64,000 bases of DNA from Acidobacteriota bacterium (GTDB taxonomy: Bacteria; Acidobacteriota; Vicinamibacteria; Vicinamibacterales; UBA2999): NCBI GenBank assembly GCA_020851565.1, contig JADZCN010000114.1, positions 30,361 to 94,360 of the forward strand, given 5' to 3'. The translations under genes were made by a program, and so were the position numbers. The notes below the pieces were generated by a model. The model made no database searches. It was not told the origin of the DNA and saw only the letters and a program-made list of their open reading frames with translations. Within the stretch, counting starts at the first letter, position 1, and every line of letters starts with the position of its first letter. This document shows positions 1 to 64,000 of the stretch, piece after piece.

Positions 1-44
1 TCGCCTCGCGTAGCGCCGGAGCGACACACAGGCGGGAGACCGAT

Positions 45-812
45 ATGCGCGTGGCCGCCCTCTACGACATCCACGGCAACCTCCCAGCACTGGAGGCAGT
101 GCTGGCCGAGGTGCGCGACGCCGGCGTGGACGAAGTGATCGTGGGCGGCGACGTGCTGCCGGGGCCGATGCCGGCGGAGACGCTGGACCTGCTGGGCTCC
201 CTCGATGTCCCCGCGCAGTACGTGCGCGGTAACGGGGACCGCGAGGTGCTGGCCGCGGTGGACGGGCACGCGCTCATCACCGTGCCCCCGGTGCACCAGC
301 CACCCATCCGGTGGTGCGCCGCAGCGCTTCGCCCGGAGCACGTCGCGTCGCTGCGGACATGGCGGGCGACGGTTCGTCTCCAGCTGCCCGGCATCGGCCC
401 GGTGCTTTTCTGCCACGCCACGCCCCGGAGCGACACGGAGATCTTCACGCGCGCGACGCCGGAGGGGCGCATTGCGATTGCGTTTGGCGAAACCCGGGCG
501 GCGATGGTCGTCTGCGGCCACACGCACATGCAGTTCGATCGGACGATTGCCGGCGTGCGCGTGGTGAACGCCGGCAGCGTGGGGATGCCGTTTGGCGAGC
601 CCGGCGCCTACTGGCTGCAGCTGGATGAGGGCGGCCCGCGCTTCCGGTGGACACCGTACGACCTGGAGGCTGCCGCTGCGCGCATCCGCGCCACGGCATA
701 TCCAGGTGCGGCGGAGTTCGCGGCCAGCCATGTGCTCGCGCCGCCGAGTGAGGAACAGATGATCGCGGCGTTCGGAGAAGGCGGCCCTTCGGGCCGTGGG
801 CGCGGAGCGTAG
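45..812 (+). CDS. Metallophosphoesterase (calcineurin-like phosphoesterase) family protein
   Basis: 255-aa ORF with DIHGN, GGD, GNGD and CGHTH motifs of the metallophosphatase fold. GGGAGA SD-like box lies 5 nt upstream of the ATG. Confidence 0.8.
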   Translation: MRVAALYDIHGNLPALEAVLAEVRDAGVDEVIVGGDVLPGPMPAETLDLLGSLDVPAQYVRGNGDREVLAAVDGHALITVPPVHQPPIRWCAAALRPEHVASLRTWRATVRLQLPGIGPVLFCHATPRSDTEIFTRATPEGRIAIAFGETRAAMVVCGHTHMQFDRTIAGVRVVNAGSVGMPFGEPGAYWLQLDEGGPRFRWTPYDLEAAAARIRATAYPGAAEFAASHVLAPPSEEQMIAAFGEGGPSGRGRGA

Positions 813-936
813 GCGGCGATTCGCGCCGTAGGCGGCCCTCCGGGCCGTGGGTGCAGGGCGTGGCGAAGGGCTTCGCCGCGTCAGCGGCCCGTGGGGCCGT
901 CCCACGCCGCCGAAGGCGGCGCCCACCGGCAAAGCC

Positions 937-1091
937 GGCCCACCGAGCGCGAGCGAGGCTTACCGGCGAAGCCGGCTCCTTCCGGCCCACCGAGCGCGAG
1001 CGAGGCCTACCGGCGAAGCCGGCCTCCTCGGGCCCACCGGCGCAGCCGGCCCACGGCGCGAAGCGCCGCCCACCGAGCGAAGCGAGGCCTA
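937..1091. repeat. ~47-bp GC-rich tandem repeat (2 good copies plus a degenerate third) between convergent genes
   Basis: GGCCCACCGAGCGCGAGCGAGGCYTACCGGCGAAGCCGGCYCCTYC occurs at 937-983 and 984-1030, with a degenerate copy to 1091. Each unit has a CCGGC-GAA-GCCGG mini-hairpin. The last unit contains the stop (CTA 1089-1091) of the minus-strand gene. Related GGCGGCCCTYCGGGCCGTGGG units lie at 781-803 and 829-851. Confidence 0.85.
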
Positions 1092-4000
1092 CTTGACCTT
1101 CGCGAACTCCGCCTGCAGCTTCGTCAGCTCCTTCTGCAGATCGCCGAAGCGGTCGTAGGCGTCCTTGCCGATCTTCTGGTCGGCCTGGGTCACCATCCGC
1201 TGGACGTTGTTCAGCTGCGTGGCGAGCATGCCCGGCACGTAGATGCCAGGGGTATCGGCCACCTGGCTCCACAACGCCTGCAGCGGGTGCTCGTAGGCGA
1301 TCTCGCCCGGCGACTTGCCCGGAGGCAGCGCCGCAACCGGCTTCACGCCCGCCTTCTTCATTGCCGCCTCGATGTCGGCCTGCAGCTTTCGCGCGTCGCT
1401 GATGGCGTCGCGCACCTGCAGCTGGAAGCGCACCTGCTCGGCGATGTCGCCGTCGGCCACGCCGTCGGCGGCCACGCGCGGGTCGGACTTCACCTCGAGC
1501 GTCCGCGTGGTGGTCTGCCCGCCCGACGTCAGCTTGATCGTGTACTTGCCTGGCGGCACCATCGGCCCGCCGGGCCCGCCCTCGGGCGCGTTGGGCGCCC
1601 AGGGACCGGGATAGCGCAGGTCCCACAGGATCCGCTGCATGCCGGCCTCGGGCCTGATGCCGGGGGAGCTCGAGGCCCCGCGGCGGAAGAAGCCGCGCAT
1701 CTCCTGCCCGCCGCCGGCCGCGTTGGCCGACAGCACCGTCCACGCCTTCAGCGCCTGGCCGCGGGCGTCGGTGATCTCGAGCTTCGTGTCGGCCGCGGGC
1801 GCGTTCTGGAAGTAGAGATCGATCTGCGCTGTCGCGCCGGGATATTCCGGCTCGTCTGGTGATGCGGGCGCCGAGCTGTTGCGCACGCGGATCGCCTCGC
1901 GCGGCGCGAAGACGATGGTGGCGGGCATGGACGTGGCGGCCTGTTCGACGGCGGAGGGGCCCGAGGACGCCGGGACTGAAGTCCCGGCACTCCAGTCGAT
2001 TCCCCACCCGTTCGAGGCGCGCGGCGAGCCGCCCTGCGCGATGGCAGCCAGCTGTTGCAGCGGCGTCACGTTGTCCATGATCCACGCCGACCGCCCCATG
2101 GTCGAGATGACCAGGTCGTTCCTGTGCACCCGCAGGTCGGTGACCGGCGTCACCGGCAGGTTCATCTGCAGCGCCTGCCAGTTCTTCCCCGCGTTGAACG
2201 AGACGAAGAAGCCGAACTCGGTGCCGGCGTAGAGCAGGCCGGGCTGCTTCGGGTCCTCGCGCACGACGCGCGTGGGGTAGTCGTCCGGAATGCCGTTCTT
2301 CCCGTCAGTGAGCAGCGTCCAGGTGGCGCCGTAGTCGTCCGTCCGGTAGATGTACGGCTTCAGGTCGTGCTCGCGCATGAAGCGGTAGGCGGCGATGTAG
2401 GCGCGGCCGCGCGCGTGCGGCGAGTCCTCGATGGTCTGGATGCGTGCGCCCACCAGGCCCTGGGGCGTCACGTTCTTCCACGTCTTGCCGTTGTCGCGCG
2501 ACACGTGCACGGGGCCGTCGTGGGCGCCCACCCAGATGACGCCGCGCTCGAGGCGCGCCTCGACCATCGAGTAGATGGTGGAGTACACCTCCTCGCCGGT
2601 CACGTCACGCGTGATCGGGTTGCCCGACGGGTACTGGTACTCGGCCTCGTGCGCGGTCAGGTCCGGGCTGATGATGTCCCACAGGATGCCCTCGTCCGTG
2701 GAGCGGTGCAGCACGTGCGAGGCCTGGTAGATGACGCGCGAGTCGTGCGGCGACACGTAGACGACGGTCTGGCGCGGGAAGCGGAACTTGATGTCGTCCG
2801 GGTCGTGCCCGTAGCGGTTCTGCGGGTACACCCAGTAGTGCTTCTCCTGCCCGGTGCGGACGTTGTAGCGGCCCACCTCGCCCTTGCACGCGCCCCACAC
2901 CACCTGGCCGTCCGGCTTCGGCCAGATCTGGCCCGTCTCGCAGCCCGACGCCTGCTGCCACGCCTGCGCGGGATGCTCGAAGCCCCATGACATCGGCGGC
3001 ACGCTCGGGATGATGATGGTGCTGTTGTCCTGCTGCGGCATGTAGAGGCGATAGGGCGTCTGCTCGTCCACCGACACCATGTAGTACTCGGCCGTCGGCT
3101 GGTTGAGGATGGACGACCAGCTCTTCCCGCCGTTCAGGCTGACGTTGGCGCCGCCGTCGTTCACCTGGAGGATGATGCCCGGGTTGTCCGGGTTGAACCA
3201 CATGCCGTGGTTGTCGCCGTGCGGCGTCGGGACGGTGGTGAAGGTCTTGCCGCCGTCCACGCTCTTGTGGAGGCCGAGCTCGTTCACCCACACCTCGTTC
3301 TCGTCCTTCGGGTTCACCGTGACGTAGTGGAAGTAGAAGGGCCGCGCCCGCAGGCGCTGGCTGTTGTTCACGAGCGTCCACGATTCGCCCGCGTCGTTCG
3401 AGCGGTAGAGCCCGCCCCTGGGCCCGAGCGCCTCCACCATCGCGTAGAGCACCTTCGGGTTGCTGCGCGAGATGTCGATGTCGATCTTTCCGATCAGGTC
3501 GTCCGGCAGGCCCGCCGTGATCTTCTTCCACGTCTCGCCGCCGTCGGTGGACTTGTAGATGCCGCCCTTGTCGGCCGGCCCTCCGCTGATGATGTCCCAG
3601 CCCTTGCGGAAGCCGCGGTACGTGGCCGCGTAGAGGATGTCGGGGTTCTCCCAGTCCACCTCGATGTCGCGCCCGCCGTGCTCGTTGTCCACGAAGAGCG
3701 TCTTCTTCCAGGTCTTCCCGCCATCGGTGGTCTTGAAGATGCCGCGCTCGTCGTTGGGCCCGAAGGGCGACCCGAGGGCCGCCAGCCACACCGTGTTGGT
3801 GTTGTAGGGGTGCACCTTGATGCCGCCGATTTGCCCGGAGTTCTCGAGGCCCATGAACTGCCAGGTCTTGCCCGCGTCCAGCGACTTGTAGACGCCCCGC
3901 CCGATGATGACGTTCGAGCGGATGGCCGCGCTGCCCGTGCCCACCCACACGTGGTTGGGGTTGGACGGTGCCACGTCGATGGAGCCGATGGAGCCGGTGC

Positions 4001-4313
4001 GGAGCGAGCTGCCGTCGGTCATCGGCGCCCACGTGATCCCGGCGTCCTCGCTCTTCCACACCCCGCCGCCGACACCGCCGAAGTAGAAGGTGTGCGGCTG
4101 CTGGCGCACGCCCGAATACGCGGTGACACGTCCGCCGCGCGTGGCGCCGACGAGGCGCCACTTCAGGTCGTCGAACGCCGCGGATGGGACGATGACGTTG
4201 GGATCGCCCTGCGCCGACACGGAGGGCACGCGATCGAGGCCACCGATGGCGGCAAACGCCGAGACAAGGACTGCCAGGGTGATGACACGGACCGCCAGGG
4301 AGCAGGAGCTCAT
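1089..4313 (-). CDS. Secreted BNR/Asp-box repeat protein (sortilin/VPS10-like, glycosyl-hydrolase-like beta-propellers)
   Basis: ORF 1089..4331 carries about ten Asp-boxes S/TxDxGxTW (SEDAGITW, SLDAGKTW, TTDGGKTW, STDGGETW, SNDAGESW, SVDGGKTF, SRDNGKTW, TDDYGATW and others). A hydrophobic signal peptide follows the ATG at 4313; GTG at 4331 is the alternative start. Confidence 0.85.
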   Translation of the reverse strand: MSSCSLAVRVITLAVLVSAFAAIGGLDRVPSVSAQGDPNVIVPSAAFDDLKWRLVGATRGGRVTAYSGVRQQPHTFYFGGVGGGVWKSEDAGITWAPMTDGSSLRTGSIGSIDVAPSNPNHVWVGTGSAAIRSNVIIGRGVYKSLDAGKTWQFMGLENSGQIGGIKVHPYNTNTVWLAALGSPFGPNDERGIFKTTDGGKTWKKTLFVDNEHGGRDIEVDWENPDILYAATYRGFRKGWDIISGGPADKGGIYKSTDGGETWKKITAGLPDDLIGKIDIDISRSNPKVLYAMVEALGPRGGLYRSNDAGESWTLVNNSQRLRARPFYFHYVTVNPKDENEVWVNELGLHKSVDGGKTFTTVPTPHGDNHGMWFNPDNPGIILQVNDGGANVSLNGGKSWSSILNQPTAEYYMVSVDEQTPYRLYMPQQDNSTIIIPSVPPMSWGFEHPAQAWQQASGCETGQIWPKPDGQVVWGACKGEVGRYNVRTGQEKHYWVYPQNRYGHDPDDIKFRFPRQTVVYVSPHDSRVIYQASHVLHRSTDEGILWDIISPDLTAHEAEYQYPSGNPITRDVTGEEVYSTIYSMVEARLERGVIWVGAHDGPVHVSRDNGKTWKNVTPQGLVGARIQTIEDSPHARGRAYIAAYRFMREHDLKPYIYRTDDYGATWTLLTDGKNGIPDDYPTRVVREDPKQPGLLYAGTEFGFFVSFNAGKNWQALQMNLPVTPVTDLRVHRNDLVISTMGRSAWIMDNVTPLQQLAAIAQGGSPRASNGWGIDWSAGTSVPASSGPSAVEQAATSMPATIVFAPREAIRVRNSSAPASPDEPEYPGATAQIDLYFQNAPAADTKLEITDARGQALKAWTVLSANAAGGGQEMRGFFRRGASSSPGIRPEAGMQRILWDLRYPGPWAPNAPEGGPGGPMVPPGKYTIKLTSGGQTTTRTLEVKSDPRVAADGVADGDIAEQVRFQLQVRDAISDARKLQADIEAAMKKAGVKPVAALPPGKSPGEIAYEHPLQALWSQVADTPGIYVPGMLATQLNNVQRMVTQADQKIGKDAYDRFGDLQKELTKLQAEFAKVK

Positions 4314-4377
4314 ACGATGGACCTCATACACGGATGGGACAAGTCCGCAAGGGGCGCGGAATCAACGGAAAAGTATA

Positions 4378-4450
4378 GACGCAGATGAGGGCAGCGCAGG
4401 GACGCAGATGGCGCAGGGCCGCAGATGGCGCAGATGTACGCAGATATCAA
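4378..4450. repeat. Array of GCAGATG-type 8-10-nt units
   Basis: GACGCAGATGAGG..GACGCAGATGGCGCAGGGCCGCAGATGGCGCAGATGTACGCAGATATC. The same unit family (or its reverse complement CATCTGCG) recurs at 5254-5303, 14950-14985, 47540-47572, 49810-49924 and 61921-62008. Confidence 0.9.
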
Positions 4451-4462
4451 GGAGTGGCTGGG

Positions 4463-5044
4463 CTAGGGATGAGCCGGGAGACTCGTTGCCAGCAACTTGA
4501 CCGAAGCACAGGCTCGGGCGGACGAGGAGACGCCCTTTGCGCAAAGGCCCTTTGCCTCGTCTTCGACCGACGAGGGATCCCGCAGCCGGGCGATGCCGAC
4601 CAGCGAGTACCAGGCCGCCTCGGCGGCCACCTCGGGCGGGGTGCCGTATTCGAGCGGGCGCAGGATCTCGAGGGCGTTCTGCGGCTCGTCCATGAACAGC
4701 CGGGAAATGCCGAGGTAGAGCGCCGCTGTCGGATCGTCCGGATAGTCCATGCGCACGCCGTCGAGCGCGGTGGCGGCGGCCACGTAATCGCCCTTTCGAT
4801 ACGGCTCGAGCGCTGTGTTCAACGCCCGCGCGGCGGGGGAGGTGCCGGCGATGAGTGGGGCCTCGAGGGATGTCAGGGGAAACGCGGCCAGATACGGCGC
4901 GGGATCGACCGGCGGCGGCTCGGGCGCGTTGACGGCTTCCGTTGCCGGCGCTCGCGGGGGACCGGGTGCCGCACCACGCGTCAAGTAGATCGCGCCGGCT
5001 ACAAGCGCGACCACGACAGCCAGCGCCACTCCGACCTTCTTCAT
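4463..5044 (-). CDS. Membrane-anchored hypothetical protein with TPR-like C-terminal region
   Basis: This is the in-frame part of ORF 4463..5302, starting at the ATG at 5044 (MKKVGVALAVVVALVAGAIYL transmembrane anchor). The upstream part of the ORF only translates the 15-mer tandem array. No specific family recognised. Confidence 0.55.
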   Translation of the reverse strand: MKKVGVALAVVVALVAGAIYLTRGAAPGPPRAPATEAVNAPEPPPVDPAPYLAAFPLTSLEAPLIAGTSPAARALNTALEPYRKGDYVAAATALDGVRMDYPDDPTAALYLGISRLFMDEPQNALEILRPLEYGTPPEVAAEAAWYSLVGIARLRDPSSVEDEAKGLCAKGVSSSARACASVKLLATSLPAHP

Positions 5045-5047
5045 CCC

Positions 5048-5183
5048 GCTCCGAACCTCCGCGCTTTGAACACCCGTGCTTTGAACACCCGTGCTTTGAA
5101 CACTCGTGCTTTGAACACTCGTGCTTTGAACACTCGTGCTTTGAACGCCAGTGCCTTGAACGTTCGTGCTTCGAACCTCCGTG
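5048..5183. repeat. 15-bp tandem array, about 8.5 copies (GTGCTTTGAACACYC)
   Basis: Read directly: GCGCTTTGAACACCC, GTGCTTTGAACACCC, GTGCTTTGAACACTC x3, GTGCTTTGAACGCCA, GTGCCTTGAACGTTC, GTGCTTCGAACCTCC. It lies in the divergent gap between starts 5044 (-) and 5215 (+). It is the reverse-complement family of the array at 53282-53412. Confidence 0.95.
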
Positions 5184-5214
5184 TGCCGGCGCCCCGGCAG
5201 TATACTTCGCGCCA

Positions 5215-6498
5215 ATGAAGCGACTCCTCCTGGCCCCTGCGTTGGCTCTGTCTGTATCTGCGTCCATCTGCGTCCCATCTGCGGCCCAGGTATCTGCGCC
5301 ATCCACGGTTCTCATCCCCGACTCGGTGTTCGATGGAGAGCGCCTCCAGAAGGGATGGGTGGTCGTCATCCGCGGCGAGCGCATCGTCGCGGCGGGCCCC
5401 TCGGCGTCGGTGCCCACACCTGCGGGCGCGCAGACGCGGCGACTGTCCGGGTTGACGTTGATGCCGGGCATGATCGAGGGGCACTCGCACCTGCTGCTGC
5501 ACCCCTACAACGAGACGACGTGGAACGACCAGGTGCTGAAGGAGTCGGTGGCCTACCGAGTGGCTCGGGCCGTGACGCACGCGGAGCGGACGCTGATGGC
5601 CGGGGTCACCACGGTGCGCGACCTGGGCAGCGAAGGCGCGGGGTACGCGGACGTGGGGTTGAAACGCGCCATCGATGATGGCGTCGTGCCGGGACCGCGC
5701 ATGCTCGTCGCGGGGCCAGCGATGGTGGCCACGGGCAGTTACGGGCCGAAGGGCTTCGCCTCCGAGTGGCGGGTGCCGCAGGGGGCGGAAGAAGCGGACG
5801 GCCTCGAAGGCGTCGCGCGGGTGGCGCGCGACCAGATTGGGCACGGCGTGGACTTCATCAAGATCTACGCGGACTATCGCTGGGGCCCGAACGGTGAATC
5901 GCGGCCCACCTTCACGCTCGACGAGATCACCCGCATCGTCGAGGTGGCCAGGAGCAGCGGCCGGCCGGTCGTTGCCCACGCGGGGACGGTCGAGGGGATG
6001 CGCCGTGCCATCCTCGGCGGCGTCGAGACCGTCGACCACGGCGACGAGGGCACGCCGGAGATCTGGAAGCTGATGGTCGAGAAGGGCGTGGCCTATTGCC
6101 CGACGCTGGCCGCGCCGGACGCGACGGCGCAGTACGCCGGCTGGAAGAAGGGCGTGGAGCCCGAGCCGGAGCGCATTGCGAAGAAGCGCGAGACGTTCAA
6201 GGCGGCCCTGGCCGCGGGCGTGAAGATGTGTTTCGGCGGGGACGTCGGGGTCTACCCGCACGGCGACAACGTGCGCGAGCTGGAGATGATGGTGCAATGG
6301 GGCATGACGCCGCTGGCGGCCACGGTCGCGGCGACGTCAGGGAATGCGGCGCACTTCCACCTCGAGAACCGCGTCGGCCGCGTGCGCGAGGGATTGCTGG
6401 CGGACCTCATCGCCGTAGAGGGGGATCCGACGGCCGACATCGCCGCGCTCCGCCGTGTGAAGTTCGTGATGAAGAACGGCCGCGTCTACAAGCAGTGA
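5215..6498 (+). CDS. Amidohydrolase family protein (metal-dependent hydrolase), secreted
   Basis: In-frame part of ORF 4942..6498 from the ATG at 5215, with signal peptide MKRLLLAPALALSVSASICVPSAAQ. HxH metal motif (EGHSHLLLH); overall similarity to the second amidohydrolase at 13711..14943. TATACT lies 8 nt upstream of the ATG. Confidence 0.8.
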   Translation: MKRLLLAPALALSVSASICVPSAAQVSAPSTVLIPDSVFDGERLQKGWVVVIRGERIVAAGPSASVPTPAGAQTRRLSGLTLMPGMIEGHSHLLLHPYNETTWNDQVLKESVAYRVARAVTHAERTLMAGVTTVRDLGSEGAGYADVGLKRAIDDGVVPGPRMLVAGPAMVATGSYGPKGFASEWRVPQGAEEADGLEGVARVARDQIGHGVDFIKIYADYRWGPNGESRPTFTLDEITRIVEVARSSGRPVVAHAGTVEGMRRAILGGVETVDHGDEGTPEIWKLMVEKGVAYCPTLAAPDATAQYAGWKKGVEPEPERIAKKRETFKAALAAGVKMCFGGDVGVYPHGDNVRELEMMVQWGMTPLAATVAATSGNAAHFHLENRVGRVREGLLADLIAVEGDPTADIAALRRVKFVMKNGRVYKQ

Positions 6499-6580
6499 CA
6501 AAGAAACCACGAAGGCACGAAGAGAATCACGAAGGGCACGAAGTCAAGACCTCAAGCCCCAAGCCCCAAGCCCCAAGACC
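6499..6580. repeat. Composite array: AAAGAAACCACGAAG / CACGAAG units followed by GACCTCAAG / CCCCAAG units
   Basis: ACAAAGAAACCACGAAGGCACGAAGAGAATCACGAAGGGCACGAAGTCAAGACCTCAAGCCCCAAGCCCCAAGCCCCAAGACC. It is collinear with the element at 52327-52443 and sits between convergent gene ends (6498 and 6593). Confidence 0.9.
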
Positions 6581-6592
6581 TCATGGCCCCCT

Positions 6593-7774
6593 CTACACCA
6601 CGTTCAGCTCACCGCTGCGTGCGGCGGCGGTGAAGCGGTCGTGCGCGAAGGGGGAGAGGTCGAATTTCGGATCGCGCCCCGTCATCACGTCCGCCAGGAT
6701 GCGCCCCGCCGCCGGCGCGTGCTGGAAGCCGTGCCCGCTGAATCCGGCAATCGTGTAGAAGCCCTGGACGTCGGATGACGGCCCGATGATGGGGTTGTGG
6801 TCCGGCGTCATTTCGTAGAGGCCGGCCCACGCGTGCGAGACCGCGGCCTCGGCCATGGCGGGCAGCCGTCGCACGGCCACCTCGGTCACCTTCGGCAGGA
6901 AATCCCAGCGCACGGTGATGTCGAAGCCCGGCGTCTCGTCCGGGTCGCCCATGCCGAAGAGCAGCCCCGGCCCCTCGCGGTGGAAGTAGAACGTGCTCTC
7001 GAAGTCGATGACGAGCACCTTGGAGCGGGGCATGCGGCCTTCCCACTCCGGCGCGTCCCACGATCCTCCGCGCTCGGGCGTGGCGATGAAGATGTGGCGG
7101 CGCTCGGGCTCCACGGGCACGTCGACGCCGCAGTAGCGGCCGATGGCCTTCGCCCACGGGCCGGCGGCGTTCACGACGACCGGCGTGCTGATGTTGCCGC
7201 GCGAGGTCTGCACCTCGGCGATGCGGTGGTGGTCGAGCCTGATGCCGGTCACCTCGGTCTCCCGGACGATCTCCACCCCGCGTGCCTGCGCGCCCTTCGC
7301 GAAGCCCATCGTCACGCCGTTCGGATCCGCCACGCCATCGGCGGCGCACCACGCGGCGCCGCGCACGCCTTCGAGGTCGATGCCCGGCGCGATGGCGGCC
7401 GCTTCCCTCGGCGAGAGCCACTGCACGCCGACGCCCATCTCCTGCTGCAGGGCGATGTTGCGGAGGAACGTGGCCACGTTCGCCGTCTTCGACACGAGGA
7501 ACAGGTAGCCGTCCCGGTGGAAGTCGATCGGCGTGCCGACGCGCGCCTCGAAGTCGGCCATCATCGCGATGGACTCGATCGACAGGCGGATGTTCGCCGG
7601 GTGGGAGAACTGGTGCCGCACGCCGCCGGCGTTCTTGCCGGTGGAGCCTGTCGCCAGCTGCGCCTCGCGCTCGACGAGGACGACGTTGGTGACGCCGCGC
7701 TGGGCCAGGTGCCAGGCGAGGCTGCATCCCATGCAGCCGCCGCCCACGATGACGATGTCCGCCGTGTGTCGCAT
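6593..7774 (-). CDS. FAD-dependent oxidoreductase (DAO family; sarcosine/glycine/D-amino-acid oxidase-like)
   Basis: In-frame part of ORF 6593..8137 from the ATG at 7774. N-terminal Rossmann motif DIVIVGGGCMGCSLAWHLAQRG. TACAAT lies 6 nt upstream of the ATG. Confidence 0.8.
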   Translation of the reverse strand: MRHTADIVIVGGGCMGCSLAWHLAQRGVTNVVLVEREAQLATGSTGKNAGGVRHQFSHPANIRLSIESIAMMADFEARVGTPIDFHRDGYLFLVSKTANVATFLRNIALQQEMGVGVQWLSPREAAAIAPGIDLEGVRGAAWCAADGVADPNGVTMGFAKGAQARGVEIVRETEVTGIRLDHHRIAEVQTSRGNISTPVVVNAAGPWAKAIGRYCGVDVPVEPERRHIFIATPERGGSWDAPEWEGRMPRSKVLVIDFESTFYFHREGPGLLFGMGDPDETPGFDITVRWDFLPKVTEVAVRRLPAMAEAAVSHAWAGLYEMTPDHNPIIGPSSDVQGFYTIAGFSGHGFQHAPAAGRILADVMTGRDPKFDLSPFAHDRFTAAARSGELNVV

Positions 7775-7949
7775 GGATGAATTGTAGCGGCCCGACGGCA
7801 GCCGCGGCGTGGGGGGCACCTGCCACCGACGGTTCCGGGCCGCTCCGTGGCGATCGACCTCCCACGCCTCGGAAGGACCACGTCTCGCCAGTCTCGAGAG
7901 CCTGAGCCGATCCCGGGCTCCCTTCGGCCTAGAGAGCCAGGAGGCACCC

Positions 7950-9362
7950 ATGACGGTTCGCACTTCGCTTCGTTTCGTGCTCCTGCTCGCGGGAGCGATC
8001 ACACTGGCAGGAAGCGCCTCGTCCCGTGCGCTCGGTACCGGGCAGGCCGCCGGCGGCCAACCCGGACGACACGCTGGACCTGGAAAGGCCGGGACCCCCG
8101 GCCGCTTCGAGGTCTGGCTGGCCGACCAGTCGGACACTCGACCCGGCTTCGGCGGCCAGCTGCTGATCTATCGGGGCGCCGATCTCATGGGAAAGACGGC
8201 CGGCCGGGCCGAGCCGATCGAGCGGATCGATCTCGGCGGCGCGACTGCTGACCTGTGCCGCGCGACCACGGGGCGGAACCCGGTCCGACCGCACATGATC
8301 CTGTTCAACGAGCAGCACACGCACGCCGTGCTGTCGTTCGTGGCGAGCGGGCACGTGGTCATCATGGACGCGGCGGCCCGCACGCCGCTGTCGTGCATCG
8401 AGACCACGATCGGCAGCACGGGCACGCGGCAGGCGCACGCCGCGTTTCCAGCCCCGGACGGCTCCTACATCCTCGTCGCCAACCAGAACGGGAAGCGCCT
8501 CGAGCGGATCGACGCCGACTTCGAGGCCAACCGCTTCTCGCACAACCCCGCGGCGACGCTCGATCTCAGCACGTGCACGACACCCAGCGGACAGCCCTGC
8601 GAGCACCCCGATCTCCGTCCAATCAACTGGCCCATCTGTCCCATCATCGACTCGTCGAGCCGCTACGGGTTCGTCACGCTCCGCGGCGGCGGGCTGTTCG
8701 TCGTCGACGCGAGGGCCACGCCCATGGCCATCGTCGCCGAGTACGACAAAGGGACGGTCCGCGGGAACGGGTGCGGCGGCATCGAGGCGGCCGGACACAT
8801 GTTCATCAACTCCGGCGGGAGCCCGGTCAACGTGTCGAGCGGCGATCCGCATCATCCCGACCTGTACGGATTCGACGTGTATCGCTTCCCCTTGTCGGGG
8901 TTCGAGCCGGGGAACCCACCCAACACGCCCGCACCACTGCTGCTCCTGACCAAGCCCGGCATGTCCGACTCGCACGGCGCGGCGCTGGCCTCGAACCAGC
9001 GCTACCTGTGGGTCATGGACCGCCACGCCAACGTGGCCGAGATCGTCCACGTGAAGACCGGCCGTTGGGTGAAGACGGTGGCGCTCAGCGGCCGGTTGAG
9101 CGAGGATCCGGCGCCGGATCTGGCAGACCGCGCGCCCGATGGCAGCCGCCTGTTCGTCGCGCTTCGCGGCTCGGTGCCCCTCAGCGGCGATCCCCACAAC
9201 GCGACGGGAACGACGCCGGGCCTCGGTATCATCCAGGTCACGGGCGGTGGACGGGACGGTCGTCTTGCCGCCGTGGTGCCGCTCACAAATCCGTGGCAGC
9301 AGCCCGGGCAGGCGCCGGATGCACACGGCCTGCGCGTGCGGCTGACACCCCCGGCTCGCTGA
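7950..9362 (+). CDS. Secreted hypothetical protein (possibly beta-propeller/YVTN-like)
   Basis: In-frame part of ORF 7809..9362 from the ATG at 7950, preceded by AGGAGG. Signal peptide MTVRTSLRFVLLLAGAITLAGSASS. No confident family assignment. Confidence 0.6.
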   Translation: MTVRTSLRFVLLLAGAITLAGSASSRALGTGQAAGGQPGRHAGPGKAGTPGRFEVWLADQSDTRPGFGGQLLIYRGADLMGKTAGRAEPIERIDLGGATADLCRATTGRNPVRPHMILFNEQHTHAVLSFVASGHVVIMDAAARTPLSCIETTIGSTGTRQAHAAFPAPDGSYILVANQNGKRLERIDADFEANRFSHNPAATLDLSTCTTPSGQPCEHPDLRPINWPICPIIDSSSRYGFVTLRGGGLFVVDARATPMAIVAEYDKGTVRGNGCGGIEAAGHMFINSGGSPVNVSSGDPHHPDLYGFDVYRFPLSGFEPGNPPNTPAPLLLLTKPGMSDSHGAALASNQRYLWVMDRHANVAEIVHVKTGRWVKTVALSGRLSEDPAPDLADRAPDGSRLFVALRGSVPLSGDPHNATGTTPGLGIIQVTGGGRDGRLAAVVPLTNPWQQPGQAPDAHGLRVRLTPPAR

Positions 9363-9644
9363 CGCGGTGGCGTTCGGCGGTGAGCGTGAAGCTCGCGACG
9401 GGTACCGATGCGACCTGCTGAGCCGATCGGGCGCGCGTTGCCGCCTATCCTGACGACTGCGGGCGTCTGGAGGCGGGCGACTTGCGCCGAATGTTCGCCT
9501 GGGACCGGCTTCTCAGGCCGGGCGTGGAAAAGATCGGATCGACGTGGCGGGATCGAGGGCGATCTGTCGTTCTCCACGGTGGATGCCGCTTTCGCCGCCA
9601 TGAGGTCGTCGCCTCGCTCGGCAGGGCTGACCGCAGGCCGTCCC

Positions 9645-10250
9645 ATGCTCAAGGTTCCCGATTCGGGCGTGTCGGACCAGACGGGCGACCCCGCCGTCAC
9701 GGCGCTCCTGCGCCTGGCGCAGACCGATCGGCGCCAGGCCCTGGATGCACTCGTGCCGCTGGTGTACGACACGCTCCGGAGGATCGCCCGTCAGCAACTG
9801 GCGCGCGAGCGCCCGGGGCACACGCTGAGCGCGACCGCCCTCGCGCACGAAGCCTATGCGAGGCTCATCGGCCTGACGCGGATCGAGTGGCGTGACCGCG
9901 CGCACTTCTTCGCCGCGGCCGCTGGCGCCATGCGCCGCGTGCTCATCGACTATGCCGTGGCACGGAAGGCCCGGAAGCGGGGGGGCGGTGCGGCGGTCGA
10001 GATGGACCTGGCGGGCCTGGTCACGGATGACCGGGTTGAAGACGTCCTGTCCGTTCACGAGGCGCTCGTCCGGCTGGAGCGCGTGCACCCGCGCGCGGCG
10101 CGCGTCGTCGAGTGCCGCATCTTCGCCGGGATGACGATTGACGAAACGGCCGCCGCGCTGGACCTGTCGCCGGCCACCGTCAAACGGTACTGGGAGTTCG
10201 CCCGCGCCACGTTGACCCGGGAGCTGATGCACGCATGCACGCCTCGATGA
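9645..10250 (+). CDS. ECF-type RNA polymerase sigma factor (kinase-associated type)
   Basis: C-terminal 201 aa of ORF 9408..10250. Region-2-like DALVPLVYDTLRRIARQQL..TLSATALAHEAYARL and region-4 HTH RAARVVECRIFAGMTIDETAAALDLSPATVKRYW. The start is uncertain (ATG 9645 chosen). The stop overlaps the kinase start (ATGA at 10247-10250). Confidence 0.75.
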   Translation: MLKVPDSGVSDQTGDPAVTALLRLAQTDRRQALDALVPLVYDTLRRIARQQLARERPGHTLSATALAHEAYARLIGLTRIEWRDRAHFFAAAAGAMRRVLIDYAVARKARKRGGGAAVEMDLAGLVTDDRVEDVLSVHEALVRLERVHPRAARVVECRIFAGMTIDETAAALDLSPATVKRYWEFARATLTRELMHACTPR

Positions 10251-12922
10251 CCTCCGCGCCGACCACCAGCCGGCTGGGCGACCGCTGGGAGCGGTTGGCC
10301 GCGCTCTTCGAAGGGGCCCGGGCCCATCCGGAACCCGAGCGGTCCGCCTATCTGCGGGACGCACGCGCGAGCCCGCAGGAAATTGACGAGCTGCAAGCCC
10401 TGTTCGCGCTCGATTCGCGTCGGGCGGGGCCGGTCGAGCGATTGATGGCGGCCATCGGCCCTGCGCCGCGGGTCTGGCATACCGACGCGGCACGGTCGCT
10501 CGTGGGCCCCTACGAGATCCTTCGCGAGATCGGGCGGGGCGGCATGGGCGTGGTCTACCTCGCGCGCCGGGCCGACGGCGTGTACCAGCGGCTGGTCGCA
10601 CTCAAGCTGGCGCGCACGCCGGTGGTGGAGGGGGACCTGCGCGCCCGCTTTCTGGCCGAGCGCGACATCCTCGCCGGCCTGGCGCACCCGCACATCGCGC
10701 CGCTCTACGACGGCGGCGTCACCGACGACGGCCTGCCGTACTTCACGATGGAGTACGTGGACGGCCGCGCGATCGACGCCCACTGCGACGCCGAGAGGCT
10801 CGACGTGCGCGCGCGGATTCGCCTCTTCCTCTCCATCTGCAGTGCCGTTGCGGCCGCCCACCGTGCGCTGGTCGTTCATCGCGACTTGAAGCCGACCAAC
10901 GTGCTCGTGACTGCCGACGGCTCGGTGAAGCTGCTGGACTTCGGCATCGCCAAGCTGCTGGCCCACCCGGCGGACCGCGGTGACACGATGACGGCGGGGC
11001 AGCCGATGACGCCTGCCTATGCGAGCCCCGAACAGGTGCTCGGCCGTCCGGTGTCCACGGCGACCGACGTGTACGCCCTGGGCCTGCTGCTGTACGAGCT
11101 GCTGTGCGGCCGCCGCGCGCATCGGTTCACGTCGCGCGGCGCGGCCCACCTGGAGCAGGTGATCGTGCATACCGACCCGCTGCCGATGGCCGAAGCCCTG
11201 CGGCACCCGGACGAGTGGACGGCGGGGACGGCGGAGGAGATCGCCGGGGCGCGGCAGACCACGCCGTCACGACTGGCGCGCCAGCTGCGGGGCGACCTGG
11301 CGCGCATCACCGCCATGGCGATGCGAAAGGACCCCAACCAGCGCTACGCGTCGGCCGCGCACCTGGCGGAGGATCTGGAGCGCTATCTGGACGGCCGTCC
11401 TGTCGTCGCCCGAACGCCCTCGGTCGTGTACCGGGTGGCGCGCTTCGTCAGGCGCCACCGTCTCGGCGTGGTGGCCACGAGCCTCGGCGTCGTCGCGCTC
11501 ACCGGGTACCTGGGCCTCGCCATCCAGCACGCGAGAAACCTCGAGCGCACGGCCGAGCGGGAGCGTCAGGAGGCGGCCCGGGCTCGCGAGGTGGCGGACT
11601 TCGTGGTCACGCTCTTCGATGCGGCGGACCCGGACGTGGTCCAGCGCCGCGATGCCCCGATCACGCAGATGCTGGAGCGCGGACTGCAGCGCGCCGACGC
11701 GCTCGGCCACCAGCCGCAACTGCAGGCGCGCCTCCTGAACGCCATCGGGCGGGCCTACTTCAACCTGGGCCGGTATGACGACGCCCAGGCGATTGCCAGG
11801 CGGGCGTTGGACATCAGCCGCGCCACGGTCGGCGACATCCATCCGGATGTCGCGCGGGATTACCGGTTGCTCGGTCTCGCGACCGGCCAGCTGGGGCGCC
11901 AGAAGGAGGCCGTCGAGATGTTCCGGACGGCCCTCGAGGTTCGGCGCAGTACCGAGGGTCTCACCGGTGTGGAAGCCGCAGCGGACCTGCACTATCTGGG
12001 TTACGCGCTTGCTCAGGTGGGCGAGCTGGAGGAAGCGGAGCGCCGGCTTACCGCCGCGCTGGAGATGCGGCGCGCGCTGTTGCCCGCCGGACACGAGGAG
12101 ATCGCCACGAGTCTGGCCGGAGTGGCGTTCCTGCGGGGCCGCCAGGGCCGGCCGCGCGACTCGGTGGACCTCTACCGGGAAGCGCTCGCCCTGCGGCTCG
12201 CCCGTCTGGGTGAACGGCATCCCGAAGTCGCCCGAGGGCGCCAGAACCTCGCCAACGCGCTCAGCACGGCCGGCCTTCACGACGAGGCCGCAGAGGAATT
12301 TGCACGCGCCCTCTCGGTGTACCGAGCCGTCTATGGCGAGAAGCACCCGAGCATCGCGACCACGCTCAACAACCTCGGCACGCTCGAAGGTCGGCGCCGA
12401 CGGGATGCCGATGCGATTCCCTATCTGAGGGCGGCTCTCGACATGCGGGCCGAGCTGCTCGGAGCGGACCATCCATCGACCCTCCTGTCGAAGGCCAACC
12501 TGGCCACGGTGCTGGGACGCGCCGGTCGGCCGGCGGAAGGAGAAGCGCTGCTGCGCGATGTGCTGGCCCGCGGGGAGGGGCGTCCCGACGTGGCCATGGG
12601 CGTCTCGCGGCCCGTGGCCCTGAGTAACCTCGCCCACCTGCTCTGGCTGCAGGGGAAGCTGGCGGCAGCAGAGGCTACGGCACGCGAGAGCCTGGCCCTC
12701 CTGCGAGGGCGCGAAGTCAATCCGCTGACCGAAGCCACGCTGCTGGCCACGCTGGGCCGGACCCTGACCTCGCGGGGGCAGTACGGAGAAGCCGAGGACG
12801 TTCTGCGGCGCGCGCTGGAGATCCGGCAGTCCCGTCTTGGGCCCGAACACGCCGGCACGGCTCATGTGCGCGACCTCCTGAAGGAGCTGCAGCGCCGCCG
12901 CCTCGCATCTGCCCGGCCCTGA
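10247..12922 (+). CDS. Serine/threonine protein kinase with transmembrane segment and C-terminal TPR repeats
   Basis: Hanks kinase motifs GRGGMGVVY, HRDLKPTNVLV, DFGIAKLL, YASPEQ. A hydrophobic segment follows (LGVVATSLGVVALTGYLGLAI), then about 10 TPR-like repeats. Alternative start is ATG 10235. Confidence 0.9.
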   Translation: MTSAPTTSRLGDRWERLAALFEGARAHPEPERSAYLRDARASPQEIDELQALFALDSRRAGPVERLMAAIGPAPRVWHTDAARSLVGPYEILREIGRGGMGVVYLARRADGVYQRLVALKLARTPVVEGDLRARFLAERDILAGLAHPHIAPLYDGGVTDDGLPYFTMEYVDGRAIDAHCDAERLDVRARIRLFLSICSAVAAAHRALVVHRDLKPTNVLVTADGSVKLLDFGIAKLLAHPADRGDTMTAGQPMTPAYASPEQVLGRPVSTATDVYALGLLLYELLCGRRAHRFTSRGAAHLEQVIVHTDPLPMAEALRHPDEWTAGTAEEIAGARQTTPSRLARQLRGDLARITAMAMRKDPNQRYASAAHLAEDLERYLDGRPVVARTPSVVYRVARFVRRHRLGVVATSLGVVALTGYLGLAIQHARNLERTAERERQEAARAREVADFVVTLFDAADPDVVQRRDAPITQMLERGLQRADALGHQPQLQARLLNAIGRAYFNLGRYDDAQAIARRALDISRATVGDIHPDVARDYRLLGLATGQLGRQKEAVEMFRTALEVRRSTEGLTGVEAAADLHYLGYALAQVGELEEAERRLTAALEMRRALLPAGHEEIATSLAGVAFLRGRQGRPRDSVDLYREALALRLARLGERHPEVARGRQNLANALSTAGLHDEAAEEFARALSVYRAVYGEKHPSIATTLNNLGTLEGRRRRDADAIPYLRAALDMRAELLGADHPSTLLSKANLATVLGRAGRPAEGEALLRDVLARGEGRPDVAMGVSRPVALSNLAHLLWLQGKLAAAEATARESLALLRGREVNPLTEATLLATLGRTLTSRGQYGEAEDVLRRALEIRQSRLGPEHAGTAHVRDLLKELQRRRLASARP

Positions 12923-13012
12923 GCCGGTTCGGGCACGACTTCGGCCTAACAAAGCAGGGGCGCATCCATCCGCGCTGGAGCGGATCGACAACGCGGCCCA
13001 GGCAGGTGTTCC

Positions 13013-13714
13013 ATGTCCTTGAAGATCGGAGACCTCGCGCCCGACTTCCGCGCCCAGACCACGGAGGGCGTCATCGACTTCCACGACTGGCTTGGCGACC
13101 GGTGGGGCGTGCTCTTCTCGCACCCGAAGGACTTCACCCCGGTGTGCACGACGGAGCTCGGTCTGCTGGCGACGCTCAGGCCCGAGTTCGACCGCCGCGG
13201 TGTGCGCGTGATCGGCCTGAGCGTGGACGACCTGGACGCGCATCGCGAGTGGTCGAAGGACATCCGTAGGGTGACGGGAGCGGCGCCGAACTTTCCCCTG
13301 ATCGCGGACCATGACCGGCGCGTGGCGTCGCTCTACGACATGCTGGATGCGCAGGCCGGCGACACGGCCACGGTTCGATCGGTCTTCGTGATCGGCCCGG
13401 ACAAGCGCATCAAGCTGACGTTGACCTATCCGGCCAGCACGGGCCGAAACTTCGCCGAGCTGCTGCGCGCAATCGATTCGCTGCAGTTGACCGCACGTTA
13501 CCAGGTGGCCACGCCCGTCAACTGGCAGCCGGGCGAGGACGTGATCATCGTGCCTGGCGTCTCGGACGCGGCCGCCCGCGAGCGCTACCCGCAGGGATGG
13601 CACGCGCCCGCTCCGTACCTGCGATACGTCCCGTCGCCCGTCCCCACGCGGCCGGCGTCGCACGCGGCCTCAGGGCCCGGGCCGGCCCTGGAATCCGGCC
13701 GGGCATCGAGTTAG
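13013..13714 (+). CDS. 1-Cys peroxiredoxin (Prx6-type)
   Basis: PKDFTPVCTTEL peroxidatic-Cys motif. The length and the NFPLIAD..VRSVFVIGPDKRIK pattern are typical. The 3' end overlaps the convergent gene by 4 nt. Confidence 0.9.
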   Translation: MSLKIGDLAPDFRAQTTEGVIDFHDWLGDRWGVLFSHPKDFTPVCTTELGLLATLRPEFDRRGVRVIGLSVDDLDAHREWSKDIRRVTGAAPNFPLIADHDRRVASLYDMLDAQAGDTATVRSVFVIGPDKRIKLTLTYPASTGRNFAELLRAIDSLQLTARYQVATPVNWQPGEDVIIVPGVSDAAARERYPQGWHAPAPYLRYVPSPVPTRPASHAASGPGPALESGRASS

Positions 13715-14943
13715 CGCTGCCCGCCCCGGAACACCGTGCCGCCCCTCATGACGAAGGCCACCCGGGCGAGGGCATCGATGTCGGTGAGGGGGTTCCCGTC
13801 CACGGCCACGAGATCGGCCGAGAAGCCCGGGGCGATCGTGCCAATCTCCCTGCCGAGGCCGAGGGAGTCGGCCGAGACGGACGTGAGCGAACGGATCGCC
13901 TCCGCGGGCGACTGGCCGGACTTCACGCGCTCGAAGAGCTCGCGCATGTTCTGCCCGTGCGCGCCGGCCACGGCATCGGTGCCCATCACGATCTTCAGTC
14001 CGTGCGTCTTCAGCGCGGCCGAGAACATCGCGTCCTTCATCCCGAGGGCCTTCTCCATCGCGGCGAAGCCCTCCTCCGTGTAGTTGCCCACGCCGAGGAA
14101 GCGCGCCTTGTTCTCCAGGTAGTTCTGCGTCACCAGGCCGATGTTCGGATCGAAGAACATGCCGCGGTCCGCCAGCAGCTTCAGTGCCTCCGGCGTGGCC
14201 AGTCCGCCGTGTTCGACTACCGTGCAGCCCGCGCGCGCGGCGCGCATCATCGACTCGGGGCTGTGCGCATGGACCATGGACCGGAGGCCCTGCGCGCGCG
14301 CCTCGGCACAGACGGCATCGAGCTGCTCCTGGCTCAGCGTTGGGGTGCCGCCGTCGCGGATGCTGGCCGACGCGAAGATCTTCACCAGGTCGGCGCGGTC
14401 CGCCTTGCGCTGCCGCACCTGGGCGCGCAGCTCGTCGGGCGTGAGCCTGGCGTTGCTGACCTGTCCGAGCGAGGTGAGAATGCGCGGCCCCGGGAGCACC
14501 CCTCGCGCGATGGCGTCGCGGAGCGGCTTGTCGCGAGGCGAGCCCACGCTCTGGACGGTGGTGAAGCCCGCCATCAGGGTGACGTAGGCGTTCTCGGCCG
14601 CGTAGAGCGCGTTCTGCTCCGGCGGCTCGGGTCCGGTGTGGTAGCGGCCCTCGGCGTTGAAGTGCCAGTCGATGTGGACGTGGGTGTCGATGAAGCCGGG
14701 GAGCAGGGTCGCCTTGCCGAGGTCAATCGTGACCGGCGCGTCCGGCCCGCCGACGCGGACGATGCGGCCGTCCCGAATCGCGACGGTGTTGCCGGGGAGG
14801 ATGCGCCCGTCGCCGTTGATGATGGTCCCGGCCCGCAGCGTGACTTCGGTGGCGGGCCTGCCGGACTGCGCCGATACGGAGGCGGCGCTCGCGAGGAGGA
14901 TGGCGCTGAGCCGCAGGAGGTGCGAAGGGATGACGCGGAGCAT
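13711..14943 (-). CDS. Amidohydrolase family protein, secreted
   Basis: Signal peptide (LLRLSAILLASAASVSAQ), FIDTHVHIDWH metal motif, and paralog-like similarity to 5215..6498. Confidence 0.85.
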   Translation of the reverse strand: MLRVIPSHLLRLSAILLASAASVSAQSGRPATEVTLRAGTIINGDGRILPGNTVAIRDGRIVRVGGPDAPVTIDLGKATLLPGFIDTHVHIDWHFNAEGRYHTGPEPPEQNALYAAENAYVTLMAGFTTVQSVGSPRDKPLRDAIARGVLPGPRILTSLGQVSNARLTPDELRAQVRQRKADRADLVKIFASASIRDGGTPTLSQEQLDAVCAEARAQGLRSMVHAHSPESMMRAARAGCTVVEHGGLATPEALKLLADRGMFFDPNIGLVTQNYLENKARFLGVGNYTEEGFAAMEKALGMKDAMFSAALKTHGLKIVMGTDAVAGAHGQNMRELFERVKSGQSPAEAIRSLTSVSADSLGLGREIGTIAPGFSADLVAVDGNPLTDIDALARVAFVMRGGTVFRGGQR

Positions 14944-15150
14944 GGGATCCGCAGATTACACGGATTAGGCAGATTGGCGCCTGGGGATGTTCCTTGAGGG
15001 GGGGCGTGCCGGCGACGTGTGGCGAGGGCGGCCGCGCTCACGGCCAGGCCGCTCCCATCTTCGACCGCGTAGGACCAGCCGGCCCGACATCCGTGCCATC
15101 GGCGCAATCAGCGGATGAACCCCTCCGCATCATCGCTGTCCCTTCCGCAG

Positions 15151-17766
15151 TCATCTCTTCCGCGTCATCTCGACACGGAACAGCTCGTCCGCCGACTGCA
15201 GCGTGATGTTCTTCAGCCGCTCCGGGTAGTTCGCGGGTAGCCCGGCGAGGAACGCGCGCACCATGTTCGCCACCTCGGGCGAGCTGTGGCCGCCGAGCGT
15301 GGCGTCCAGCCACCGCTTGGGGAAGAAGATGTCGCCCGTCTTCTGGATCTCCCACAGCATCTCGAGGCTCGGCGTGACGTAGCCAGCCGACGCCCGCGCG
15401 CGCAGGGGATGGTGCAGGTAGTCGAGCCCTTCGAGCACCCACGGCTCGCGCCGGCGGTTGTTCACGTCCGCCAGCGAGCGAAACCAGGCGTCGCGCTCCC
15501 TTGGATCCGCTGAGAGCGCAGGCATGACGAACTGGAAGCGTCCCTTGCGATCCGGGTTCTCGATGCGGGTGAGCTGCTCGGCCAGGATGTCGCGCCAGCC
15601 GTCCACCTCCCGCACGGCCAGCTCCAGCGCCAGCGTCGTGTAGTCCGCTTCCGCGAGGGGCAGCCCCTGGACGACGTCCTTCTTCGCCCACACGCGGCGC
15701 AGCCACTCCACGGTGGGGCCGGTGATGGCCACGTTCCGCACGGCGCCGAACCACGCCGCCTTCTGGCTGGCTGTCTTGGCCCGGTCCAGGCCGTCCACGA
15801 GCAGCTTCTCGAAAGCTGCGGCCCGCTCCGCCCGCGCCTCCGCCGGCAGGAAGCGCCACCAGGCACGGCCGGCGTAGCCGAGCACTCTCGCCGTCATCTG
15901 CTCGTCGGTTTCCACCGGCAGCGCCGCGTCGGCCAGGTCCATGAAGGCCGCGGGCGCCAAACGCCCGTCGAGCAGGGCATCCCACAGCGTGACCCACGCG
16001 CTGCCGCGCGTCAGTGGATCCCTGATGGTTGGGAGCGACCGGGACAGGTGGACCAGCGAGGCCTCGTCCAGCTCGAAGCCGCCGTACGCCCAGCCCTCGC
16101 CGTTCGGCAGGACGAAGGCCGGTGCCGGCAGCCCCACGGCTTCCTTCACTTCGACACTGGCGCCGTCGAGCGCCACGTTCAACGTCGTCGTGCTGCCGGC
16201 GGCGTCGCCGAGCGCCACGCGCAGCTGTTGCGGCCACGCGCGCCCGCGGTTCCACGTGTCCCGCTGGCGGAACGCCAGGCGCGTGATGTGCCCGTCGCTG
16301 ACCGACAGCTCCGTCGTGACCGTGGGACGGCCGGGCTGCTCCACCCACACCTTGCTCCATGCCTGCAGGTCCACGGGCGTGCGCCGGTCGAGCACGTCGA
16401 TGAGATCGGTCCACGTGGCGTTGCCGAACTTGTGTGCGGCGAGGTACTCGCGCAGGCCGTCCCTGAACGACTCCTCGCCGAGCAGCGCCTCGAGGTGCCG
16501 CATCATCACGGGCGCCTTCTGGTAGATGATCGCGCCGTACATCTGGCCCGCCTCGTTCAGGTTCTCGAGGACCTGGCGGATGGGGTTCGCGCCCGGCGTG
16601 CGGTCCACCTCGTACGCCGCCGGGTAGTGCGCCAGCAGGAACCGCAGGTCGTGGTTCACCTCCGGGAACGAGGGGTTCACGATCTTGGCCGCCATGAAGT
16701 TGGCGAAGACCTCCTTCATCCACACGTCGTTGAACCAGCGCATGGTCACGAGGTCCCCGAACCACATGTGCGCCGTCTCGTGCGAGATGACCGACGCGCG
16801 CCCGAGCAGCTGGTTCTGCGTGGCCGACTCGTCCAGCATCAACCCCGAGGCGTTGTAGAGGATCTTGCCGGCGTGCTCCATCCCGCCGAACTGGAAGGCG
16901 GGAACGAGCACGAAGTCGAACTTGCCAAACGCGTAGGGGATGCCGGTGTAGCGCTCCATGTACTCGATGGCGGCCGCGTGCAGATCGAAGATGGCATCCC
17001 GGTTCCGCGCGACCTTGGCGGCATCGGTCTCGCGATGGAACATGCGGAAGGTGCGCCCGTTGCGCACCGCCGTCTCCACCTTGAAGTCGCCGACGACGAA
17101 GGAGAAGAGGTAGGTGGAGAGGGGTTCGGTCTCGCGGAACGCGATGCTGGCCACCTCGGCGTCCTGCGCGCGCTGGACCCGTGGCGCCGGGGAGCTGTCC
17201 GGCAAGGCGCCGCCGCCGGTCACCTCGGCGCCGTTGCTCACGGCCTTCCAGGCGCGCGGGTAGGTGAGGGTCAGCGTCCACCGCGCCTTCAGATCCGGCT
17301 GATCGAACACCGGAATCGCCTGCCGCGCCCGCGCCGGCACGAACAGCGCGTAGAGGAAATCCGCGCTCCGGTTCAGCGGGTCGTTGCCGGCGGTGAAGCC
17401 GATCCGAACCGCGTTCCGCCCGACCTTCAGGGCCGTCGTCGGAATGACGATGTGGCCGTTGGTGTAGTCGAAATGCGTGGCGGCACCGTTGGCGGTCACC
17501 GACTTCACGTGATCGCGGCTCGTCTCGAAGTCGATGACCAGCGGCTCGGTGTTGTCCTTCAACTCGAACGAGATGGTCGTGGTGCCGGTGATGGGATCGG
17601 CCAGCGCCTTCGGCACGGCGAGCGAGAGGTGGTATCGCAGATCCGCGATGACCGCCGCGCGTCGCGTCGCGACGTCCAGTGGCACGCCGGCCGCGGGTGT
17701 GGCGGTCTGCGCTGCCGCGGGGAGGGCCCATGCGCCCAGAGCTGCCAACAGGACTGCCATGCGCAT
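15151..17766 (-). CDS. M1 family aminopeptidase (aminopeptidase N-like zinc metallopeptidase)
   Basis: HETAHMWFGDLVTMRWFNDVWMKE matches HExxH-18-E. A GAMEN-like GGMEH lies upstream. Signal peptide MRMAVLLAALGAWALPAAAQ. ORF 15151..17781 is trimmed to the ATG at 17766 because the 17781 ATG lies in the CCATTG terminus of the repeat element. Confidence 0.85.
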   Translation of the reverse strand: MRMAVLLAALGAWALPAAAQTATPAAGVPLDVATRRAAVIADLRYHLSLAVPKALADPITGTTTISFELKDNTEPLVIDFETSRDHVKSVTANGAATHFDYTNGHIVIPTTALKVGRNAVRIGFTAGNDPLNRSADFLYALFVPARARQAIPVFDQPDLKARWTLTLTYPRAWKAVSNGAEVTGGGALPDSSPAPRVQRAQDAEVASIAFRETEPLSTYLFSFVVGDFKVETAVRNGRTFRMFHRETDAAKVARNRDAIFDLHAAAIEYMERYTGIPYAFGKFDFVLVPAFQFGGMEHAGKILYNASGLMLDESATQNQLLGRASVISHETAHMWFGDLVTMRWFNDVWMKEVFANFMAAKIVNPSFPEVNHDLRFLLAHYPAAYEVDRTPGANPIRQVLENLNEAGQMYGAIIYQKAPVMMRHLEALLGEESFRDGLREYLAAHKFGNATWTDLIDVLDRRTPVDLQAWSKVWVEQPGRPTVTTELSVSDGHITRLAFRQRDTWNRGRAWPQQLRVALGDAAGSTTTLNVALDGASVEVKEAVGLPAPAFVLPNGEGWAYGGFELDEASLVHLSRSLPTIRDPLTRGSAWVTLWDALLDGRLAPAAFMDLADAALPVETDEQMTARVLGYAGRAWWRFLPAEARAERAAAFEKLLVDGLDRAKTASQKAAWFGAVRNVAITGPTVEWLRRVWAKKDVVQGLPLAEADYTTLALELAVREVDGWRDILAEQLTRIENPDRKGRFQFVMPALSADPRERDAWFRSLADVNNRRREPWVLEGLDYLHHPLRARASAGYVTPSLEMLWEIQKTGDIFFPKRWLDATLGGHSSPEVANMVRAFLAGLPANYPERLKNITLQSADELFRVEMTRKR

Positions 17767-17778
17767 GGGCAAGACTAC

Positions 17779-17915
17779 CATTGAGCGATTGCTGATTGGC
17801 GATTGGGCGATTCACTGAAGATCGAGCGATTGGGGCATTGGGCATTGAATCGGGCGATTGGGTGATTGCGGCATCGGGCGATTCGTTGCTGGCAGACGTC
17901 GGCCCGTCGTCGCCC
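17779..17915. repeat. GATTG/CAATC palindromic-element family, half copy (E1)
   Basis: CCATTGAGCGATTGCTGATTGGCGATTGGGCGATTC...GGGCATTGGGCATTGAATCGGGCGATTGGGTGATTGCGGCATCGGGCGATTCGTTGCTGGCAG. It is homologous to one arm plus the centre of the elements at 27847 and 31022. Confidence 0.85.
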
Positions 17916-20900
17916 ACCGGGCGACCGCATAGGGGAACGTGTTGATCCAGACGGTGGGCGGCAGGTCGTCGAAGGTGTAGCTCTCGTTGAGCGTCGCGCT
18001 CGCCGTCCAGTCGGCCTGGAACGCCTTGGCTTTCAGCGTCACGGTCCCGGCCGCAAACGTGAGCGGCGACACGTACTCGCTCGAGGCCGCGGTCGGCTCG
18101 CTGCCGTCGGTGGTGTAGCGAATCGTCGCCCCAGCCGGGCCGCTGAGCACAATGGCCTCCGTGGGCTGATAGATCCCGGCGGGCGGCGTGGCTGTGGGCG
18201 TCGCCAGCGTGCCCTGGGTGATCGTGATCGCGGAGGTCGTCACCGCGCTCGGCGTCCAGCCCGTCCGGAACGCGCGCGCCTGCACGGTCGTCGTAGTGGT
18301 GACGGCAATGGCGCCCGTGTAAAGCGGGGAACCCTCGTCCGGCGTGCTGCCGTCCACGGTGTAGCGCAGCACCGCCTGCGGGTCCGCCGCGCTCAGCGTC
18401 ACCGTCTGCGGGCCGACGTATGTGCCCGTCCCCGGCGCCACCACAGGCGCCGCCGGCTGCAGCATGTACGTGGCAGACGCTACCACGCTCGGCGCCCGAT
18501 CCGGCACCCACGCCCGCGCCTTCAGCGTCGTCGTGCCCGTGATCAGCACGTCGCCGGTCGCCGGCACCTCGGGATCGCTCGCCGTCGGGTCCACGCCGGT
18601 TGTCGTGTAGCGCAGCGTCGCGCCCGGCACGGCGCTCGTGATGAGCACGATCTGCTCAGTGGCGTACGTGCCGGACGCGAGGCTCAGCGTGGGCGGCGGC
18701 GGGCTCCAGCGCCCCGGCGCCGTCCACGCCAGCGCCGGCGCCAGTCGGTTCGAGGTCGTGCCATCGCCCAGTTGCGAATAGTAGGCCTCGCCCCACGGTG
18801 TAGCGCAGCACGGCCTGCGGGTCCGCCGCGCTCAGCGTCACCGTCTGCGGACCCACATACGTCCCCGTCCCCGGCGCCACCGTCGGCGCCGCGGGCTGCA
18901 GCATGTAGGTGGCCGACGCCACCACGCTGGGCGCCCGATCCGGCACCCACGCCCGCGCCTTCAGCGTCGTCGTGCCCGTGATCAGCACGTCGCCGGTCGC
19001 CGGCACCTCGGGATCGCTCGCCGTCGGGTCCACGCCGGTCGTCGTGTAGCGCAGTGTCGCCCCCGGCACGGCGCTCGTGATGAGCACGATCTGCTCAGTG
19101 GCGTACGTGCCGGCCGCCAGGCTCAGCGTGGGCGGTGGCGGGCTCCACCGCCCCGGGGCCGTCCACGCCAGCGCCGGCGCCAGCCGGTCCGCCGTGGTGC
19201 CATCGCCCAGTTGCGAGTAGTAGCCGTCGCCCCAGGTCCACACGCCGCCGTCCATCGCCACCGCCACGCTGTGCGCGCTGCCCTGCGCCAGCAGCGTCAC
19301 GCCGGTGGGCCCGCTCAACTCGGTCGGGGTCAGCACGCTCGACGTCGTGCCGTTCCCCACTTGTCCCGACGTGTTCGTACCCCAGCCGAGCAACACCCCA
19401 GTGGGGCTGAGCGCGCCGCTGTGGTTGGTGCCGGCCGCCAGCACCGCCGCACTGGTCCCGGGCACCATGACGGGGACCGGATGGTCCGTCTGGCTGCCCA
19501 GTCCCAGCTTCCCACCCCCGCCATCCCCCCACGCCCACAGCGCGCCGCTGCGCGTCCGCGCCAGGCTGTGGAACGCGCCGGCCGCCACGTGGACCACGTC
19601 CGACAAACCGCCGATCGCCACGGGCGTCAGCCGGCTGGTGGTCGTCCCATCACCTAATTGGGAGGAAGTGTTGGCGCCCCAGGCCCACACCTGGCCCTCC
19701 GCCGTCACGGCCAGGTTGTGATTCGCCCCCGCCGCGATGGCAACGACGTTCGCGAGCCCATTCACCAGCAGCGGCACGGACGACGAGCCCGTCGTGCCCT
19801 GGCCGAGCTGACCGCTCGCGCCGTAGCCGAAGGCGTACACCTGGCCGGTACTCGCGAGCACGAGGCTGTGCGAGGCGCCCGCGGCCACCGCGACGATGGG
19901 CGGGAGCCCTCCGATGGGCACCGGCCGGCTGCGGTTCGACGAGGTCCCATCCCCCAGGCGCCCGTACGCGTTGTAGCCCCACGCCCAGAGCTGGCCGTCG
20001 GCGGTGGCCGCCAGGCTGTGCAGCCCGCCCGCCGCCACCGCCACGACGCCGGTGAGCGTCGGCACCAGCACCGGCGTCGGGCGCGTGGTGCTGGTGCCGT
20101 CGCCCAACTGCACATTGGTGTTGAACCCCCACGCGTACACCATGCCCTCGGGCGTGGCCAGCAGCGTGTGGCGATCCCCGGCCGACCCCGCACCGCCACT
20201 GAGGGGCGCTGTCAGGCTGTACGTGCCCGTCGCCACCGCGCTATCGCCGGCGCCGGTGCGGAACGCGCGCACCTTGATGGTGTACTCGCCGATCAGGATT
20301 GGCGTCGCCGGGATGGCGGGGCTGCTCGCCGTGGGGTCCGTACCATCGAGCGTCCAGCGCAGCGTCGCGCCGGGGTCCGGGCTCGTCACCGTCAGCGCGG
20401 TGCCCGGGGCGTAGCTCCCGGAGGGCAGACTCAGCACCGGCGTGCTCGCGACCACGCTGTAGGCCTGGGTGCTCACGGCGCTGGCCGTGTAATCGGGATG
20501 GAAGGCCTTGGCGCGCACGGTCGCGCTGACGTCCACGGGGAAGGGGCCCCCATAGAGCGGCGAGCCGGTGGTCGGCGTGCCGCCATTCACCGTGTAGTGG
20601 ATGGCCGCGAAGGGCTGCGCCTCCAGCGTCACCATCACCTGTCCCGTGAACGTGCCGGCCCCCGGCGTGATGGTCGGCGCCGTCAGCGTGCCGAAGTTCA
20701 TCGTGTACGTCGCCGTCCGCACGACCGAGTCGGACCAGTTCGCCTTGAACCCGACCGCCTTCAGCGTGGTCGTCGTCGCGATAGTGAGCGCGGACGCGTA
20801 GGCCGGAGACGCGGGCGTCGGGTCCGTGCCATCCACCGTGTAGCGGATCGTCGCGCCCGCCCTGCTGGTGGCAAGCGTCACCGTGCGCGCGCTCGTGTAC

Positions 20901-22197
20901 GTCCCCGCCGAGGGCGATACCGACGGCGTCGCCACCTGCATCGTGTAGGTGGCGCTGGCGGTGTTGCCGGGTGGCATGCCGGACTTCCACGCCCGGGCCT
21001 TCAGCGTCTGCGTCTGGGTCACTCCACGCTGCCGCCGGAGGCCACCACGGGATCCGATTCCGTCGGCTCCGCCCCGTTCTGCGTGTAGTGGATGGTCGCG
21101 CCCGTGGTGACGACCGACACCGTGACGGTCCGCTCGGTGGTGTAGGTGCCGGAGGCCACGCTGAAGGTGGGCGTGGCCACGCGCCAGGCAAAGTCGGCGC
21201 CACTGATCGACACGGGCGCCGACACATTGGTCGTCGCGCCGTCGCCCAGCTGGCTGGAGTTGTTCCGGCCCGCCACCCACACGTAGCCAAGCGGGGTGAT
21301 AGCCAGACTGAAGCCGTGTCCCGCCGAGAAGGCCGCCACCTCGCCCACGTTGGCCACCGTCACGGGGGTCGTCCGGTCGGTCGTCGTCGCGTCCCCGAGG
21401 CCACCGTAAGTGTTGTCGCCCCAGGCCCAGAGCGTGCCGTCCGCCCCAGCGGCGAGTGTGTGGTCCGAGCCCGCGTCGAGGGCGGCGAGGCCCGAGAGCC
21501 CGGTGACGGACACGGCCGTCGTGCGCTGATACGCCGTGGTGCCATCGCCCCACTGTCCCGACGCGTTGCGTCCCACGCCCATGGCGGTACCGTCGGCGAG
21601 CAGGAACATCGAGTGTCCCGAGCCGCCCGATGCGGCCACGACGGTGGTCAGACCGATCGCCTGCGCGAGCGTCGTGCGCGGTGTGGTCGTGCCATCGCCC
21701 AATTGCCCGTTGGTATTGGCGCCAGTCCCCCACACCGACCCGTCCGCCTTCACCACCAGCGTGTGCTCCCCTCCCGCGGCGATGGCCTGCGCTCCCGTGC
21801 TGAGCAACCACGGCGCGGTGACATTCGTGGTCGTCCCATTACCGATTTGGCCCACGCTGTTCGCGCCCCAGACATAGACATCGCCCGCGCTCGTCAGCGC
21901 CATGGAGTGCGTGTGTCCCGCGGCAATCGCCACGACCGAGGTCAAGGCCAGCGCCACGGGCGTCCTCCGGTTCGTGGTGGCCCCATCGCCCAGCTGACCA
22001 GAGGAATTGTTCCCGAATGCATACACCGTGCCCGCACTGCTCAAGGCCAGCGAGTGCGCGGTGCCGGCGGCGACGGCGACGATGTCCGCGAGCCCGGCGA
22101 CCTGCTGCGGCACGCGGCGGGTCGTGAGGGTGTTGTCGCCAAGCTGGCCACTGCTGTTGCTGCCAAAGGCCCAGACCGTGCTGTCGGATTTCACCAC
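17812..22197 (-). pseudogene. Disrupted giant RCC1-repeat / chitobiase-C-like (Ig-like) repeat protein, three reading-frame fragments
   Basis: Fragment 22197->21019 has RCC1 blades with GxNxxGQLGDG motifs, then an ATIHYTQNG..P Ig-like domain. Fragment ~21027->18656 is the in-frame part of ORF 18656..21811: about 6 ATxRYTxDGxxP domains, a second RCC1 propeller, and more Ig-like domains. Fragment ~18790->17812 completes it. The frames change at ~21020 (1-nt deletion) and at the 439-bp duplication junction at ~18790. No start codon or signal peptide precedes 22197 in frame. Confidence 0.75.
18352..19229. repeat. Direct tandem duplication, 2 x 439 bp, inside the RCC1 gene
   Basis: 18352-18790 aligns with 18791-19229 at a constant 439-nt offset. 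Examples: TAGCGCAGCA at 18362 and 18801; GATCAGCACG at 18541 and 18980; GGCGTACGTG at 18661 and 19100. About 8% of positions mismatch by eye, but a central ~190-bp stretch is near-identical. 439 is not a multiple of 3. Confidence 0.9.
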
Positions 22198-22482
22198 CAG
22201 CGTGTGCTGGTAGCCGGCCGCGATGCGGCGCGCGGCAGGCGCGGGAGGCTGGGCGGAGACGAGGTGCGGAAGCGTGAAGAAGGAAGGGGGTGACCCGGTG
22301 TCACACCAAGGCAGACGGACGCAGGATCGTGAATTCCGCGGACGTGGCCCAAGGACCTGCCGAACTCCTGCCGCCGGCAGGCCGTCAGCGTCTCGGAAGT
22401 GCGGTCTTGTCGTCCAGGATGGTCAACAACCAGCCCGATCGACCACGCAGTGGAAGGAAACCGAATGCCCAATCACGACCGC

Positions 22483-24999
22483 TCACTCGTAGCGCAGCGC
22501 GCGTACAGGTTCCACCGCGGCAGCCCTTCGCGCGGGCAGATAGCCCGCGAGCGCGCCCACCAGGGCGAGCGCGGCGGCGGCCGCCAGCAGCGTGAGCGGG
22601 TCCGTGGGCGACAAGCCGAAGAGCTGCGAGGACACGACGCGGCTCAGGGCCAGCGCCGCGGGGATGCCGATCAGCACGCCGACGCCGGTGAGCACGGCCA
22701 CTTCCCGCAGCACCAGCCACACGACGCTGCCGCGCTCCGCCCCGAGCGCGATGCGGATGCCAATCTCCCGCGTGCGGCGCGCGACTGTGTAGGACATCAG
22801 GCCGTAGAGGCCGACCGCCGCCAGCAGCGTGGCCAGCAGGCCGAACGCCGCCGAGAGCACCGCCAGCATGCGCTCGGTGAACACGGCCTCGTCAATCGTC
22901 TGCTCCATCGTCGTGACGTTGTAGAGCGGCAGGCTGGCGTCGCGGCGGCCAACGGCGTCCCGGATTCGCTCGACGAGGCCGGCACGGCCCTCCGGCGTGG
23001 AGCGCACGTAGACCGTCATCCCCGTCAGCTCCGTGCTCTGCTGCAGCGGCGTGTAAGCGAACCGCCGGACCTGGTTGTCCTCCGTCGTCCCCTCGCGCAT
23101 GGTGCCGTGCAGCGAGTCCTTCACCACGCCCACGATCTCGATGGCGCCGGGGTCGTTCAGCACGCGCCAGCCGAAGCGGCGCCCGATGGGGTTCTCCGAC
23201 CCGAAGTAGTACCGCGCGAAGGTCTCGTTGACGACGGCGACGAGCGGCGCGCCCTCGACGTCCCTCGGCGTGAACTCGCGCCCCAGCAGCAGCGGCTGCC
23301 CCATGGTACGGAAGTAGTCCGGTCCCACCTCGTTGGTCCACGGGTTCATGTTCTCGTCGGGCTTCGTCTCGTACCCCTGCACCTGGATGGTGCGGCTGGA
23401 GATGCTGTCGGTGAGCACAGGCTCGGCTGCCATGGAGACACCGGCGACGCCGGTGACGGCCTGCAGATCCTGCTGCAAGGCCGCATAGAACTGCTTGATG
23501 CGCGCTTGCGAGTAGCCTGCCAGCTCGGGGCTGATGGCGAACGACACGAGGGAGGTGGCGTCGAAGCCCGGGTTCAGGTGCTTCAGGTTGTACAGGCTGC
23601 GCGCGAAGAGCCCCGCGCCCGCCACCAGCAGCATGGAGAGCGCCACCTGGGCCACCACCAGTCCCTTGCGCAGCCGTGCGTGCGCGCGTCCGCCACTGAG
23701 CGCCCCGGCCTCTTCACGGAGTGTGCGGTTCATGTCGGGCCTGGACGCCTGGAGTGCCGGAGCGAGCCCGAAGACCACCGCGGTGACGAGCGACACGGCC
23801 AGGGCGAAGAGGCCCACGCGGAGGTCCGGCGTGGTGGAGAGCATCCGCGTGGTCGAACCGGTCGACGGCAGCAGCCCCACCAGCAGCTCGCCCACCCAGA
23901 CCGACAGCACCAGCCCCACGGCGCCTCCGGCGAGCGACAGCAGCAGGCTCTCCAACAGCGCCTGGCGGACGATGCGGCCGCGGCTGGCGCCGAGCGCCAG
24001 GCGCACGCCGATCTCCTTCTGCCGGGCGGCGGCCCGCGCCACCAGCAGGCTCGCGACGTTTGCGCAGGCGATGAGCAGCACCATTCCCACCATGCCCATC
24101 AGCACGACCACCGGCGCGCTGAAGCCCTGCCGCAGTCCGGACAGGCCGCGCCCCGCCGGCTCCATCTCGATGCTCTTCGCGAGGAACCGCTCCTTGAAGA
24201 GCGCGCTGCCCCTGGCAAACCCAGGCACGGCCTCGAGGTCGTGCGCGTTGATCTGCTTGTAGAGCACGTCGAGCCGCGCGCGCGCCGCCTCGAGCTCGAG
24301 CCCGGGCTTCAGCCGCCCCACGATGTTCACGAACCGCGTCTGACGGTCGTCGAGGCCGTCCCAGGTGGGCGTGATCTGCGCCTTCATCGTCAGCGGCACG
24401 AACACATCCGGGCTGCTGAGCGCGACCACACCTGCAAAGCCCGCGGGCGCCACGCCAATCACGGTCATCGGCGTGGTGTTGATCGTCAGTGCCTGGCCGA
24501 GCACCTGGGGACTGCCCGCGAAGCGGCGCATCCAGTACGCGTGGCTCAGCATCATCACGGGGTGTCCCGCTCTCACGCGATCGTCGTCCGGCGACAAGGC
24601 GCGGCCGAGGGCAGGGCGGGCCCGCAGGACCTCGAAGGTGTTGCCGGAGACCATCTCTACGCTGACGCGCTCGGCCTGGCCGTTCTGCACCAGCGTGGCT
24701 GATGCGGGCGCTCGGGCCACGAGGCCGGAAAACACGTCGCTGCGGTCCCGCAGGTCCTGGTACATCGGGTACGAGAACGTCCGATCGTTCATCGTCCGCC
24801 CGCTGAAGGGCCCCGGGCCATCCAGCTGGACGAGCTCATCCGGCCGATCCACGGGCAGCATCCGGAGCATGAGCTGGTCCATCAACGAGAAGATGGCCGT
24901 GTTGGCGCCGATGCCGAGTCCCAGGGTGAGCACGACCACCAGCGTGAAGGCCGGGGCGTGGAAGAGAGTGCGCAGCGCGTATCGAAGATCGGTGAGCAT
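22483..24999 (-). CDS. MacB/FtsX-type duplicated orphan permease (ADOP-like ABC permease)
   Basis: 838 aa. N-terminus MLTDLRYALRTLFHAPAFTLVVVLTLGLGIGANTAIFS, two FtsX-like 4-TM modules each followed by a large periplasmic domain, and C-terminus PVRALRYE. No adjacent ATPase. Confidence 0.9.
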   Translation of the reverse strand: MLTDLRYALRTLFHAPAFTLVVVLTLGLGIGANTAIFSLMDQLMLRMLPVDRPDELVQLDGPGPFSGRTMNDRTFSYPMYQDLRDRSDVFSGLVARAPASATLVQNGQAERVSVEMVSGNTFEVLRARPALGRALSPDDDRVRAGHPVMMLSHAYWMRRFAGSPQVLGQALTINTTPMTVIGVAPAGFAGVVALSSPDVFVPLTMKAQITPTWDGLDDRQTRFVNIVGRLKPGLELEAARARLDVLYKQINAHDLEAVPGFARGSALFKERFLAKSIEMEPAGRGLSGLRQGFSAPVVVLMGMVGMVLLIACANVASLLVARAAARQKEIGVRLALGASRGRIVRQALLESLLLSLAGGAVGLVLSVWVGELLVGLLPSTGSTTRMLSTTPDLRVGLFALAVSLVTAVVFGLAPALQASRPDMNRTLREEAGALSGGRAHARLRKGLVVAQVALSMLLVAGAGLFARSLYNLKHLNPGFDATSLVSFAISPELAGYSQARIKQFYAALQQDLQAVTGVAGVSMAAEPVLTDSISSRTIQVQGYETKPDENMNPWTNEVGPDYFRTMGQPLLLGREFTPRDVEGAPLVAVVNETFARYYFGSENPIGRRFGWRVLNDPGAIEIVGVVKDSLHGTMREGTTEDNQVRRFAYTPLQQSTELTGMTVYVRSTPEGRAGLVERIRDAVGRRDASLPLYNVTTMEQTIDEAVFTERMLAVLSAAFGLLATLLAAVGLYGLMSYTVARRTREIGIRIALGAERGSVVWLVLREVAVLTGVGVLIGIPAALALSRVVSSQLFGLSPTDPLTLLAAAAALALVGALAGYLPARRAAAVEPVRALRYE

Positions 25000-25051
25000 G
25001 GGGCGGCCTCAACGGGTATCAGACGAAGAGGACGCCGTGGTGGTTGGGGAG

Positions 25052-25120
25052 GGTGAGACGTGAGAAGTGAGGCTATCCCTCCGTTCGTCCCTTGTCCCTG
25101 CCTTCGCTTCTCACCTCACC
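25052..25120. other. Interrupted stem-loop (GGTGAG..TGAGAAG / CTTCTCA.CTCACC) between the USP stop and the permease start
   Basis: GGTGAG (25052-57) pairs with CTCACC (25115-20), and TGAGAAG (25061-67) pairs with CTTCTCA (25107-13). The loop is ~39 nt and C/T-rich. A TGAGAAG-type stem also occurs at 32564-32595. Confidence 0.5.
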
Positions 25121-25134
25121 GATCCGCGCCCCAT

Positions 25135-25953
25135 CTAAGTTCTCGACGGCACCGCCAGGACAATGGCGTCCTTCGTCTTGAGCACCGCCGAGGCGATCTC
25201 GCCCGGAACGCCGTGGCCAGGCTCGCGCAGGCCCATCACGACCAGCCCGGCCTGCTCGGCCACTGCCGCCTGGTCGATTTCCTCGGCGACGGAGGCGCCA
25301 CGCCTGACCAGCACGCGGTCTGCCGGCGACGGGCCGAGGCCGGCCGTCCGCTCCTGGAGCGCCTTCTCCGCGTCGGCGTCGCTGGCTCCGCCGCCGGTCA
25401 CCGTCATGACGACCAGCGGCTGGCGTGCCAGGGCGGCCATCTGGCTGCCCAGGTCGAGCTGGGCCTGGTTGTGCTCGGTGAGGTCCACGGGGACGAGCAC
25501 GGTGCCGGGGTGCAGCTTCACCTCGCTCGCCGTCAGCGTGACGATGTCGCCGTGGCCGGGAGGCACGAGGAGCGTCGGCGTCTTCGTCAGCTCGAGGACC
25601 ATGGCGCTGGTGGAGCCGAGCAGCCAGCGCGACACGCCGGACTTGCCGTGCGTGCCGGTCACGATCAGGTCCGTGTCCTCGCGCGCCATCTCGAGGATGG
25701 CGTCCGCGGGCTGTCCCTGCGTGATACGCACGACGCGGATGCGGGGCTCGCCGAGATAGGCGGCGCCTGCAGGCAACGTGTCGCCGAGCAGGCCCTTGAT
25801 CGTGGCCTCCGCGGCGTGCGTGTCACCGCCGACGGCGGCGAGCACCGTGAGGCGGGCGCCGCAGGCGCCGGCCATGCCGGCGGCATGCTTCAGGACGCGC
25901 GGAGCGAGATCGGAGAAGTCCAGTGCGCAAAGAACCGAAGTGAACGGAGGCAT
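25135..25953 (-). CDS. Universal stress protein, tandem USP domains
   Basis: 272 aa with two USP-like halves: VLCALDFSDLAPRVLKHA...DLIVTGTHGKSGVSRWLLGSTS, and a second half ending VMGLREPGHGVPGEIASAVL. TAGAAT lies 6 nt upstream of the ATG. Confidence 0.8.
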   Translation of the reverse strand: MPPFTSVLCALDFSDLAPRVLKHAAGMAGACGARLTVLAAVGGDTHAAEATIKGLLGDTLPAGAAYLGEPRIRVVRITQGQPADAILEMAREDTDLIVTGTHGKSGVSRWLLGSTSAMVLELTKTPTLLVPPGHGDIVTLTASEVKLHPGTVLVPVDLTEHNQAQLDLGSQMAALARQPLVVMTVTGGGASDADAEKALQERTAGLGPSPADRVLVRRGASVAEEIDQAAVAEQAGLVVMGLREPGHGVPGEIASAVLKTKDAIVLAVPSRT

Positions 25954-25991
25954 GGCGACATTCTATCGATGGAGACGTGCCGGCACGCCGC

Positions 25992-26546
25992 TTATTCTCG
26001 CCCGGCCTCGATGAGCATGGGCTGGCCCAGCGCTTGTTCGATGGCACTGATGAGTTGGGCATCGTCCGCAGACACGAGACTCCCGAAGAACGCGCGCACG
26101 CGCCCATCGCGGCCGACGAGGTATTTCGCGAAGTTCCATGCCGGCGCTTCGCCGGTGGAGGTGAGGAAGTCGTAGACGGCGGACCGGCCCTCCCCACGCA
26201 CGTGCCCCTTCCCGAACACGGGGAATGTCACGCCGCGCGCATCACACACCTGCTGGATCCCCGCATCGTCGTTCGGCTCCTGCCAGAAGTCGTCGCTGGG
26301 GAAGGCGAGGATGACCAGACCGCATTCGCTGGCCACGTTCACGACCAGTGCCACGTGGCCGCTGTAGGCGGAGAGGGCCATGTTGTGGCCCTGGCCGTCG
26401 CGGGCCGTGAGATCGTAGAACGACGCAGCCGCGGGTGTCGAAACAGGCCTCACGATGGACAGCCGCCAGGCGATGGCGCCAGCGACGGCGATAGCGGCCG
26501 CCACGAGCGCCAGGGACGTCTGAAGGAAAGGCCGTCTGGACACCAT
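25992..26546 (-). CDS. Glutathione peroxidase-like protein (degenerate; internal deletion)
   Basis: C-terminal 184 aa of ORF 25992..27002, from the ATG at 26546, with a TM/signal segment. GPx motifs are VNVASECG (Cys codon TGC), LAFPSDDF and WNFAKYLVGRDG. About 19 residues normally found between CG and the LxFP strand are absent. Confidence 0.7.
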   Translation of the reverse strand: MVSRRPFLQTSLALVAAAIAVAGAIAWRLSIVRPVSTPAAASFYDLTARDGQGHNMALSAYSGHVALVVNVASECGLVILAFPSDDFWQEPNDDAGIQQVCDARGVTFPVFGKGHVRGEGRSAVYDFLTSTGEAPAWNFAKYLVGRDGRVRAFFGSLVSADDAQLISAIEQALGQPMLIEAGRE

Positions 26547-26588
26547 GGACCCGCTGGTTGGACGCAGGGCCGACAGGCGTGGATCCGG

Positions 26589-26708
26589 GTGCGGGCGGGT
26601 GCGAACAGGTGCGAACAGGTGCGGGCGGGTGCGGGCGGGTGCGGGCGGGTGCGGGCGGGTGCGAACGGGTGCGGGCGGGTGCGAACAGGTGCGGGCGGGT
26701 GCGAACAG
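26589..26708. repeat. 12 x 10-bp tandem array with two unit states (GTGCGGGCGG / GTGCGAACAG)
   Basis: Read directly. Unit order is G A A G G G G A' G A G A. It lies in the divergent gap between starts 26546 (-) and 26728 (+). The same family occurs at 54643-54807 and, reverse-complemented, at 40505-40560. Confidence 0.95.
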
Positions 26709-26727
26709 GTGACGTGAGGGGAGGCAG

Positions 26728-27195
26728 GTGATGGTCACGCGACGAGAGGTGGTGACGGCGGGCGTGATGGGGGTGCTGTCCACGTCGGCTGCGGCGGAAG
26801 CGGCGGGCGGAGGGGGTGGCGGCGTGGCGGCCGCCTCGGCGCAGTCGGCAGAGGCGATCAGCGCCGAAGCCCTCCGGGGCATCCTGCGCGAGCTGCAGGA
26901 GGTGCGCGAGGCGCTCGACCTCACGCTCCGGCAGAACTCGCTGGCCATCGGCGCCATTGCTCCCATCCGCCGGGCGTTCGAGTTGTTCCTGCGCTCGAAC
27001 ATGAAGTACCCCGACTATTGCGAGATCGGCCACGGCGTCTTCACCGAGCTCTACGACTGGCACGTGAAGCACCGGCAGCCCATCGAGGTGCAGCGCGTGG
27101 AGGGCCGCATGGCCATCCGCTTCATGTTCACGTGGATGCTGCTCAGGCCGGAGCAGGATCCGAACTTCGTCGGGATTGCCTACGATCGGGGATGA
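26728..27195 (+). CDS. Hypothetical protein with possible twin-arginine signal
   Basis: 155-aa ORF (GTG 26728 or ATG 26731) preceded by GGGGAGG. N-terminus VTRREVVTAGVMGVLSTSAAAEAA. No family recognised. Confidence 0.55.
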   Translation: MMVTRREVVTAGVMGVLSTSAAAEAAGGGGGGVAAASAQSAEAISAEALRGILRELQEVREALDLTLRQNSLAIGAIAPIRRAFELFLRSNMKYPDYCEIGHGVFTELYDWHVKHRQPIEVQRVEGRMAIRFMFTWMLLRPEQDPNFVGIAYDRG

Positions 27196-27200
27196 GCGGG

Positions 27201-27243
27201 CGCAGGGTGCAAGGGTGCAAGGGTGCAGGGGTGCAAGGGTGCC
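27201..27243. repeat. About 5 x 8-bp array GGGTGCAA/GGGTGCAG
   Basis: CAGGGTGCAAGGGTGCAAGGGTGCAGGGGTGCAAGGGTGCC. Same unit family as 56576-56642. Confidence 0.9.
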
Positions 27244-27274
27244 TGGATCCCGGGTCCCAAAGTAAGCTGTCCCG

Positions 27275-27853
27275 ATGCTTCCCGCTGAACTGCAGGACTT
27301 GATCGACCAGGTCGACGCCGCCGAGGCCGACGCGCGGACGTTGGTCCGCGGGCTCGACGACCGCCAGGCGAACTGGCAGCCGGATGGTGGTCAAGCGTGG
27401 AGCATCGCGCAGTGCCTGGACCACCTCGCGCGCATGAACAGCTTCTACGTCGAGGCCGTCCTGCCGCGCGTGCGGCGGGCGGCCGAGGGCTCGGTGGCGC
27501 CCTTCGAGTCGCTGGCGCCGACGTGGCTCGGGCGCAAGTTCGTCGAGTCGATGGAGCCGCCCGTGACGCGCCGCTTCAAGGTCCCTGCCGCGCGCGTGGC
27601 GCCTGCCTCCGACATGCCGGTCGCCGACGCCCTGGCCGCCTTCGGCAACAGCCACACCCGCTACCGCGAGCTGGTGCGGCTGTGCGCGGGCCTCGATCCG
27701 AACCGCGTCCGCGTGCCCAACCCGTTCTTCAAATGGGTGTGGATGAGGGCCTCCACGGTGCTCCTCGTCATTCCCGCGCACGACCGTCGCCACCTCTGGC
27801 AGGCTCGCCGGGTTCTCGCGCGGCCCGACTTCCCGAGCACCGCTGTCCATTGA
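27275..27853 (+). CDS. DinB family protein
   Basis: 192 aa. WSIAQCLDHLARMNSFY and IPAHDRRHLWQARRVL His-containing helices are typical of the DinB/DinB_2 four-helix bundle. The stop TGA (27851-53) lies inside the CCATTGAGCG terminus of the repeat element. Confidence 0.75.
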   Translation: MLPAELQDLIDQVDAAEADARTLVRGLDDRQANWQPDGGQAWSIAQCLDHLARMNSFYVEAVLPRVRRAAEGSVAPFESLAPTWLGRKFVESMEPPVTRRFKVPAARVAPASDMPVADALAAFGNSHTRYRELVRLCAGLDPNRVRVPNPFFKWVWMRASTVLLVIPAHDRRHLWQARRVLARPDFPSTAVH

Positions 27854-28129
27854 GCGATTGCAGATTGGTGATTGAGTGATTCATTGGGTGATTGGCGATT
27901 GACGCATCGGGCATTCGGATTGAGTGATTCAGGGATTGAGCGATTGCCTCATTGGGGGCTGAGAGCCGACGGCCAGTGACAGCGTGGTCGCCGGGCGGCG
28001 ACGAATCGCCGGATGCCCCAATCACCCAGTCGCCCAATCCAATGCCCAATGCCCAATCGTCAATCACCCAAGGAATCGCTCAATCAGCAATCGGCAATCG
28101 CCAATGGACGCGCGACGGCTCACAGCACC
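27847..28129. repeat. GATTG/CAATC palindromic element, full copy (E2)
   Basis: Left arm CCATTGAGCGATTGCAGATTGGTGATTGAGTGATTCATTGGGTGATTGGCGATTG. Right arm CAATCGTCAATCACCCAAGGAATCGCTCAATCAGCAATCGGCAATCGCCAATGG (ends 28107). A conserved flank ACGCGCGACGGCTCACAGCACC follows. Confidence 0.9.
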
Positions 28130-28337
28130 GTCGATGTCCCAGCCCTCGCGCAGCCTCCTGCGCCCGATATTCGGCGGTCCCGGCCCGGCGCGGCCCCGAA
28201 GTGCCGAACCTCCGGCGGCCAGGCGGCGCGCCCCCCTGGGACATGCGCCAGCGAGCATGACCGCCGTGGCACGATCATTGATTTGACGACGGCGGAGCCG
28301 CGCGCTCGGTCCCTGGTGCTCGACCAGGAGGAATGTC

Positions 28338-31028
28338 ATGCGCGCCCCCTCGTTGTCATTCGTTCGTGCCGTCGTGGCTGTGTCTATCGCCGCGTTTGGA
28401 ATCGCCACGCCTGCACATGGCCAGCAGGGGTGGTCGAGCAGCGTGGTGACGCTGTCGGTGCCGCAGGTGGACCACGACGGGTTGCAGGTCTGGCTTCGAA
28501 AGCGGCCGGCGCTGGCGGCCGATCCGGCCGGCAATGTCGTCGCCGTCTGGGTCCAGCCGGTCTCCGCGTTCGCCGCCGTCGTCCAGGCCGCGCGGTATTC
28601 GGCGGCAGCCCGCGCATGGGGAGCGCCGGTCACGCTTTCGGGGGCAGGTATCCCCACCGAACCGCGGGTCGTGGTCGACAGCGGAGGAAACGCGCTCGCC
28701 GTGTGGGGGAGGTTCAATGGTCCGGTGCAGTCCGCGCGCTACCTGCGGGACTCCAATGCATGGACCGGCCCGATCGAGGTCGATTCAGGCATCTTGTTTG
28801 CGGACGAGCTGGATCTGGTCGCCGACGCCGCGGGCAATGCGTTCGCCGTCTGGGTGCAAAGAAACGCGTCGGCAGACGTCGTCCCAGGGGTCTATGCGGC
28901 ACGTTTCAGCGCCGGCAGCAACGCGTGGGCGACTGTCGTCCCGATGTCGGCCACGGACGCGTGGCAGCCACGGATTGCCGTGGATGCCTCCGGCAATGCC
29001 ACAGTGCTCTGGGTTGCCCGGGTGGGCACCAGCCTGGACTGGGTGGTTCACGCGCGCCGCTATGTGGCCGGCGCCGGAGCCTGGACCGAGGCGGTCGAGC
29101 TCTCGTCCGGTGGCAGCGCCGCGCCGTTTGGTATCAACCTTCGCATCGTCTCCGATGCGACGGGGCAGATGACCGCAGCGTGGTCGCTGTCTCAGTTCGA
29201 TGAAATGGAGGACGTGACCTACACGACGGTTCAGGCGCGTCGCTACACTCCGGCGACTGGGTCGTGGGGGCCGGTGGTCGACCTGTCGGCTGCCGGGGGA
29301 GATGCGCGCTGGCCGACGCTGGCGGCCGACGGGACTGGCGGTGCCTTTGCCGCCTGGCTCCAGTACTCACCGGACGGCGACGTCGCGCGGGTCCAGGCGA
29401 CTCGCTTCTCGGCTGATGCCGGAGGCTGGAGCGCACCGGTCGATCTCGGTCCGCCTTGTACGTGGGGACGACCCGGTACTTTCCCCGAAGTCGTCGCCGA
29501 CCACGAGGGCAATGCGTTTGTGATCTGGGTCCAGACCTTCGAGGAGCCGGTGCCCGGCAGCGCGCTCCAGGCGGCCCGATACGTGGCAGCTACTGCATCC
29601 TGGGGCGCCGCCGTCATCCTCGAGGTGGGCGCCCCCGAGCATCAGACCGCGGTCGATTCGTTGGGCAACGTCGTCGTCGTCTGGTCCTACGGTGCGCGTG
29701 CGGCCAGGTTCGTGGTGACGGCGGGCGCGTGGACGCCATCCGTCACCGTCGGGCCGGGACCGTCGGTGTTGGCCATTGCCCCGGGGATGGCCGTCGATCC
29801 GCTGGGCAACGTGACGCTGGCCTGGAACCGGTTCGACAGGTTCACCGAGGTATCGGACATCGCGAGCAACCGTTGGGTGGCCGCGCCATTGGCCCCCACC
29901 ATCGGCGTCGTCAGCCCGGGGGCCGGCTCGCTGAGCGTGGCGTTCTCGCCGCCGCCCACTTCGGAACCGTTGTTCGCTCCGACCAACTACGCGTACTCGG
30001 TCGATGACGGCGCGACGTGGCACCTGCGAGATCCGGCGTCCGCGGCGTCGCCGGTGTTGATCGCCGGGCTCACGGACTTCGTTCCCTGCAGGGTGCGGCT
30101 GGTCGCGATCAATCGCGCCGGCCCTGGACTGGCATCTTCGTCCGTTCTGGCGGTGCCACATCCGGTTCCGTTGGCGCCACGAGAGCTGACGGCCACATCG
30201 ATTGTCGGCAACACCGTCACGTTGTCATGGATCGCTCCGCAAGGCGGCATCCCGCCGACGGGGTACGTCCTCGAAGGCGGCGTTCACCCCGGCGAGGTCC
30301 TGGCCAGCATTCCCACGGGGAGCATCGCACCGCAATTCACGTTCGAGGCGCCGGCAGGCGCGTTCTACGTACGCGTCCATGCGGTTGCCGGCACGCTGCG
30401 CAGCGCACCCTCCAACGAGATTCAAATCGTCGTCCGCGTAGCAGCGCCACCATCGGCGCCGGTCAACCTCCGCGGCCTCGTCAACGGCTCCGACGTCGCG
30501 CTGTCGTGGACGAACACGTTCGACGGCGGTGCGCCCACGAGCCTGTGGCTGAGCGTCACTGGCGCGATCGAGACGGCGTTGCCGCTACCGATGGCAGAGA
30601 CCTTCACGTACGCGAACGTGCCGCCGGGCACTTACACCCTCCGCGTCGTCGCGGCAAATGCGGTGGGGACCAGCCCGTTCTCGAACGCGGTGACATTGAC
30701 TTTCCCTGGACCGTGTACGGGCGTGCCGGGCGTGCCGGTCAATCTCCAGACGTGGAAGGTCGGCAGCACGATCTTCGCGAGCTGGGACGCCCCGGTGAGT
30801 GGGCCGGCGGCGACGGGGTACGGCGTGTTCGTCTCCGGCGCGTATGTCGGTGGCTTCACGACGACCGCGCGCACGCTCTCGGGTGTGGCGGGGCCCGGTG
30901 AGTACGTCATCAGCGTGGCCGCGACCAACGCGTGCGGGACGGGGCCGGCGACGGCGTCGCAAACGGTTGTCCTTCCGTGGCTCGCGCCGTCACGAACAGG
31001 CGTCATGCGCGCTCGCGGCGTCCATTGA
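28338..31028 (+). CDS. Secreted protein: nine ~45-aa repeats (probable beta-propeller) followed by 3-4 fibronectin type III-like domains
   Basis: 896 aa; AGGAGGA SD; signal peptide ending ATPAHGQQ. Repeats have the form D..GN(A/V)xxVW..(15-25 aa)..ARY/ARF....AW..PV.L, nine times. The C-terminal half has FN3-like modules (LSVAFSPP.., VTLSWIAP.., VALSWTNT.., IFASWDAP..). Confidence 0.75.
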   Translation: MRAPSLSFVRAVVAVSIAAFGIATPAHGQQGWSSSVVTLSVPQVDHDGLQVWLRKRPALAADPAGNVVAVWVQPVSAFAAVVQAARYSAAARAWGAPVTLSGAGIPTEPRVVVDSGGNALAVWGRFNGPVQSARYLRDSNAWTGPIEVDSGILFADELDLVADAAGNAFAVWVQRNASADVVPGVYAARFSAGSNAWATVVPMSATDAWQPRIAVDASGNATVLWVARVGTSLDWVVHARRYVAGAGAWTEAVELSSGGSAAPFGINLRIVSDATGQMTAAWSLSQFDEMEDVTYTTVQARRYTPATGSWGPVVDLSAAGGDARWPTLAADGTGGAFAAWLQYSPDGDVARVQATRFSADAGGWSAPVDLGPPCTWGRPGTFPEVVADHEGNAFVIWVQTFEEPVPGSALQAARYVAATASWGAAVILEVGAPEHQTAVDSLGNVVVVWSYGARAARFVVTAGAWTPSVTVGPGPSVLAIAPGMAVDPLGNVTLAWNRFDRFTEVSDIASNRWVAAPLAPTIGVVSPGAGSLSVAFSPPPTSEPLFAPTNYAYSVDDGATWHLRDPASAASPVLIAGLTDFVPCRVRLVAINRAGPGLASSSVLAVPHPVPLAPRELTATSIVGNTVTLSWIAPQGGIPPTGYVLEGGVHPGEVLASIPTGSIAPQFTFEAPAGAFYVRVHAVAGTLRSAPSNEIQIVVRVAAPPSAPVNLRGLVNGSDVALSWTNTFDGGAPTSLWLSVTGAIETALPLPMAETFTYANVPPGTYTLRVVAANAVGTSPFSNAVTLTFPGPCTGVPGVPVNLQTWKVGSTIFASWDAPVSGPAATGYGVFVSGAYVGGFTTTARTLSGVAGPGEYVISVAATNACGTGPATASQTVVLPWLAPSRTGVMRARGVH

Positions 31029-31297
31029 GCGATTGCCGATTGGTGATTGAGCGATTCATTGGGTGAGTGGTGATTGAAGCATCGACGCATTCGGATTGAA
31101 GATTGACCGATTCCGCGATTGCGGCATTCGCGGCCGGCGGCCACGGACAGCGCGGTCGCCTGGCAGCGACGAATCGCCCGATGCCCCAATCACCCGATCG
31201 CTCAATCCAATGCCCAATGCCCAATCGCCAATCACCCAATGAATCGCTCAATCCGCAATCGGCAATCGCCAATGGACGCGCGAGGGCTCACAGCACC
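31022..31297. repeat. GATTG/CAATC palindromic element, full copy (E3)
   Basis: Collinear with E2 over its whole length at roughly 85% identity by eye, including the centre ..GACAGCGCGGTCGCCTGGCAGCGACGAATCGCCCGATGCCCCAATCACCC and the flank ACGCGCGAGGGCTCACAGCACC. It contains the stop of 28338..31028 (TGA 31026-28) and the stop of 31288..32550 (TCA 31288-90). Confidence 0.9.
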
Positions 31298-32550
31298 CGC
31301 CCGAGCCTCTCCAACCCTTCTTCGATTCTGGCGAGGTCGTGCACCAACGGCCCGAAGGAGATACGCACGCCGTTGGTGAGTGACGGCCCGAAGCCGCGGC
31401 CCGGGACCACCAGGACACCCGTTGCCTTCAGCGCCTCGGGCACGAAAGCCTCGGCGTCGCGGCCGACGTCCACCACGGTGTAGAGGCCGCCGGCCGGCAC
31501 CAGGCGCGGGCGCCGCAGGTGCCGGTCCACCGCGTCGATGGTCACCTGCGCGGCCTTCTTGTAGAGGGCATTGGCGTGGTCCACGTAGCGCTGCAGCGAG
31601 CCGCTCGGGATGGCACGCTTCAGGTACCGCGCCATCGTCATCTGCTCCAGCGTGTCCGGGCAGAGGATGCTGCACTGCTGCACGCGCTCGATGGCGTCGA
31701 TCACGCCCGGCGCGGCTTCAATCCAGCCAAGCCGCCGGCCCAGCCCGCGCGCCCACTTCGAGTTGGAGTGGATGCCGATGAGGTTCGGGTGGTCCGCCGG
31801 CGACCACGCGTAGTACGAGGGATACGGCGCGAAGTACTGGCACTTGTAGGCGAAGTCGATGGCCAGCCACGCGCCCGCGTCGCGCGTCTGCTCGAGCATG
31901 GCTTCGGCCAGCGCCTGCGGGACGATCTGGCTCGTGGGGTTGTCGGGCGCGCCGAAGAGCACGAGCTTCGGCTTGTGCTGGTCGAAGAGGCGGCGGAACT
32001 CGCGCGCCGTTCCCTCGGCATCCGCCTCGGGCAGGTACGTCCACGTCGCCGGATCGACGACGCGCAGCCGGACGATATTCGCGCCGGGCGTGGCGAAGGC
32101 GAGCTGGCCTTCGTAGTTGGCGTAGGTCGGGTCCAGCAGCATCACCGTGTCGCCGGGATCCACGAGCGTCCGGAACAGGTCGTGCGTCAGCTGCGTGCTG
32201 CCGATGCCGAGGGCGACGTGCTCCGCGCCCAGGCGCGGGACCCCGAAGAGCGCCGCCTCGAACTGCGCGATCTGCTCGCGGCATTCCATGTCGCCGAGCG
32301 TGGCGGTGTAGCCGCCGCTCTTGTGGAAGAGCGCCGGGTCGCTGGCCACTTCGACATAGGCCTGACGGAACTCCTCCGGCGCCTCGTGGTTCACCCAGCC
32401 GCCGCCGAACGAAATCACGTCGTCCGGGTTCAGGCCCATCGCGACGATGTTCTGGCGCTCCGCCATCTTCATGATCTGGCGGATGGGCGAGGGCGAGGAC
32501 ATCTGGGCGCGGACGAGTGACGAGAGTGCGGGCGCGGTGACCGATGGCAT
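31288..32550 (-). CDS. Class I/II pyridoxal-phosphate-dependent aminotransferase
   Basis: ORF 31288..32601. PLP-lysine context HSNSKWARGLGRRLGW. The start is set to the ATG at 32550 because TATGAT lies 7 nt upstream and a 9-bp hairpin occupies 32564-32595. ATG 32562 and 32601 are alternatives. Confidence 0.8.
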   Translation of the reverse strand: MPSVTAPALSSLVRAQMSSPSPIRQIMKMAERQNIVAMGLNPDDVISFGGGWVNHEAPEEFRQAYVEVASDPALFHKSGGYTATLGDMECREQIAQFEAALFGVPRLGAEHVALGIGSTQLTHDLFRTLVDPGDTVMLLDPTYANYEGQLAFATPGANIVRLRVVDPATWTYLPEADAEGTAREFRRLFDQHKPKLVLFGAPDNPTSQIVPQALAEAMLEQTRDAGAWLAIDFAYKCQYFAPYPSYYAWSPADHPNLIGIHSNSKWARGLGRRLGWIEAAPGVIDAIERVQQCSILCPDTLEQMTMARYLKRAIPSGSLQRYVDHANALYKKAAQVTIDAVDRHLRRPRLVPAGGLYTVVDVGRDAEAFVPEALKATGVLVVPGRGFGPSLTNGVRISFGPLVHDLARIEEGLERLGRVL

Positions 32551-32563
32551 GCCCGTGATCATA

Positions 32564-32595
32564 AGTGAGAAGAGCCGGAGGCGGCCCTTCTCACT
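32564..32595. other. Perfect 9-bp stem-loop AGTGAGAAG-N14-CTTCTCACT
   Basis: Read directly. It lies just upstream (minus-strand sense) of the aminotransferase start. The motif is related to the 25052-25120 stem. Confidence 0.6.
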
Positions 32596-32610
32596 TCTCA
32601 CCGTACACGT

Positions 32611-32701
32611 CTGCCTCCTGCTCCCTGACCCCTGCTCCCTGCTCCCTGCTCCCTGATCCCTGCTCCCTTATGGCTGATCCCTGATCCCTGATCCCTGATC
32701 C
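32611..32701. repeat. 8-bp unit array CTGCTCCC / CTGATCCC (about 10 units)
   Basis: CTGCCTCCTGCTCCCTGACCCCTGCTCCCTGCTCCCTGCTCCCTGATCCCTGCTCCC..GATCCCTGATCCCTGATCCCTGATCC. It is the reverse complement of the GGGATCAG array at 62385-62420. Confidence 0.95.
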
Positions 32702-32702
32702 G

Positions 32703-33737
32703 CTACGGCACGATGGTCCAGCGCGTGGAGTTCCGGCGCCTGGTCTGGTCGCTGAGGTCAATCTCCACCTGCAGCGTGTGGTCGCCCGCAGCCAGCGCGC
32801 CGGCGGGCACCGGGCAGCTGAAGGTCTGGCCTTCGCTGCTCGATCCGCCCTGGAAGCACGCGAGCAGGAACGCGCTCACGTCGGCGCCGTCCAGCCACAC
32901 CCGCCCACCGGTGAGGTAGGTGCCGGCCGGCGGCTGGATGGCGAGGACCAGCTCGAAATCGGCACTGCGGAAGATGCGCCCCGATTCGGGCGTGATGGCC
33001 AGCCCCTCGGTCGCGACGGGCTCGCCGTAGATGAAGTCGTCCATCACGACGAGGTCCAGGCTGCCGGCTTCATCCGGGCCCGGGGCCGCGTTGCCGCTGA
33101 CGATGCGGACCTTCGCGACGAGCTCGCCCGCGTCGAACGACACGCCCAGGAACGAGAGGGTGTCGTCGCCGGCGACCCAGGGCACGAACTGCTCGTACAG
33201 CAGGGTGCCGTCAGGCGCGTAGAACTCCATCTTCGTGCTGAACTCCCCGTCGACGTCGGTGAACACGGCGCCGAAGCCGGTGACGGCCCCCGCGACGGCC
33301 GGATTGCCGGGCACGTGGAAGACGGTCTCCGACACGTTGCTGTTGAGCGCCGTGAAGATACGCGGGCTGCTGAAGGACGCAAACAGGTTCGGGTAGGTTG
33401 CGTTCAGCTCGGCGAACTCGGGCGTCGGCTGCCCGCTGATCGAGAAGCCGCTGCCGGGGGTGACGAACGTGGCGCCGCGGTTCTGGAAGGTCGTCATCGG
33501 CGTGGGGAAGAGGCCCACCGGCGCCGTCGCGCCTCCGCCGTCCCAGTTGATCTCCCGGCGCCCGCCGGGCTGCGATCCGGCGGTGTTGCCGTTGTTCGGG
33601 TTGCCGAGGTCCGCCCGGAACTGATCCACGGCCGCCTGGATGGCCGCGGCATTGGCACCTGCCGCCTCCCGCACCACCGGGCCCGCCAGGGCCGGGCTGG
33701 CACACAACAGTCCTGCAACGATCACGAAAGCCTTCAT
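32703..33737 (-). CDS. Secreted hypothetical protein
   Basis: In-frame part of ORF 32703..33812 from the ATG at 33737, with AAGGAGA SD. Signal peptide MKAFVIVAGLLCASPALAG. No family recognised. Confidence 0.6.
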   Translation of the reverse strand: MKAFVIVAGLLCASPALAGPVVREAAGANAAAIQAAVDQFRADLGNPNNGNTAGSQPGGRREINWDGGGATAPVGLFPTPMTTFQNRGATFVTPGSGFSISGQPTPEFAELNATYPNLFASFSSPRIFTALNSNVSETVFHVPGNPAVAGAVTGFGAVFTDVDGEFSTKMEFYAPDGTLLYEQFVPWVAGDDTLSFLGVSFDAGELVAKVRIVSGNAAPGPDEAGSLDLVVMDDFIYGEPVATEGLAITPESGRIFRSADFELVLAIQPPAGTYLTGGRVWLDGADVSAFLLACFQGGSSSEGQTFSCPVPAGALAAGDHTLQVEIDLSDQTRRRNSTRWTIVP

Positions 33738-33925
33738 CGAGTCTCCTTTGCCGGGAATCCGACGGACCTGCCCACAGCCTCGAGTGGCTGGTCCCGCAGT
33801 CGCTTCCCGCAACCCGTCGATACGGAGGCGGGCGGGCGCGAGTCGTCAGCAAGGCGTAAGTGATCCGTGAAGATTCGGTGAGAGGCGCGACAACATTCCG
33901 CCACGGGCACCCGTCTAAGCCGCGT

Positions 33926-36373
33926 ATGGACACCCTCCTGCAGGACCTCCGGACCGGGCTTCGAGGCCTGCGCCGCAGCCCGGGCTTTGCCGCCGCCGCG
34001 CTCGTCACGCTGGCCCTCGGCATCGGGGCCACCTCGGCCATCTTCAGCGTCGTGCGCGCCGTGCTGCTGGCGCCGCTCCCGTACGCGGAGCCCGATCGCC
34101 GCGTGCTCATCTGGAGCCGCTGGGTGGGTTTCGAGAAGACGTGGCTGTCGAACCAGGAGGCCATGGACTACCGCGCCCAGGCGCGGACGCTTGCGGCGGT
34201 TGCCGTCTGGGACACCGGCCAGGAGAACCTCACGGGAGACGGCGACCCCATCCGCGTCGGCATCGGCGAGATCACCGCGAACACGTTCGACGTCCTGGGC
34301 GCCAGGCCATTCCTCGGCCGGACGATTCGCCCCGAGGAGGACGTGCCCGGCGGGCCGCCGGTCGCCGTACTGGGCTACCGGCTCTGGCAGTCGCGCTACG
34401 GCGGTGATGCGGGCATCATCGGCCGCAAGGTGCTGCTGAACGACGTGCCGCACGAAGTGGTGGGCGTGATGCCGGAGGGTTTCCGGCTGCCGACCGACTT
34501 CACGGAGCACGCGGCCGAGCCGACGGAGCTGTGGAGGGCCATCCAGTTCGACATGGCGGATCTCGAGCGAGGCAGCCACGGCTACTACGGCGCCGCCGTG
34601 TTGGCCCATGGTCAATCGGCGGCGACGGCGACGGAGGAATTACGCGCGCTCACCCGCCGCTGGACCGAAGAGGGTCTCTATCCCGAGGCGATGGGCTTCA
34701 CCGCGTTCGCGGTGCCGCTGGACGAGGAGATCCGGGGAGGGGTGCGGCCGGCGTTGTGGATCCTGGTCGGCGCAGTGACCTTCCTGCTGCTCATCGCCTG
34801 CTCGAACGTCGCAAACCTGCTGCTGGTGCGCGGCGATGCGCGCGTGCGGGAACTGGCACTCCGTACGGCCGTTGGCGCAGCGCCGTCGCGCCTGGTCCGG
34901 CAGATGATCACCGAGAGCCTGCTCCTGGCCGTGTGCGGCGCGGTGCTCGGCGTGGCGGTGGCCGCCGCGGGGCTGCGGACGCTGATTGCGCTGGACCCCA
35001 CCAGCCTGCCTCCACTGGCGCCGGTCACCATCGACGCTGCGGTGATGGCCTTCACGCTGACCGTGGGGGTGCTCACGACGCTGGTGTTCGGGCTGCTGCC
35101 GGCGCTGAGGGCGCTTGGCATCAACCTCGTCGATGCCCTGCGCGAAGGCAGCCAGCAGGCGACGGTGGGCGGCGCACGCCAGCGGCTGCGCGGTGCGCTC
35201 GTCGTCGCCGAAGTCGCCCTGGCCGTGGTCCTCGTCGTCGGGGCGGGCCTGATGGTGCGCAGCCTCTCCGCGCTCGGACGCATCGATCTGGGGTTCAATC
35301 CGGACCAGGTTCTGACCATGCGCCTCTCCGTGCCGGCGGCGCGCTACGACACGCCGGAACGCGTGGTCGGGTTCTATCGCGATCTGATGGCGCGCGTGCG
35401 CGCACTCCCAGGCGTGGAGGCGGCCGGCGTGGTGCGCGTGCTGCCGCTGGCGACGACCATCGGCGATTACGGGCTGGACGTCGAAGGCTATGAAGAGCGC
35501 CCTGGCGCGAACGCCAAAGGCGACTGGCAGATCGTCTCCGACGGTGCGTTCGAGGCCATGGGCACGCGCCTGGTGCGCGGCCGGTGGTTTTCGCCCATCG
35601 ACACCAGCGAGTCGCAGCTGGTAGCGGTGGTCAACGAGACACTGGCGCGGCAGTACTTTCGCGACGGGAACGCCGTGGGCGGACGCATCCGCCTGGGCAG
35701 CATGCGCAACCCCTGGGTCGTCGTCGTCGGCGTCGTGGCCGACGAGCGGCACAACGGCGTCACGGGCCTGGTGAAGGAGAAGTTCTACATCCCGCACAGC
35801 CAGTGGCACCTCGTCACCGGCGGCAACCTCATTCGCAATGCGTTCGTGGTGATGCGCACCACGGCGGATCCCATGGCGCTGGCCGGCCCCGTGCGTGCCG
35901 AGGTGCGCGCGCTCGATCCCACGGTGCCCGTGGCGAACGTGAGGCCGATGCAGGAGGTGGTGGCGGCCGCGCTGGCCACGCCGCGGCTGACCGGCTTCCT
36001 GCTGGGGGCCTTTGCCTCGATCGCCCTGGTGCTGGCGGCGGTGGGCATCTACGGCGTGCTGGCGTATCTCGTCTCCCGGCGGACGCACGAGATCGGCATC
36101 CGTCTGGCGATCGGCGCCGACCGATCAGAGGTCGTCCGGATGGTGCTCGTGCAGGGCCTCACGCTCACGGCGCTGGGCCTGGCGGCGGGTCTGGCCGGTG
36201 CCGTGGCGCTGACGCGGCTGATGGCGTCGGTGCTGTACGAGGTCACGCCCACCGATCCATGGACCTATACTGCGGTGGTCGTCGGACTGATGGGGGTGGC
36301 CGCCGCTGCCAGTCTACTGCCCGCCCTGCGCGCGGCCCGCGTGAACCCACTCGTGGCGCTCCGATCGGAGTGA
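33926..36373 (+). CDS. MacB/FtsX-type duplicated orphan permease (ADOP-like)
   Basis: In-frame part of ORF 33860..36373 from the ATG at 33926. N-terminus [41 protein letters not shown]; C-terminus NPLVALRSE; two FtsX modules. Confidence 0.9.
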
Positions 36374-36402
36374 CGGGCGGGATTGGGGCATTGGTCATTC
36401 AG

Positions 36403-38844
36403 ATGAACGACATTCGCCTCGCAGTACGGCTCCTCGGAAAGAACCCCGGGTTTGCTCTCACGGCCGTCGTGACGCTGGCGCTGGCCATCGGCGCCAACAC
36501 CGCGGCGTTCTCGCTCGTGGATGCGGTGTTGCTGAAGCCGCTGCCGTATCCGCAGCCGGAACGGCTGGCCGTGGTGTCCCGCGAGGTATTTCGCGGGGGT
36601 GCGATGGTCGGGCAGGACGTCAGCCATACCGGCGCCGTGTGGGAGGCCGTGCGCGACCAGGTGCCGTCGGTCGACGCCGCCGTGCAGTTCGGCCTGTCCG
36701 CGCAGGTCAGCCTGGTGACAGGTGATCGCGCCGTGGCGGTCCGGCCGGAACGCGTAGGCGCCGGGTTCTTCCGCGTCCTGGGCGTGGGTCCCGCCCTCGG
36801 GCGCGAGTTCACGGCCGACGAGGACCGGCCCGGCGGACCGGCCGCGGTCATCCTGGGCGATCGGCTCTGGCGCTCGGCGCTCGGAGGCGACCCGGCCGCC
36901 GTCGGGCGGACGATCCTCCTGAAGGGTGAGCCGCACACGGTGGTGGGCATCATGCCGTCGTCGTTCCGCACGGCGGCCGAGGCGGATCTCTGGACGCCCG
37001 TCCGGGCCACGCGGACCGGGGAGGGAGAAGGCGAGAACTTCGCCATCGTCCTGCGGTTGCGCGAGGGTGCCACGTGGGCCCAGGCGACGGCCGAGATCGC
37101 GGCGGCGGCGGCCGCGGCCGTAAGATTGCCACCAGCATCGAGCGGGATCACGTTCCGTCACGGCGTGCAGCCGCTGCAGGATGCGATGGCGAGCGACGTG
37201 CGGCGGCCGCTGCTGCTTCTCTGGAGCGCCGTCGGGCTGGTGCTGCTCGTGGCGTGCGTCAACCTCGCGGGGCTGATGCTGGCGCGGGCCGGCTCGCGCG
37301 CGCGAGAGATCGCCACGCGGCTGGCCATTGGCGGCAGTCGGCACGCCATCGTGCGGCAGCTCATGATCGAGAGCCTGGCGATTGCCGCGATCGGAGGGCT
37401 GGCCGGGGTGGTCGCTGCGGCCCTGGCGCTGGGCGGATTGAAGGCGATGGCCGACGGCCTGGTCCTCACGCCGTGGGGCGCGGTCGGCCTCGACGGACGC
37501 ACGCTGCTGGTGACGATGGGGATCTCGGTGCTGACGTCGCTGCTGTTCGGGCTGGCTCCTGCATGGCAGGCGACACGCGTGGACGTCCGGGGGGCGCTCT
37601 CCGCGTCGGGCACGCGTGCGGTGGCCGGCGGCGCCGGCGGCTGGCCGCGGCGGCTGCTGGTGGTGGGCGAGGTGGCGCTCGGCGTCGTGCTGCTCGTGGG
37701 CGCCGGCCTGCTGATCCGCACCTTCATGCACCTGCAGTCGCGGCCGACCGGCTTCGATCCGCGCGGCCTCGTCGCCGCGACCGCTTCTCTCGAGGATGCG
37801 CGCTACAGCGACCACGCGAGCGTCGCGAGGCTGTTCGAGACGAGCCTGTCGCGGATGCAGGAGATTGCCGGGGTGGAATCGGCGGCGGTCTCGCTGGGCC
37901 TCCCCTACGAGCGCATCCTGAACATGGGGGCCGAGCGCGTGGGCGCGGAGGGACAGCCCGAGGGCGGGTTCCTGTTCTCCACGGCGACCTACGTCACGCC
38001 GGGCTACTTCGAGACGCTTCGCCTGCCCGTGCGGCGCGGGCGTGGCTTCGACCGGTTCGACGGATCGGACGCGGCGCCGGTCGTGGTGATCAACGAGGCC
38101 TTCGCGCGGCGGTATTTCCAGGGCCAGGATCCCGTCGGCCAGCCGGTAAGGATGGCCGGGCGCGTCCGCCAGGTCGTCGGCGTGGTGGCCGACGTGCCCC
38201 AGCAGGGCGGCTTCGCCGGCTACGGTCCCATCGACGCGCTGCCCGGCATCTACGTGCCCTTCGCGCAGTTTCCGCCGAACGGCCTGCGCGTGTATCACGG
38301 CTGGTTCTCGCCGGCGTGGATCGTGCGCGAGGCCGTGCCCGGCGCGGTGAGCGAGCGCGCGCTCCGCGCGGCGATGGCGGATGTCGATGCCGGGTTACCG
38401 CTGGCATCGGTCCGGGCGGTGGACGAGCTGCGCGCCGCGGCGCTTGGACGCCAGCGGCTCCTGATGACGCTCGTCGGCCTGCTCGGCGCGGCCGCGCTGC
38501 TGCTCTCGGCCCTGGGCATTCACGGGCTGATTGCCGGCGCCGTTGCCGAGCGGACGCGCGAGATGGGCATCCGCCTCGCGTTGGGGTCATCGACCGGGCA
38601 GGCGGTGCGCAGCGTGTCGATGCCAGGCATCTACCTCGCCCTGGCGGGCCTTGCCATCGGCGTCGTCGCGGCGTGGGGCGCCTCGGGCCTGGTCCGCGGC
38701 CTCATCTGGGGCGTGACAGGGGACGATCCCCTCACCTATGCCGCGGTGGCCGGCACCCTGCTCGCCGTCGCCGTGGTGGCGTCGGTGCTGCCCGCCCGCC
38801 GGGTGCGACGGCTCGACCCGGCCAGGCTGCTGCGGCAGGAGTGA
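36403..38844 (+). CDS. MacB/FtsX-type duplicated orphan permease (ADOP-like)
   Basis: In-frame C-terminal part of ORF 35584..38844 from the ATG at 36403. N-terminus [37 protein letters not shown]; C-terminus DPARLLRQE. It starts 29 nt after the preceding paralog. Confidence 0.9.
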
Positions 38845-38872
38845 GGGCGGGGGCGGCCGGGGGGGGCGGCGC

Positions 38873-38967
38873 TCATTGATGATTGGTGATTGGGGGATTG
38901 AGCGATTCGGCTGTCGCGCCGAGGAATCGTCCGATGCGGCAATCACCAATCTACAATCGCTCAATGG
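38873..38967. repeat. GATTG/CAATC palindromic element, short copy (E4)
   Basis: TCATTGATGATTGGTGATTGGGGGATTGAGCGATTCGG..CCGATGCGGCAATCACCAATCTACAATCGCTCAATGG. The right arm contains TACAAT (38952-57) and the ATG (38964) of the next gene. Confidence 0.85.
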
Positions 38968-39476
38968 GTACGGCGCCGGCCACCACAGCCATCCGCCAGT
39001 TGCGCGAGCACGGCATTCCCTTCAGCGAGCACCCCTATCGGTATGAAGAGCGGGGGGGCACCCGTGTGTCTTCCCGCGAGCTGGGGGTGGACGAGCACGC
39101 GGTCATCAAGACGCTCGTGATGCAGGACGAGCGCCGGCAGCCGCTCATCGTCCTCATGCACGGCGACCGCGAGGTCTCCACGAAGAACCTCGCCCGCCAG
39201 ATCGGCGCGAAGGCGGTGGAGCCGTGCGACCCCGCCGTGGCGGAGCGGCACACCGGCTACCAGGTGGGCGGCACCTCGCCGTTCGGCACGCGGAAGGCGC
39301 TGCCAGTGTTCGTGGAGCGCAGCATCCTGGACCTGCCGCGGATCTACATCAACGGCGGCCGGCGCGGGTTCCTCGTCGCGCTCGCGCCCGGGGATCTGGC
39401 GCGCGTGCTGTCGCCCACGGCGGTGGACGTCGCGCTGGAGCACCGGGCGGGGGAGCCGGGAGGCCGCCGGAGCTGA
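38964..39476 (+). CDS. ybaK: YbaK/EbsC-family Cys-tRNA(Pro)/aminoacyl-tRNA deacylase
   Basis: In-frame part of ORF 38883..39476 from the ATG at 38964. Motifs HAVIKTLVM, HGDREVSTKNLARQIG and TGYQVGGTSPFG are typical of YbaK trans-editing domains. Confidence 0.8.
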   Translation: MGTAPATTAIRQLREHGIPFSEHPYRYEERGGTRVSSRELGVDEHAVIKTLVMQDERRQPLIVLMHGDREVSTKNLARQIGAKAVEPCDPAVAERHTGYQVGGTSPFGTRKALPVFVERSILDLPRIYINGGRRGFLVALAPGDLARVLSPTAVDVALEHRAGEPGGRRS

Positions 39477-39513
39477 CAGCGCACTGCCAGGCGTGCGCCG
39501 GGCGTCCGATGTA

Positions 39514-39553
39514 GTTGACACAGGTCAACCAGTTAGTGGACCATCGTCCACTA
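39514..39553. promoter_or_regulatory. Two adjacent perfect palindromes upstream of the MarR-GNAT gene (putative operators; TTGACA -35-like box)
   Basis: GTTGAC-ACAG-GTCAAC at 39514-39529 (includes TTGACA) and TAGTGGAC-CATC-GTCCACTA at 39534-39553. They lie 15 nt upstream of the AGGAGG/ATG of 39568. Confidence 0.55.
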
Positions 39554-39567
39554 CAGGAGGCCAGCCC

Positions 39568-40503
39568 ATGTCGACGCCCAGCCGGCCCGATCCCCGCCTC
39601 GACGCCGTCCGGCGGTTCAACCGCCTCTACACCCAGCGCATCGGCGTGCTGCAGGACGACTACCTCCACAGCCCGCTCAACCTCTCGCAGGTGCGCGTGC
39701 TCTACGAGGCCCATCGCGATCCGCCGCCCGCGGCCGCGGAGCTGGCGCGCGAGCTCGGCCTCGACCCCGCGTATCTCAGCCGGCTGCTCAAGGGCCTCGC
39801 GCGCGCCGGCCTGGTGCGGCGGACGGCTGCTGCCGGCGATGGCCGCAAGAGCCTCGTGTCGCTCACCGCCCGGGGCCGCCGCCTCCTCGACACCCTCCAG
39901 GAGCGGTCCCGCGCCGAAGTGGCGGCGCTGCTCGCGCCGCTCTCCCGCGAGGCGCAGGACGAGCTGCTGGCGGCGATGGGGACCATCGAGCGCGTGCTCG
40001 CGGGCCGGGCGGGCGCCGCTGCGCCCTACCTGCTGCGCCCCCACCAGCCGGGCGACATGGGCTGGGTCGTCGCCCAGCACGGACTCGTCTACGCCAACGA
40101 GTACGGCTGGGACATGACGTTCGAGGCGCACGTGGCCGGCATCGTGCAGCACTTCATCGAGCACTTCGATCCGGCGCGCGAGCGGTGCTGGATCGCGGAG
40201 CGCGACGGCAGGCCGGTGGGTTCGGTCTTCCTGGTGAAGAAATCGGGCACGGTGGCCAAGCTGCGGATGCTCATCGTCGAGCCGTCGGCGCGCGGCCTGG
40301 GCATCGGCGCGCGGCTCGTGGACGAGTGCTCGCGGTTCGCGCGGCAGGCCGGATACCGCAAGATCACGCTCTGGACGAACAGCATCCTAGACGCCGCCCG
40401 CCACACCTACGAGCGGGCCGGCTACCGGATGGTCGCGCGCGGCGACCCCGAGCATCGCTTCGGCAAGGATCTCGTCTTCGAGACGTGGGAGCTCGCGCTG
40501 TGA
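39568..40503 (+). CDS. Fusion protein: MarR-family HTH regulator + GNAT N-acetyltransferase
   Basis: In-frame part of ORF 39493..40503 from the ATG at 39568. Winged-helix segment ELARELGLDPAYLSRLLKGLARAGLVRR..GDGRKSLVSLTARG. GNAT motif A is VEPSARGLGIGARLVDECSRFARQAGYRKITLWT. Confidence 0.8.
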   Translation: MSTPSRPDPRLDAVRRFNRLYTQRIGVLQDDYLHSPLNLSQVRVLYEAHRDPPPAAAELARELGLDPAYLSRLLKGLARAGLVRRTAAAGDGRKSLVSLTARGRRLLDTLQERSRAEVAALLAPLSREAQDELLAAMGTIERVLAGRAGAAAPYLLRPHQPGDMGWVVAQHGLVYANEYGWDMTFEAHVAGIVQHFIEHFDPARERCWIAERDGRPVGSVFLVKKSGTVAKLRMLIVEPSARGLGIGARLVDECSRFARQAGYRKITLWTNSILDAARHTYERAGYRMVARGDPEHRFGKDLVFETWELAL

Positions 40504-41381
40504 GCGACGATCCGCGCCCGCCCGCACCTGACGGCACCCGCCCGCACCCGCCCGCACCTGTCCGATACGTCTGCGGCCATGGGCCGCGGGAGATCGAGCG
40601 GCTCGCCCTGCAGGCCCGCATCTACGAGGCGGTGACCAGGCGCCTTCTCTCACGTGCCGGCATCGGCGCCGGGTTCCACGTCGTGGACCTGGGATGCGGC
40701 GGCGGCGACGTGAGCCTGCTCGCCGCCGAAGCCGTGGGTCCGACAGGCTCGGTGCTGGGCGTGGATCGCTCGGCAGACGCCGTCGCGGCGGCCACGGCCC
40801 GCGCCCGCGAGGCCGGGCACGCCCACGCCCGCTTCATCGTCGCCGAGCTCGACGCCTGGGCCCCGGCCACGCCCGTGGACGCCGTCGTCGGCCGGTTCGT
40901 CCTGATGCACCAGCGCGATCCGGTGGCGCTCGTGGCGCGCGCACGCCGCTGGGTCCGGCCCGGCGGCGTCGTCGCCTTCGTCGAGTCCGACAACGCCTGG
41001 TGCCAGCCCGGCCGACACTCGCGCCCGCATTCGCCCACCTATCACCGCATCGTCCGGTCGTGGCAGGGCATCCTCGGCGCGGCGGGAGCGCATCTCGATA
41101 TGGGCTCCCGCCTCGGAGAGGGCTTCGTTGCCGCGGGACTGCCGGACCCGTCCGAGGAGGTGGACGTGCCCACGACGGGCGATCCGGCGTCACCCATCTT
41201 CCGGTTCGCGGTGGAGAGCCTGCGCAGCATGCTGCCGCTGGCGGCCGCCTCCGGCGTGCCCGTGCCGGCGGCGGCCGAGGCCGACAGCCTCGAAGCCGCA
41301 CTTCGGGCCGAGGTGGCCGCGCTCGACGGCACCCTGAGCGCGCCACCCGCCCATGCGGTGTGGGCCCGCGTGCGCGGCTAG
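40500..41381 (+). CDS. Class I SAM-dependent methyltransferase
   Basis: In-frame part of ORF 40185..41381. Motif I is VVDLGCGGGDVS. The start is proposed at GTG 40500, overlapping the upstream stop (GTGA). The first ~20 codons are encoded by GCACCCGCCCGCAC repeat units, so the start is uncertain. Confidence 0.7.
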   Translation: MSDDPRPPAPDGTRPHPPAPVRYVCGHGPREIERLALQARIYEAVTRRLLSRAGIGAGFHVVDLGCGGGDVSLLAAEAVGPTGSVLGVDRSADAVAAATARAREAGHAHARFIVAELDAWAPATPVDAVVGRFVLMHQRDPVALVARARRWVRPGGVVAFVESDNAWCQPGRHSRPHSPTYHRIVRSWQGILGAAGAHLDMGSRLGEGFVAAGLPDPSEEVDVPTTGDPASPIFRFAVESLRSMLPLAAASGVPVPAAAEADSLEAALRAEVAALDGTLSAPPAHAVWARVRG

Positions 41382-41387
41382 TCCTGG

Positions 41388-42953
41388 TTACCGCCGCGCG
41401 CGGAGTTCCTCGAGCAGCGTGCGCAGCTCGGCGATCGCCGTTGCCTGGTCGGCCAGCTGGCCCTGCAGGCGTTGGATTTCTGCAACCAGCAGCGTGGGCA
41501 GGATGTCCTGGCGGACCGACTGGGCCTCGCCGGCGGCGTCCCGCACCACCAGCCCGGGCATCAGCGCCGCCGCGTCCTCCCCGATCAATCCGTACTGCCG
41601 TGCGCCGGATCCGTCGTCGAACTCTGGCTTGTAGTGGAACGACACGGGCCGCAGCGACCGGATGACGTCGCTCACGTCTCCGAGGGGCGCGACGTACTCG
41701 GTGACGCGCGCGGATGTGGTGATGTTGAAGGTTCCCAGCTTGCCGTTGGCGTTGACGTACACCGGCTGTCCACCCTGCGAGAGGGCGTCGTGGATGTTCC
41801 CGATGTAGGTGGCGTTGCTCTCGGTCGCCAGGCCGTCTGCCCCGATGTAGATGTTGTTGTTCCCGTCGACCAGGGTATCGCCCGCATATCGCCCAATGGC
41901 GACGTTGTTGCTGCCCAGGCTGTAGAAGAGGGCGTTCTGGCCAACCGCAGTATTGAAGCTGCCGGCAACGTTGCTGGTCAGCGCGCCGGAGCCGACCGCA
42001 GTATTCGTCGCGCCAGACACGTTGCTATATAGTGCCCACCTGCCGACCGCAGTGTTCTCGTTGGCCGTGTTGGCATTGAGAGCGAGGGCACCGAGGGCGA
42101 CGTTAGAGGCCCCCGTGACGTTGGCATAGAGGGCCCCAGCGCCCACAGCGGTGTTGCTACCGCCAGTCGTCGTCTGCTCCAGCGCCCCTGAGCCGATCGC
42201 CGTGTTGTGTGTCCCCGTGGTAACCCCAGAGAGCGCAAGCGCGCCGATTCTCGTCGAGTTCGTCTCGGGCCCCGCGTGGGTGTGGTCGCTGCGCGCCGCC
42301 GACAGCGCCGCCCCAGTGCCCGCGAAGTTCACGGCCAGGGCGACGTCCCCCGCCGTCCCTCCACCGAGCAGTCCGACGCCTGCAGCCACACCCGTGATGT
42401 CGCCACCCCCGCCGGTCGCGACCGCCTCGCAGGTGACGGTGCCGTCCTGGTTCACACCAGTCATGAGCTCCCCGGCCGGGCACACGCCGGTCACGCGCGA
42501 CTGGATCTGTGTTGGGTCGATGGCCGACAGCCCGATGCCCCCGGGTGGACGCGGGCTGCCGCCGCTGCTGGTGCCCGGGGTGAAGACGAAGCTGCCCGTC
42601 GCCCCCGCGCTGTCGCGCCACGTGCCGCCGAGGGTGGCGAGCGCGATGGTGGCATCGACGTGCACCGGCATCCCGCCCGGCGCGGTGACGATGTTCAGGC
42701 CGAAGCCGATGGAGCCGTCCGGATTGAGGAAGGCGAGGCCCGTGACGCCGGCCTGCTGGCCCGCGCCGCACTGGTCGTCGGTGCCGTCGATCTGGTACTG
42801 CGCGCCCTGTTGCACGACCGACACCGTGACGACGTTGCAGTAGGGCTGCAGCTGCCAGCGGAAAGTACCGAGCGGCTGAGCCGACGAGGTGTCGGAACAG
42901 AGTCCGGCGACGACAACCACCGTAACCAGCGTGACGAGCCTGCGCATCGACAT
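41388..42953 (-). CDS. Secreted protein with YadA-head-like repeats and C-terminal S74-type intramolecular chaperone (tail-fiber-like) domain
   Basis: 521 aa; GGGAGGG SD; signal peptide. About 8 repeats of NTAIGSGAL/NTAVGAGAL/NVALGALAL/NNVAIGRYAG type. The C-terminus ..RSLRPVSFHYKPEFDDGSGARQYGLIGEDAAALMPGLV..SVRQDILPTLLVAEIQRLQ plus a coiled-coil tail resembles the endosialidase chaperone domain. Confidence 0.75.
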   Translation of the reverse strand: MSMRRLVTLVTVVVVAGLCSDTSSAQPLGTFRWQLQPYCNVVTVSVVQQGAQYQIDGTDDQCGAGQQAGVTGLAFLNPDGSIGFGLNIVTAPGGMPVHVDATIALATLGGTWRDSAGATGSFVFTPGTSSGGSPRPPGGIGLSAIDPTQIQSRVTGVCPAGELMTGVNQDGTVTCEAVATGGGGDITGVAAGVGLLGGGTAGDVALAVNFAGTGAALSAARSDHTHAGPETNSTRIGALALSGVTTGTHNTAIGSGALEQTTTGGSNTAVGAGALYANVTGASNVALGALALNANTANENTAVGRWALYSNVSGATNTAVGSGALTSNVAGSFNTAVGQNALFYSLGSNNVAIGRYAGDTLVDGNNNIYIGADGLATESNATYIGNIHDALSQGGQPVYVNANGKLGTFNITTSARVTEYVAPLGDVSDVIRSLRPVSFHYKPEFDDGSGARQYGLIGEDAAALMPGLVVRDAAGEAQSVRQDILPTLLVAEIQRLQGQLADQATAIAELRTLLEELRARR

Positions 42954-43106
42954 TACCAGCCCTCCCTTCGCGACCGGGGAATCTGCGGCCGCGCGGCGCC
43001 AGTGTCGGGGAGCCCGCCCGTCTCACGCCAGTGGAACGTCGATGGAATGCAGGTGGCAGCGCAAGACGCTGAGCGGCAAAGATTTATCGGCTCAGATGCC
43101 CTCAGG

Positions 43107-43172
43107 CCCCTCGGCGCCCCACGCCCCACGACTCAAGCCCCAGGGCCCAAGACCCAGGGCCCAAGACCCTAA
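43107..43172. repeat. C-rich degenerate array (CCCCACG / CCCAAGACC / CCCAGGG units)
   Basis: CCCCTCGGCGCCCCACGCCCCACGACTCAAGCCCCAGGGCCCAAGACCCAGGGCCCAAGACCC. It lies in the divergent gap between starts 42953 (-) and 43288 (+). Confidence 0.8.
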
Positions 43173-43287
43173 AACGTCGCCGTCGGATTCCTGCCAGGCT
43201 GGTCATTGTCGATGGCCGAGCTCTTCGCGGAACGGTGACGGTCCGGGGATGCTGCCCGGCGCGCAGCTGCGGTAGACTCGCCGCACC

Positions 43288-44484
43288 ATGCTGCCGCGCA
43301 TCCCTCGCCTTGCCGCCATCATCGCCGCCACCATTGCGGTAGCGCTGACCCTGTCGTCCACGGCTTTCACCCAGCGCGCACCCCGCGCGCGGGATCTGGG
43401 GGTCCCCTTCGACGGCACGCCCGGCGCCCTCAACGCCATCACCGACGTCGCAGGTGTGACCGTGGGCCACTCGACGATTATCTCTGGCGAAGGCGCGCTG
43501 CGGGTGGGGCAGGGGCCCGTGCGCACCGGCGTCACCGCCATCCTCCCACGCGGGCGCGACTCGATGGCCCGTCCCTCGTTCGCCGGCTGGTTCTCGCAGA
43601 ACGGGAACGGAGAGATGACGGGTACCACCTGGATCGAGGAGTCCGGTTTCCTCGAAGGCCCGGTCATGATCACCAACACGCACAGCGTGGGCGTGGTGCG
43701 GGACGCCGTCATCCAGTGGCGCATCAAGAGCGGGCCGCCTGATGCGTCAGGCTACTGGTGGTCGCTCCCGGTCGTCGCCGAGACGTACGACGGCGGGCTG
43801 AACGACATCAATGGCTTCCACGTGAAGGAGCGGCACGCGTTCGAGGCGCTGGACGGCGCGCGGGGCGGCGCCGTGCCCGAGGGGAACGTCGGGGGCGGGA
43901 CGGGGATGGTGTGCTACGGCTTCAAGGGCGGCATCGGCACCTCGTCGCGAGTCGTGAAGGGCGGCGACACGTCCTACACCATCGGCGTGCTGGTGCAGTC
44001 GAACTTCGGCCGGCGGTCGCAGTTGATGGTTGCAGGCGTTCCGGTGGGCCGCGAGATTCCTCAGCCGGCCCAGGCCGCCGTCCTCGACGATCCCGTGCGC
44101 GGCGATCTCGGCTCCATCATCATCGTCGTCGCCACCGACGCGCCACTGCTGCCGCACCAGCTGAAGCGCCTCGCTCGCCGTGCGACCATCGGCATGGGGC
44201 GGACAGGCGGCACATCGGGGAACGGGTCGGGCGACATCTTCATCGCGTTCTCGACGGCCAACGCCGACGCGTTCACGGGCTCGGGCCTCGCCACCGTGCA
44301 GATGGTCTCGAACGAGGAGATCAGCCCCATCTTCGACGCCACGGTCCAGGCCACCGAGGAAGCCATCATCAACGCGCTCGTCGCGGCCGAGACGATGACC
44401 GGTGCGGACAACCGCCGCGTGGAGCGCCTGCCGCACGATCGCCTGCGGGAGGCGCTGCGGAAGTACAACCGGCTGGCGCAGTAG
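43288..44484 (+). CDS. P1/S58 family peptidase (DmpA-type L-aminopeptidase/Ntn-hydrolase)
   Basis: 398 aa with signal peptide. NAITDVAGVTVGHST, RTGVTAILP, GNGEMTG and ITNTHSVG resemble DmpA/BapA family proteins. TAGACT lies 9 nt upstream of the ATG. Confidence 0.75.
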   Translation: MLPRIPRLAAIIAATIAVALTLSSTAFTQRAPRARDLGVPFDGTPGALNAITDVAGVTVGHSTIISGEGALRVGQGPVRTGVTAILPRGRDSMARPSFAGWFSQNGNGEMTGTTWIEESGFLEGPVMITNTHSVGVVRDAVIQWRIKSGPPDASGYWWSLPVVAETYDGGLNDINGFHVKERHAFEALDGARGGAVPEGNVGGGTGMVCYGFKGGIGTSSRVVKGGDTSYTIGVLVQSNFGRRSQLMVAGVPVGREIPQPAQAAVLDDPVRGDLGSIIIVVATDAPLLPHQLKRLARRATIGMGRTGGTSGNGSGDIFIAFSTANADAFTGSGLATVQMVSNEEISPIFDATVQATEEAIINALVAAETMTGADNRRVERLPHDRLREALRKYNRLAQ

Positions 44485-44488
44485 CTCG

Positions 44489-47155
44489 CTACTCGGCCCG
44501 GAGTCCGTCGGCAGGGTTGATCCGTGCCGCGCGCCAGGCGGGCATGGCGGACGCGGCCAGGGCGACAGCCGCCAGCACCGGCATGGCGACGATGTAGCTG
44601 ATCGGATCCCGTGGCGTGACGCCGTATAGCTGGCTGCCCATCGCCGGGACTGCCACCAGCGCGGCCGCAAGACCGAGGGCGAGACCCGCAAGGGCGAGGC
44701 GGAGGCCTTCGCCGACCACCAGTCGCACGACGGAGCCGCGACCCGCGCCGAGGGCCACGCGGAGCGCCAACTCCGGCTGACGGCGTGTCACACCGTACTG
44801 GATGACCCCGTAGACGCCGACCGAGGCCAGCAGCAGCGCCAGGCCCGCGAACACGGCGGCCAGGAGCATCGTGAACCGCTGTATCGCGCGCGCGCCCACC
44901 ACGTAATCCGACAGGGGGCGCACGTCGAAGACCGGCAACTGCGGGTCCAGCGCCGCCACGGCCGTGCGAATCGGCCCGCTCAGCGACGCGGGATCCCCGG
45001 TCGCGCGCACCATCCACGCCATCGGATTCCGATGCGCCTGCCGCACCGGGAAGTACACCTGCTCGCGCACGTCTTCGAGGAGGGTCAGGTGACGCAGGTG
45101 CCGGACTACGCCGACGACCTTTACCCAGACGGTGGGGCGGCCCGTGACACGCGGGTCGGTGGCGAGGCGCTGCCCGATGGCGCTCGCACCCGGCCACGCG
45201 AGCCGCGCGAGCCGTTCGTCCACGATGGCGACGAGCTCGCCGTCCTTGTCATCGTCCTCGGTGAAGTCGCGCCCTTCGACGATGCGCGCGCCGATGGCCT
45301 GGAAGGCGCCGGGGGACACGGCGCGGCTGTCCGCGCGCCTGGCGCGCGACTCGTCACCACCGGCCTCGGTGAGGTACGTCGTGCTCCAGTTGGGGATGTT
45401 GTCGAAGGGCAGGTGGCTGATGGCGCCGGCGTGGGCCACCCCCGGCAGCGACGCCAGCCGTCTCTCCAGCTCGCGCGCGAAGGCGTCCAGCGACTCCTGC
45501 GTGCGGTAGCGGTTGCCCGGCAGCCCGAGACGGAAGGTGAGCACGCCGCCGGGCTCGAAGCCGGGCTGCACGGTCGTCAGGTTCGCGAACGTCCGGACGA
45601 GCAGTCCGGCGCCGACGAGCAGGACGACACCCATGGCGACCTGCAGGACGACGAGCGCCCTGCGGACGCGGTGATGGAAGGCGCTGCCGAGGCTGCGGCC
45701 GCCCTGGTGAAGCAGGCCCAGCAGGTTCGTGCGGACCATCTCGGCGAGCGGCGCGAACGAGAAGGCGAGGGCCACGGCCAGCGCCGTCGCGGCCGTGAAC
45801 GCCAGCACGGTCGGGTCCAGCCCGACATCGGCGATGCGATCCAGGCTCGCAGGCCGCGCGGCCGCCAGCAGCCTGAGCAGAATCCCGCCCGTCGTCAGCC
45901 CCGCAGCCGCGCCGAGACCCGCCAGCACCAGGCCTTCGGCCAGGCATTGCGAGATCAGCCGGTGGCGGCCCGCGCCGAGGGCCAGGCGCAACGCCGTCTC
46001 GCGTGAGCGCCCTGCCGCGCGTGCGACCAGCAGGCCCGCGACGTTGACGCACGCGATGAGCAGCAGCACCGCCACGCCGCCCTGGAGGACGAACAGCGCA
46101 GGCCGCAGATCCCGAACGCCATCGTCGTGCAGGCCCACGGTGCTGAACCTGCGCCCGGCACTGCCGTACTCGGCGTACCGTGCGCCGATGTCCGCCGCCA
46201 CGGTCGCGACATCACGTGCGGCCTCGTCCACCGTCACGCCGTCGCGCATGCGTCCGACCACGCGAAGGAACATCTGCCCGCGCGGGCCGCGCGTCATGTT
46301 GCGGTTGAAGGGTTGCCACGCCTCGAGCTGTTCCGGGACGTTCGAGTCGGGCGGCATCAGCAGGCGGAAGCCCGGCGGCATGACGCCGATGACCGTGGTG
46401 GGCTGGTCGTTCACCAGGACCCGCCGCCCGATGATGGCAGGATCCGCGCCGTAGCGCGTGCGCCACAGCCCGTCGCTCAGGAGGATGGTGGTGGGGCCCG
46501 CCGTGGGCTCGTCCTCGTCCACGAAGGTGCGCCCGAGCGCGGCGCCGGCGCCCAGCAGCGAGAAGAAGTTCGCGGTGACCAGGCCGATGCGGAGCTGCTG
46601 CGGATCGTTGTCCCCGGTGAGCGCGGTGGTCGTCGCCCAGATGGCGCCGAAGCCCTCGAAGCGCGTGGCCTGCCCGCGAAGGTCCGCGAGCTCCGGACCG
46701 GAGAGCGGCCCGCGCGGGTAGCCGGCGGCGGTCATGTCTGACCACACGAACACGAGCCGGTCGCCCGCGTGGTAGGGGAGCGGCTGCAGCAGGACGGCGT
46801 TGACGAGGCTGAAGGTGGCGGTATTGGCACCGACGCCGATGGCGAGGGTGACGACGGCGGCGAAGGTGAAGGCGGGGGCCTTGCGGAGCCCACGCCAGGC
46901 CAGCGCGATGTCACGGAGCAGCGTCAGCGCGGGCGCGCCGACACGTGCATCGCGGACCTGCTCTTTGACCTGCTCCGTGCCACCCAGGTCGAGCAGGGCG
47001 CGGCGCCTGGCCTCGGCCGGCCGGAGGCCCGCGGCGCGATGAGCGGCGGCGAGCTCGTCCACGGCGGCGCGCAGCTCGGCGTCGAGATCGGCGTCGAGTG
47101 CCCGCTGCCGGGTGATGGTCCGCCACGCGCTCCGCATCCGGGCCCCGAGCGGCAT
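44489..47155 (-). CDS. MacB/FtsX-type duplicated orphan permease (ADOP-like) with N-terminal prefix helix domain
   Basis: 888 aa; AGGAGG SD overlaps the PadR stop. N-terminal ~80-aa extension (RQRALDADLDAELRAAVDEL..RRRALLDLGGTEQVKE), then the canonical LRKAPAFTFAAVVTLAIGVGANTATFS. C-terminus NPADGLRAE. Confidence 0.9.
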   Translation of the reverse strand: MPLGARMRSAWRTITRQRALDADLDAELRAAVDELAAAHRAAGLRPAEARRRALLDLGGTEQVKEQVRDARVGAPALTLLRDIALAWRGLRKAPAFTFAAVVTLAIGVGANTATFSLVNAVLLQPLPYHAGDRLVFVWSDMTAAGYPRGPLSGPELADLRGQATRFEGFGAIWATTTALTGDNDPQQLRIGLVTANFFSLLGAGAALGRTFVDEDEPTAGPTTILLSDGLWRTRYGADPAIIGRRVLVNDQPTTVIGVMPPGFRLLMPPDSNVPEQLEAWQPFNRNMTRGPRGQMFLRVVGRMRDGVTVDEAARDVATVAADIGARYAEYGSAGRRFSTVGLHDDGVRDLRPALFVLQGGVAVLLLIACVNVAGLLVARAAGRSRETALRLALGAGRHRLISQCLAEGLVLAGLGAAAGLTTGGILLRLLAAARPASLDRIADVGLDPTVLAFTAATALAVALAFSFAPLAEMVRTNLLGLLHQGGRSLGSAFHHRVRRALVVLQVAMGVVLLVGAGLLVRTFANLTTVQPGFEPGGVLTFRLGLPGNRYRTQESLDAFARELERRLASLPGVAHAGAISHLPFDNIPNWSTTYLTEAGGDESRARRADSRAVSPGAFQAIGARIVEGRDFTEDDDKDGELVAIVDERLARLAWPGASAIGQRLATDPRVTGRPTVWVKVVGVVRHLRHLTLLEDVREQVYFPVRQAHRNPMAWMVRATGDPASLSGPIRTAVAALDPQLPVFDVRPLSDYVVGARAIQRFTMLLAAVFAGLALLLASVGVYGVIQYGVTRRQPELALRVALGAGRGSVVRLVVGEGLRLALAGLALGLAAALVAVPAMGSQLYGVTPRDPISYIVAMPVLAAVALAASAMPAWRAARINPADGLRAE

Positions 47156-47164
47156 GTGCGCCTC

Positions 47165-47500
47165 CTATGTGGGGTCGAGCACCTGTCCGACCGCCGTCAC
47201 GATGCGGTCCCACGACTTGCGCTCGGCGGCCAGCCGTTTCCGTCCCGCAGGCGTGATGTCGTACACCTTGGCGCGGCGGCCCTGCGCGGACTCGCCCCAC
47301 GCGCCGGCGATATAGCCCTCCTGCTCGAGGCGATGGAGCGCGGGGAAGAGCGACCCCGGCTTCACCACGAAGGTGCCGCGCGTGATCTGGGCGATGCGCT
47401 CCGAGACGGCGAGCCCGTGGCGCGGCTGGAGCTCGATGGTGCGGAGGATGAGGAGATCCAGCGTGCCCTTGAGCATGGCCGCGGGACGTTCCGGTGGCAT
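47165..47500 (-). CDS. PadR family transcriptional regulator
   Basis: In-frame part of ORF 47165..47698 from the ATG at 47500. LKGTLDLLILRTIELQPRHGLAVSERIAQITRGTFVVKPGSLFPALHRLEQEGYI is a canonical PadR winged helix. The gene ends 9 nt before the permease start. Confidence 0.9.
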   Translation of the reverse strand: MPPERPAAMLKGTLDLLILRTIELQPRHGLAVSERIAQITRGTFVVKPGSLFPALHRLEQEGYIAGAWGESAQGRRAKVYDITPAGRKRLAAERKSWDRIVTAVGQVLDPT

Positions 47501-47508
47501 AGGGCATC

Positions 47509-47538
47509 TATATAGAACATCTATACAAAAGTCGTCAA
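47509..47538 (-). promoter_or_regulatory. Putative sigma-70-type promoter of the PadR-permease operon (leaderless)
   Basis: Minus-strand reading is TTGACG (47538-47533), 18-nt spacer, TATATA (47514-47509), 8 nt, then ATG 47500. This is the only AT-rich patch locally. It contains the CTATATAG palindrome and a CATCTATA direct repeat. Confidence 0.45.
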
Positions 47539-47539
47539 G

Positions 47540-47662
47540 GACGCAGATGACGCAGATAGCGCAGATAACGCAGAACCCAGAACCCCAGAACCCCAGAACC
47601 CCAGAACCCCAGAACCCCAGAACCCCAGAACCCCAAACCCCAAGCCCCAAGACCTCAAGACC
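47540..47662. repeat. Composite array: CGCAGAT units, then 7 x CCCCAGAA, then CCCCAAG / GACCTCAAGACC
   Basis: GACGCAGATGACGCAGATAGCGCAGATAACGCAGAACCCAGAACCCCAGAACCCCAGAA...CCCCAAACCCCAAGCCCCAAGACCTCAAGACC. The stop of the APC permease (TCA 47655-57) lies in the last unit. Confidence 0.95.
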
Positions 47663-48971
47663 GTCCCCGCTGTACCCCGAAGACGACCAGCCCGGCAAGC
47701 GCCCACGTCGTGCCGACCGCCTGGGCCAGCGTGCTGGCCTCGGCGATCACCCACAGTGTCACGAGGGCGCCAAGGACCGGCACCAGGTAGTGCAGCGACC
47801 GTGCCGTGCCCTTCTTCCGGACGACGAAGTACCCCACCACGGACGCGTGGAGCAGGGTGAAGGCCGCGAGCGCGCCGACGTCCACGATGGAGACCAGGAG
47901 ATCCAGCCCGTCCGCGCGGCGGGCGGCCCAGACTGACACGAACAGGGTCAGCGTGGCGGCGGTGACGAGCGCGGCGCGCGGCACGCCGTGGCGCTCGTCC
48001 ACACGCGCGAGCGCGCGCGGGAGCCGGCCATCGCGGGCCATGCCGAAGAGCAGTCGCGCCGCGGCCGCCTGCGCGGTCATGGCCGAGAAGGCAGGACCCA
48101 CGGCCTTGGTGATCGACATCACGGTGGCCAGCCACGGCGCGAGCGCCGCACGCGTGACATCGTAGAACACGGTGCCCTGCCGCTCGGGGTGCGCCGCCAG
48201 GTCGGCCGGGTCCATCGGGCTCAGCAGGCTGGCGAGCCAGGTCTGGAGGACGAAGAGCGTGCCAGCCACGGCGAGGCAGAACAGGATGGCGCGGCCCACC
48301 TGGCGGGAGCTGCCGGTGCTCTCTTCGGCGAAGCTGGCGATGGCGTCGAAGCCCAGGTACGACATCACCGCCACCGAGATGGCGCCGATGACGATCGAGA
48401 GGTTGAAGGCGCCCAGGCCCGTGAGCGGTGATGTCCACGGGCGCGCGGGCCCGTCTGCGGAGAGGACGAAGAGGGCCATCGCGACGAACAGGGCGAGCAC
48501 TGCGATCTCGGCGACGAGCACGACCAGGCCGACGCGCGCGGCCACCCCGACACCCGCCAGGTTCAACGTCGTGGTCACGACGAAGGCGGCGAGTGTGAAT
48601 ACCCAGGCGGGCACGGCAGGGACGAGGGCGTGGAGCGCGATGCCCGAGAAGAGGTAGGCGACAGACGGGATCAGCAGGTAGTCGAGCATCGCCAGCCAGC
48701 CCGCCAGGAACCCGGCCGGCCGGCCCATCCCCTCCGAGGCGTAGGCGAACACCGAGCCCGCGTGCGGGACGACGCCCGACATCTCGGCGTACGACCACGC
48801 CGTGAACGCCATCGCCAGCGTCGCCAGCAGGTACACGAGCGCCACGGCGCCGCCCGTGCGCGCGTCGAGCACGCCGAAGACACCGACGGGCGCGAGCGGG
48901 CCGATGAAGAGCAGCCCGTAGACGATGAGGTCTCGAAGGGTGAGGGTGCGCCGGAGCGCGGGCGTGGCCAA
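47655..48971 (-). CDS. APC superfamily amino acid/polyamine permease
   Basis: 438 aa with about 12 predicted TM segments. N-terminus LTLRDLIVYGLLFIGPLAPVGVFG is typical of APC transporters. The start codon appears to be TTG (48971), so the start is uncertain. Confidence 0.75.
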   Translation of the reverse strand: MATPALRRTLTLRDLIVYGLLFIGPLAPVGVFGVLDARTGGAVALVYLLATLAMAFTAWSYAEMSGVVPHAGSVFAYASEGMGRPAGFLAGWLAMLDYLLIPSVAYLFSGIALHALVPAVPAWVFTLAAFVVTTTLNLAGVGVAARVGLVVLVAEIAVLALFVAMALFVLSADGPARPWTSPLTGLGAFNLSIVIGAISVAVMSYLGFDAIASFAEESTGSSRQVGRAILFCLAVAGTLFVLQTWLASLLSPMDPADLAAHPERQGTVFYDVTRAALAPWLATVMSITKAVGPAFSAMTAQAAAARLLFGMARDGRLPRALARVDERHGVPRAALVTAATLTLFVSVWAARRADGLDLLVSIVDVGALAAFTLLHASVVGYFVVRKKGTARSLHYLVPVLGALVTLWVIAEASTLAQAVGTTWALAGLVVFGVQRGRS

Positions 48972-49005
48972 GTCGGCGCATTATATCGGCGTGGAGGCAG
49001 GCGCG

Positions 49006-49794
49006 ATGATGCTGAGAGTCCGATCCCCTTGGGCACTGGTCGGGGCTGCGCTACTGACGTGCCTCGCCGCTGCGTGCCAGCCTGGGGGGAATTTCGTCTA
49101 CGACCCGCCCCCGCCACCCCCGAGCCAGAGGATCCCCACCGTGCGCCCCGGCGTGCTGACCGTGGCCGTCACGACCAATGCACCCGCCGGCCCGTTCGAC
49201 TCGCAGCTCTGGATCCGCCGCTACGTCGAACGCTTCGCGACCTGGGGTGGGTTCACCATCGACTGGGTGGTCGTGCCCTTCAACGACTCGTGGAAGCGCG
49301 CAGGCCGGGGCGAAGTGGACCTCGTGGCGACCAACGTCGCCAGCTTCCCGGATCGCGTGAGCGAAGGGGGCACGTTCTCGTCCCCGTTCCTCTACGAGCG
49401 CCGCGCCCTCCGGATTCACCCGAAGGGCGGGGGACGCTACACGACCATCGCCGACTTCGTCGGCAGGCGCGTCGGGGTCGTGAAGGGGATGGCCGCGGAG
49501 CGGGACGTCCGCCGCCGCGCCCCTGAGGGCGTGGTCATCGTCACCACCGACTCCTTTGCTGAGCTGTACGCGCAGTTCGACGCGGGGCACCTCGACGCCA
49601 TCGCGGAGGCCGAGTACTACGCGCTCGATGGAACGGTGATCCCCTCACACGGCCCCGAGGTCGTCCTGATCGACCTGCACGACCTGACCCCGGGCCAACG
49701 CGAGGAGTCGGTGTTCGTGGTGCGCGACGCGAGCACGGGCCTGCTCGATGTCGTGAACGCGTTCATCGCGATGACGCCGTTTCCCTCGAGGTGA
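49006..49794 (+). CDS. Lipoprotein, family-3 solute-binding-protein-like (transporter substrate-binding domain)
   Basis: In-frame part of ORF 48925..49794 from the ATG at 49006, with GGAGG upstream. Lipobox LAAAC. GVLTVAVTTNAPAGPFD..GEVDLVATNV..RRVGVVKG is reminiscent of PBP type 2 / SBP_bac_3. Confidence 0.6.
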   Translation: MMLRVRSPWALVGAALLTCLAAACQPGGNFVYDPPPPPPSQRIPTVRPGVLTVAVTTNAPAGPFDSQLWIRRYVERFATWGGFTIDWVVVPFNDSWKRAGRGEVDLVATNVASFPDRVSEGGTFSSPFLYERRALRIHPKGGGRYTTIADFVGRRVGVVKGMAAERDVRRRAPEGVVIVTTDSFAELYAQFDAGHLDAIAEAEYYALDGTVIPSHGPEVVLIDLHDLTPGQREESVFVVRDASTGLLDVVNAFIAMTPFPSR

Positions 49795-49809
49795 CGGACG
49801 CGGAGGGGC

Positions 49810-49924
49810 CACAGATGGCGCAGATGCGCGGATGCCAGGATTCCGCCACCCCACTGGTCCGGCCGCTCCGCGGCCGACCGCCGGGCCTGCGTCGGCGCAA
49901 CCTGAGTAATCTGCGCCATCTGTG
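49810..49924. terminator. 16-bp perfect inverted repeat with 83-nt spacer between convergent genes (putative bidirectional terminator/hairpin)
   Basis: CACAGATGGCGCAGAT (49810-25) and ATCTGCGCCATCTGTG (49909-24). The spacer contains the GC-rich sub-hairpin CGGCCG-CTCCG-CGGCCG. The arms belong to the GCAGATG unit family. Confidence 0.5.
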
Positions 49925-49927
49925 TTC

Positions 49928-50536
49928 TCAGGCCCGTCGATACGGAATCTCCGTGAACATCGGCAGGCGCGCGAGCTGGATGATGTCCAGGAGGTCCCGG
50001 CGTTCGTGGAACTCCCGTCCGTCGCGATCGATGACGACGGCGTTCGGGTCCAGGGCCGCGAGCCGCCGGAACTCGCCGTCGATGAGCTGGAAGCGCCGGA
50101 CCATCTCCTCCACGTCCTCGTGCGACCGGTTGCGCAGCCGGATGTGCCGCTCGATGGTGGCGCTGCTCGATGTGAGGACGATGACGCGATCGGGCCGCCA
50201 GGCGTCGCCCACGGCGGCCACGCGCCGGAGCGCCTCGTGGTGTTCGGGTGCGTACTCGGCGATGTGCGCCTCGAGCGTGATACGCGCACCCTCGAAGAAG
50301 ATCACGCGGCCAGGCCCGTCGTGGCCCGCGGCGTCCCGGTAGTTGGCGTCGTAGAGCCGTGCGAAGTACTCGGTGACGCCCACGGCATTGCGGCCCGCGG
50401 CAATGTCCTCCAGGACCTCGACCGGCCACACGCCCTTCTCGCCCTCGCCGTAGGCCCCGTTGTGATAGAGGTCCGCGAGCTGCCGCACCAGCGTGCTCTT
50501 GCCCACACCGGGCCCGCCGACGATGGCGACGCGCAT
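49928..50536 (-). CDS. P-loop NTPase (AAA/kinase-like ATP-binding protein)
   Basis: C-terminal 202 aa of ORF 49928..51655, from the ATG at 50536. Walker A is MRVAIVGGPGVGKST. It lies 38 nt downstream of glnS on the same strand. No finer family assignment. Confidence 0.65.
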   Translation of the reverse strand: MRVAIVGGPGVGKSTLVRQLADLYHNGAYGEGEKGVWPVEVLEDIAAGRNAVGVTEYFARLYDANYRDAAGHDGPGRVIFFEGARITLEAHIAEYAPEHHEALRRVAAVGDAWRPDRVIVLTSSSATIERHIRLRNRSHEDVEEMVRRFQLIDGEFRRLAALDPNAVVIDRDGREFHERRDLLDIIQLARLPMFTEIPYRRA

Positions 50537-50574
50537 CGGCCGTTCGTGTGACGCGGTGCGGATCGGACCGGGGC

Positions 50575-52311
50575 CTAGGCGCCCTCGCGCGCCGCCACCT
50601 TCGCCCACGTGTCCTTGAGCGAGACGGTCCGGTTGAAGACGGGCGCACCCGGGCTGGAATCCGGGTCCACGCAGAAGTAGCCGAGACGCTCGAACTGGAA
50701 CCGCGTGCCCGGCCGTGCCTCGGCCAGCATCGGTTCGAGCTTGCAGCCTTCCAGCACCTCCAGCGACGCAGGGTTGATGAGCGTCGTGAAGTCCACGCCC
50801 CTCTTCGTCGCGGTGCCGTCCGGGTCCTCGACGGTGAAGAGCCGGTCGTACAGCCGCACGGCACCGGTGGCCGCGTGGGCCGCCGACACCCAGTGCAGCG
50901 TCGCCTTCACCTTGCGGCCGTCCGGCGCGTCGCCGCCGCGCGTGGCGGGGTCGTAGGTGCCGCGGAGCTCGACGATGGCGCCAGACGCATCCTTCACGAC
51001 CTCGGTGCAGGTGACGAGATAGGCGTTCCTGAGCCGCACTTCGCGGCCCGGCGCCAGCCGGAAGAACTTCTTCGGCGGGTCCTCCATGAAGTCGTCGCGC
51101 TCGATCCAGATCTCGCGTGAGAACTCCACCTTCCGCGTGCCGGCGGCCGGGTCCTCCGGGTTGTTGACCACGTCCATGTGCTCGACCTGCCCCTCGGGGT
51201 AGTTCGTGAGCACGAGCTTCAAGGGGCGCAGCACGGCCATGGCGCGCGGCGCGCGGCGGTTGAGGTCCTCGCGCACGCAGTGCTCGAGCAGCCCCATGTC
51301 GATCACGTTCTCCTTCTTCGCCACGCCCACGCGCGTGCAGAAGTCGCGGATCGACTCCGGCGTGAAGCCGCGCCGGCGCAGGCCCGAGATGGTGGGCATC
51401 CGCGGATCGTCCCAGCCGTCCACGTGCTCCTGCGCCACGAGCTGCAGGAGCTTGCGCTTGCTCATCACCGTGTAGTTCAGGTTCAGCCGCGCGAACTCGT
51501 ACTGCTTCGGCTGGTGCTCGGTCTCCGCCTGCTCGATGCACCAGTCGTAGAGCGGGCGGTGGTCCACGTACTCCAGCGTGCAGAGCGAATGCGTCACGCC
51601 CTCGATGGCATCCGACAGCGGATGCGCGTAGTCGTACATCGGGTAGATGCACCACTCGTCGCCGGTCCGATGGTGATGCGCGTGGCGGATGCGGTAGAGC
51701 ACCGGGTCGCGCATGTTGATGTTGGGCGACGCCATGTCGATCTTCGCGCGGAGCACGTGCGTGCCATCGGCGAACTCGCCCGCGCGCATCCGGCGGAAGA
51801 GATCCAGGTTCTCCTCGACACCGCGCGATCTGAACGGCGAGTCCTGGCCGGGCTCGGTCAGCGTGCCCCGGTGCTCCCGGATCTCATCTGCCGACAACGA
51901 GTCCACGTAGGCGACGCCCTTCTCGATGAGATGCTCGGCGTACCGATAGAGCTGCTCGTAGTAGTCGGAGGCGTAGAACTCGCGGTCGCCCCAGTCGAAG
52001 CCCAGCCAGCGCACGTCCTCCTTGATGGAGTCGACGTACTCCACGTCCTCCTTCACCGGGTTCGTGTCGTCGAACCGGAGGTTGCAGGTGCCGCCGAAGT
52101 CGTCGGCGACGCCGAAGTCCACGCAGACGGCCTTGGCATGGCCGATGTGGAGGTACCCGTTCGGCTCGGGCGGAAAGCGCGTCACCACGCGGCCGCCGTG
52201 CCGGCCCGCGGCGACGTCCGCGCGGACGATCTCCCGGATGAAATCCTGAGGCGGCGCTTCCGCCTTCACATTCGCGTCTGGCATAGGTTGGAGCGTTTCA
52301 GCGTATCCCAA
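50575..52311 (-). CDS. glnS: Glutamine--tRNA ligase
   Basis: 578 aa. HIGH motif is [14 protein letters not shown] and KMSKS variant is [14 protein letters not shown], and FERLGYF near the C-terminus, are typical of GlnRS. Confidence 0.92.
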
Positions 52312-52326
52312 AGGCGTGGGAGGAGA

Positions 52327-52443
52327 AAAGAAACCACGAAGACACGAAGGACCATGAGGCCTCGAGGTCAGGAAGACCTCAAGACCTCAAGACCTCAAGC
52401 CTCAAGCCCCAAGCCCCAAGCCCCAAGCCCCAAGCCCCAAGAC
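52327..52443. repeat. Composite array collinear with 6499-6580 (AAAGAAACCACGAAG..CACGAAG.. then GACCTCAAG x3, then CCCCAAG x5)
   Basis: AAAGAAACCACGAAGACACGAAGGACC...GACCTCAAGACCTCAAGACCTCAAGCCTCAAGCCCCAAGCCCCAAGCCCCAAGCCCCAAGCCCCAAGACC. It lies between the glnS start (52311) and the upstream gene end (52466). Confidence 0.95.
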
Positions 52444-52465
52444 CCCGGTGCCTCGCTTCCTCCCC

Positions 52466-53266
52466 TCAATCCACGGCGCAGGGGGCGCCGGCGAGGAACG
52501 CCAGGACGATGAGCGGGTTGCGGCCGCGGCGGGTGAAGCCGTAGCTCGTCCCGCGCGGGACGACGGCGAAGCTGCCGGCCCCGAGGCTCACGTCGCGCCC
52601 GTCCAGGCGGAGTGTGCCGTCCCCGCCGATCACGTACAGCATGGCGTCGGCCGATTCGTGCTGGCGATCGGCCCAGGCCTCGCGCACCTGCCAGACGATG
52701 GCCTGGCCCACACCGCTGCACCCGACAATGTCCTCCTTGTGGGCTTCGCGGTTCGAGATGAAGTTCCGCTCGATGTAGTCGGGCAGCGCCATGGTCTTCG
52801 GCGCCGAGGGCGGAGGCAACGTGAACTCCGACTTCGCCGGCTCGGGCGCCGGCGGCGGCGGGGGCGGGGGCGGCGCGGGCGCGGCGTTGAGCGTCACCGT
52901 CATGGTGGGCGCCGGCTGCCCGGCACGCCAGACCAGTTCCTTCTCGAAGGTGTGGTACCCCTCACGCTCGAAACGGATGCGATGCGTGCCGGCCGGGACG
53001 TTCAGCAGGCGCAGTCGTCCCTCGTTCGTGGTGGTGCCGCTCCGATCCGTCGTTCCAATGAGCGAGACGTTGACGCCTTCGAGGACGGCGCCGACGCTGT
53101 CGGTTACTGTCACCGACAGGGTGGTCCCCGCGGGCGCCGGCGCCTTCCGGGCAGGCCGGGCCTGCGTGGTCGGCTTGGCGGTTGCGGGCGCCTGCGCGAA
53201 CGCAGGGAGATGGGCAGGCTGGGCGGGGGCCGCCTGCAGCCACGTCAGCAGGAGCAGAGTGACCAT
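52466..53266 (-). CDS. Secreted carboxypeptidase-regulatory-like domain + cupin domain protein
   Basis: 266 aa. The CarboxypepD_reg-like beta-sandwich is LSVTVTDSVGAVLEGVNVSLIG..GRLRLLNVPAGTHRIRFEREGY. A Pro-rich linker follows. The C-terminal cupin is ADAMLYVIGGDGTLRLDGRDVSLGAGSFAVVPRGTSY. Confidence 0.7.
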   Translation of the reverse strand: MVTLLLLTWLQAAPAQPAHLPAFAQAPATAKPTTQARPARKAPAPAGTTLSVTVTDSVGAVLEGVNVSLIGTTDRSGTTTNEGRLRLLNVPAGTHRIRFEREGYHTFEKELVWRAGQPAPTMTVTLNAAPAPPPPPPPPAPEPAKSEFTLPPPSAPKTMALPDYIERNFISNREAHKEDIVGCSGVGQAIVWQVREAWADRQHESADAMLYVIGGDGTLRLDGRDVSLGAGSFAVVPRGTSYGFTRRGRNPLIVLAFLAGAPCAVD

Positions 53267-53281
53267 GGGGGATGGTACTAC

Positions 53282-53412
53282 GGAGGTTCACAGCACGGGA
53301 GGTTCAAAGCACGGGAGGTTCAAAGCACGGAGGTTCGAAGCACGGAGGTTCGAAGCACGGAGGTTCGAAGCACGGAGGTTCGAAGCACGGGGGTTCGAAG
53401 CACGGGGGTTCA
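53282..53412. repeat. 15/16-bp tandem array, about 8.7 copies (GGAGGTTCGAAGCAC / GGGAGGTTCAAAGCAC)
   Basis: Read directly. It is the reverse-complement family of 5048-5183. The last unit (GGGGGTTCAGGGCG) contains the stop TCA 53410-12 of the downstream permease gene. Confidence 0.95.
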
Positions 53413-54624
53413 GGGCGTGACGAGCCAGAGCCAGGCGGCCGCCAGCGCGAGGGTGGCGAGCGTAACCGGGATGCCGATGCGGGCGTGGGTGCGCCAGTCG
53501 ATCTCCACTCCGAGCCGGCGCGCCTGGTCCACCACGATGATGTTGGCGATGCTGCCGACGATGAGCAGGTTGCCGGCAAGGGTGGAGGCCAGCGCCAGCA
53601 CCGGGCCCGCCAGCTCGTGTGAGGCCACCGGGAGGAGCAGCATGACGGCCGGGACGTTCGACACCAGGTTGGACAGCACCGCGGTGACGCCGAAGAGCAC
53701 TCCGGGGTGCGCAAGGTCGAGGTTGGCCATCCGGAATCCCATGAGCACGCCGCCCAGCGCGCCCGATTGGGCGAACGCCGCGTTCACGATGAAGAGCCCG
53801 GCGAAGAGCACCAGCAGGTGCCAGTCCACCAGCCCCAGCATCTCGCGCGAGGCCATCTGCCCGGACACCAGCAGCACGCCCCCGGCCGCCAGCGCCACCT
53901 CTTCGCGCGGCCAGCCCGTGAACAGGAATGCGGCCATGACGAGCAGAACGACGACGAGTCCCTTGAGTGTCTGCCAGCGGTCATAGGGTGGCGCCGACAC
54001 CACCGGGACCGGCATCGCCCTGAGCCAGCGTCCGCGCCAGGCCAGCTCGATGGCCGCCCACACCACGACGAGCCCGACCAGCGCGGGGACGCCGCCGTCC
54101 CAGAGGTAGCGGGAGAACGAGAGGTCGAGCACCTCGCCGATCAGCATGTTCTGCGGGTTGCCGATGAGCGTGGCGGCCGAGCCCACGTTCGATGCGCACG
54201 CGAGGCCGATGAGGAACGGCACGGGGTTCAGGCCGCGGCGCGCGGCGATCTCGACCAGCACCGGCGCCATCGCGAGGCAGACGATGTCGTTGGCGAGCAC
54301 CGCAGAGAGCACGCCGGCCGTGCCGATGACCAGGGCGAGCAGGGCGCGCGGCGTGTGGTCGGAGGCGCCGAGCCCCCGGGTGACCGCTGTGTAGAACCCC
54401 CCGAGCCGGAACTGAGCTGACACCACCATGAGCCCCAGCAGCAGCGCCATCGTCGGCACGTCGATGGCGGCCCAGGCGTCGTCGAGCGTGATGCGCTCGG
54501 TGGAGATGAGCGCGATCGCGCCAAGAAGCGCGATGCCCGTCCGATCCAGCTTCAGCCCGGGGAACTCCCCGAGCATCATGCCCAGGTAGACGAGCGCGAA
54601 GACTCCTACAACGACGTAGTCCAT
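53410..54624 (-). CDS. ArsB/NhaD-superfamily (citrate/anion transporter-like) permease
   Basis: 404 aa, highly hydrophobic with about 10-12 TM segments. The N-terminus MDYVVVGVFALVYLGMMLGEFPGLKLDRTGIALLGA is typical of CitMHS/ArsB-like anion permeases. Confidence 0.7.
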   Translation of the reverse strand: MDYVVVGVFALVYLGMMLGEFPGLKLDRTGIALLGAIALISTERITLDDAWAAIDVPTMALLLGLMVVSAQFRLGGFYTAVTRGLGASDHTPRALLALVIGTAGVLSAVLANDIVCLAMAPVLVEIAARRGLNPVPFLIGLACASNVGSAATLIGNPQNMLIGEVLDLSFSRYLWDGGVPALVGLVVVWAAIELAWRGRWLRAMPVPVVSAPPYDRWQTLKGLVVVLLVMAAFLFTGWPREEVALAAGGVLLVSGQMASREMLGLVDWHLLVLFAGLFIVNAAFAQSGALGGVLMGFRMANLDLAHPGVLFGVTAVLSNLVSNVPAVMLLLPVASHELAGPVLALASTLAGNLLIVGSIANIIVVDQARRLGVEIDWRTHARIGIPVTLATLALAAAWLWLVTP

Positions 54625-54642
54625 TCAGGCGGAACTCTTCTC

Positions 54643-54807
54643 GTGCGGGCAGGTGCGAACAGGTGCGGGCAGGTGCGGCAGGTGCGGGCAGGTTCGGACG
54701 GGCGCCGGCAACTGCGGGCCGTGGAGTCCTGCCTGTTCGCACCTGCCGGCACCCGCCCGCACCCGATCGCACCCGTCAGCACCCGTTCGCACCCGCTCGC
54801 ACCCGTC
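54643..54807. repeat. Inverted arrays of the GTGCGGGCRG 10-mer family (long imperfect hairpin)
   Basis: Left arm GTGCGGGCAGGTGCGAACAGGTGCGGGCAGGTGCGGCAGGTGCGGGCAGG (54643-54700). Right arm CCTGCCTGTTCGCACCTGCCGGCACCCGCCCGCACCCGATCGCACCCGTCAGCACCCGTTCGCACCCGCTCGCACCCGTC (54728-54807). It sits between a gene end (54806) and the next gene start (54624) on the minus strand. Confidence 0.85.
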
Positions 54808-56545
54808 AATACTTCCAGCTCTTCAAATCCGCCCCAGGCGGTGCGGTCTTCTCCATCCGCTCCACCGCCTTGGGGATGAACATCTGGTGATAGCGGAGGC
54901 GCGAGAGGGCATTGGGCCGCGTCGGATCGCCATTCCAGCAGTGCTCCGCGCGATCGCCGTAGGCCACTTCGCCGTTGTAGTAAGGCTTCGTCGTGGACTC
55001 GAGGAACTGCTCGGCGAGGTAGACCGCGTTGTTCAGGTAGTAGTTGTCCATGTCGCCGACATAGAGGTGGAGCTTGCCTTCGAGCTTTGCGCCGAGCCCC
55101 TTCTCCCAGTCACGCTGAAGGATGTGCACGAGATCGAAGTTCTCGCGCCAGTACTCGGCGACCTTCTTGTCGATCACGCCGGTGCGCTTGTCCCAGATGC
55201 GTGCGGGGTAGCCGTCTGGACCGACGGGTGAATACGTGGCCTCCCACACGTCCCACTGCTGGCCCGAGCGCGTCCTCGTGCCCAGCACCAGCTCCAGCCG
55301 GTTCATCTCCTCGAGCGTGGCGTCCACGTGCCCGAGGTAGTTGCGATGTCCGGGTCGGGCCGTCTTCTTCCAGTCCCCCTCGACGAAGTACGCATTGCGG
55401 TCCTCGTAGAGGTTCACGACGGTGTAGGCGCGGAAGTCGATGGGATCCGGGCAGGCGATGTAGGCGCCGTTGAAGTCGTCGGGGTAGAAGACCTGGGCCG
55501 CCATGGCCTCCCACCCGCCGGTGGATCCGCCGTACATGAAGCGCGCCCAGCCCTGCCCGATGCCGCGGTACTTCTTCTCGATGTAGGGCAGCAGTTCCTT
55601 GACGATGGCGTCGCCCCACGGGCCGGCGTTGGCGGAGTTCACGGCGTAGCTGTCGTCGTAGAAGGGCGTCGGGTGCTGGATCTCGATGACGATGGCGCGC
55701 GGGAAGCCCGGGCCGGTCCACTCCTTGTAGAACTGGTGCGCGTACTGCTGCTGGATGCGGTTGTAGCCCGCGAGGTTGAAGCGCGCGGCGAAGTCCGGTT
55801 TCAAGTTGGGGTCCGGCGGCTCCGGGCGGAAGCCGGTGAAGGTGTACGGGAAGTGCCCGTGGTCGATGAAGAGCGGGTAGCGCGCGTCCGGATGCGTGTC
55901 CCACCCCTCGGGCAGCAGGACGTTGGCGCCAAGGTGCATGGGACGGCCCCAGAACTTCGTCAGCAGCGCGCTCTGGATGCGCTCGTGGCGGATGTACTTC
56001 GTGTCGGTTGGCGGCGGAATGGGTGGAATCACCTTGTCCAGCGTGATCTCCACGGCCTCGCCGTTCGGGTCCACCCGGACTTCGACCGGCGTGCTGTACA
56101 GATTGCCGGGCGCCTGGTTCCACTGCTGGCCCTCGCCGCGATCCATCGGCAGCTTCACCGTGAAGCCGTCGGCCCGCTTGAAGGTCTCGTACTTGTGCAG
56201 GAGCGCCTGCACCGTGTAGGTGCCCGCCGGGATCTGCGAGATGCTGGCAAGGGGAAAGCCTGGCACCGCGGGATCGATCACGACCGACGTCGTGCCCTTC
56301 CACCCCTCCACGTCCACGCCGAAGATCTGCTGCGCGTTGGCGCCAGTGCCGATCTGGAAGCGAGGCTCGCCGCGCCGGCCATCCTTTGCCAGCATCAGGA
56401 GCAGGCGCCCGTCCTCGACACCCGGGTGTCCCGGAGGAAGGTTCACGAAGAAGAGGAGCGAACCGGGCTGTGCGGCGCGCGTGTCCATCCACGCAACCGT
56501 GCAGGCCAGTGCCAGGGCGAGCACAAACATTCGAGCGCGTTGCAT
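54806..56545 (-). CDS. Secreted alpha/beta-hydrolase-like putative esterase
   Basis: In-frame part of ORF 54806..56629 from the ATG at 56545, with signal peptide MQRARMFVLALALACTVAWMDTRAAQ. GxSxG-like nucleophile elbow in FMYGGSTGGWEAM. TACACT lies 7 nt upstream of the ATG. The family assignment is tentative. Confidence 0.6.
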   Translation of the reverse strand: MQRARMFVLALALACTVAWMDTRAAQPGSLLFFVNLPPGHPGVEDGRLLLMLAKDGRRGEPRFQIGTGANAQQIFGVDVEGWKGTTSVVIDPAVPGFPLASISQIPAGTYTVQALLHKYETFKRADGFTVKLPMDRGEGQQWNQAPGNLYSTPVEVRVDPNGEAVEITLDKVIPPIPPPTDTKYIRHERIQSALLTKFWGRPMHLGANVLLPEGWDTHPDARYPLFIDHGHFPYTFTGFRPEPPDPNLKPDFAARFNLAGYNRIQQQYAHQFYKEWTGPGFPRAIVIEIQHPTPFYDDSYAVNSANAGPWGDAIVKELLPYIEKKYRGIGQGWARFMYGGSTGGWEAMAAQVFYPDDFNGAYIACPDPIDFRAYTVVNLYEDRNAYFVEGDWKKTARPGHRNYLGHVDATLEEMNRLELVLGTRTRSGQQWDVWEATYSPVGPDGYPARIWDKRTGVIDKKVAEYWRENFDLVHILQRDWEKGLGAKLEGKLHLYVGDMDNYYLNNAVYLAEQFLESTTKPYYNGEVAYGDRAEHCWNGDPTRPNALSRLRYHQMFIPKAVERMEKTAPPGADLKSWKY

Positions 56546-56575
56546 GCGGCGGAGTGTAGCATTCAGTGGCGAACA

Positions 56576-56642
56576 GGGGTGCAGGGTGCAGGGGTGCAGG
56601 TGCAGGGGGCAAGGGTGCGGAGGGTGCAAGGGTGCGGAGGGA
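56576..56642. repeat. 8-bp unit array GGGTGCAG/GGGTGCAA/GGGTGCGGA
   Basis: GGGGTGCAGGGTGCAGGGGTGCAGGTGCAGGGGGCAAGGGTGCGGAGGGTGCAAGGGTGCGGAGGG. It lies in the divergent gap between 56545 (-) and 56655 (+). Confidence 0.9.
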
Positions 56643-56654
56643 AGCGCGGGTTGT

Positions 56655-57593
56655 ATGACGAGTGAGGCTGGGCGTCATCGTGTGGCCGGCATCGCGGTGT
56701 GTGTCGCGCTGCTCGTGGCAGGCCTCGCAGGACAGGAGCTGCCTCGGCCCCTCGGCCGGGTCAACGACTTCGCGGCGCTGCTGAAGGCCGATCAGCAGCA
56801 GGCGCTCGAGACGCTCCTCGAGGGCCTCGAGCGCGACACGACGGCGGAGGTGGCCCTGGTCACCGTGCGCGAGCTCGGTGGCGTGTCCGTCGAAGAGTAC
56901 GCGAATCGGCTGTTCAACGAGTGGGGCATCGGTCAGAAGGGCAAGGACAACGGCGTGCTCATCCTCGTGGCGCTGAGGGACCGCGAGATGCGCATCGAGG
57001 TGGGGTACGGCCTCGAGGGCGTCCTGCCCGACGGGCTCGCCGGCGAGATCATCCGCGAGAACTTCACGCCGCACTTCCGGGAGAATCGATACGCGGAGGG
57101 GATCGCCGAGGGCACAGCGCGCGTGGTCGACATCGTGCGGCGCAACGAGACGCTCACCGCCGAGCAGCTGGCCGCCATCGATGCCGCGGCGCACGAGGCC
57201 ACCACGTCGTGGGGCGTGGCCGCGATGCTGAGCCTGTTCGTCGGCATCGGCGCGTTCACCTCCGGCACCGCCGCCGGCGCCAAGGCCATCTCGCAACTGC
57301 TCTTCGGGCTGGTCTTCACCGGTATCGCCCTGTTCATGGGAATGATGGGCGCCCCGCGGCTCGCGGTGGTGCTGCTGTTCCTCTTCGCGGCGGGTGTCGC
57401 CGTGCTGGGATTCGTCCTCGGGCGACGGCCGTCGTGGCGCAGGAGCATCCGAGGGACGGGCAAAGGGGCCGGCGGATCGGGCTGGGTCGTTGGCGGAGGC
57501 GGCGGGTCGGGCTCGTCGGGAAGCAGCGGGGGCGGATCGAGCAGCTTCGGCGGCGGACGTTCAGGCGGCGGGGGCGCGAGCGGGCGGTGGTGA
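56655..57593 (+). CDS. TPM domain-containing protein (YgcG/TLP18.3-like), paralog 1
   Basis: In-frame part of ORF 56220..57593 from the ATG at 56655. Signal/TM segment, then the TPM core RVNDFAALL..TTAEVALVTV..SVEEYANRLFNEWGIGQKGKDNGVLILVALRDREMRIEVGYGLEGVLPDG. Three or four TM helices and a Gly/Ser-rich tail ending GGGASGRW. Confidence 0.85.
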   Translation: MTSEAGRHRVAGIAVCVALLVAGLAGQELPRPLGRVNDFAALLKADQQQALETLLEGLERDTTAEVALVTVRELGGVSVEEYANRLFNEWGIGQKGKDNGVLILVALRDREMRIEVGYGLEGVLPDGLAGEIIRENFTPHFRENRYAEGIAEGTARVVDIVRRNETLTAEQLAAIDAAAHEATTSWGVAAMLSLFVGIGAFTSGTAAGAKAISQLLFGLVFTGIALFMGMMGAPRLAVVLLFLFAAGVAVLGFVLGRRPSWRRSIRGTGKGAGGSGWVVGGGGGSGSSGSSGGGSSSFGGGRSGGGGASGRW

Positions 57594-57625
57594 CCGCGTC
57601 GGGAGTCGGGCGTCGAGCCTCCGGG

Positions 57626-58591
57626 GTGAACCATGAAGGGCGTGGCCGATTGACGAGAGGTGCCTTGCTGCTCGCTGCAGGCGTGCTGCTGGCCGTGGGC
57701 ACGCTTCACGGACAGTTCCCAGAGCCTCGCGGTGCGATCAATGACTTCGCCGACCTCCTCACCGACGCCGAGGAGCGCACGCTGTCCGACCTCGCAGAGG
57801 CGGTCGAGGGCGAGACCACGGCCGAGATTGCCGTCGCCACCGTCACCTCGCTCGACGGCATGTCGGTCGAGGAGTATGCCAACCGGCTGTTCGCGCAGTG
57901 GGGGATCGGCCAGGCCGACAAGGACAACGGCGTCCTCATCCTCGTGGCACCGAACGAGCGGGAGATGCGCATCGAGGTCGGCTATGGCCTCGAAGAGGTC
58001 CTGCCGGACGGCCTGGCGGGACAGATCATCCGCGAGTCGTTCACGCCCGCCTTCCGCGACGGCGAGTACGCCCGTGGCATCCTCGACGGCACCTCGCGCG
58101 TCGCCGCCATCGTCAGGCGCAACCAGCCGCTGACCGCCGATCAGATCGCCGCGCTGGACCGCGCCGCAACGACTGAGTCCGACGTGCCCATCGAATGGCT
58201 GCTCGTACCGTTCTTCGGGCTCTTCGTGGCGATTGGCGGCGGGTTCGGTGGCGCCGGCATCGGGTCGCGCACGCTGGGCCTCGTCTTCTTCGCACTGGTA
58301 TTCGCCGGCATCCCGATGGCGATGGCCCTCCTCATCGTCTCGCGCACGGGGGTGTGGATCCTGGTGGCCCTCGGCGTCGTGGCCTTCATCGTGGGAGTGC
58401 TCATCGGCCGGAACCCGAAATATCGGGCCGAACTGCGCGGTTCGCGGGGGACCTCGAAACGGGGCTGGGTCTGGGGACAGGGAGGAAGCGGCGGGAGTGG
58501 ACGCGGGTCGTCCGGCTGGTCGGGCGGAGGCTCGTCGGGCGGCTTCAGCGGCGGCAGCTCCGGCGGCGGCGGCGCCAGCGGGCGGTGGTAG
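57626..58591 (+). CDS. TPM domain-containing protein (YgcG/TLP18.3-like), paralog 2
   Basis: In-frame C-terminal part of ORF 56699..58591. The start is GTG 57626 or TTG 57650. Same architecture as paralog 1 (AINDFADLL..TTAEIAVATV..SVEEYANRLFAQWGIGQADKDNGVLILVAPNEREMRIEVGYGLEEVLPDG; tail GGGASGRW). Confidence 0.8.
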   Translation: MNHEGRGRLTRGALLLAAGVLLAVGTLHGQFPEPRGAINDFADLLTDAEERTLSDLAEAVEGETTAEIAVATVTSLDGMSVEEYANRLFAQWGIGQADKDNGVLILVAPNEREMRIEVGYGLEEVLPDGLAGQIIRESFTPAFRDGEYARGILDGTSRVAAIVRRNQPLTADQIAALDRAATTESDVPIEWLLVPFFGLFVAIGGGFGGAGIGSRTLGLVFFALVFAGIPMAMALLIVSRTGVWILVALGVVAFIVGVLIGRNPKYRAELRGSRGTSKRGWVWGQGGSGGSGRGSSGWSGGGSSGGFSGGSSGGGGASGRW

Positions 58592-58625
58592 GTCGACGTG
58601 GGCCGGAGGTCGGGAGTCGGGACGC

Positions 58626-58688
58626 GGAACCCCAGAACCCCAGAACCCCAGAACCCGAGAACCCGAGAACCCCAGAACCCGAGAACCT
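58626..58688. repeat. 8-bp unit array CCCCAGAA / CCCGAGAA
   Basis: GGAACCCCAGAACCCCAGAACCCCAGAACCCGAGAACCCGAGAACCCCAGAACCCGAGAACC. It lies between convergent ends. The stop (CTA 58687-89) of the minus-strand gene abuts the last unit. Same unit as 47573-47640. Confidence 0.95.
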
Positions 58689-59202
58689 ACTTCTTCCTGA
58701 CCACCCGATACACACCCTCATGGTTCGGCTTGCCCTTCTCCCAGTTGCCCCACGTCGCGCGGATCTCGTCCGGCCCCAGGAACTCGAACTTCACTGAGTG
58801 CATGTGCGAGGTGACGGCCGGATCGATGTTCGTGCCGCCGTCGAAATCGAAGGCAAGGGTGTTGCCGCTTACGGTCTTCGCCCGCATCCGCGGCTGGTTG
58901 CCGGCGGAACAGTAGTGCGTGAGGACGAGGTCGTCGCCGTCCTTGTGATACACCGTCACCATCTCGGCAGGAGTACCGACGGGGAAGGTCTCGACGACGG
59001 TCGTGCCGCCCCCGGTGATGCGGTAGGTCACGGCGACGGCGCCCTTCTCGCCGAAGATCCCGTCCGGGTCAATCCACTCGCCCTCGAGCGCCTTCAGGCG
59101 TTCGAACGCCGTGGCCGCCGGCGCCTCCTGCGCGTAGGCCCGGTCAACCAGGGGGAGAGCGGGCAACGCCATCGCTGTCGCCAATACGAGCACTCGAATC
59201 AT
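58687..59202 (-). CDS. Secreted hypothetical protein (possibly DUF1579-like beta-barrel)
   Basis: In-frame part of ORF 58687..59244 from the ATG at 59202, with AGGAGA SD. Signal peptide MIRVLVLATAMALPALPLVDRAYAQ. The motif LTHYCSAGNQPRM recalls DUF1579-type proteins; this is from memory and low certainty. Confidence 0.55.
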   Translation of the reverse strand: MIRVLVLATAMALPALPLVDRAYAQEAPAATAFERLKALEGEWIDPDGIFGEKGAVAVTYRITGGGTTVVETFPVGTPAEMVTVYHKDGDDLVLTHYCSAGNQPRMRAKTVSGNTLAFDFDGGTNIDPAVTSHMHSVKFEFLGPDEIRATWGNWEKGKPNHEGVYRVVRKK

Positions 59203-59285
59203 GGCTTGAATCTCCTGCCTGTCCTGTTCAACGACGACGGGCATGACGTGTACCGACTCCCGACGGCGATCCCCTCCCGGCCGCG

Positions 59286-60908
59286 TCAGGCCCTGATCCT
59301 GAAATTCCTCATCATCCCCATGTCCTCGTGCTCGAGGATGTGGCAGTGATAGAGGTACAGCCCCGGGTGCGTCGAGAAGGTCACCTGCACACGGACGGTC
59401 TCGCCGGGCAGGACCAGCACCGTGTCGGTGGCCGACGAGTCAGAGATGCCGTCGCGGAGGGCGTTGGCGTCGGCGCCGGTCCGTGACAGGACGCGGAACT
59501 GCGGCCCGTGCAGGTGGAGGGGATGCGCCATGGCCATCCCCATCGGGTTCGGCTCGTTGCGGAACTCCCAGACGTGCGTGGACCCGGGCGCGACCGTCTC
59601 CTCCGGCGCGACGCCCTCCATCTCGAACGTACGGCCGCCCAGCAGCCAGTTCATCTGCATGAAGGTGAGCGACACGCGGCGCACCGGCGCCTCCGGCTGG
59701 ACACGCCATTCCGCCGGGGGCGTGGCGAGCCGCTCGGGCAGGCGCACGCGCGGGCCCGAGGTGTTCGACACCTTCAATGTCATCAGCGTGAGCGGTGCCC
59801 CCTGCGGGAGCGGCCCGGTTTCGCCCATCATCCCCACGTGTCCGACCGCGGCCTCGGGGTACGCGACGCTCCGCAGCTGCAGCTCCGATCCGGCCGCGCG
59901 TTCCGAGAGATCCAGCACGACGTCCGCCCGCTGCCCGGGCGCCAGCGTGAGCGCCTTCATCTCGCGGGCGCGCTCGAGCAGGCCCCCGTCGCTGCCGATG
60001 ACGGTGACGGGCGTGTCGTCGCTCCACGCCAGCTTGTAGATGCGCGCGTTGGATCCGTTCAGCAGCCGCACCCGGTAGGTGCGGCGATCCACGTTGACGG
60101 TGGGCTGCGGCTGGCCGTTCACGAGCACGCGATCCCCGAGCCAGCCGTTCATGGTCTGCATCATCTCGGCCATGCCGCCGCCCATCCCCATGCCCATGCC
60201 GCGGCCGCCCTGGCCCCGGCCCATGCCGCCGCCCATCCCGCGCCCGCGGCCGCCGCCCATACCCATGCCGCCGCCGACGCTGCTCGCGTATACCAGCTGA
60301 TTGTTCGCATCGAAGCGCCGGTCCTGGAGCACGCACACCAGCTCGCCCGGGCCGGAGGGGAGGCCGAGTGCCTTCTCCTCGGGGTCGGAGACGATCAACA
60401 TGCCCGCGAGGCCCTGGTACACCTGCGCGCCGGTGCGCTGGTGAGGGTGCGGGTGATACCAGTAAGTGCCGGCGCGGTTGGTCACCTCGAAGTCGTAGAC
60501 GTACTCGCGCCCGCCGTTCACGGCGAGGCGCGGGTGCCCGTCGGCAAGCTCGGGCACATCCAGGCCGTGCCAGTGGACGATGGAAGGCTCGTCCAGCTGG
60601 TTGCGGAAGCGAATGCGCACGCGCTGGCCGCGCTCGAGCCGGATGATCGGGCCCAGCCACGACTCCGGAATGGCCTGCAGTGTCTCGGGCGCTCCCTTGA
60701 TCACGCGGCCCGTGAAGCGCCAGACCCGCGTGGGCGCGCCCTTCAGCACGCTCAGCTCGGCTGGTGAGGCGGTGAGCGCCAGCTCCACGTCCGGCGCGGG
60801 GCGAGCCTGGGCGGCGTCCAGGAGCGGCCGCGCATCCAGGCCGAGCGCCCCGAACGCGGACGCGAGTGGCGAAAGTCCCAGCAGCTTCAGTGCATCTCGG
60901 CGGTCCAT
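59286..60908 (-). CDS. Multicopper oxidase with Tat signal and Met/Gly-rich insert (CopA/CueO-like)
   Basis: 540 aa. Tat-like MDRRDALKLLGLSPLASAFG. Copper-ligand motifs are HWHGL, WYHPHPH, HPLHLHG and HCHILEHEDMGMM. The insert is GGGMGMGGGRGRGMGGGMGRGQGGRGMGMGMGGGMAEMM. Confidence 0.9.
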   Translation of the reverse strand: MDRRDALKLLGLSPLASAFGALGLDARPLLDAAQARPAPDVELALTASPAELSVLKGAPTRVWRFTGRVIKGAPETLQAIPESWLGPIIRLERGQRVRIRFRNQLDEPSIVHWHGLDVPELADGHPRLAVNGGREYVYDFEVTNRAGTYWYHPHPHQRTGAQVYQGLAGMLIVSDPEEKALGLPSGPGELVCVLQDRRFDANNQLVYASSVGGGMGMGGGRGRGMGGGMGRGQGGRGMGMGMGGGMAEMMQTMNGWLGDRVLVNGQPQPTVNVDRRTYRVRLLNGSNARIYKLAWSDDTPVTVIGSDGGLLERAREMKALTLAPGQRADVVLDLSERAAGSELQLRSVAYPEAAVGHVGMMGETGPLPQGAPLTLMTLKVSNTSGPRVRLPERLATPPAEWRVQPEAPVRRVSLTFMQMNWLLGGRTFEMEGVAPEETVAPGSTHVWEFRNEPNPMGMAMAHPLHLHGPQFRVLSRTGADANALRDGISDSSATDTVLVLPGETVRVQVTFSTHPGLYLYHCHILEHEDMGMMRNFRIRA

Positions 60909-61886
60909 CTACTTCGAGCCTCCCAGCAAAGCCATCAGCGCCCACGCGGTCGTGGACAACCGCTGTGTCGCGCTCTCCGCGGCGCCCCCACGCATGGTCG
61001 CGGGCCAGCTGCCATCGGCGCGCTGCTGCGCCGCCAGATACGCGCGCCCCTTCGCGATGGCGTCGCGGAGCTCCTCGGCGCGGTACGTGGAGCGGGCCAG
61101 CCGTGGATCGGTCTCCAGTTCCTGCAGCGCGATGAGCACGAGCGCGGTGTCGAAGACCGTGGCTGACTCCGCGCCAGGTTCGGCGCCCCATCCGCCGCTC
61201 TCGCGCTGCGCGAAGCGCAGCATGTTCAGCAGCTTCGCCCGCTGCTTGTCGGCCATCACGTCCGACGTGACGCCGAGGCCGAGGACGATGCCGGCGGCGT
61301 CGGAGACGGTGGAGGCCTCTGCCGTGCGAGTCCAGCGGTCCGTCTGTGCCACGGCGAAGTCGTCGGGCTCGCGCCCGGACGCGATGAGCGCCGTGCGGGC
61401 CATCCAGGTGGCGACGGCCGTGCCCCAGGTGAGTGGCGTGTGCGGCGGGTCGGACGCGTCGGGTACCCAGGACCCGTCCGGCATCTGGTCGGCCAGGATG
61501 ATCTTCGCCGCCTCGACGAGCGCCGGCGACGGGTTCAGGTCCTTTTCCGCGGCCGCGGCCAGCGCCGACACGAACTGCAGCCGCATCAGCACCTCATCGT
61601 CGCCGTGCCCCTTGTTGGTGTTCCAATCTGCCGGGGCCTCGAGGAAGGCGCGTGCGTCCTTCAGCGCGTCGCCGACGTCGTGGCCGCGATGTGCGGCCAT
61701 GAACAGCGCCCGTGTGGCGTCGCCGGTGTGGTGGCAGGAGGCGCAGCCGTTCCCGGCGCGCCACGCCGGGACCTGCTTCAGGAGGTACGCGACGGCTTTC
61801 GCCTCGGGTGTCGCGGGTGCCTGGGCCTGGGGGAGGGCCAGAGCCGCCACCCAGAGCGCGGCGGCGGCGGCGAAGAAGGACCTCAT
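60909..61886 (-). CDS. Secreted prenyltransferase/squalene-cyclase-repeat-like protein with a CxxCH haem-c-type motif
   Basis: 325 aa with signal peptide MRSFFAAAAALWVAALALPQAQA. NGCASCHH (CxxCH) lies near the N-terminus. Repeated DGSW/GGWG elements (QMPDGSWVPD, RESGGWGAEPG, QRADGSWPAT) are typical of alpha/alpha-toroid terpenoid-cyclase-like repeats. The stop TAG abuts the MCO ATG with 0-nt spacing. Confidence 0.65.
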   Translation of the reverse strand: MRSFFAAAAALWVAALALPQAQAPATPEAKAVAYLLKQVPAWRAGNGCASCHHTGDATRALFMAAHRGHDVGDALKDARAFLEAPADWNTNKGHGDDEVLMRLQFVSALAAAAEKDLNPSPALVEAAKIILADQMPDGSWVPDASDPPHTPLTWGTAVATWMARTALIASGREPDDFAVAQTDRWTRTAEASTVSDAAGIVLGLGVTSDVMADKQRAKLLNMLRFAQRESGGWGAEPGAESATVFDTALVLIALQELETDPRLARSTYRAEELRDAIAKGRAYLAAQQRADGSWPATMRGGAAESATQRLSTTAWALMALLGGSK

Positions 61887-61920
61887 GGAGAGATGGTACG
61901 CGAATCCGATGCCCTGTGAT

Positions 61921-62008
61921 TATCTGCGTCCATCTGCGTCCATCTGCGGCTTCTGCGTCGATCTGCGGCCATCTGCGTCCCTCTGCGGCTTCCGCGTCCC
62001 TCTGCGGC
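61921..62008. repeat. About 9 x 9/10-bp array CATCTGCGTC / CATCTGCGGC / CCTCTGCGGC
   Basis: TATCTGCGTCCATCTGCGTCCATCTGCGGCTTCTGCGTCGATCTGCGGCCATCTGCGTCCCTCTGCGGCTTCCGCGTCCCTCTGCGGCCC. It lies in the divergent gap between 61886 (-) and 62032 (+). Confidence 0.95.
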
Positions 62009-62031
62009 CCCGGCGTTACAATCAGCGTCGC

Positions 62032-62784
62032 ATGTCCCGCCCCTTTCGCGCCGGCCAGTCCGTTGAAGATCACTGCCGGCAGTGCCACGAAGACCGCATG
62101 CACACCGTCATCGTCGTGGACGCTGCATCGCAACCTCTGCGTGTGCGATGCGACTACTGCGGGAGCGAGCACAACTATCGTGGAGGGCCGAGGACGGCGA
62201 TTCCGGGTCGGGAGTCGGGAGTCGGCAGTCGGGAGTCGGGTGGTGGGAGTAGTCGGGAGTCGGACGTCGGGGGGCGGGAGTCTGGCAGTTGGCTCTCACC
62301 CACGGCGACCGGGGCGACGGCAGGGTACTCGCGGCCGGCGCCACTCGAGCCCCTCGTCAGCGAGCGTGAGCGGTATTACCAGGAACCAGGGATCAGGGAT
62401 CAGGGATCAGGGGGCGGGGATCAGGAGGCAGGTGCAGACATGTCAGCCGTTGATTTCGAGACCCTGCTGCGCCGGGTGATCCGGGAGGAGACCGGGCTCA
62501 CGCCGGTGGCGCCCGCCGAGAAGTGGCGTGGCGGCGACCTCGTTCTTCGTCCGGGCAAGCCCGGCGTGCAGGAGAAGAGCTGGCCCATCGAGACGTTCTT
62601 CCACAAGGTCGTCATGCTGCGGAACCGGCTGCGCACGCTGGAGCAGCAGGTGAACGCGTCGGATCTGCCGGACGACCAGAAGGTGAAGATCCAGAGCTAC
62701 ATCACGGGGTGTTATGGGTCGCTGACCAGCTTCAACGTGCTGTTCGCGGACGAGGAGGACAAGTTCGTGGGCTCCGGGGAATAG
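62032..62784 (+). CDS. Hypothetical protein: N-terminal CxxC..CxxC zinc-ribbon, repeat-encoded low-complexity linker, conserved-looking C-terminal domain
   Basis: In-frame C-terminal part of ORF 60580..62784 from the ATG at 62032; TACAAT lies 9 nt upstream. CRQCHEDRMHTVIVV..VRCDYCGSEH forms the zinc ribbon. The linker (GRESGVGSRESGGGSSRESDVGGRESGS..PGIRDQGSGGGDQE) is encoded by the arrays. An alternative independent start is ATG 62440 (AGGAGG 11 nt upstream) for the C-terminal 114 aa. Confidence 0.55.
   Translation: MSRPFRAGQSVEDHCRQCHEDRMHTVIVVDAASQPLRVRCDYCGSEHNYRGGPRTAIPGRESGVGSRESGGGSSRESDVGGRESGSWLSPTATGATAGYSRPAPLEPLVSERERYYQEPGIRDQGSGGGDQEAGADMSAVDFETLLRRVIREETGLTPVAPAEKWRGGDLVLRPGKPGVQEKSWPIETFFHKVVMLRNRLRTLEQQVNASDLPDDQKVKIQSYITGCYGSLTSFNVLFADEEDKFVGSGE
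62205..62420. repeat. GGGAGTCG 8-mer array (62205-62292) and GGGATCAG 8-mer array (62385-62420) inside an ORF
   Basis: CGGGTCGGGAGTCGGGAGTCGGCAGTCGGGAGTCGGGTGGTGGGAGTAGTCGGGAGTCGGACGTCGG..GGGAGTC, and CAGGGATCAGGGATCAGGGATCAGGGGGCGGGGATCAGG. GTCGGGAGTCGGG also follows both TPM gene stops (57596-57610 and 58608-58621). Confidence 0.9.
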
Positions 62785-62800
62785 GCACGGAGCCCGGCGT

Positions 62801-62980
62801 CCATTGACGATTGCCAATTGACGATTGGGTGATTCATTGGGCGATCGGGCGATTGAGCCAAGGCGGCATTTGGATTGGTTCAATGCGTCAATGGCCCATT
62901 GCGCCAATCCGAATGCCCCAATGCCCAATCGCTCAATCACCCAATGAATCGCTCAATCACCAATTGGCAATCATCAATGG
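62801..62980. repeat. GATTG/CAATC palindromic element, full copy (E5)
   Basis: Left arm CCATTGACGATTGCCAATTGACGATTGGGTGATTCATTGGGCGATCGGGCGATTG. Right arm CAATCGCTCAATCACCCAATGAATCGCTCAATCACCAATTGGCAATCATCAATGG. It starts 17 nt after the stop of 62032..62784. Confidence 0.9.
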
Positions 62981-63015
62981 ACACCTCCTCCGGCAACCTG
63001 TCGCCGCGTGCCGCT

Positions 63016-64000
63016 TCACTCTGAAGCGCCCTCGGTCGGCACCCACACCTCCCGCCATCCGGTTCCCGTCCAGATGCGCGCGGACATGCCCTTGCGCTCC
63101 GGACACTCCGTCACCGGGTGGTCCACGTTGCCGCGCGCTTCCAGTTGCCGGTGCGCCTGCCAGTAGCCGTCCGACATCCACCGCGCGACGGGTTCCAGCT
63201 GCGGCGACAAACGATAGTGGCTGAAGATCTCGCCTCTTCCATCCAATTGCGGCATTTCACGGACCCCGAGCTCGACGCCCTGGGTGGACACGCCGAGCCG
63301 GTGCCCGCGGTTGTACGGGTGACCCAGCCGCTGGCTTGCCTCGGTCTGTGGGAACAGCACATAGGCCGCCGGTGGGCTGGCGAGCCACTCCGGCGCGCAG
63401 TTGGCACAGGAGAAGGTCGGATCCGCCTGGGGAGATACCGCCGGCGCCTCGCGGAGGTCGACGGCGGCGAGCATGGCGCACTTGTACTCGTTGTTGATGC
63501 CTGCCGCGAGGACCAGGTTGCCGGCGGGGGTGGGCGCCAGCTGCAGCGCGTACAGGTGCCCGGAGTGCACGAAGTGCAGGAGCTCGTGGCCCTCCGCGTC
63601 GAGCGAGACGAGGAAGGACGGCCACCAGATGTCGTGGTACACCGCCAGCACGACGCGCGAGCGCCCGCCCTCGTCTGGGACGACGAGCTGGCTGGTCACC
63701 GCCCACGGCCCGTCGAACGTGCGGTCCCCGAAGCGGAGCGCGCGGTGGGGCTGGTACTGCCACCGCAGCGTGCCATCCGCAGCATAGGCCCGTACCTCGT
63801 CGCTCAGGACGCGGCGCCCCGCGGCATAGGAGAGCGTGACCATCACCTCGTCCAGACCATCGCCGTCAAGGTCCGCGATGGTGGTGACGCCGTGGACGAC
63901 CACGCCCGGTGGCATCGCGTCCTCGCCCACCGGCATCAGATCGTTGAGCGGGACGGCAAAGGCCACGCGGCCGTCGAGGGTCCATGCGAGCAGCCCGTGC
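63016..64000 (-). CDS. Hypothetical protein, 5'-truncated by the window edge (FG-GAP/VCBS-like DxDGDG motif)
   Basis: ORF 63016..63966 stays open in frame to position 64000 (..HGLLAWTLDGRVAFAVPLNDL..). It contains IADLDGDGLDEVMV. No finer assignment. Confidence 0.6.
   Translation of the reverse strand, partial: HGLLAWTLDGRVAFAVPLNDLMPVGEDAMPPGVVVHGVTTIADLDGDGLDEVMVTLSYAAGRRVLSDEVRAYAADGTLRWQYQPHRALRFGDRTFDGPWAVTSQLVVPDEGGRSRVVLAVYHDIWWPSFLVSLDAEGHELLHFVHSGHLYALQLAPTPAGNLVLAAGINNEYKCAMLAAVDLREAPAVSPQADPTFSCANCAPEWLASPPAAYVLFPQTEASQRLGHPYNRGHRLGVSTQGVELGVREMPQLDGRGEIFSHYRLSPQLEPVARWMSDGYWQAHRQLEARGNVDHPVTECPERKGMSARIWTGTGWREVWVPTEGASE

Follow-up and report, generated by a model that had tools for sequence, protein, structure and literature searches.

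The window analysed here is a stretch of 64,000 nucleotides from a soil acidobacterium of the Vicinamibacterales, and it holds five long palindromic loci built from GATTG-containing units. The question raised by these loci is what kind of DNA they are and how they came to lie beside genes. They belong to a real family of palindromic repeats of ~260 bases situated just 3' of genes, apparently undescribed before, whose members look like non-coding, REP/REPIN- or MITE-like DNA.

The original prediction proposed one architecture shared by five loci, and all five exist as described: they share the terminus CCATTGAGCGATTG, and their arms consist of GATTGNN(N) units. A 21-nt terminal pattern, CCATTGAGCGATTGNNGATTG, occurs four times in the window (0.00 expected from shuffles), and the copy at 62801-62980 has the terminus variant CCATTGACG/CCATTGATG. 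The canonical element, with the termini CCATTGAGC...GCTCAATGG, consists of a ~105-nt unit present twice, inverted, and flanking a GC-rich, locus-specific centre. Each unit is in turn built of degenerate, arrayed GATTGNN(N) 7-8-mers that follow a fixed order and end in (GCGT)CCATTGAGCGATTG. The proposed arrays of ~7-nt units are therefore real, and the strict heptamer is not, because GATTG cores are spaced by either 7 or 8 nt in 73% of 790 intervals (7 nt in 34%, 8 nt in 38%). Within an arm the cores keep a single orientation over ~105 nt, with no internal hairpin. The modal arm length is 100-108 nt for left and right arms alike; most arms fall at the ~105-nt mode, outliers are one-sided, and the lengths of left and right arms are uncorrelated (r about 0). 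The common centre proposed for the two long window copies was seen in both of those copies and did not extend to the family, in which centres differ from locus to locus and each is unique.

As had been predicted, the elements are less GC-rich than their surroundings: 0.57-0.61 against about 0.70 in the window, and 0.525 against 0.701 in the flanks for 35 elements. No ORF with native codon statistics was found within them, in agreement with the earlier view that they carry no credible ORF. The element boundary is sharp: information content there rises from <0.6 to 2 bits. In 39 full elements the flanks contained no direct repeat that could represent a target-site duplication; a flanking GCGT...ACGC is weakly conserved, and being inverted it is part of the palindrome and not a direct repeat.

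Such arrays might have arisen by local microsatellite growth, in which GATTG-like repeats expanded at each locus separately and fold-back replication made them palindromic, nothing being copied from one locus to another. The unique centres fit this proposal, slippage is demonstrable (L001 and L002 differ by five CAATCGCT units), and other short tandem arrays are unusually frequent in the genome. Against it, more than 80 arms at unrelated loci have one ordered terminal sequence of ~45-60 nt in common, together with unit order, sharp end and ~105-nt length; independent expansion could not yield this, and growth in place is a highly improbable origin for the family.

Table 1. Repeat copies in the window and the segments associated with them.
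Feature	Position	Strand	Description
Half copy	17778..17903	.	One arm (terminus CCATTGAGCGATTGCTGATTG) and inner part GGCATCGGGCGATTCGTTGCTGGCAG; second arm missing
Segment of ~4.6 kb	17904..22482	-	Present in the window, absent from sister genomes; stands where the arm of the half copy is missing
Full copy A	27845..28109	+	GTCCATTG...CAATGGAC; left arm 27847-27954, centre 27955-28002, right arm 28003-28107
Duplicated flank	28110..28129	+	Last codons and stop of the aminotransferase gene (GCGCGACGGCTCACAGCACC), copied, apparently having travelled with copy A; from alignment with copy B and L009
2.9-kb insertion	28130..31019	+	Bracketed by copies A and B
Full copy B	31020..31277	+	Left arm 31022-31121, centre 31122-31170, right arm 31171-31275
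Short copy, 95 nt	38873..38967	.	Derived from a full element by ~60-65-nt deletions inside both arms
Compact full copy	62799..62982	.	Core 62801-62980 (180 nt), arms of 77 and 100 nt, centre of about 3 nt; between convergent genes

Position relative to genes was then consistent across the family, with 30 of the 33 classifiable elements adjoining the 3' end of a gene (15 in convergent, 15 in tandem and 3 in divergent contexts) and stop codons typically lying -7 to +17 nt from the element end. In the window, two stops, TGA 27851-27853 of the DinB_2 gene and TGA 31026-31028 of the fn3 gene, are both inside CCATTGAgcg, confirming that stops can fall within the terminus itself. The minus-strand stop of the aminotransferase gene (31288-31290) is 12 nt beyond the right end of copy B, TAG 62782-62784 is 16 nt 5' of CCATTG, and TGA 38842-38844 is 28 nt 5' of the short copy. 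Seating of each copy on a gene end, as originally claimed, holds for these four loci and for the half copy only in part: the half copy adjoins the start of a peptidase M1 gene, and the 3' end of the neighbouring ORF enters it. Gene-end seating arises largely because 3' spacers are tiny; at the empty orthologous site in L055, 12 nt separate the convergent stops. Any frame that runs into the sense arm soon reaches a TGA. The sequence GTAG in the flanks was considered as a RAYT signal and rejected, its frequency matching that of TAG stop codons.

Five loci do not amount to five independent copies, and here the original count has to be amended. The stretches 27845-28129 and 31020-31297, each comprising an element and 22 nt of right flank, are 89-92% identical, and on this sequence evidence the copies at 27847 and 31022 are a single locus duplicated long ago. 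Which of the two is the resident copy is ambiguous from their identity to L009. Sister genomes L009 and L001 have the arrangement DinB, element, aminotransferase and lack the 2.9-kb insertion, within which lies a gene for a secreted fn3-domain protein of 896 aa (28338-31028; GC3 0.81 against 0.90-0.93 for its neighbours). The half copy is complementary to the right arms at 31152-31222 (86%) and 27989-28054 (85%), and in sister genomes a full element fills the orthologous site (L038 1314-1585, L001 16494-16759). Alignment of window 15159-17900 to L038 4171-1463 and of window 22480-23778 to L038 1298-1 places the ~4.6-kb segment at this site; it encodes RCC1-repeat and CHB_HEX_C_1-repeat proteins (Pfam; frameshifted). 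The orthologues of the short copy are longer, at 224 nt in L007 (2350-2573) and 335 nt in L001 (3194-3530).

Arms were collected from related sequences with an HMM. The further copies anticipated in relatives were found: related Vicinamibacterales MAGs and metagenome contigs yielded 164 arm matches and 39 distinct full elements, dispersed over intergenic sites that are unrelated to one another. The 37 pattern-bearing stretches came from seven Acidobacteriota assemblies, five of them labelled Vicinamibacterales or Acidobacteria-type and one, CAZLBU01, probably mislabelled, and from metagenome contigs. The family was not found in more distant relatives. Doublets, all head-to-head, number 39 distinct examples against ~10 genuine singlets, and a solo arm in L052 forms a clean 127-nt insertion relative to L051, L053, L054, L056 and L058. 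Some arms lie in a divergent promoter region. Many of the MAG contigs end within an arm.

Database searches identified no described family. With Rfam, no part of the window matched at gathering thresholds, and relaxing the search for the element produced a single, spurious match (E=0.29). BLAST of the element against plasmid and phage collections gave no match, and a scan of viral contigs gave two chance matches only, in 40% GC coding DNA. Literature searches with the sequences themselves and for repeats of Acidobacteria or Vicinamibacter found nothing relevant. The Vicinamibacterales, an abundant group of soil Acidobacteriota, are difficult to culture, and no published account of their repeat content was found in the literature search. 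The original assessment, a dispersed REP/BIME- or MITE-like family that fits no described one, is supported, and none of these results contradicts it.

The arms are complementary, as predicted. The 85-90% estimated for the outer ~55 nt was about right, the computed identity of an arm to the reverse complement of its partner (up to 110 nt) being 0.85, 0.84 and 0.81 for the three long window copies and 0.70-0.88 over 29 elements. RNA folding accordingly predicts very long hairpins for the full window copies, with z of -11 to -14: -174.5 kcal/mol for 27840-28135 (z -11.5), -173.8 kcal/mol for 31015-31305 (z -13.7) and -129.0 kcal/mol for 62790-62990 (z -13.4). The short copy (38865-38975) folds at -49.2 kcal/mol (z -4.3).

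The stability of these predicted hairpins raises the alternative that RNA structure is under selection: a ~100-bp hairpin transcribed from the upstream gene would end transcription or shield the 3' end of the mRNA, as proposed for REP/BIME, and would serve both genes of a convergent pair. The strong 3'-end bias and the filling of the whole gap between convergent stops are consistent with such a role. No canonical intrinsic terminators were found in 27000-32000, and transcripts there must therefore end by something else; in L018, a solo arm precedes a classical terminator hairpin. The substitution pattern argues the other way. On the transcribed strand, G-U wobbles (86) were not significantly more frequent than A-C mismatches (70), and transversions were as common as transitions among arm-pair mismatches (261 and 305). 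Within one genome, arms paired no better with their own partners (0.960) than with the arms of other elements (0.957). Overall, own-arm identity differed slightly from cross-arm identity (0.807 and 0.766), left-to-right and left-to-left identities between elements were equal (0.766 each), and lineage-specific changes were symmetric on both arms. Compensatory evolution was considered and rejected, as the apparent covariation of the arms is due to lineage-specific consensus and vanishes when arms are shuffled within one genome. Further points against a selected RNA are the stem without a U-tract after it, the existence of solo arms and of arms in a divergent promoter, and the expectation that 100 bp of double-stranded RNA would be a substrate of RNase III and not a protective cap. 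Selection for an RNA hairpin is in our estimate unlikely; there is no sign of it in the arms, and the evidence favours a DNA-level repeat made of two inverted copies of a unit.

Since sequence, and not pairing, appears to be maintained, the arms could alternatively be protein-binding arrays, in which the 7-8-nt GATTG iterations are DNA sites for a host protein and the consensus reflects co-evolution with it. Candidate roles would be a nucleoid-associated protein, a roadblock to transcription or replication, or a silencer of lower-GC DNA, and the elements do form islands of 52% GC within a 70% GC genome. Conservation is far higher in the GATTG cores and in the ordered terminal 45 nt than in the spacers and interior. 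The consensus of the arm termini is genome-specific, orthologous sites included; TTGCAGA, for example, is present in 32 of 37 DAIRFN arms and in 1 of 54 elsewhere. Against this reading, a repeat period of 7-8 bp does not keep phase with the DNA helix and is shorter than binding sites usually are, no candidate protein can be named, and large variation in unit number, deletions and half copies are tolerated. An essential role is also opposed by close relatives such as L005 and L055, which are without the family. Throughout one clade (85-92% aa identity) an element fills the site 3' of the aminotransferase gene, and L005 and L055 show apparent losses there. We regard a binding array as very unlikely.

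Gene-sized differences from sister genomes coincide with elements at three places in the window. Element centres elsewhere carry cargo, including a 23S_rRNA_IVP gene, a glycosyltransferase fragment and an IS that has inverted repeats of its own (cargo-bearing loci L016, L021, L034 and L039). The L021 transposase (HTH_29 domain), the only one found between arms, was considered as a cognate enzyme and rejected, because its own inverted repeats mark an independent insertion into the centre. Integron attC sites are imperfect palindromes, specific to a species, that lie at the 3' ends of genes. Cassette-type recombination sites resembling them, at which a site-specific recombinase inserts and excises genes, would explain the bracketed fn3 gene, which lies between two directly oriented copies, as well as the gene-sized indels at three places, the species-specific consensus and the cargo between arms. 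Yet the duplication takes in 22 nt of unique flank, which fits homologous or replicative recombination and not crossover at a core site. The setting of the elements, among housekeeping genes and in mixed orientations, is not that of a co-oriented cassette array; attC cores (RYYYAAC ... GTTRRRY) are absent, no integrase is nearby, and the ~105-nt arms greatly exceed attC arms in length. Sites of this type are thus a most improbable explanation.

Evidence for recent movement was sought by comparing genomes. No recent insertion between near-identical genomes was caught, all comparisons of filled and empty sites being at 70-80% identity. Three window sites in a syntenic stretch are all occupied in sister genomes too, which leaves mobility at the present day unproven. 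A search of ~1 Mb of related sequence found no transposase or RAYT with GATTG termini. In the same ~1 Mb, tblastn with IS200 TnpA and E. coli RayT queries detected RAYT-like genes only in the distant relatives L068, L084 and L080, where they are flanked by classical GTAG-type REPs and not by GATTG arms. Classical GTAGGGCC... REPs are present in distant relatives and occur once in the window, by chance.

The closest bacterial likeness is to REP and REPIN sequences. REP/BIME elements have a species-specific consensus, a 3'-end bias and act as hotspots for IS insertion. Like REPINs, the present elements are extragenic, non-coding, high-copy inverted doublets whose spacer is less well conserved, and hairpins are predicted for them in RNA or single-stranded DNA; in both families doublets predominate and singlets occur beside them, inheritance is vertical with long persistence, and there is no target-site duplication. 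They differ in that the halves here are non-palindromic ~105-nt arrays of 7-8-nt units, whereas a REP is a small palindrome of 20-35 nt with a GTAG-type head, and in total length (about 260 nt against about 70-110 nt). Nor was a RAYT flanked by GATTG arms, or compensatory evolution, found here.

With bacterial MITEs (Correia/NEMIS, RUP, Nezha) the family shares small size, lack of an ORF, sharp-ended terminal inverted repeats, multiple copies and lineage specificity, and a Porphyromonas gingivalis MITE contains a minisatellite, that is, an internal variable tandem repeat (PMC4596501). Unlike MITEs, it has no target-site duplication, no autonomous IS with matching ends was found in ~1 Mb, almost all of the element is inverted repeat, made of short iterations, and the centres are not conserved. 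Foldback transposons (Drosophila FB; Galileo, PMC3573991; Tetris, PMC4079207) likewise have very long inverted repeats of short tandem units, variable unit number and arm length, a middle that is variable or bears cargo, and rearrangements with chromosomal segments bracketed by two copies. Those elements are eukaryotic, kilobase-scale, flanked by target-site duplications and moved by P or MULE transposases, so the likeness is architectural only.

Heptamer-scale dispersed arrays also recall the cyanobacterial STRR sequences. STRR heptamers (Mazel et al. 1990) are reportedly tandem iterations at dispersed intergenic sites of one lineage; they are simple tandem runs, unlike the present arms, with no fixed terminal order and no palindromic doublet. 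The window holds many other arrays of that kind.

Taken together, the elements are probably a lineage-specific, non-coding and non-autonomous dispersed DNA repeat, REPIN/MITE-like and of foldback type, in which a ~105-nt unit forms an inverted doublet. The unit or the doublet would have been copied to new sites by a trans-acting enzyme that makes no target-site duplication; the most plausible candidate would be a hairpin-handling single-strand transposase of HUH/RAYT or IS110 type, acting through a putative single-stranded intermediate. Surviving copies are almost confined to the very short spacers after stops, and resident copies are inherited vertically over long periods. The genome-specific consensus at orthologous sites would need an extra process, conversion or re-insertion, and gene conversion or re-copying may hold the termini at that consensus. 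Internal units grow and shrink by replication slippage. The centre of the palindrome would be a fragile site, at which foreign DNA is gained or an arm lost, and this fragility may be the cause of the indels. The unique centres are unexpected if whole doublets were copied.

A bolder proposal is that the elements are the cis part of a bacterial 'foldback' system of mobility and gene capture, whose putative enzyme would recognise the GATTG termini, homogenise them and open the centre. Genes would then enter the space between arms or come to be bracketed by two copies; the fn3 and RCC1 genes, and the cargo at L016, L021, L034 and L039, may have been gained in this way. We consider this extension quite unlikely; were it true, the family would be an engine of gene gain in Vicinamibacterales.

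For a dispersed repeat of the REPIN/MITE-like, foldback type, extrapolation from 8 arms in 64 kb suggests that there may be several hundred copies per genome, and together with nearby short tandem arrays the GATTG repeats would make up a large share of intergenic space. The elements probably break short-read assemblies. Their length and unit number differ between sister genomes and could serve as strain markers, and they mark sites at which gene content differs between those genomes. The family raises a testable question, namely what homogenises dispersed termini within one genome, and it extends the REPIN/MITE concept to a foldback architecture.

Reading each of the five window loci bore out the shared architecture of the original prediction: a left arm that starts (GT)CCATTGAGCGATTG and is built of GATTG-containing units, a variable centre, and a right arm that is the reverse complement of the left and ends CAATCGC(C/T)(C)AATGG(AC). 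Its description of the units as heptamers held in part, since 34% of 790 core-to-core spacings are 7 nt but 38% are 8 nt. The most frequent units are GATTGAGC, GATTGGC, GATTGGT and GATTGCC, and in every arm the outermost 45-60 nt carry distinct units in the fixed order CCATTGAGC-GATTGSY-GATTGNN-GATTGAGC-GATTCATTGGGT-GATTGGC-GATTGGGGCAT..., which rules out a random array. A role as a DNA-binding array is a minor rival to the reading as a copied repeat developed below. The window contains four occurrences of the 21-nt terminal pattern CCATTGAGCGATTGNNGATTG, whereas shuffled sequence gives an expectation of 0.00. Arm length clusters at 100-108 nt, left and right alike, around a GC-rich centre of 3-75 nt, and the canonical element measures about 260 nt (range 95-355). 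Centres are unrelated from locus to locus and often have only the innermost GCGATTCG...CGAATCGC in common. The lower GC content claimed for the elements was also seen (0.525 versus 0.701 in 300-nt flanks).

Element boundaries are sharp: information content stays below 0.6 bits through position -3, rises to 1.0 at -2 and is 2.0 bits from the first C of CCATTG onwards. A weak GCGT ahead of CCATTG mirrors the ACGC past the opposite end and is thus part of the palindrome. Solo arms occur, one of them as a clean 127-nt insertion in the related sequence L052 when compared with five relatives. Copies do exist beyond the window: a search with an HMM made from the terminal 50 nt yielded 164 arm matches, of which 141 are terminus-anchored; 39 distinct full elements were collected, and direct target-site duplications were absent from the flanks of all 39. 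Because the termini are ordered, the ends sharp and the length common to the copies, the GATTG family is best read as a dispersed repeat copied from site to site; the same features exclude independent local growth.

A terminal-pattern scan of one genome per species returned 43 stretches, 37 of which came from seven high-GC Acidobacteriota assemblies: JBFWQE01, DAIRFN01, DATLLC01, DATJFF01, CAUJDN01, JAHEKS01 and CAZLBU01. The remaining six, in unrelated taxa, look like chance matches, and the match in JAHEKS01 (L048) may be one too, because no GATTG cluster surrounds it. CAZLBU01 (L010, L016, L031, L037 and L038), a MAG labelled 'uncultured Bifidobacteriaceae', carries the family; its GC of 0.68-0.70 and its 90-93% identity to the window across aligned stretches indicate that the label is probably wrong. 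For the aminotransferase beside copy B the best matches reach 92% identity; its relatives are named 'Vicinamibacterales bacterium' in the sources. Among 80 metagenome loci collected by way of this gene, the family is confined to relatives at least 84% identical in it, with none found at 80% or below; at 84% (L060) an element lies upstream of the gene, and the downstream site is filled only at 85-92%. In a neighbour-joining tree of the aminotransferase the element-bearing lineages form one clade, which also contains, as apparent losses, L055 and the 4.6-Mb genome L005. The original prediction could place the elements in no described family; Rfam and the plasmid, phage and viral collections gave no match, and no published description was found in the searched literature.

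The statements that the window elements adjoin or contain stop codons were correct. Among 33 classifiable elements the gene context is convergent for 15, tandem for 15 and divergent for three, and the closest stop codon usually lies at -7 to +17 nt relative to the end of the element. About nine ends have as their stop the TGA within CCATTGAgcg, so that the element itself provides a final His codon along with the stop, as it does for the DinB_2 gene in the window, L009 and L001. This closeness is explained by a tiny spacer (the empty orthologous site in L055 has just 12 nt between convergent stops) and by the sense arm, in which every entering frame reaches TGA within 14 codons.

The predicted long-hairpin potential was confirmed by computation: the full window copies fold near-continuously (-174.5, -173.8 and -129.0 kcal/mol; z -11.5, -13.7 and -13.4, respectively), and the short copy folds at -49.2 kcal/mol (z -4.3). 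The arms are complementary, with arm-to-arm identity, over up to 110 nt compared, of 0.81-0.85 in the window and 0.70-0.88 across 29 elements. Pairing in the outer stem reaches 93.0%, and double-sided changes number 54 versus 22 in shuffles. This pairing excess vanishes when shuffling stays inside one genome (DAIRFN, 0.960 versus 0.957) and only a slight one is left in the mixed window-type group (0.929 versus 0.906, within-group shuffle). Own-arm identity is 0.807, and cross-element left-right and left-left identities are both 0.766. G-U wobbles were not enriched on the transcribed strand (86 versus 70), transversion mismatches in stems are frequent, and no compensation specific to single elements was found by shuffling, arm identities or wobble counts. 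On these grounds the pairing is a property of the family consensus, both arms being copies of one unit, and is not kept up locus by locus at the RNA level. A role as an RNA hairpin, terminator or stabiliser, is possible as a side effect, but the tests gave no support for selection on it.

The near-identical contigs L001 and L002 differ by five CAATCGCT units in a 14-unit run, an instance of slippage in unit number. The 95-nt window copy has deletions of about 60-65 nt in both arms relative to the corresponding 224-nt element of L007. TTGCAGA is present in 32/37 DAIRFN arms versus 1/54 arms of other genomes, and GATTGATTG in 23/37 versus 0/54; this DAIRFN-specific consensus is also found at the three DAIRFN sites orthologous to window copies. 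The syntenic 20 kb contain four DAIRFN sites, and the window has an element at three of these; this favours occupancy in the ancestor and later homogenisation (or site-specific re-copying) over independent colonisation.

Related genomes L009 (JBFWQE01) and L001/L003 (DAIRFN01 and JGI contigs) hold DinB_2, one element and the aminotransferase in order. In the window the element is doubled together with 22 nt of right flank (aminotransferase stop and last codons), bracketing a 2.9-kb segment with an 896-aa fn3-domain gene. All five predicted loci are present, two of them (copies A and B) being the products of an old duplication of a single locus. The peptidase M1/MacB spacer holds a full element in L038 and L001; in the window it holds one arm, the other being replaced by a 4.6-kb segment that codes for RCC1- and CHB_HEX_C_1-repeat proteins. 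In L009 the stretch upstream of the aminotransferase contains a half arm; the corresponding place in the window is taken up by a 1.35-kb gene and a CCTGATC array. Cargo was also seen in element centres elsewhere: in L021 an IS that has inverted repeats of its own, in L034 a 23S_rRNA_IVP four-helix-bundle gene, and in L016 and L039 a glycosyltransferase-like fragment. Cassette recombination is a second minor rival role. The fn3 and RCC1/CHB_HEX_C_1 genes encode large secreted repeat proteins, with GC3 of 0.81-0.88 versus 0.90-0.93 in neighbours and GC2 above that of neighbours; this composition is compatible with a foreign origin.

Coordinates of GATTG elements and associated features
Feature	Sequence	Positions	Observation
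GATTG half copy	window	17778-17903	
GATTG copy A	window	27845-28109	
GATTG copy B	window	31020-31277	
GATTG short copy	window	38873-38967	
GATTG compact copy	window	62799-62982	
Duplicated segments	window	27845-28129, 31020-31297	89-92% identical
fn3 gene	window	28338-31028	inserted at element
RCC1 + CHB_HEX_C_1 gene	window	17812-22300	inserted at element
Tandem duplication in RCC1/CHB_HEX_C_1 gene	window	18354-19234	439 nt (not a multiple of 3), 2.0 copies, 93% identical
ORFs of split RCC1/CHB_HEX_C_1 frame	window	17812-18648, 18656-21811, 21019-22197	
Other short arrays	window	4394-4445, 5256-5288, 6501-6577, 26576-26745, 27204-27242, 32617-32701, 43116-43169, 47541-47672, 52372-52445, 56574-56641, 58588-58690, 61922-62009, 62193-62290, 62380-62430	
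Short array, 10-mer	window	40506-40562	~5 units
Orthologous 10-mer array	L007	4110-4400	~29 units
Short array, 15-mer	window	5041-5197	unit with GGAGG (Shine-Dalgarno-like); directly upstream of minus-strand start codon, ~5045
Short array, 15-mer	window	53280-53433	unit with GGAGG (Shine-Dalgarno-like)
Short array, second palindromic element	window	54620-54808	tandem GTGCGGGCAG-type 10-mers, then reverse complement CGCACCCGCC
Stem-loop cluster	window	781-1090	between convergent genes; period 47-51 nt
CACGAAGG palindromic motif	window	6501-6543	
CACGAAGG motif	L068	205-290, 1000-1070	~70-nt palindrome on both sides of RAYT/REP unit
RAYT-like gene	L068	432-854	
RAYT-like gene	L084	2384-2776, 2880-2960	
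RAYT-like gene	L080	7-261	

The original prediction called the family REP/BIME- or MITE-like. In REPINs one unit occurs twice in inverted orientation around a variable spacer, with singlets also present; they are extragenic, without target-site duplication and vertically persistent over long periods (PMC3116915). The GATTG family shares each of these traits, but each of its halves consists of 7-8-nt iterations in a non-palindromic array of 105 nt; in architecture the element is similar to eukaryotic foldback transposons (PMC3573991, PMC4079207). No cognate enzyme for the arms was found in about 1 Mb of related loci. RAYT-like genes of distant Vicinamibacterales, which adjoin the aminotransferase there, have classical GTAGGGCCCCCC... 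REPs on their flanks, a repeat type missing here; those beside the genes of L068, L084 and L080 are of the type GTAGGGCCCCCCTTTACGGGGGGCC, and L084 additionally has 19-nt partial REP units GAATCTCCGTAGGGCCYCC in tandem. Given the different fabric and the enzyme not found, membership in a REPIN, MITE, attC or any Rfam family is not claimed.

About 20 of the ~45 intergenic regions of the window hold short tandem arrays of other kinds, whose units are 7-15 nt long. Their units (CGGGTGCGGG, ACGGAGGTTCGAAGC, CAGAACCC, CAAGCCC, GATCAGG, GTCGGGA, ATCTGCGTCC and AGGGTGCA) reappear at several loci in either orientation, also as mosaics, and array density is 2.7 per 10 kb in the window and near relatives versus 0.3-1.4 in other Vicinamibacterales. 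The 10-mer array is hypervariable in a minisatellite-like way, and the second palindromic element suggests that a foldback of iterations is not limited to the GATTG family. The stem-loop cluster (small and GC-rich, e.g. GGCCCTTCGGGCC, CCGGCGAAGCCGG) looks like a BIME-type feature separate from that family.

The GATTG family is real, found nowhere described, and consists of intergenic palindromic non-autonomous repeats. It gives this abundant soil lineage a first characterised repeat family; its elements mark sites of gene-content and repeat-length difference between sister genomes, and the genome-wide homogenisation of their termini poses a testable puzzle.

What the first reader, a model, noticed from the sequence alone, without database searches (positions are those of the whole stretch)
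27847..31297. A single 2.7-kb secreted-protein gene is bracketed by two direct full-length copies of the palindromic element
E2 (27847-28129) and E3 (31022-31297) lie in the same orientation and are collinear over ~270 bp. The collinearity includes the non-palindromic centre and the 22-nt right flank ACGCGCGA(C/G)GGCTCACAGCACC. Between them lies only the gene 28338..31028 (nine-repeat propeller plus FN3 domains) with its own strong SD. Direct repeats of this size flanking one gene suggest a cassette that can be excised or duplicated by homologous recombination. Alternatively, the element may duplicate together with adjacent sequence. No transposase is present.
Basis: partly seen in the sequence, partly recalled or inferred. 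Interest (0 to 1): 0.6.

Follow-up and report, generated by a model that had tools for sequence, protein, structure and literature searches.

The report
Dispensable gene framed by duplicated palindromes
Two direct copies of a long intergenic hairpin repeat really do frame one secreted-protein gene, and related genomes that lack exactly this gene but keep one hairpin suggest that ordinary host recombination between the copies removes the gene and keeps the copies alike; this is not a new mobile system.

Summary
E2 (27845-28129) and E3 (31020-31297) are same-orientation, collinear copies, 86% identical. Each is a ~260-nt hairpin. Between them lie only a 208-nt leader and an 896-aa secreted gene (nine repeats plus FN3 domains). 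The identity runs 22 nt past the palindrome, across the stop codon of the convergent aminotransferase.

Five related Vicinamibacterales lineages share this locus. The gene is present in the window (W) and in relative A. W and A are as diverged in the gene (86% nt) as in the flanking genes. The gene is absent in C (sister of W) and B (sister of A); each keeps one element. D has neither gene nor element.

My reading is an old ~300-bp duplication of a resident palindrome plus its flank, framing a dispensable gene. The gene was lost at least twice, in register with the repeats. Gene conversion homogenised the repeats in the W/C lineage and overwrote the aminotransferase's last codon.

No transposase or integrase was found among ~40 window proteins. 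The two deletion junctions differ. Distant homologues of the gene lack flanking elements. So this is host recombination on REP/MITE-like repeats, not a mobile cassette.

I found no description of the element family: GATTG-repeat arms, 45-296 nt at one orthologous site, stop codons in nearly every frame.

The parts
27275..27853 (+). DinB_2-family gene. Its TGA stop (27851-27853) lies inside the element terminus GTCCATTGA.
   Evidence: Pfam PF12867, E = 1e-16; sequence; orthologues in L004, L009, L019, L027.
27845..28109 (+). E2: upstream copy of the palindromic element (GTCCATTG...CAATGGAC). The arms are degenerate GATTG(N2-3) repeats.
   Evidence: (dG -174.5, z -11.5).
28108..28129 (+). Flank F at E2: a 22-nt non-palindromic copy of the aminotransferase 3' end, including a TCA (reverse of stop TGA) at 28120-28122.
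   Evidence: F occurs once in the GTDB genome of relative C, at the aminotransferase end.
28130..28337 (+). Leader of the secreted-protein gene, with Shine-Dalgarno AGGAGG at 28326-28331. It is 75% identical to the leader in relative A.
   Evidence: It is not a detectable aminotransferase remnant.
28338..31028 (+). 896-aa secreted protein: signal peptide, nine GNxxxVW beta repeats and FN3 domains. Its stop TGA (31026-31028) lies inside the E3 terminus. The ORF is 18 codons longer than in relative A (878 aa), whose TAA stop lies about 40 nt before the element.
31020..31277 (+). E3: downstream copy of the palindromic element, orthologous to the solo elements of relatives.
   Evidence: (dG -173.8, z -12.2).
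31276..31297 (+). Flank F at E3: spacer, aminotransferase stop (TCA 31288-31290) and its last two codons.
31288..32601 (-). Class I/II aminotransferase, convergent with the 896-aa gene. Its C-terminus is ...GRVL*, against ...GRVLH*/GRVLY* in relatives A, D and B.
   Evidence: Pfam PF00155; homologues; 3' ends read.
17776..17900 (+). E1: left arm and centre only of a family element. The orthologue in relatives is a complete hairpin.
38872..38968 (+). E5: short (97-nt) family hairpin downstream of a MacB/FtsX permease gene.
62799..62982 (+). E4: 184-nt family hairpin between convergent genes. It has no GC-rich centre and no flank F.

Best explanation
**Element.** E is a member of a dispersed family of long intergenic hairpin repeats. 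They are REP/MITE-like. The arms are built of GATTG(N2-3) units and the ends are GTCCATTG/CAATGGAC. One copy is resident between the 3' ends of the convergent DinB and aminotransferase genes.

**Origin of the pair.** In the common ancestor of the sampled lineages W, C, A and B, a 2.9-kb segment (leader plus secreted-protein gene) became installed. Its installation was accompanied by a direct duplication of about 300 bp: the whole palindrome plus 22 nt of its right flank, including the aminotransferase stop codon.

**Later history.** Since then the two copies have behaved as substrates of ordinary host recombination.
1. In the W/C lineage they were homogenised by gene conversion. The tract ran through flank F and overwrote the last codon of the aminotransferase.
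2. The intervening gene was deleted at least twice. In C the product is the one expected from E2 x E3 recombination. In B the junction is a CCCG microhomology 10-11 nt upstream of both copies.

In A the upstream copy decayed to about 109 nt.

**Shown:** the duplication including the flank, the presence/absence pattern, the vertical divergence of the gene, the junction sequences, and the retained pairing of the hairpin.

**Inferred:** the direction of the events (loss rather than gain), gene conversion, and RecA- or slippage-type mechanisms.

**Inferred only from position and sequence:** the elements may act as 3'-end hairpins (terminator, mRNA stabiliser, or ORF stop trap). They abut or contain the stop codons of neighbouring genes. 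They carry stops in nearly all frames. The region has no canonical terminator.
For: **Duplication includes non-element flank.** F is 21/22 identical between E2 and E3, and 22/22 between W_E3, C_E and A_E2. The F pattern hits the GTDB genome of C once only.

**Phylogeny from flanking genes.** W-C are 92-94% identical, A-B 93-95%, W-A 83-89%, and D about 81-88% to all.

**Gene states.**
- W: present.
- A: present (L004/L005, two independent metagenomes).
- C: absent.
- B: absent (five contigs, one from NCBI GCA_036795065.1).
- D: absent, and without an element.

**Vertical descent.** The gene is 86.3% identical between W and A, the same as the flanks.

**Signature in C.** C aligns to W 24191-28129 and to W 31016-32563, with a 302-nt overlap equal to one repeat unit.

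**Homogenisation.** Where W_E2 and W_E3 differ, C agrees with E2 about 15 times and with E3 about 16 times, interleaved. So the two copies were identical at about the W/C split.

**Gene conversion.** A 3-nt deletion removing the last aminotransferase codon is shared by the E2 flank in W and A. At the aminotransferase end it is found only in W and C. A, B and D keep the codon.

**Junction in B.** B reads GACTTCCCG|CTCGGCG... compared with A's DinB end ...TTTCCG|AGCACC and A's pre-E3 sequence ...GCCCG|CTCGCGGCG.

**Family background.** Non-orthologous copies are 55-70% identical, against 86% for E2-E3.

**Hairpin retained.** 94% of cells are paired. Nine pairs carry double changes against 4.7 in shuffles (3/500).

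**No recombinase.** None found in the window.

**Stops and terminators.** Stop codons occur in nearly all frames of the arms. There are no canonical terminators in 27000-32000.
Against: - C is a single low-coverage short-read MAG contig. A repeat-collapsed assembly cannot be excluded without reads.
- Loss versus gain is decided by parsimony on five lineages. Recombination between lineages could blur that tree.
- B's junction is outside the detectable repeat and carries 12 unexplained extra nucleotides. So it is not simple homologous recombination.
- C's left arm is closer to W_E3 (91%) than to W_E2 (85%). That fits a crossover only at the extreme left, or later divergence of W_E2.
- F is more conserved between W and A (22/22) than the adjacent leader (75%), which neutral descent does not predict.
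- How the original duplication arose is unknown.
- No expression or 3'-end data exist for the proposed hairpin function.
Confidence: 0.7

Rival explanations
1. Gain rather than loss. The one-element state (C, B) is ancestral. The gene, with its own element copy, was inserted or imported by homologous exchange from other strains into the W and A lineages separately. The locus is then an insertion polymorphism kept in the population by recombination through flanking homology.
For: - Junction signatures are symmetric: microhomology deletion and insertion with a 4-nt duplication (CCCG) look alike.
- More distant relatives lack the gene (L012, L013, L016, L018, L027).
- The gene-bearing allele is rare among the database contigs recovered. 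Close gene896 homologues formed only two clusters, against dozens of aminotransferase orthologues.
- C's left arm is closest to W_E3.
Against: - It needs two gains at the same nucleotide positions with the same leader and flank F.
- W-A divergence of the gene (86%) and leader (75%) is as large as that of the flanks. So there was no recent transfer between the sampled lineages.
- C's aminotransferase end carries the 3-nt deletion that otherwise marks the E2 flank. That is most simply explained if C's ancestor had E2+F.
Confidence: 0.17
2. A true mobile cassette. The palindromes would be recombination sites, either integron-attC-like folded single strands or the ends of a composite MITE-flanked unit. 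An unlinked site-specific recombinase or transposase would excise and insert element plus gene as a unit.
For: - The architecture repeat-gene-repeat with solo repeats at empty sites resembles attC-cassette-attC.
- The elements are hairpins with conserved termini.
- A second gene indel in this window abuts another family copy.
Against: - No integrase or transposase among ~40 window proteins.
- The junctions in B and C are at different positions.
- The repeat unit includes 22 nt of a neighbouring gene, not just the element.
- The gene is found only at this locus. Its 40%-identical homologues have no flanking elements.
- No target-site duplications around the family copies I inspected.
- No viral relatives of the gene.
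Confidence: 0.06
3. Coincidence. Two independently transposed copies of an abundant intergenic repeat happen to occupy neighbouring intergenic regions.
For: - The family is dense: 5 copies in 64 kb here and 4 in 17 kb in L009.
- By my own estimate, adjacency of two of five copies among an estimated ~55 gaps has a chance of about 30%.
Against: - The shared 22-nt non-element flank.
- E2-E3 identity is 86%, against a family background of 55-70%.
- The interleaved site pattern relative to C.
Confidence: 0.03
4. Assembly artefact in the window, for example a misjoined repeat.
For: Short-read assemblies break at these repeats. The Logan contigs end inside E2 and E3.
Against: - The inner junctions are reproduced with 0 mismatches in contigs from 19 runs.
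- The whole arrangement DinB-E2'-F-leader-gene-E3'-aminotransferase is present on two independent JGI contigs of relative A.
Confidence: 0.02

Closest known systems
REP / BIME / REPIN elements (repetitive extragenic palindromes; Bertels & Rainey 2011, PMC3116915; Di Nocera et al. 2013, PMC3733652)
   Same: - Non-coding, multi-copy, extragenic imperfect palindromes that fold as hairpins.
- They sit mostly downstream of genes and between convergent or co-directional ORFs.
- They have been hypothesised to play roles in transcription termination and mRNA stabilisation (PMC3733652 abstract).
- From my own knowledge (not checked here): they are known substrates for recombination between copies, such as REP-mediated duplications in Salmonella.
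   Different: - Much longer: 97-296 nt against 20-40 nt per REP.
- The arms are built of degenerate 7-8-nt GATTG tandem units.
- There is no unpaired GTAG or CGTC tag followed by an 8-9-bp stem and a 4-5-nt loop. CGTC occurs at the ends only as part of the paired terminus.
- No RAYT is seen in the window.
- Length changes six-fold at one orthologous site.
MITEs and Correia/NEMIS- or ERIC-type elements
   Same: Small, non-autonomous-looking repeats with terminal inverted repeats. They are intergenic, can supply stop codons or terminators to neighbouring genes, and show presence/absence between strains.
   Different: - No target-site duplication at the copies I inspected.
- The whole element is a palindrome, not only its termini.
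- The site is orthologously conserved across roughly 82-94% nt-identical genomes, with in-situ growth and shrinkage rather than clean insertion or excision.
Integron gene cassettes (attC-gene-attC)
   Same: One promoter-proximal ORF is framed by imperfect palindromic sites. Loss of the ORF leaves one site.
   Different: - No IntI, attI or Pc.
- No R/L core boxes.
- The repeat includes part of a neighbouring gene.
- The junctions are not at a fixed position.
- The gene carries its own 208-nt leader.
Direct-repeat (Campbell-type) duplication with homologous deletion and gene conversion
   Same: About 300-bp direct repeats, including unique flank, frame a unique segment. Relatives show the single-repeat product. 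The copies evolve in concert.
   Different: - The origin of the duplication is unknown.
- One of the two deletions (B) ends 10-11 nt outside the repeats at a 4-nt microhomology.

Membership tests
REP/REPIN (RAYT-mobilised) | Multi-copy extragenic imperfect palindrome forming a hairpin | tested here: met
   5 copies in the window and 4 in L009. Hairpin z = -11 to -12. Pairing retained: 94% of cells, 9 pairs with compensated changes.
REP/REPIN (RAYT-mobilised) | REP unit of 20-40 nt with an unpaired GTAG or CGTC head, an 8-9-bp stem and a 4-5-nt loop (PMC3733652) | tested here: not met
   The ends read (G)CGTCCATTGAGCGATTG. CGTC is paired with GACG at the other end, about 260 nt away. There is no local 8-9-bp stem-loop.
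REP/REPIN (RAYT-mobilised) | Cognate RAYT (Y1 transposase) gene flanked by the repeats | not testable with these tools
   None among ~40 window proteins. The whole genome is not available.
MITE | Terminal inverted repeats | tested here: met
   GTCCATTGAGCGATTG / CAATCGCYCAATGGAC are conserved in all full copies.
MITE | Target-site duplication flanking each copy | tested here: not met
   The flanks of E4, E5, L016_E, E2, E3 and B_E share no direct repeat.
MITE | Parent IS with the same termini | not testable with these tools
   No transposase in the window. No genome-wide search was possible.
Integron cassette / attC | Adjacent intI tyrosine recombinase with attI and Pc | tested here: not met
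   No integrase domain in the window proteins.
Integron cassette / attC | Recombination at a fixed core site in each attC | tested here: not met
   The junction of the B deletion lies 10-11 nt upstream of the elements. The junction of C lies inside the element or flank F.
Direct-repeat-bracketed segment subject to homologous deletion and gene conversion | The repeats include unique flanking sequence, so they are a segmental duplication and not two insertions | tested here: met
   22-nt flank F is shared. F is single-copy in the GTDB genome of C.
Direct-repeat-bracketed segment subject to homologous deletion and gene conversion | Natural alleles with one repeat and no intervening segment | tested here: met
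   C and B. Caveat: C is a single MAG contig.
Direct-repeat-bracketed segment subject to homologous deletion and gene conversion | Concerted evolution of the two copies | tested here: met
   E2-E3 are 86% identical against 80-81% to the orthologue in C. The site pattern is interleaved. The aminotransferase end carries E2-flank characters.
Intrinsic (rho-independent) terminator | Short GC-rich stem followed by a T-run | tested here: not met
   0 terminator-like sites in 27000-32000. The elements lack T-runs.

The most novel reading that the evidence does not exclude
The GATTG palindromes are active hot spots. They would nucleate both the capture and the loss of large secreted-protein genes by a transposase-independent route. 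On capture the whole palindrome plus flank would be duplicated, for example by staggered cleavage at an extruded cruciform or hairpin followed by fill-in, or by an unlinked recombinase acting on folded single strands. The repeat would thus work as a chromosomal 'docking site' for accessory genes in Vicinamibacterales.

Two indels of this kind in one 64-kb window are compatible with this reading: gene896 between E2 and E3, and a 4.5-kb RCC1-repeat gene replacing the right arm of E1. So is the in-register B junction.
Probability: 0.1. Interest if true: 0.7.

Novelty: new variant of a known kind. Interest (0 to 1): 0.4.

Why it matters
**A worked natural example.** It shows how abundant intergenic palindromes shape gene content in an uncultured, globally common soil and sediment clade.
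- A ~300-bp duplicated hairpin turns one secreted-protein gene into a dispensable unit.
- That unit has been lost repeatedly.
- The same repeats rewrite the 3' end of a neighbouring housekeeping-type gene by gene conversion.

**A practical warning.** Short-read assemblies break or may collapse at these repeats. Accessory genes framed by them end up on orphan 3-kb contigs, so they can be missed in MAG-based pangenomes.

**A repeat family worth a systematic survey.** I found no description of it. Its arms are tandem GATTG units, it grows and shrinks at orthologous sites, and it is rich in stop codons. This is not a new mechanism of mobility.

Tried and rejected
- **Leader as aminotransferase remnant.** I tested whether the 208-nt leader is a decayed aminotransferase 3' end, which would imply a ~530-bp duplication. 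DNA and translated alignments are no better than shuffles. Rejected.
- **Duplication extending left of the palindrome.** Identity there is 11/21, not above the GC-rich background. Only the palindromic GGCGTCC matches. Not supported.
- **Clean crossover point in C.** The site pattern is interleaved, so none is visible.
- **Rfam.** No family reaches its gathering score anywhere in the window.
- **Metagenome scan with a DinB alignment.** Only 2 loci were returned because the patterns were too degenerate.
- **Viral collections.** The terminal motif gives two chance hits in low-GC phage coding DNA. There are no relatives of the gene.
- **Distant homologues of the gene (about 40%).** They lie in other contexts without elements and say nothing about this locus.
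- **CGTC-REP membership.** Considered because the ends read CGTCC. Rejected on unit architecture.
- **Literature searches.** I found no description of such repeats in Vicinamibacteria or Acidobacteriota.

Full report
**1. Observation**

The window is about 70% G+C. It encodes several MacB/FtsX permease paralogues. The closest named relatives are Vicinamibacterales MAGs.

At 27845-28109 (E2) and 31020-31277 (E3) lie two same-orientation, collinear copies of an imperfect palindrome with ends GTCCATTG...CAATGGAC. Each folds as one long hairpin: -174.5 and -173.8 kcal/mol, z = -11.5 and -12.2. The arms are degenerate GATTG(N2-3) repeats.

The identity continues for 22 non-palindromic nucleotides on the right (28108-28129 and 31276-31297, 21/22). 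Between the copies are only a 208-nt leader, an AGGAGG Shine-Dalgarno and ORF 28338-31028.

The ORF encodes a signal peptide, nine GNxxxVW beta repeats and FN3 domains. I could not verify that the repeats close into a propeller.

Three stop codons are embedded in the repeat unit:
- DinB's TGA (27851-53) and the 896-aa gene's TGA (31026-28) both lie in the terminus CCATTGA.
- The aminotransferase's stop (TCA at 31288-90 on the + strand) lies in flank F.

Logan contigs from 19 runs reproduce 28042-31058 without a mismatch and end inside the two elements.

**2. Family context**

Other copies in the window are:
- E1: 17776-17900, half an element;
- E5: 38872-38968, 97 nt;
- E4: 62799-62982, 184 nt.

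Non-orthologous copies are 55-70% identical. E2-E3 are 86% identical.

The copies I inspected all sit in short intergenic gaps, at or within about 30 nt of a gene's stop codon.

The arms carry stop codons in nearly every frame on both strands. The region has no canonical terminator.

Across seven copies, 94% of the paired cells are kept. Nine pairs carry changes on both sides, against 4.7 in shuffles.

Rfam has no match. No transposase, integrase or recombinase domain was found in ~40 window proteins.

**3. Comparative loci**

I call the window W. By nucleotide identity of DinB, the aminotransferase and the upstream permease:
- W and C are 92-94% identical;
- A and B are 93-95% identical;
- W and A are 83-89% identical;
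- D is about 81-88% identical to all of them;
- L012, L013, L016 and L018 are 82-86% identical.

| Lineage | Loci | State at the DinB-aminotransferase locus |
|---|---|---|
| A | L004/L005, two JGI metagenomes | DinB - short E2' (~109 nt) - F - leader - gene (878 aa, 86% nt to W) - full E3' - aminotransferase |
| B | L009, L010, L011 (NCBI GCA_036795065.1), L014, L028 | DinB - one element - aminotransferase; no gene |
| C | L019, MAG JBFWQE010000042.1 | DinB - one 296-nt element with F - aminotransferase; no gene |
| D | L027 | The two genes are 19 nt apart; no element; DinB ends GGCCACTGA, which resembles the element terminus |
| L016 | L016 | No DinB and no gene; a 180-nt family element abuts the aminotransferase |
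| L018 | L018 | No DinB and no gene; a 45-nt mini-hairpin abuts the aminotransferase |
| L012, L013 | L012, L013 | No element |

C aligns to W 24191-28129 and to W 31016-32563, with a 302-nt overlap equal to one repeat unit.

**4. Reading the history**

*Vertical descent and loss.* The gene is as diverged between W and A (86.3%; leader 75%) as the flanking genes are. It is therefore old and vertically inherited. Its absence from C and B, each the sister of a gene-bearing lineage, is best read as two independent losses.

*The flank.* F is the aminotransferase 3' end plus spacer. The F pattern occurs only once in the GTDB genome of C. So E2+F is a segmental copy of E3 plus the gene end, not a separate insertion.

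*Gene conversion.* A, B and D keep a final His/Tyr codon (GTG/GTA on the + strand) that is missing from the E2 flank in both W and A. At the aminotransferase end it is missing only in W and C. The simplest account is gene conversion from E2+F onto E3+F in the W/C ancestor, which changed ...RVLH* to ...RVL*.

*Timing.* Where W_E2 and W_E3 differ, C agrees with one or the other about equally often and in an interleaved pattern. So the two copies were identical at about the W/C split and have since diverged by roughly 7% each.

*The two junctions.*
- C has DinB's native end and the F-type aminotransferase end. This is the product expected from E2 x E3 recombination.
- B's junction is different. 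DinB is collinear with A up to GACTTCCCG. The sequence then continues with CTCGGCG..., which resembles the 10 nt preceding E3' in A (GCCCG|CTCGCGGCG), plus 12 extra nucleotides. The breakpoints therefore lie 10-11 nt upstream of both copies, at a CCCG microhomology.
- That is in register with the repeats but outside them. It suggests a repeat-aligned but illegitimate resolution.

**5. What it is not**

- It is not a chance neighbourhood of two transposed copies: the flank is shared and the identity is too high.
- It is not an assembly artefact in W.
- Nothing supports a site-specific or transposable cassette. There is no recombinase. The junctions differ. There are no target-site duplications. 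The gene occurs only at this locus. Homologues about 40% identical have no flanking elements. There is no viral link.
- The leader is not a detectable aminotransferase remnant.

**6. Caveats**

- C is one low-coverage SPAdes MAG contig, and a collapse of near-identical repeats cannot be excluded without reads. The B allele is safe: five contigs share a unique junction.
- Loss versus gain rests on parsimony over five lineages.
- F is more conserved between W and A (22/22) than neutral descent predicts.
- The polarity of spacer evolution is not fully settled. The A/B type resembles L016/L018, and the W/C type resembles D.
- The origin of the initial duplication is unknown.
- The hairpin's function is inferred from position only.

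**7. Comparison and verdict**

The elements work like REP/BIME/REPIN or MITE-type extragenic palindromes (PMC3116915, PMC3733652). They fail the defining features of tagged REPs and show no MITE target duplications. So I describe them as a new variant of that kind, not as a member of a named family.

The bracketed gene behaves as a segment between direct repeats under host recombination.

Interest is moderate (0.4). The mechanism is ordinary, but the case is cleanly documented, I found no description of the repeat family, and a second indel at E1 hints that these palindromes are hot spots.

Noticed in passing
window 17776-22480 (E1 and downstream); L004 4003-4262; L009 14490-14770: E1 is only the left arm and centre of a family element. 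In relatives A and B the orthologous site, between the peptidase-M1 start and the MacB stop, holds a complete ~260-nt hairpin. In W the right arm is replaced by about 4.5 kb encoding an RCC1 / CHB_HEX_C / Fn3_assoc repeat protein. This is a second large repeat-protein gene (signal peptide not checked) sitting at a GATTG element.
   Followed up: partly
L018 5883-5930; L016 8262-8441; L009 9293-9525; L004 12678-12912; L019 3749-4026; L027 6267-6285: The element at the aminotransferase 3' end varies in length between relatives: 45, 180, 233, 235, 258 (W) and 278 nt. It is missing in L027, where a 19-nt spacer remains and DinB ends GGCCACTGA, which looks like a retained element terminus. C has a private (CACCCAAT)n expansion in one arm only.
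   Followed up: partly
window 31288-31297; 30975-31028: Neighbouring ORF ends are rewritten by the element. The aminotransferase lost its last codon in W and C. The 896-aa ORF in W lost the TAA used in relative A and runs about 40 nt further to a TGA inside E3 (896 aa against 878 aa). In L016 the aminotransferase itself stops at a TGA inside the element terminus.
   Followed up: partly
window 780-1092, 5033-5197, 6537-6580, 26576-26745, 27196-27245, 40506-40562, 43118-43175, 47543-47672, 52372-52444, 53299-53433, 54620-54807, 58606-58719, 62193-62292: Many other intergenic regions hold short-period (7-15 nt) tandem arrays of unrelated unit sequence. Some are arranged as hairpins (780-1092, 54620-54807). 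Others occur as forward and reverse-complement arrays tens of kb apart (5033-5197 against 53299-53433; 26576-26745 against 40506-40562 and 54731-54807).
   Followed up: no
window 32564-33909 vs L019 5310-5415: Relative C also lacks the 345/369-aa hypothetical gene that lies between the aminotransferase and the downstream MacB permease in W, A and B. This is a second gene-content difference within 6 kb.
   Followed up: no
window 18354-18653 and 18793-19092: Two 300-nt segments, 94% identical and 439 nt apart, lie inside or next to the RCC1/CHB_HEX repeat-protein gene. Weaker 150-nt and 300-nt periodicities run through 19380-22095.
   Followed up: no
window 56820-58589: Direct repeats 56820-57082 / 57797-58059 (77%) and 57526-57591 / 58524-58589 (80%), spaced about 1 kb apart, suggest two tandem paralogous genes with Gly-rich tails.
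   Followed up: no
window 22483-24999, 33860-36373, 35584-38844, 44489-47155: At least four long MacB_PCD+FtsX permease paralogues lie in 64 kb. The loci of relatives show further copies and fragments around the same region.
   Followed up: no
L001-L003 (Logan contigs), window 28042-31058: In short-read assemblies the bracketed gene ends up on an orphan ~3-kb contig that stops inside both elements. Genes framed by these repeats would be easy to lose from binned genomes.
   Followed up: yes
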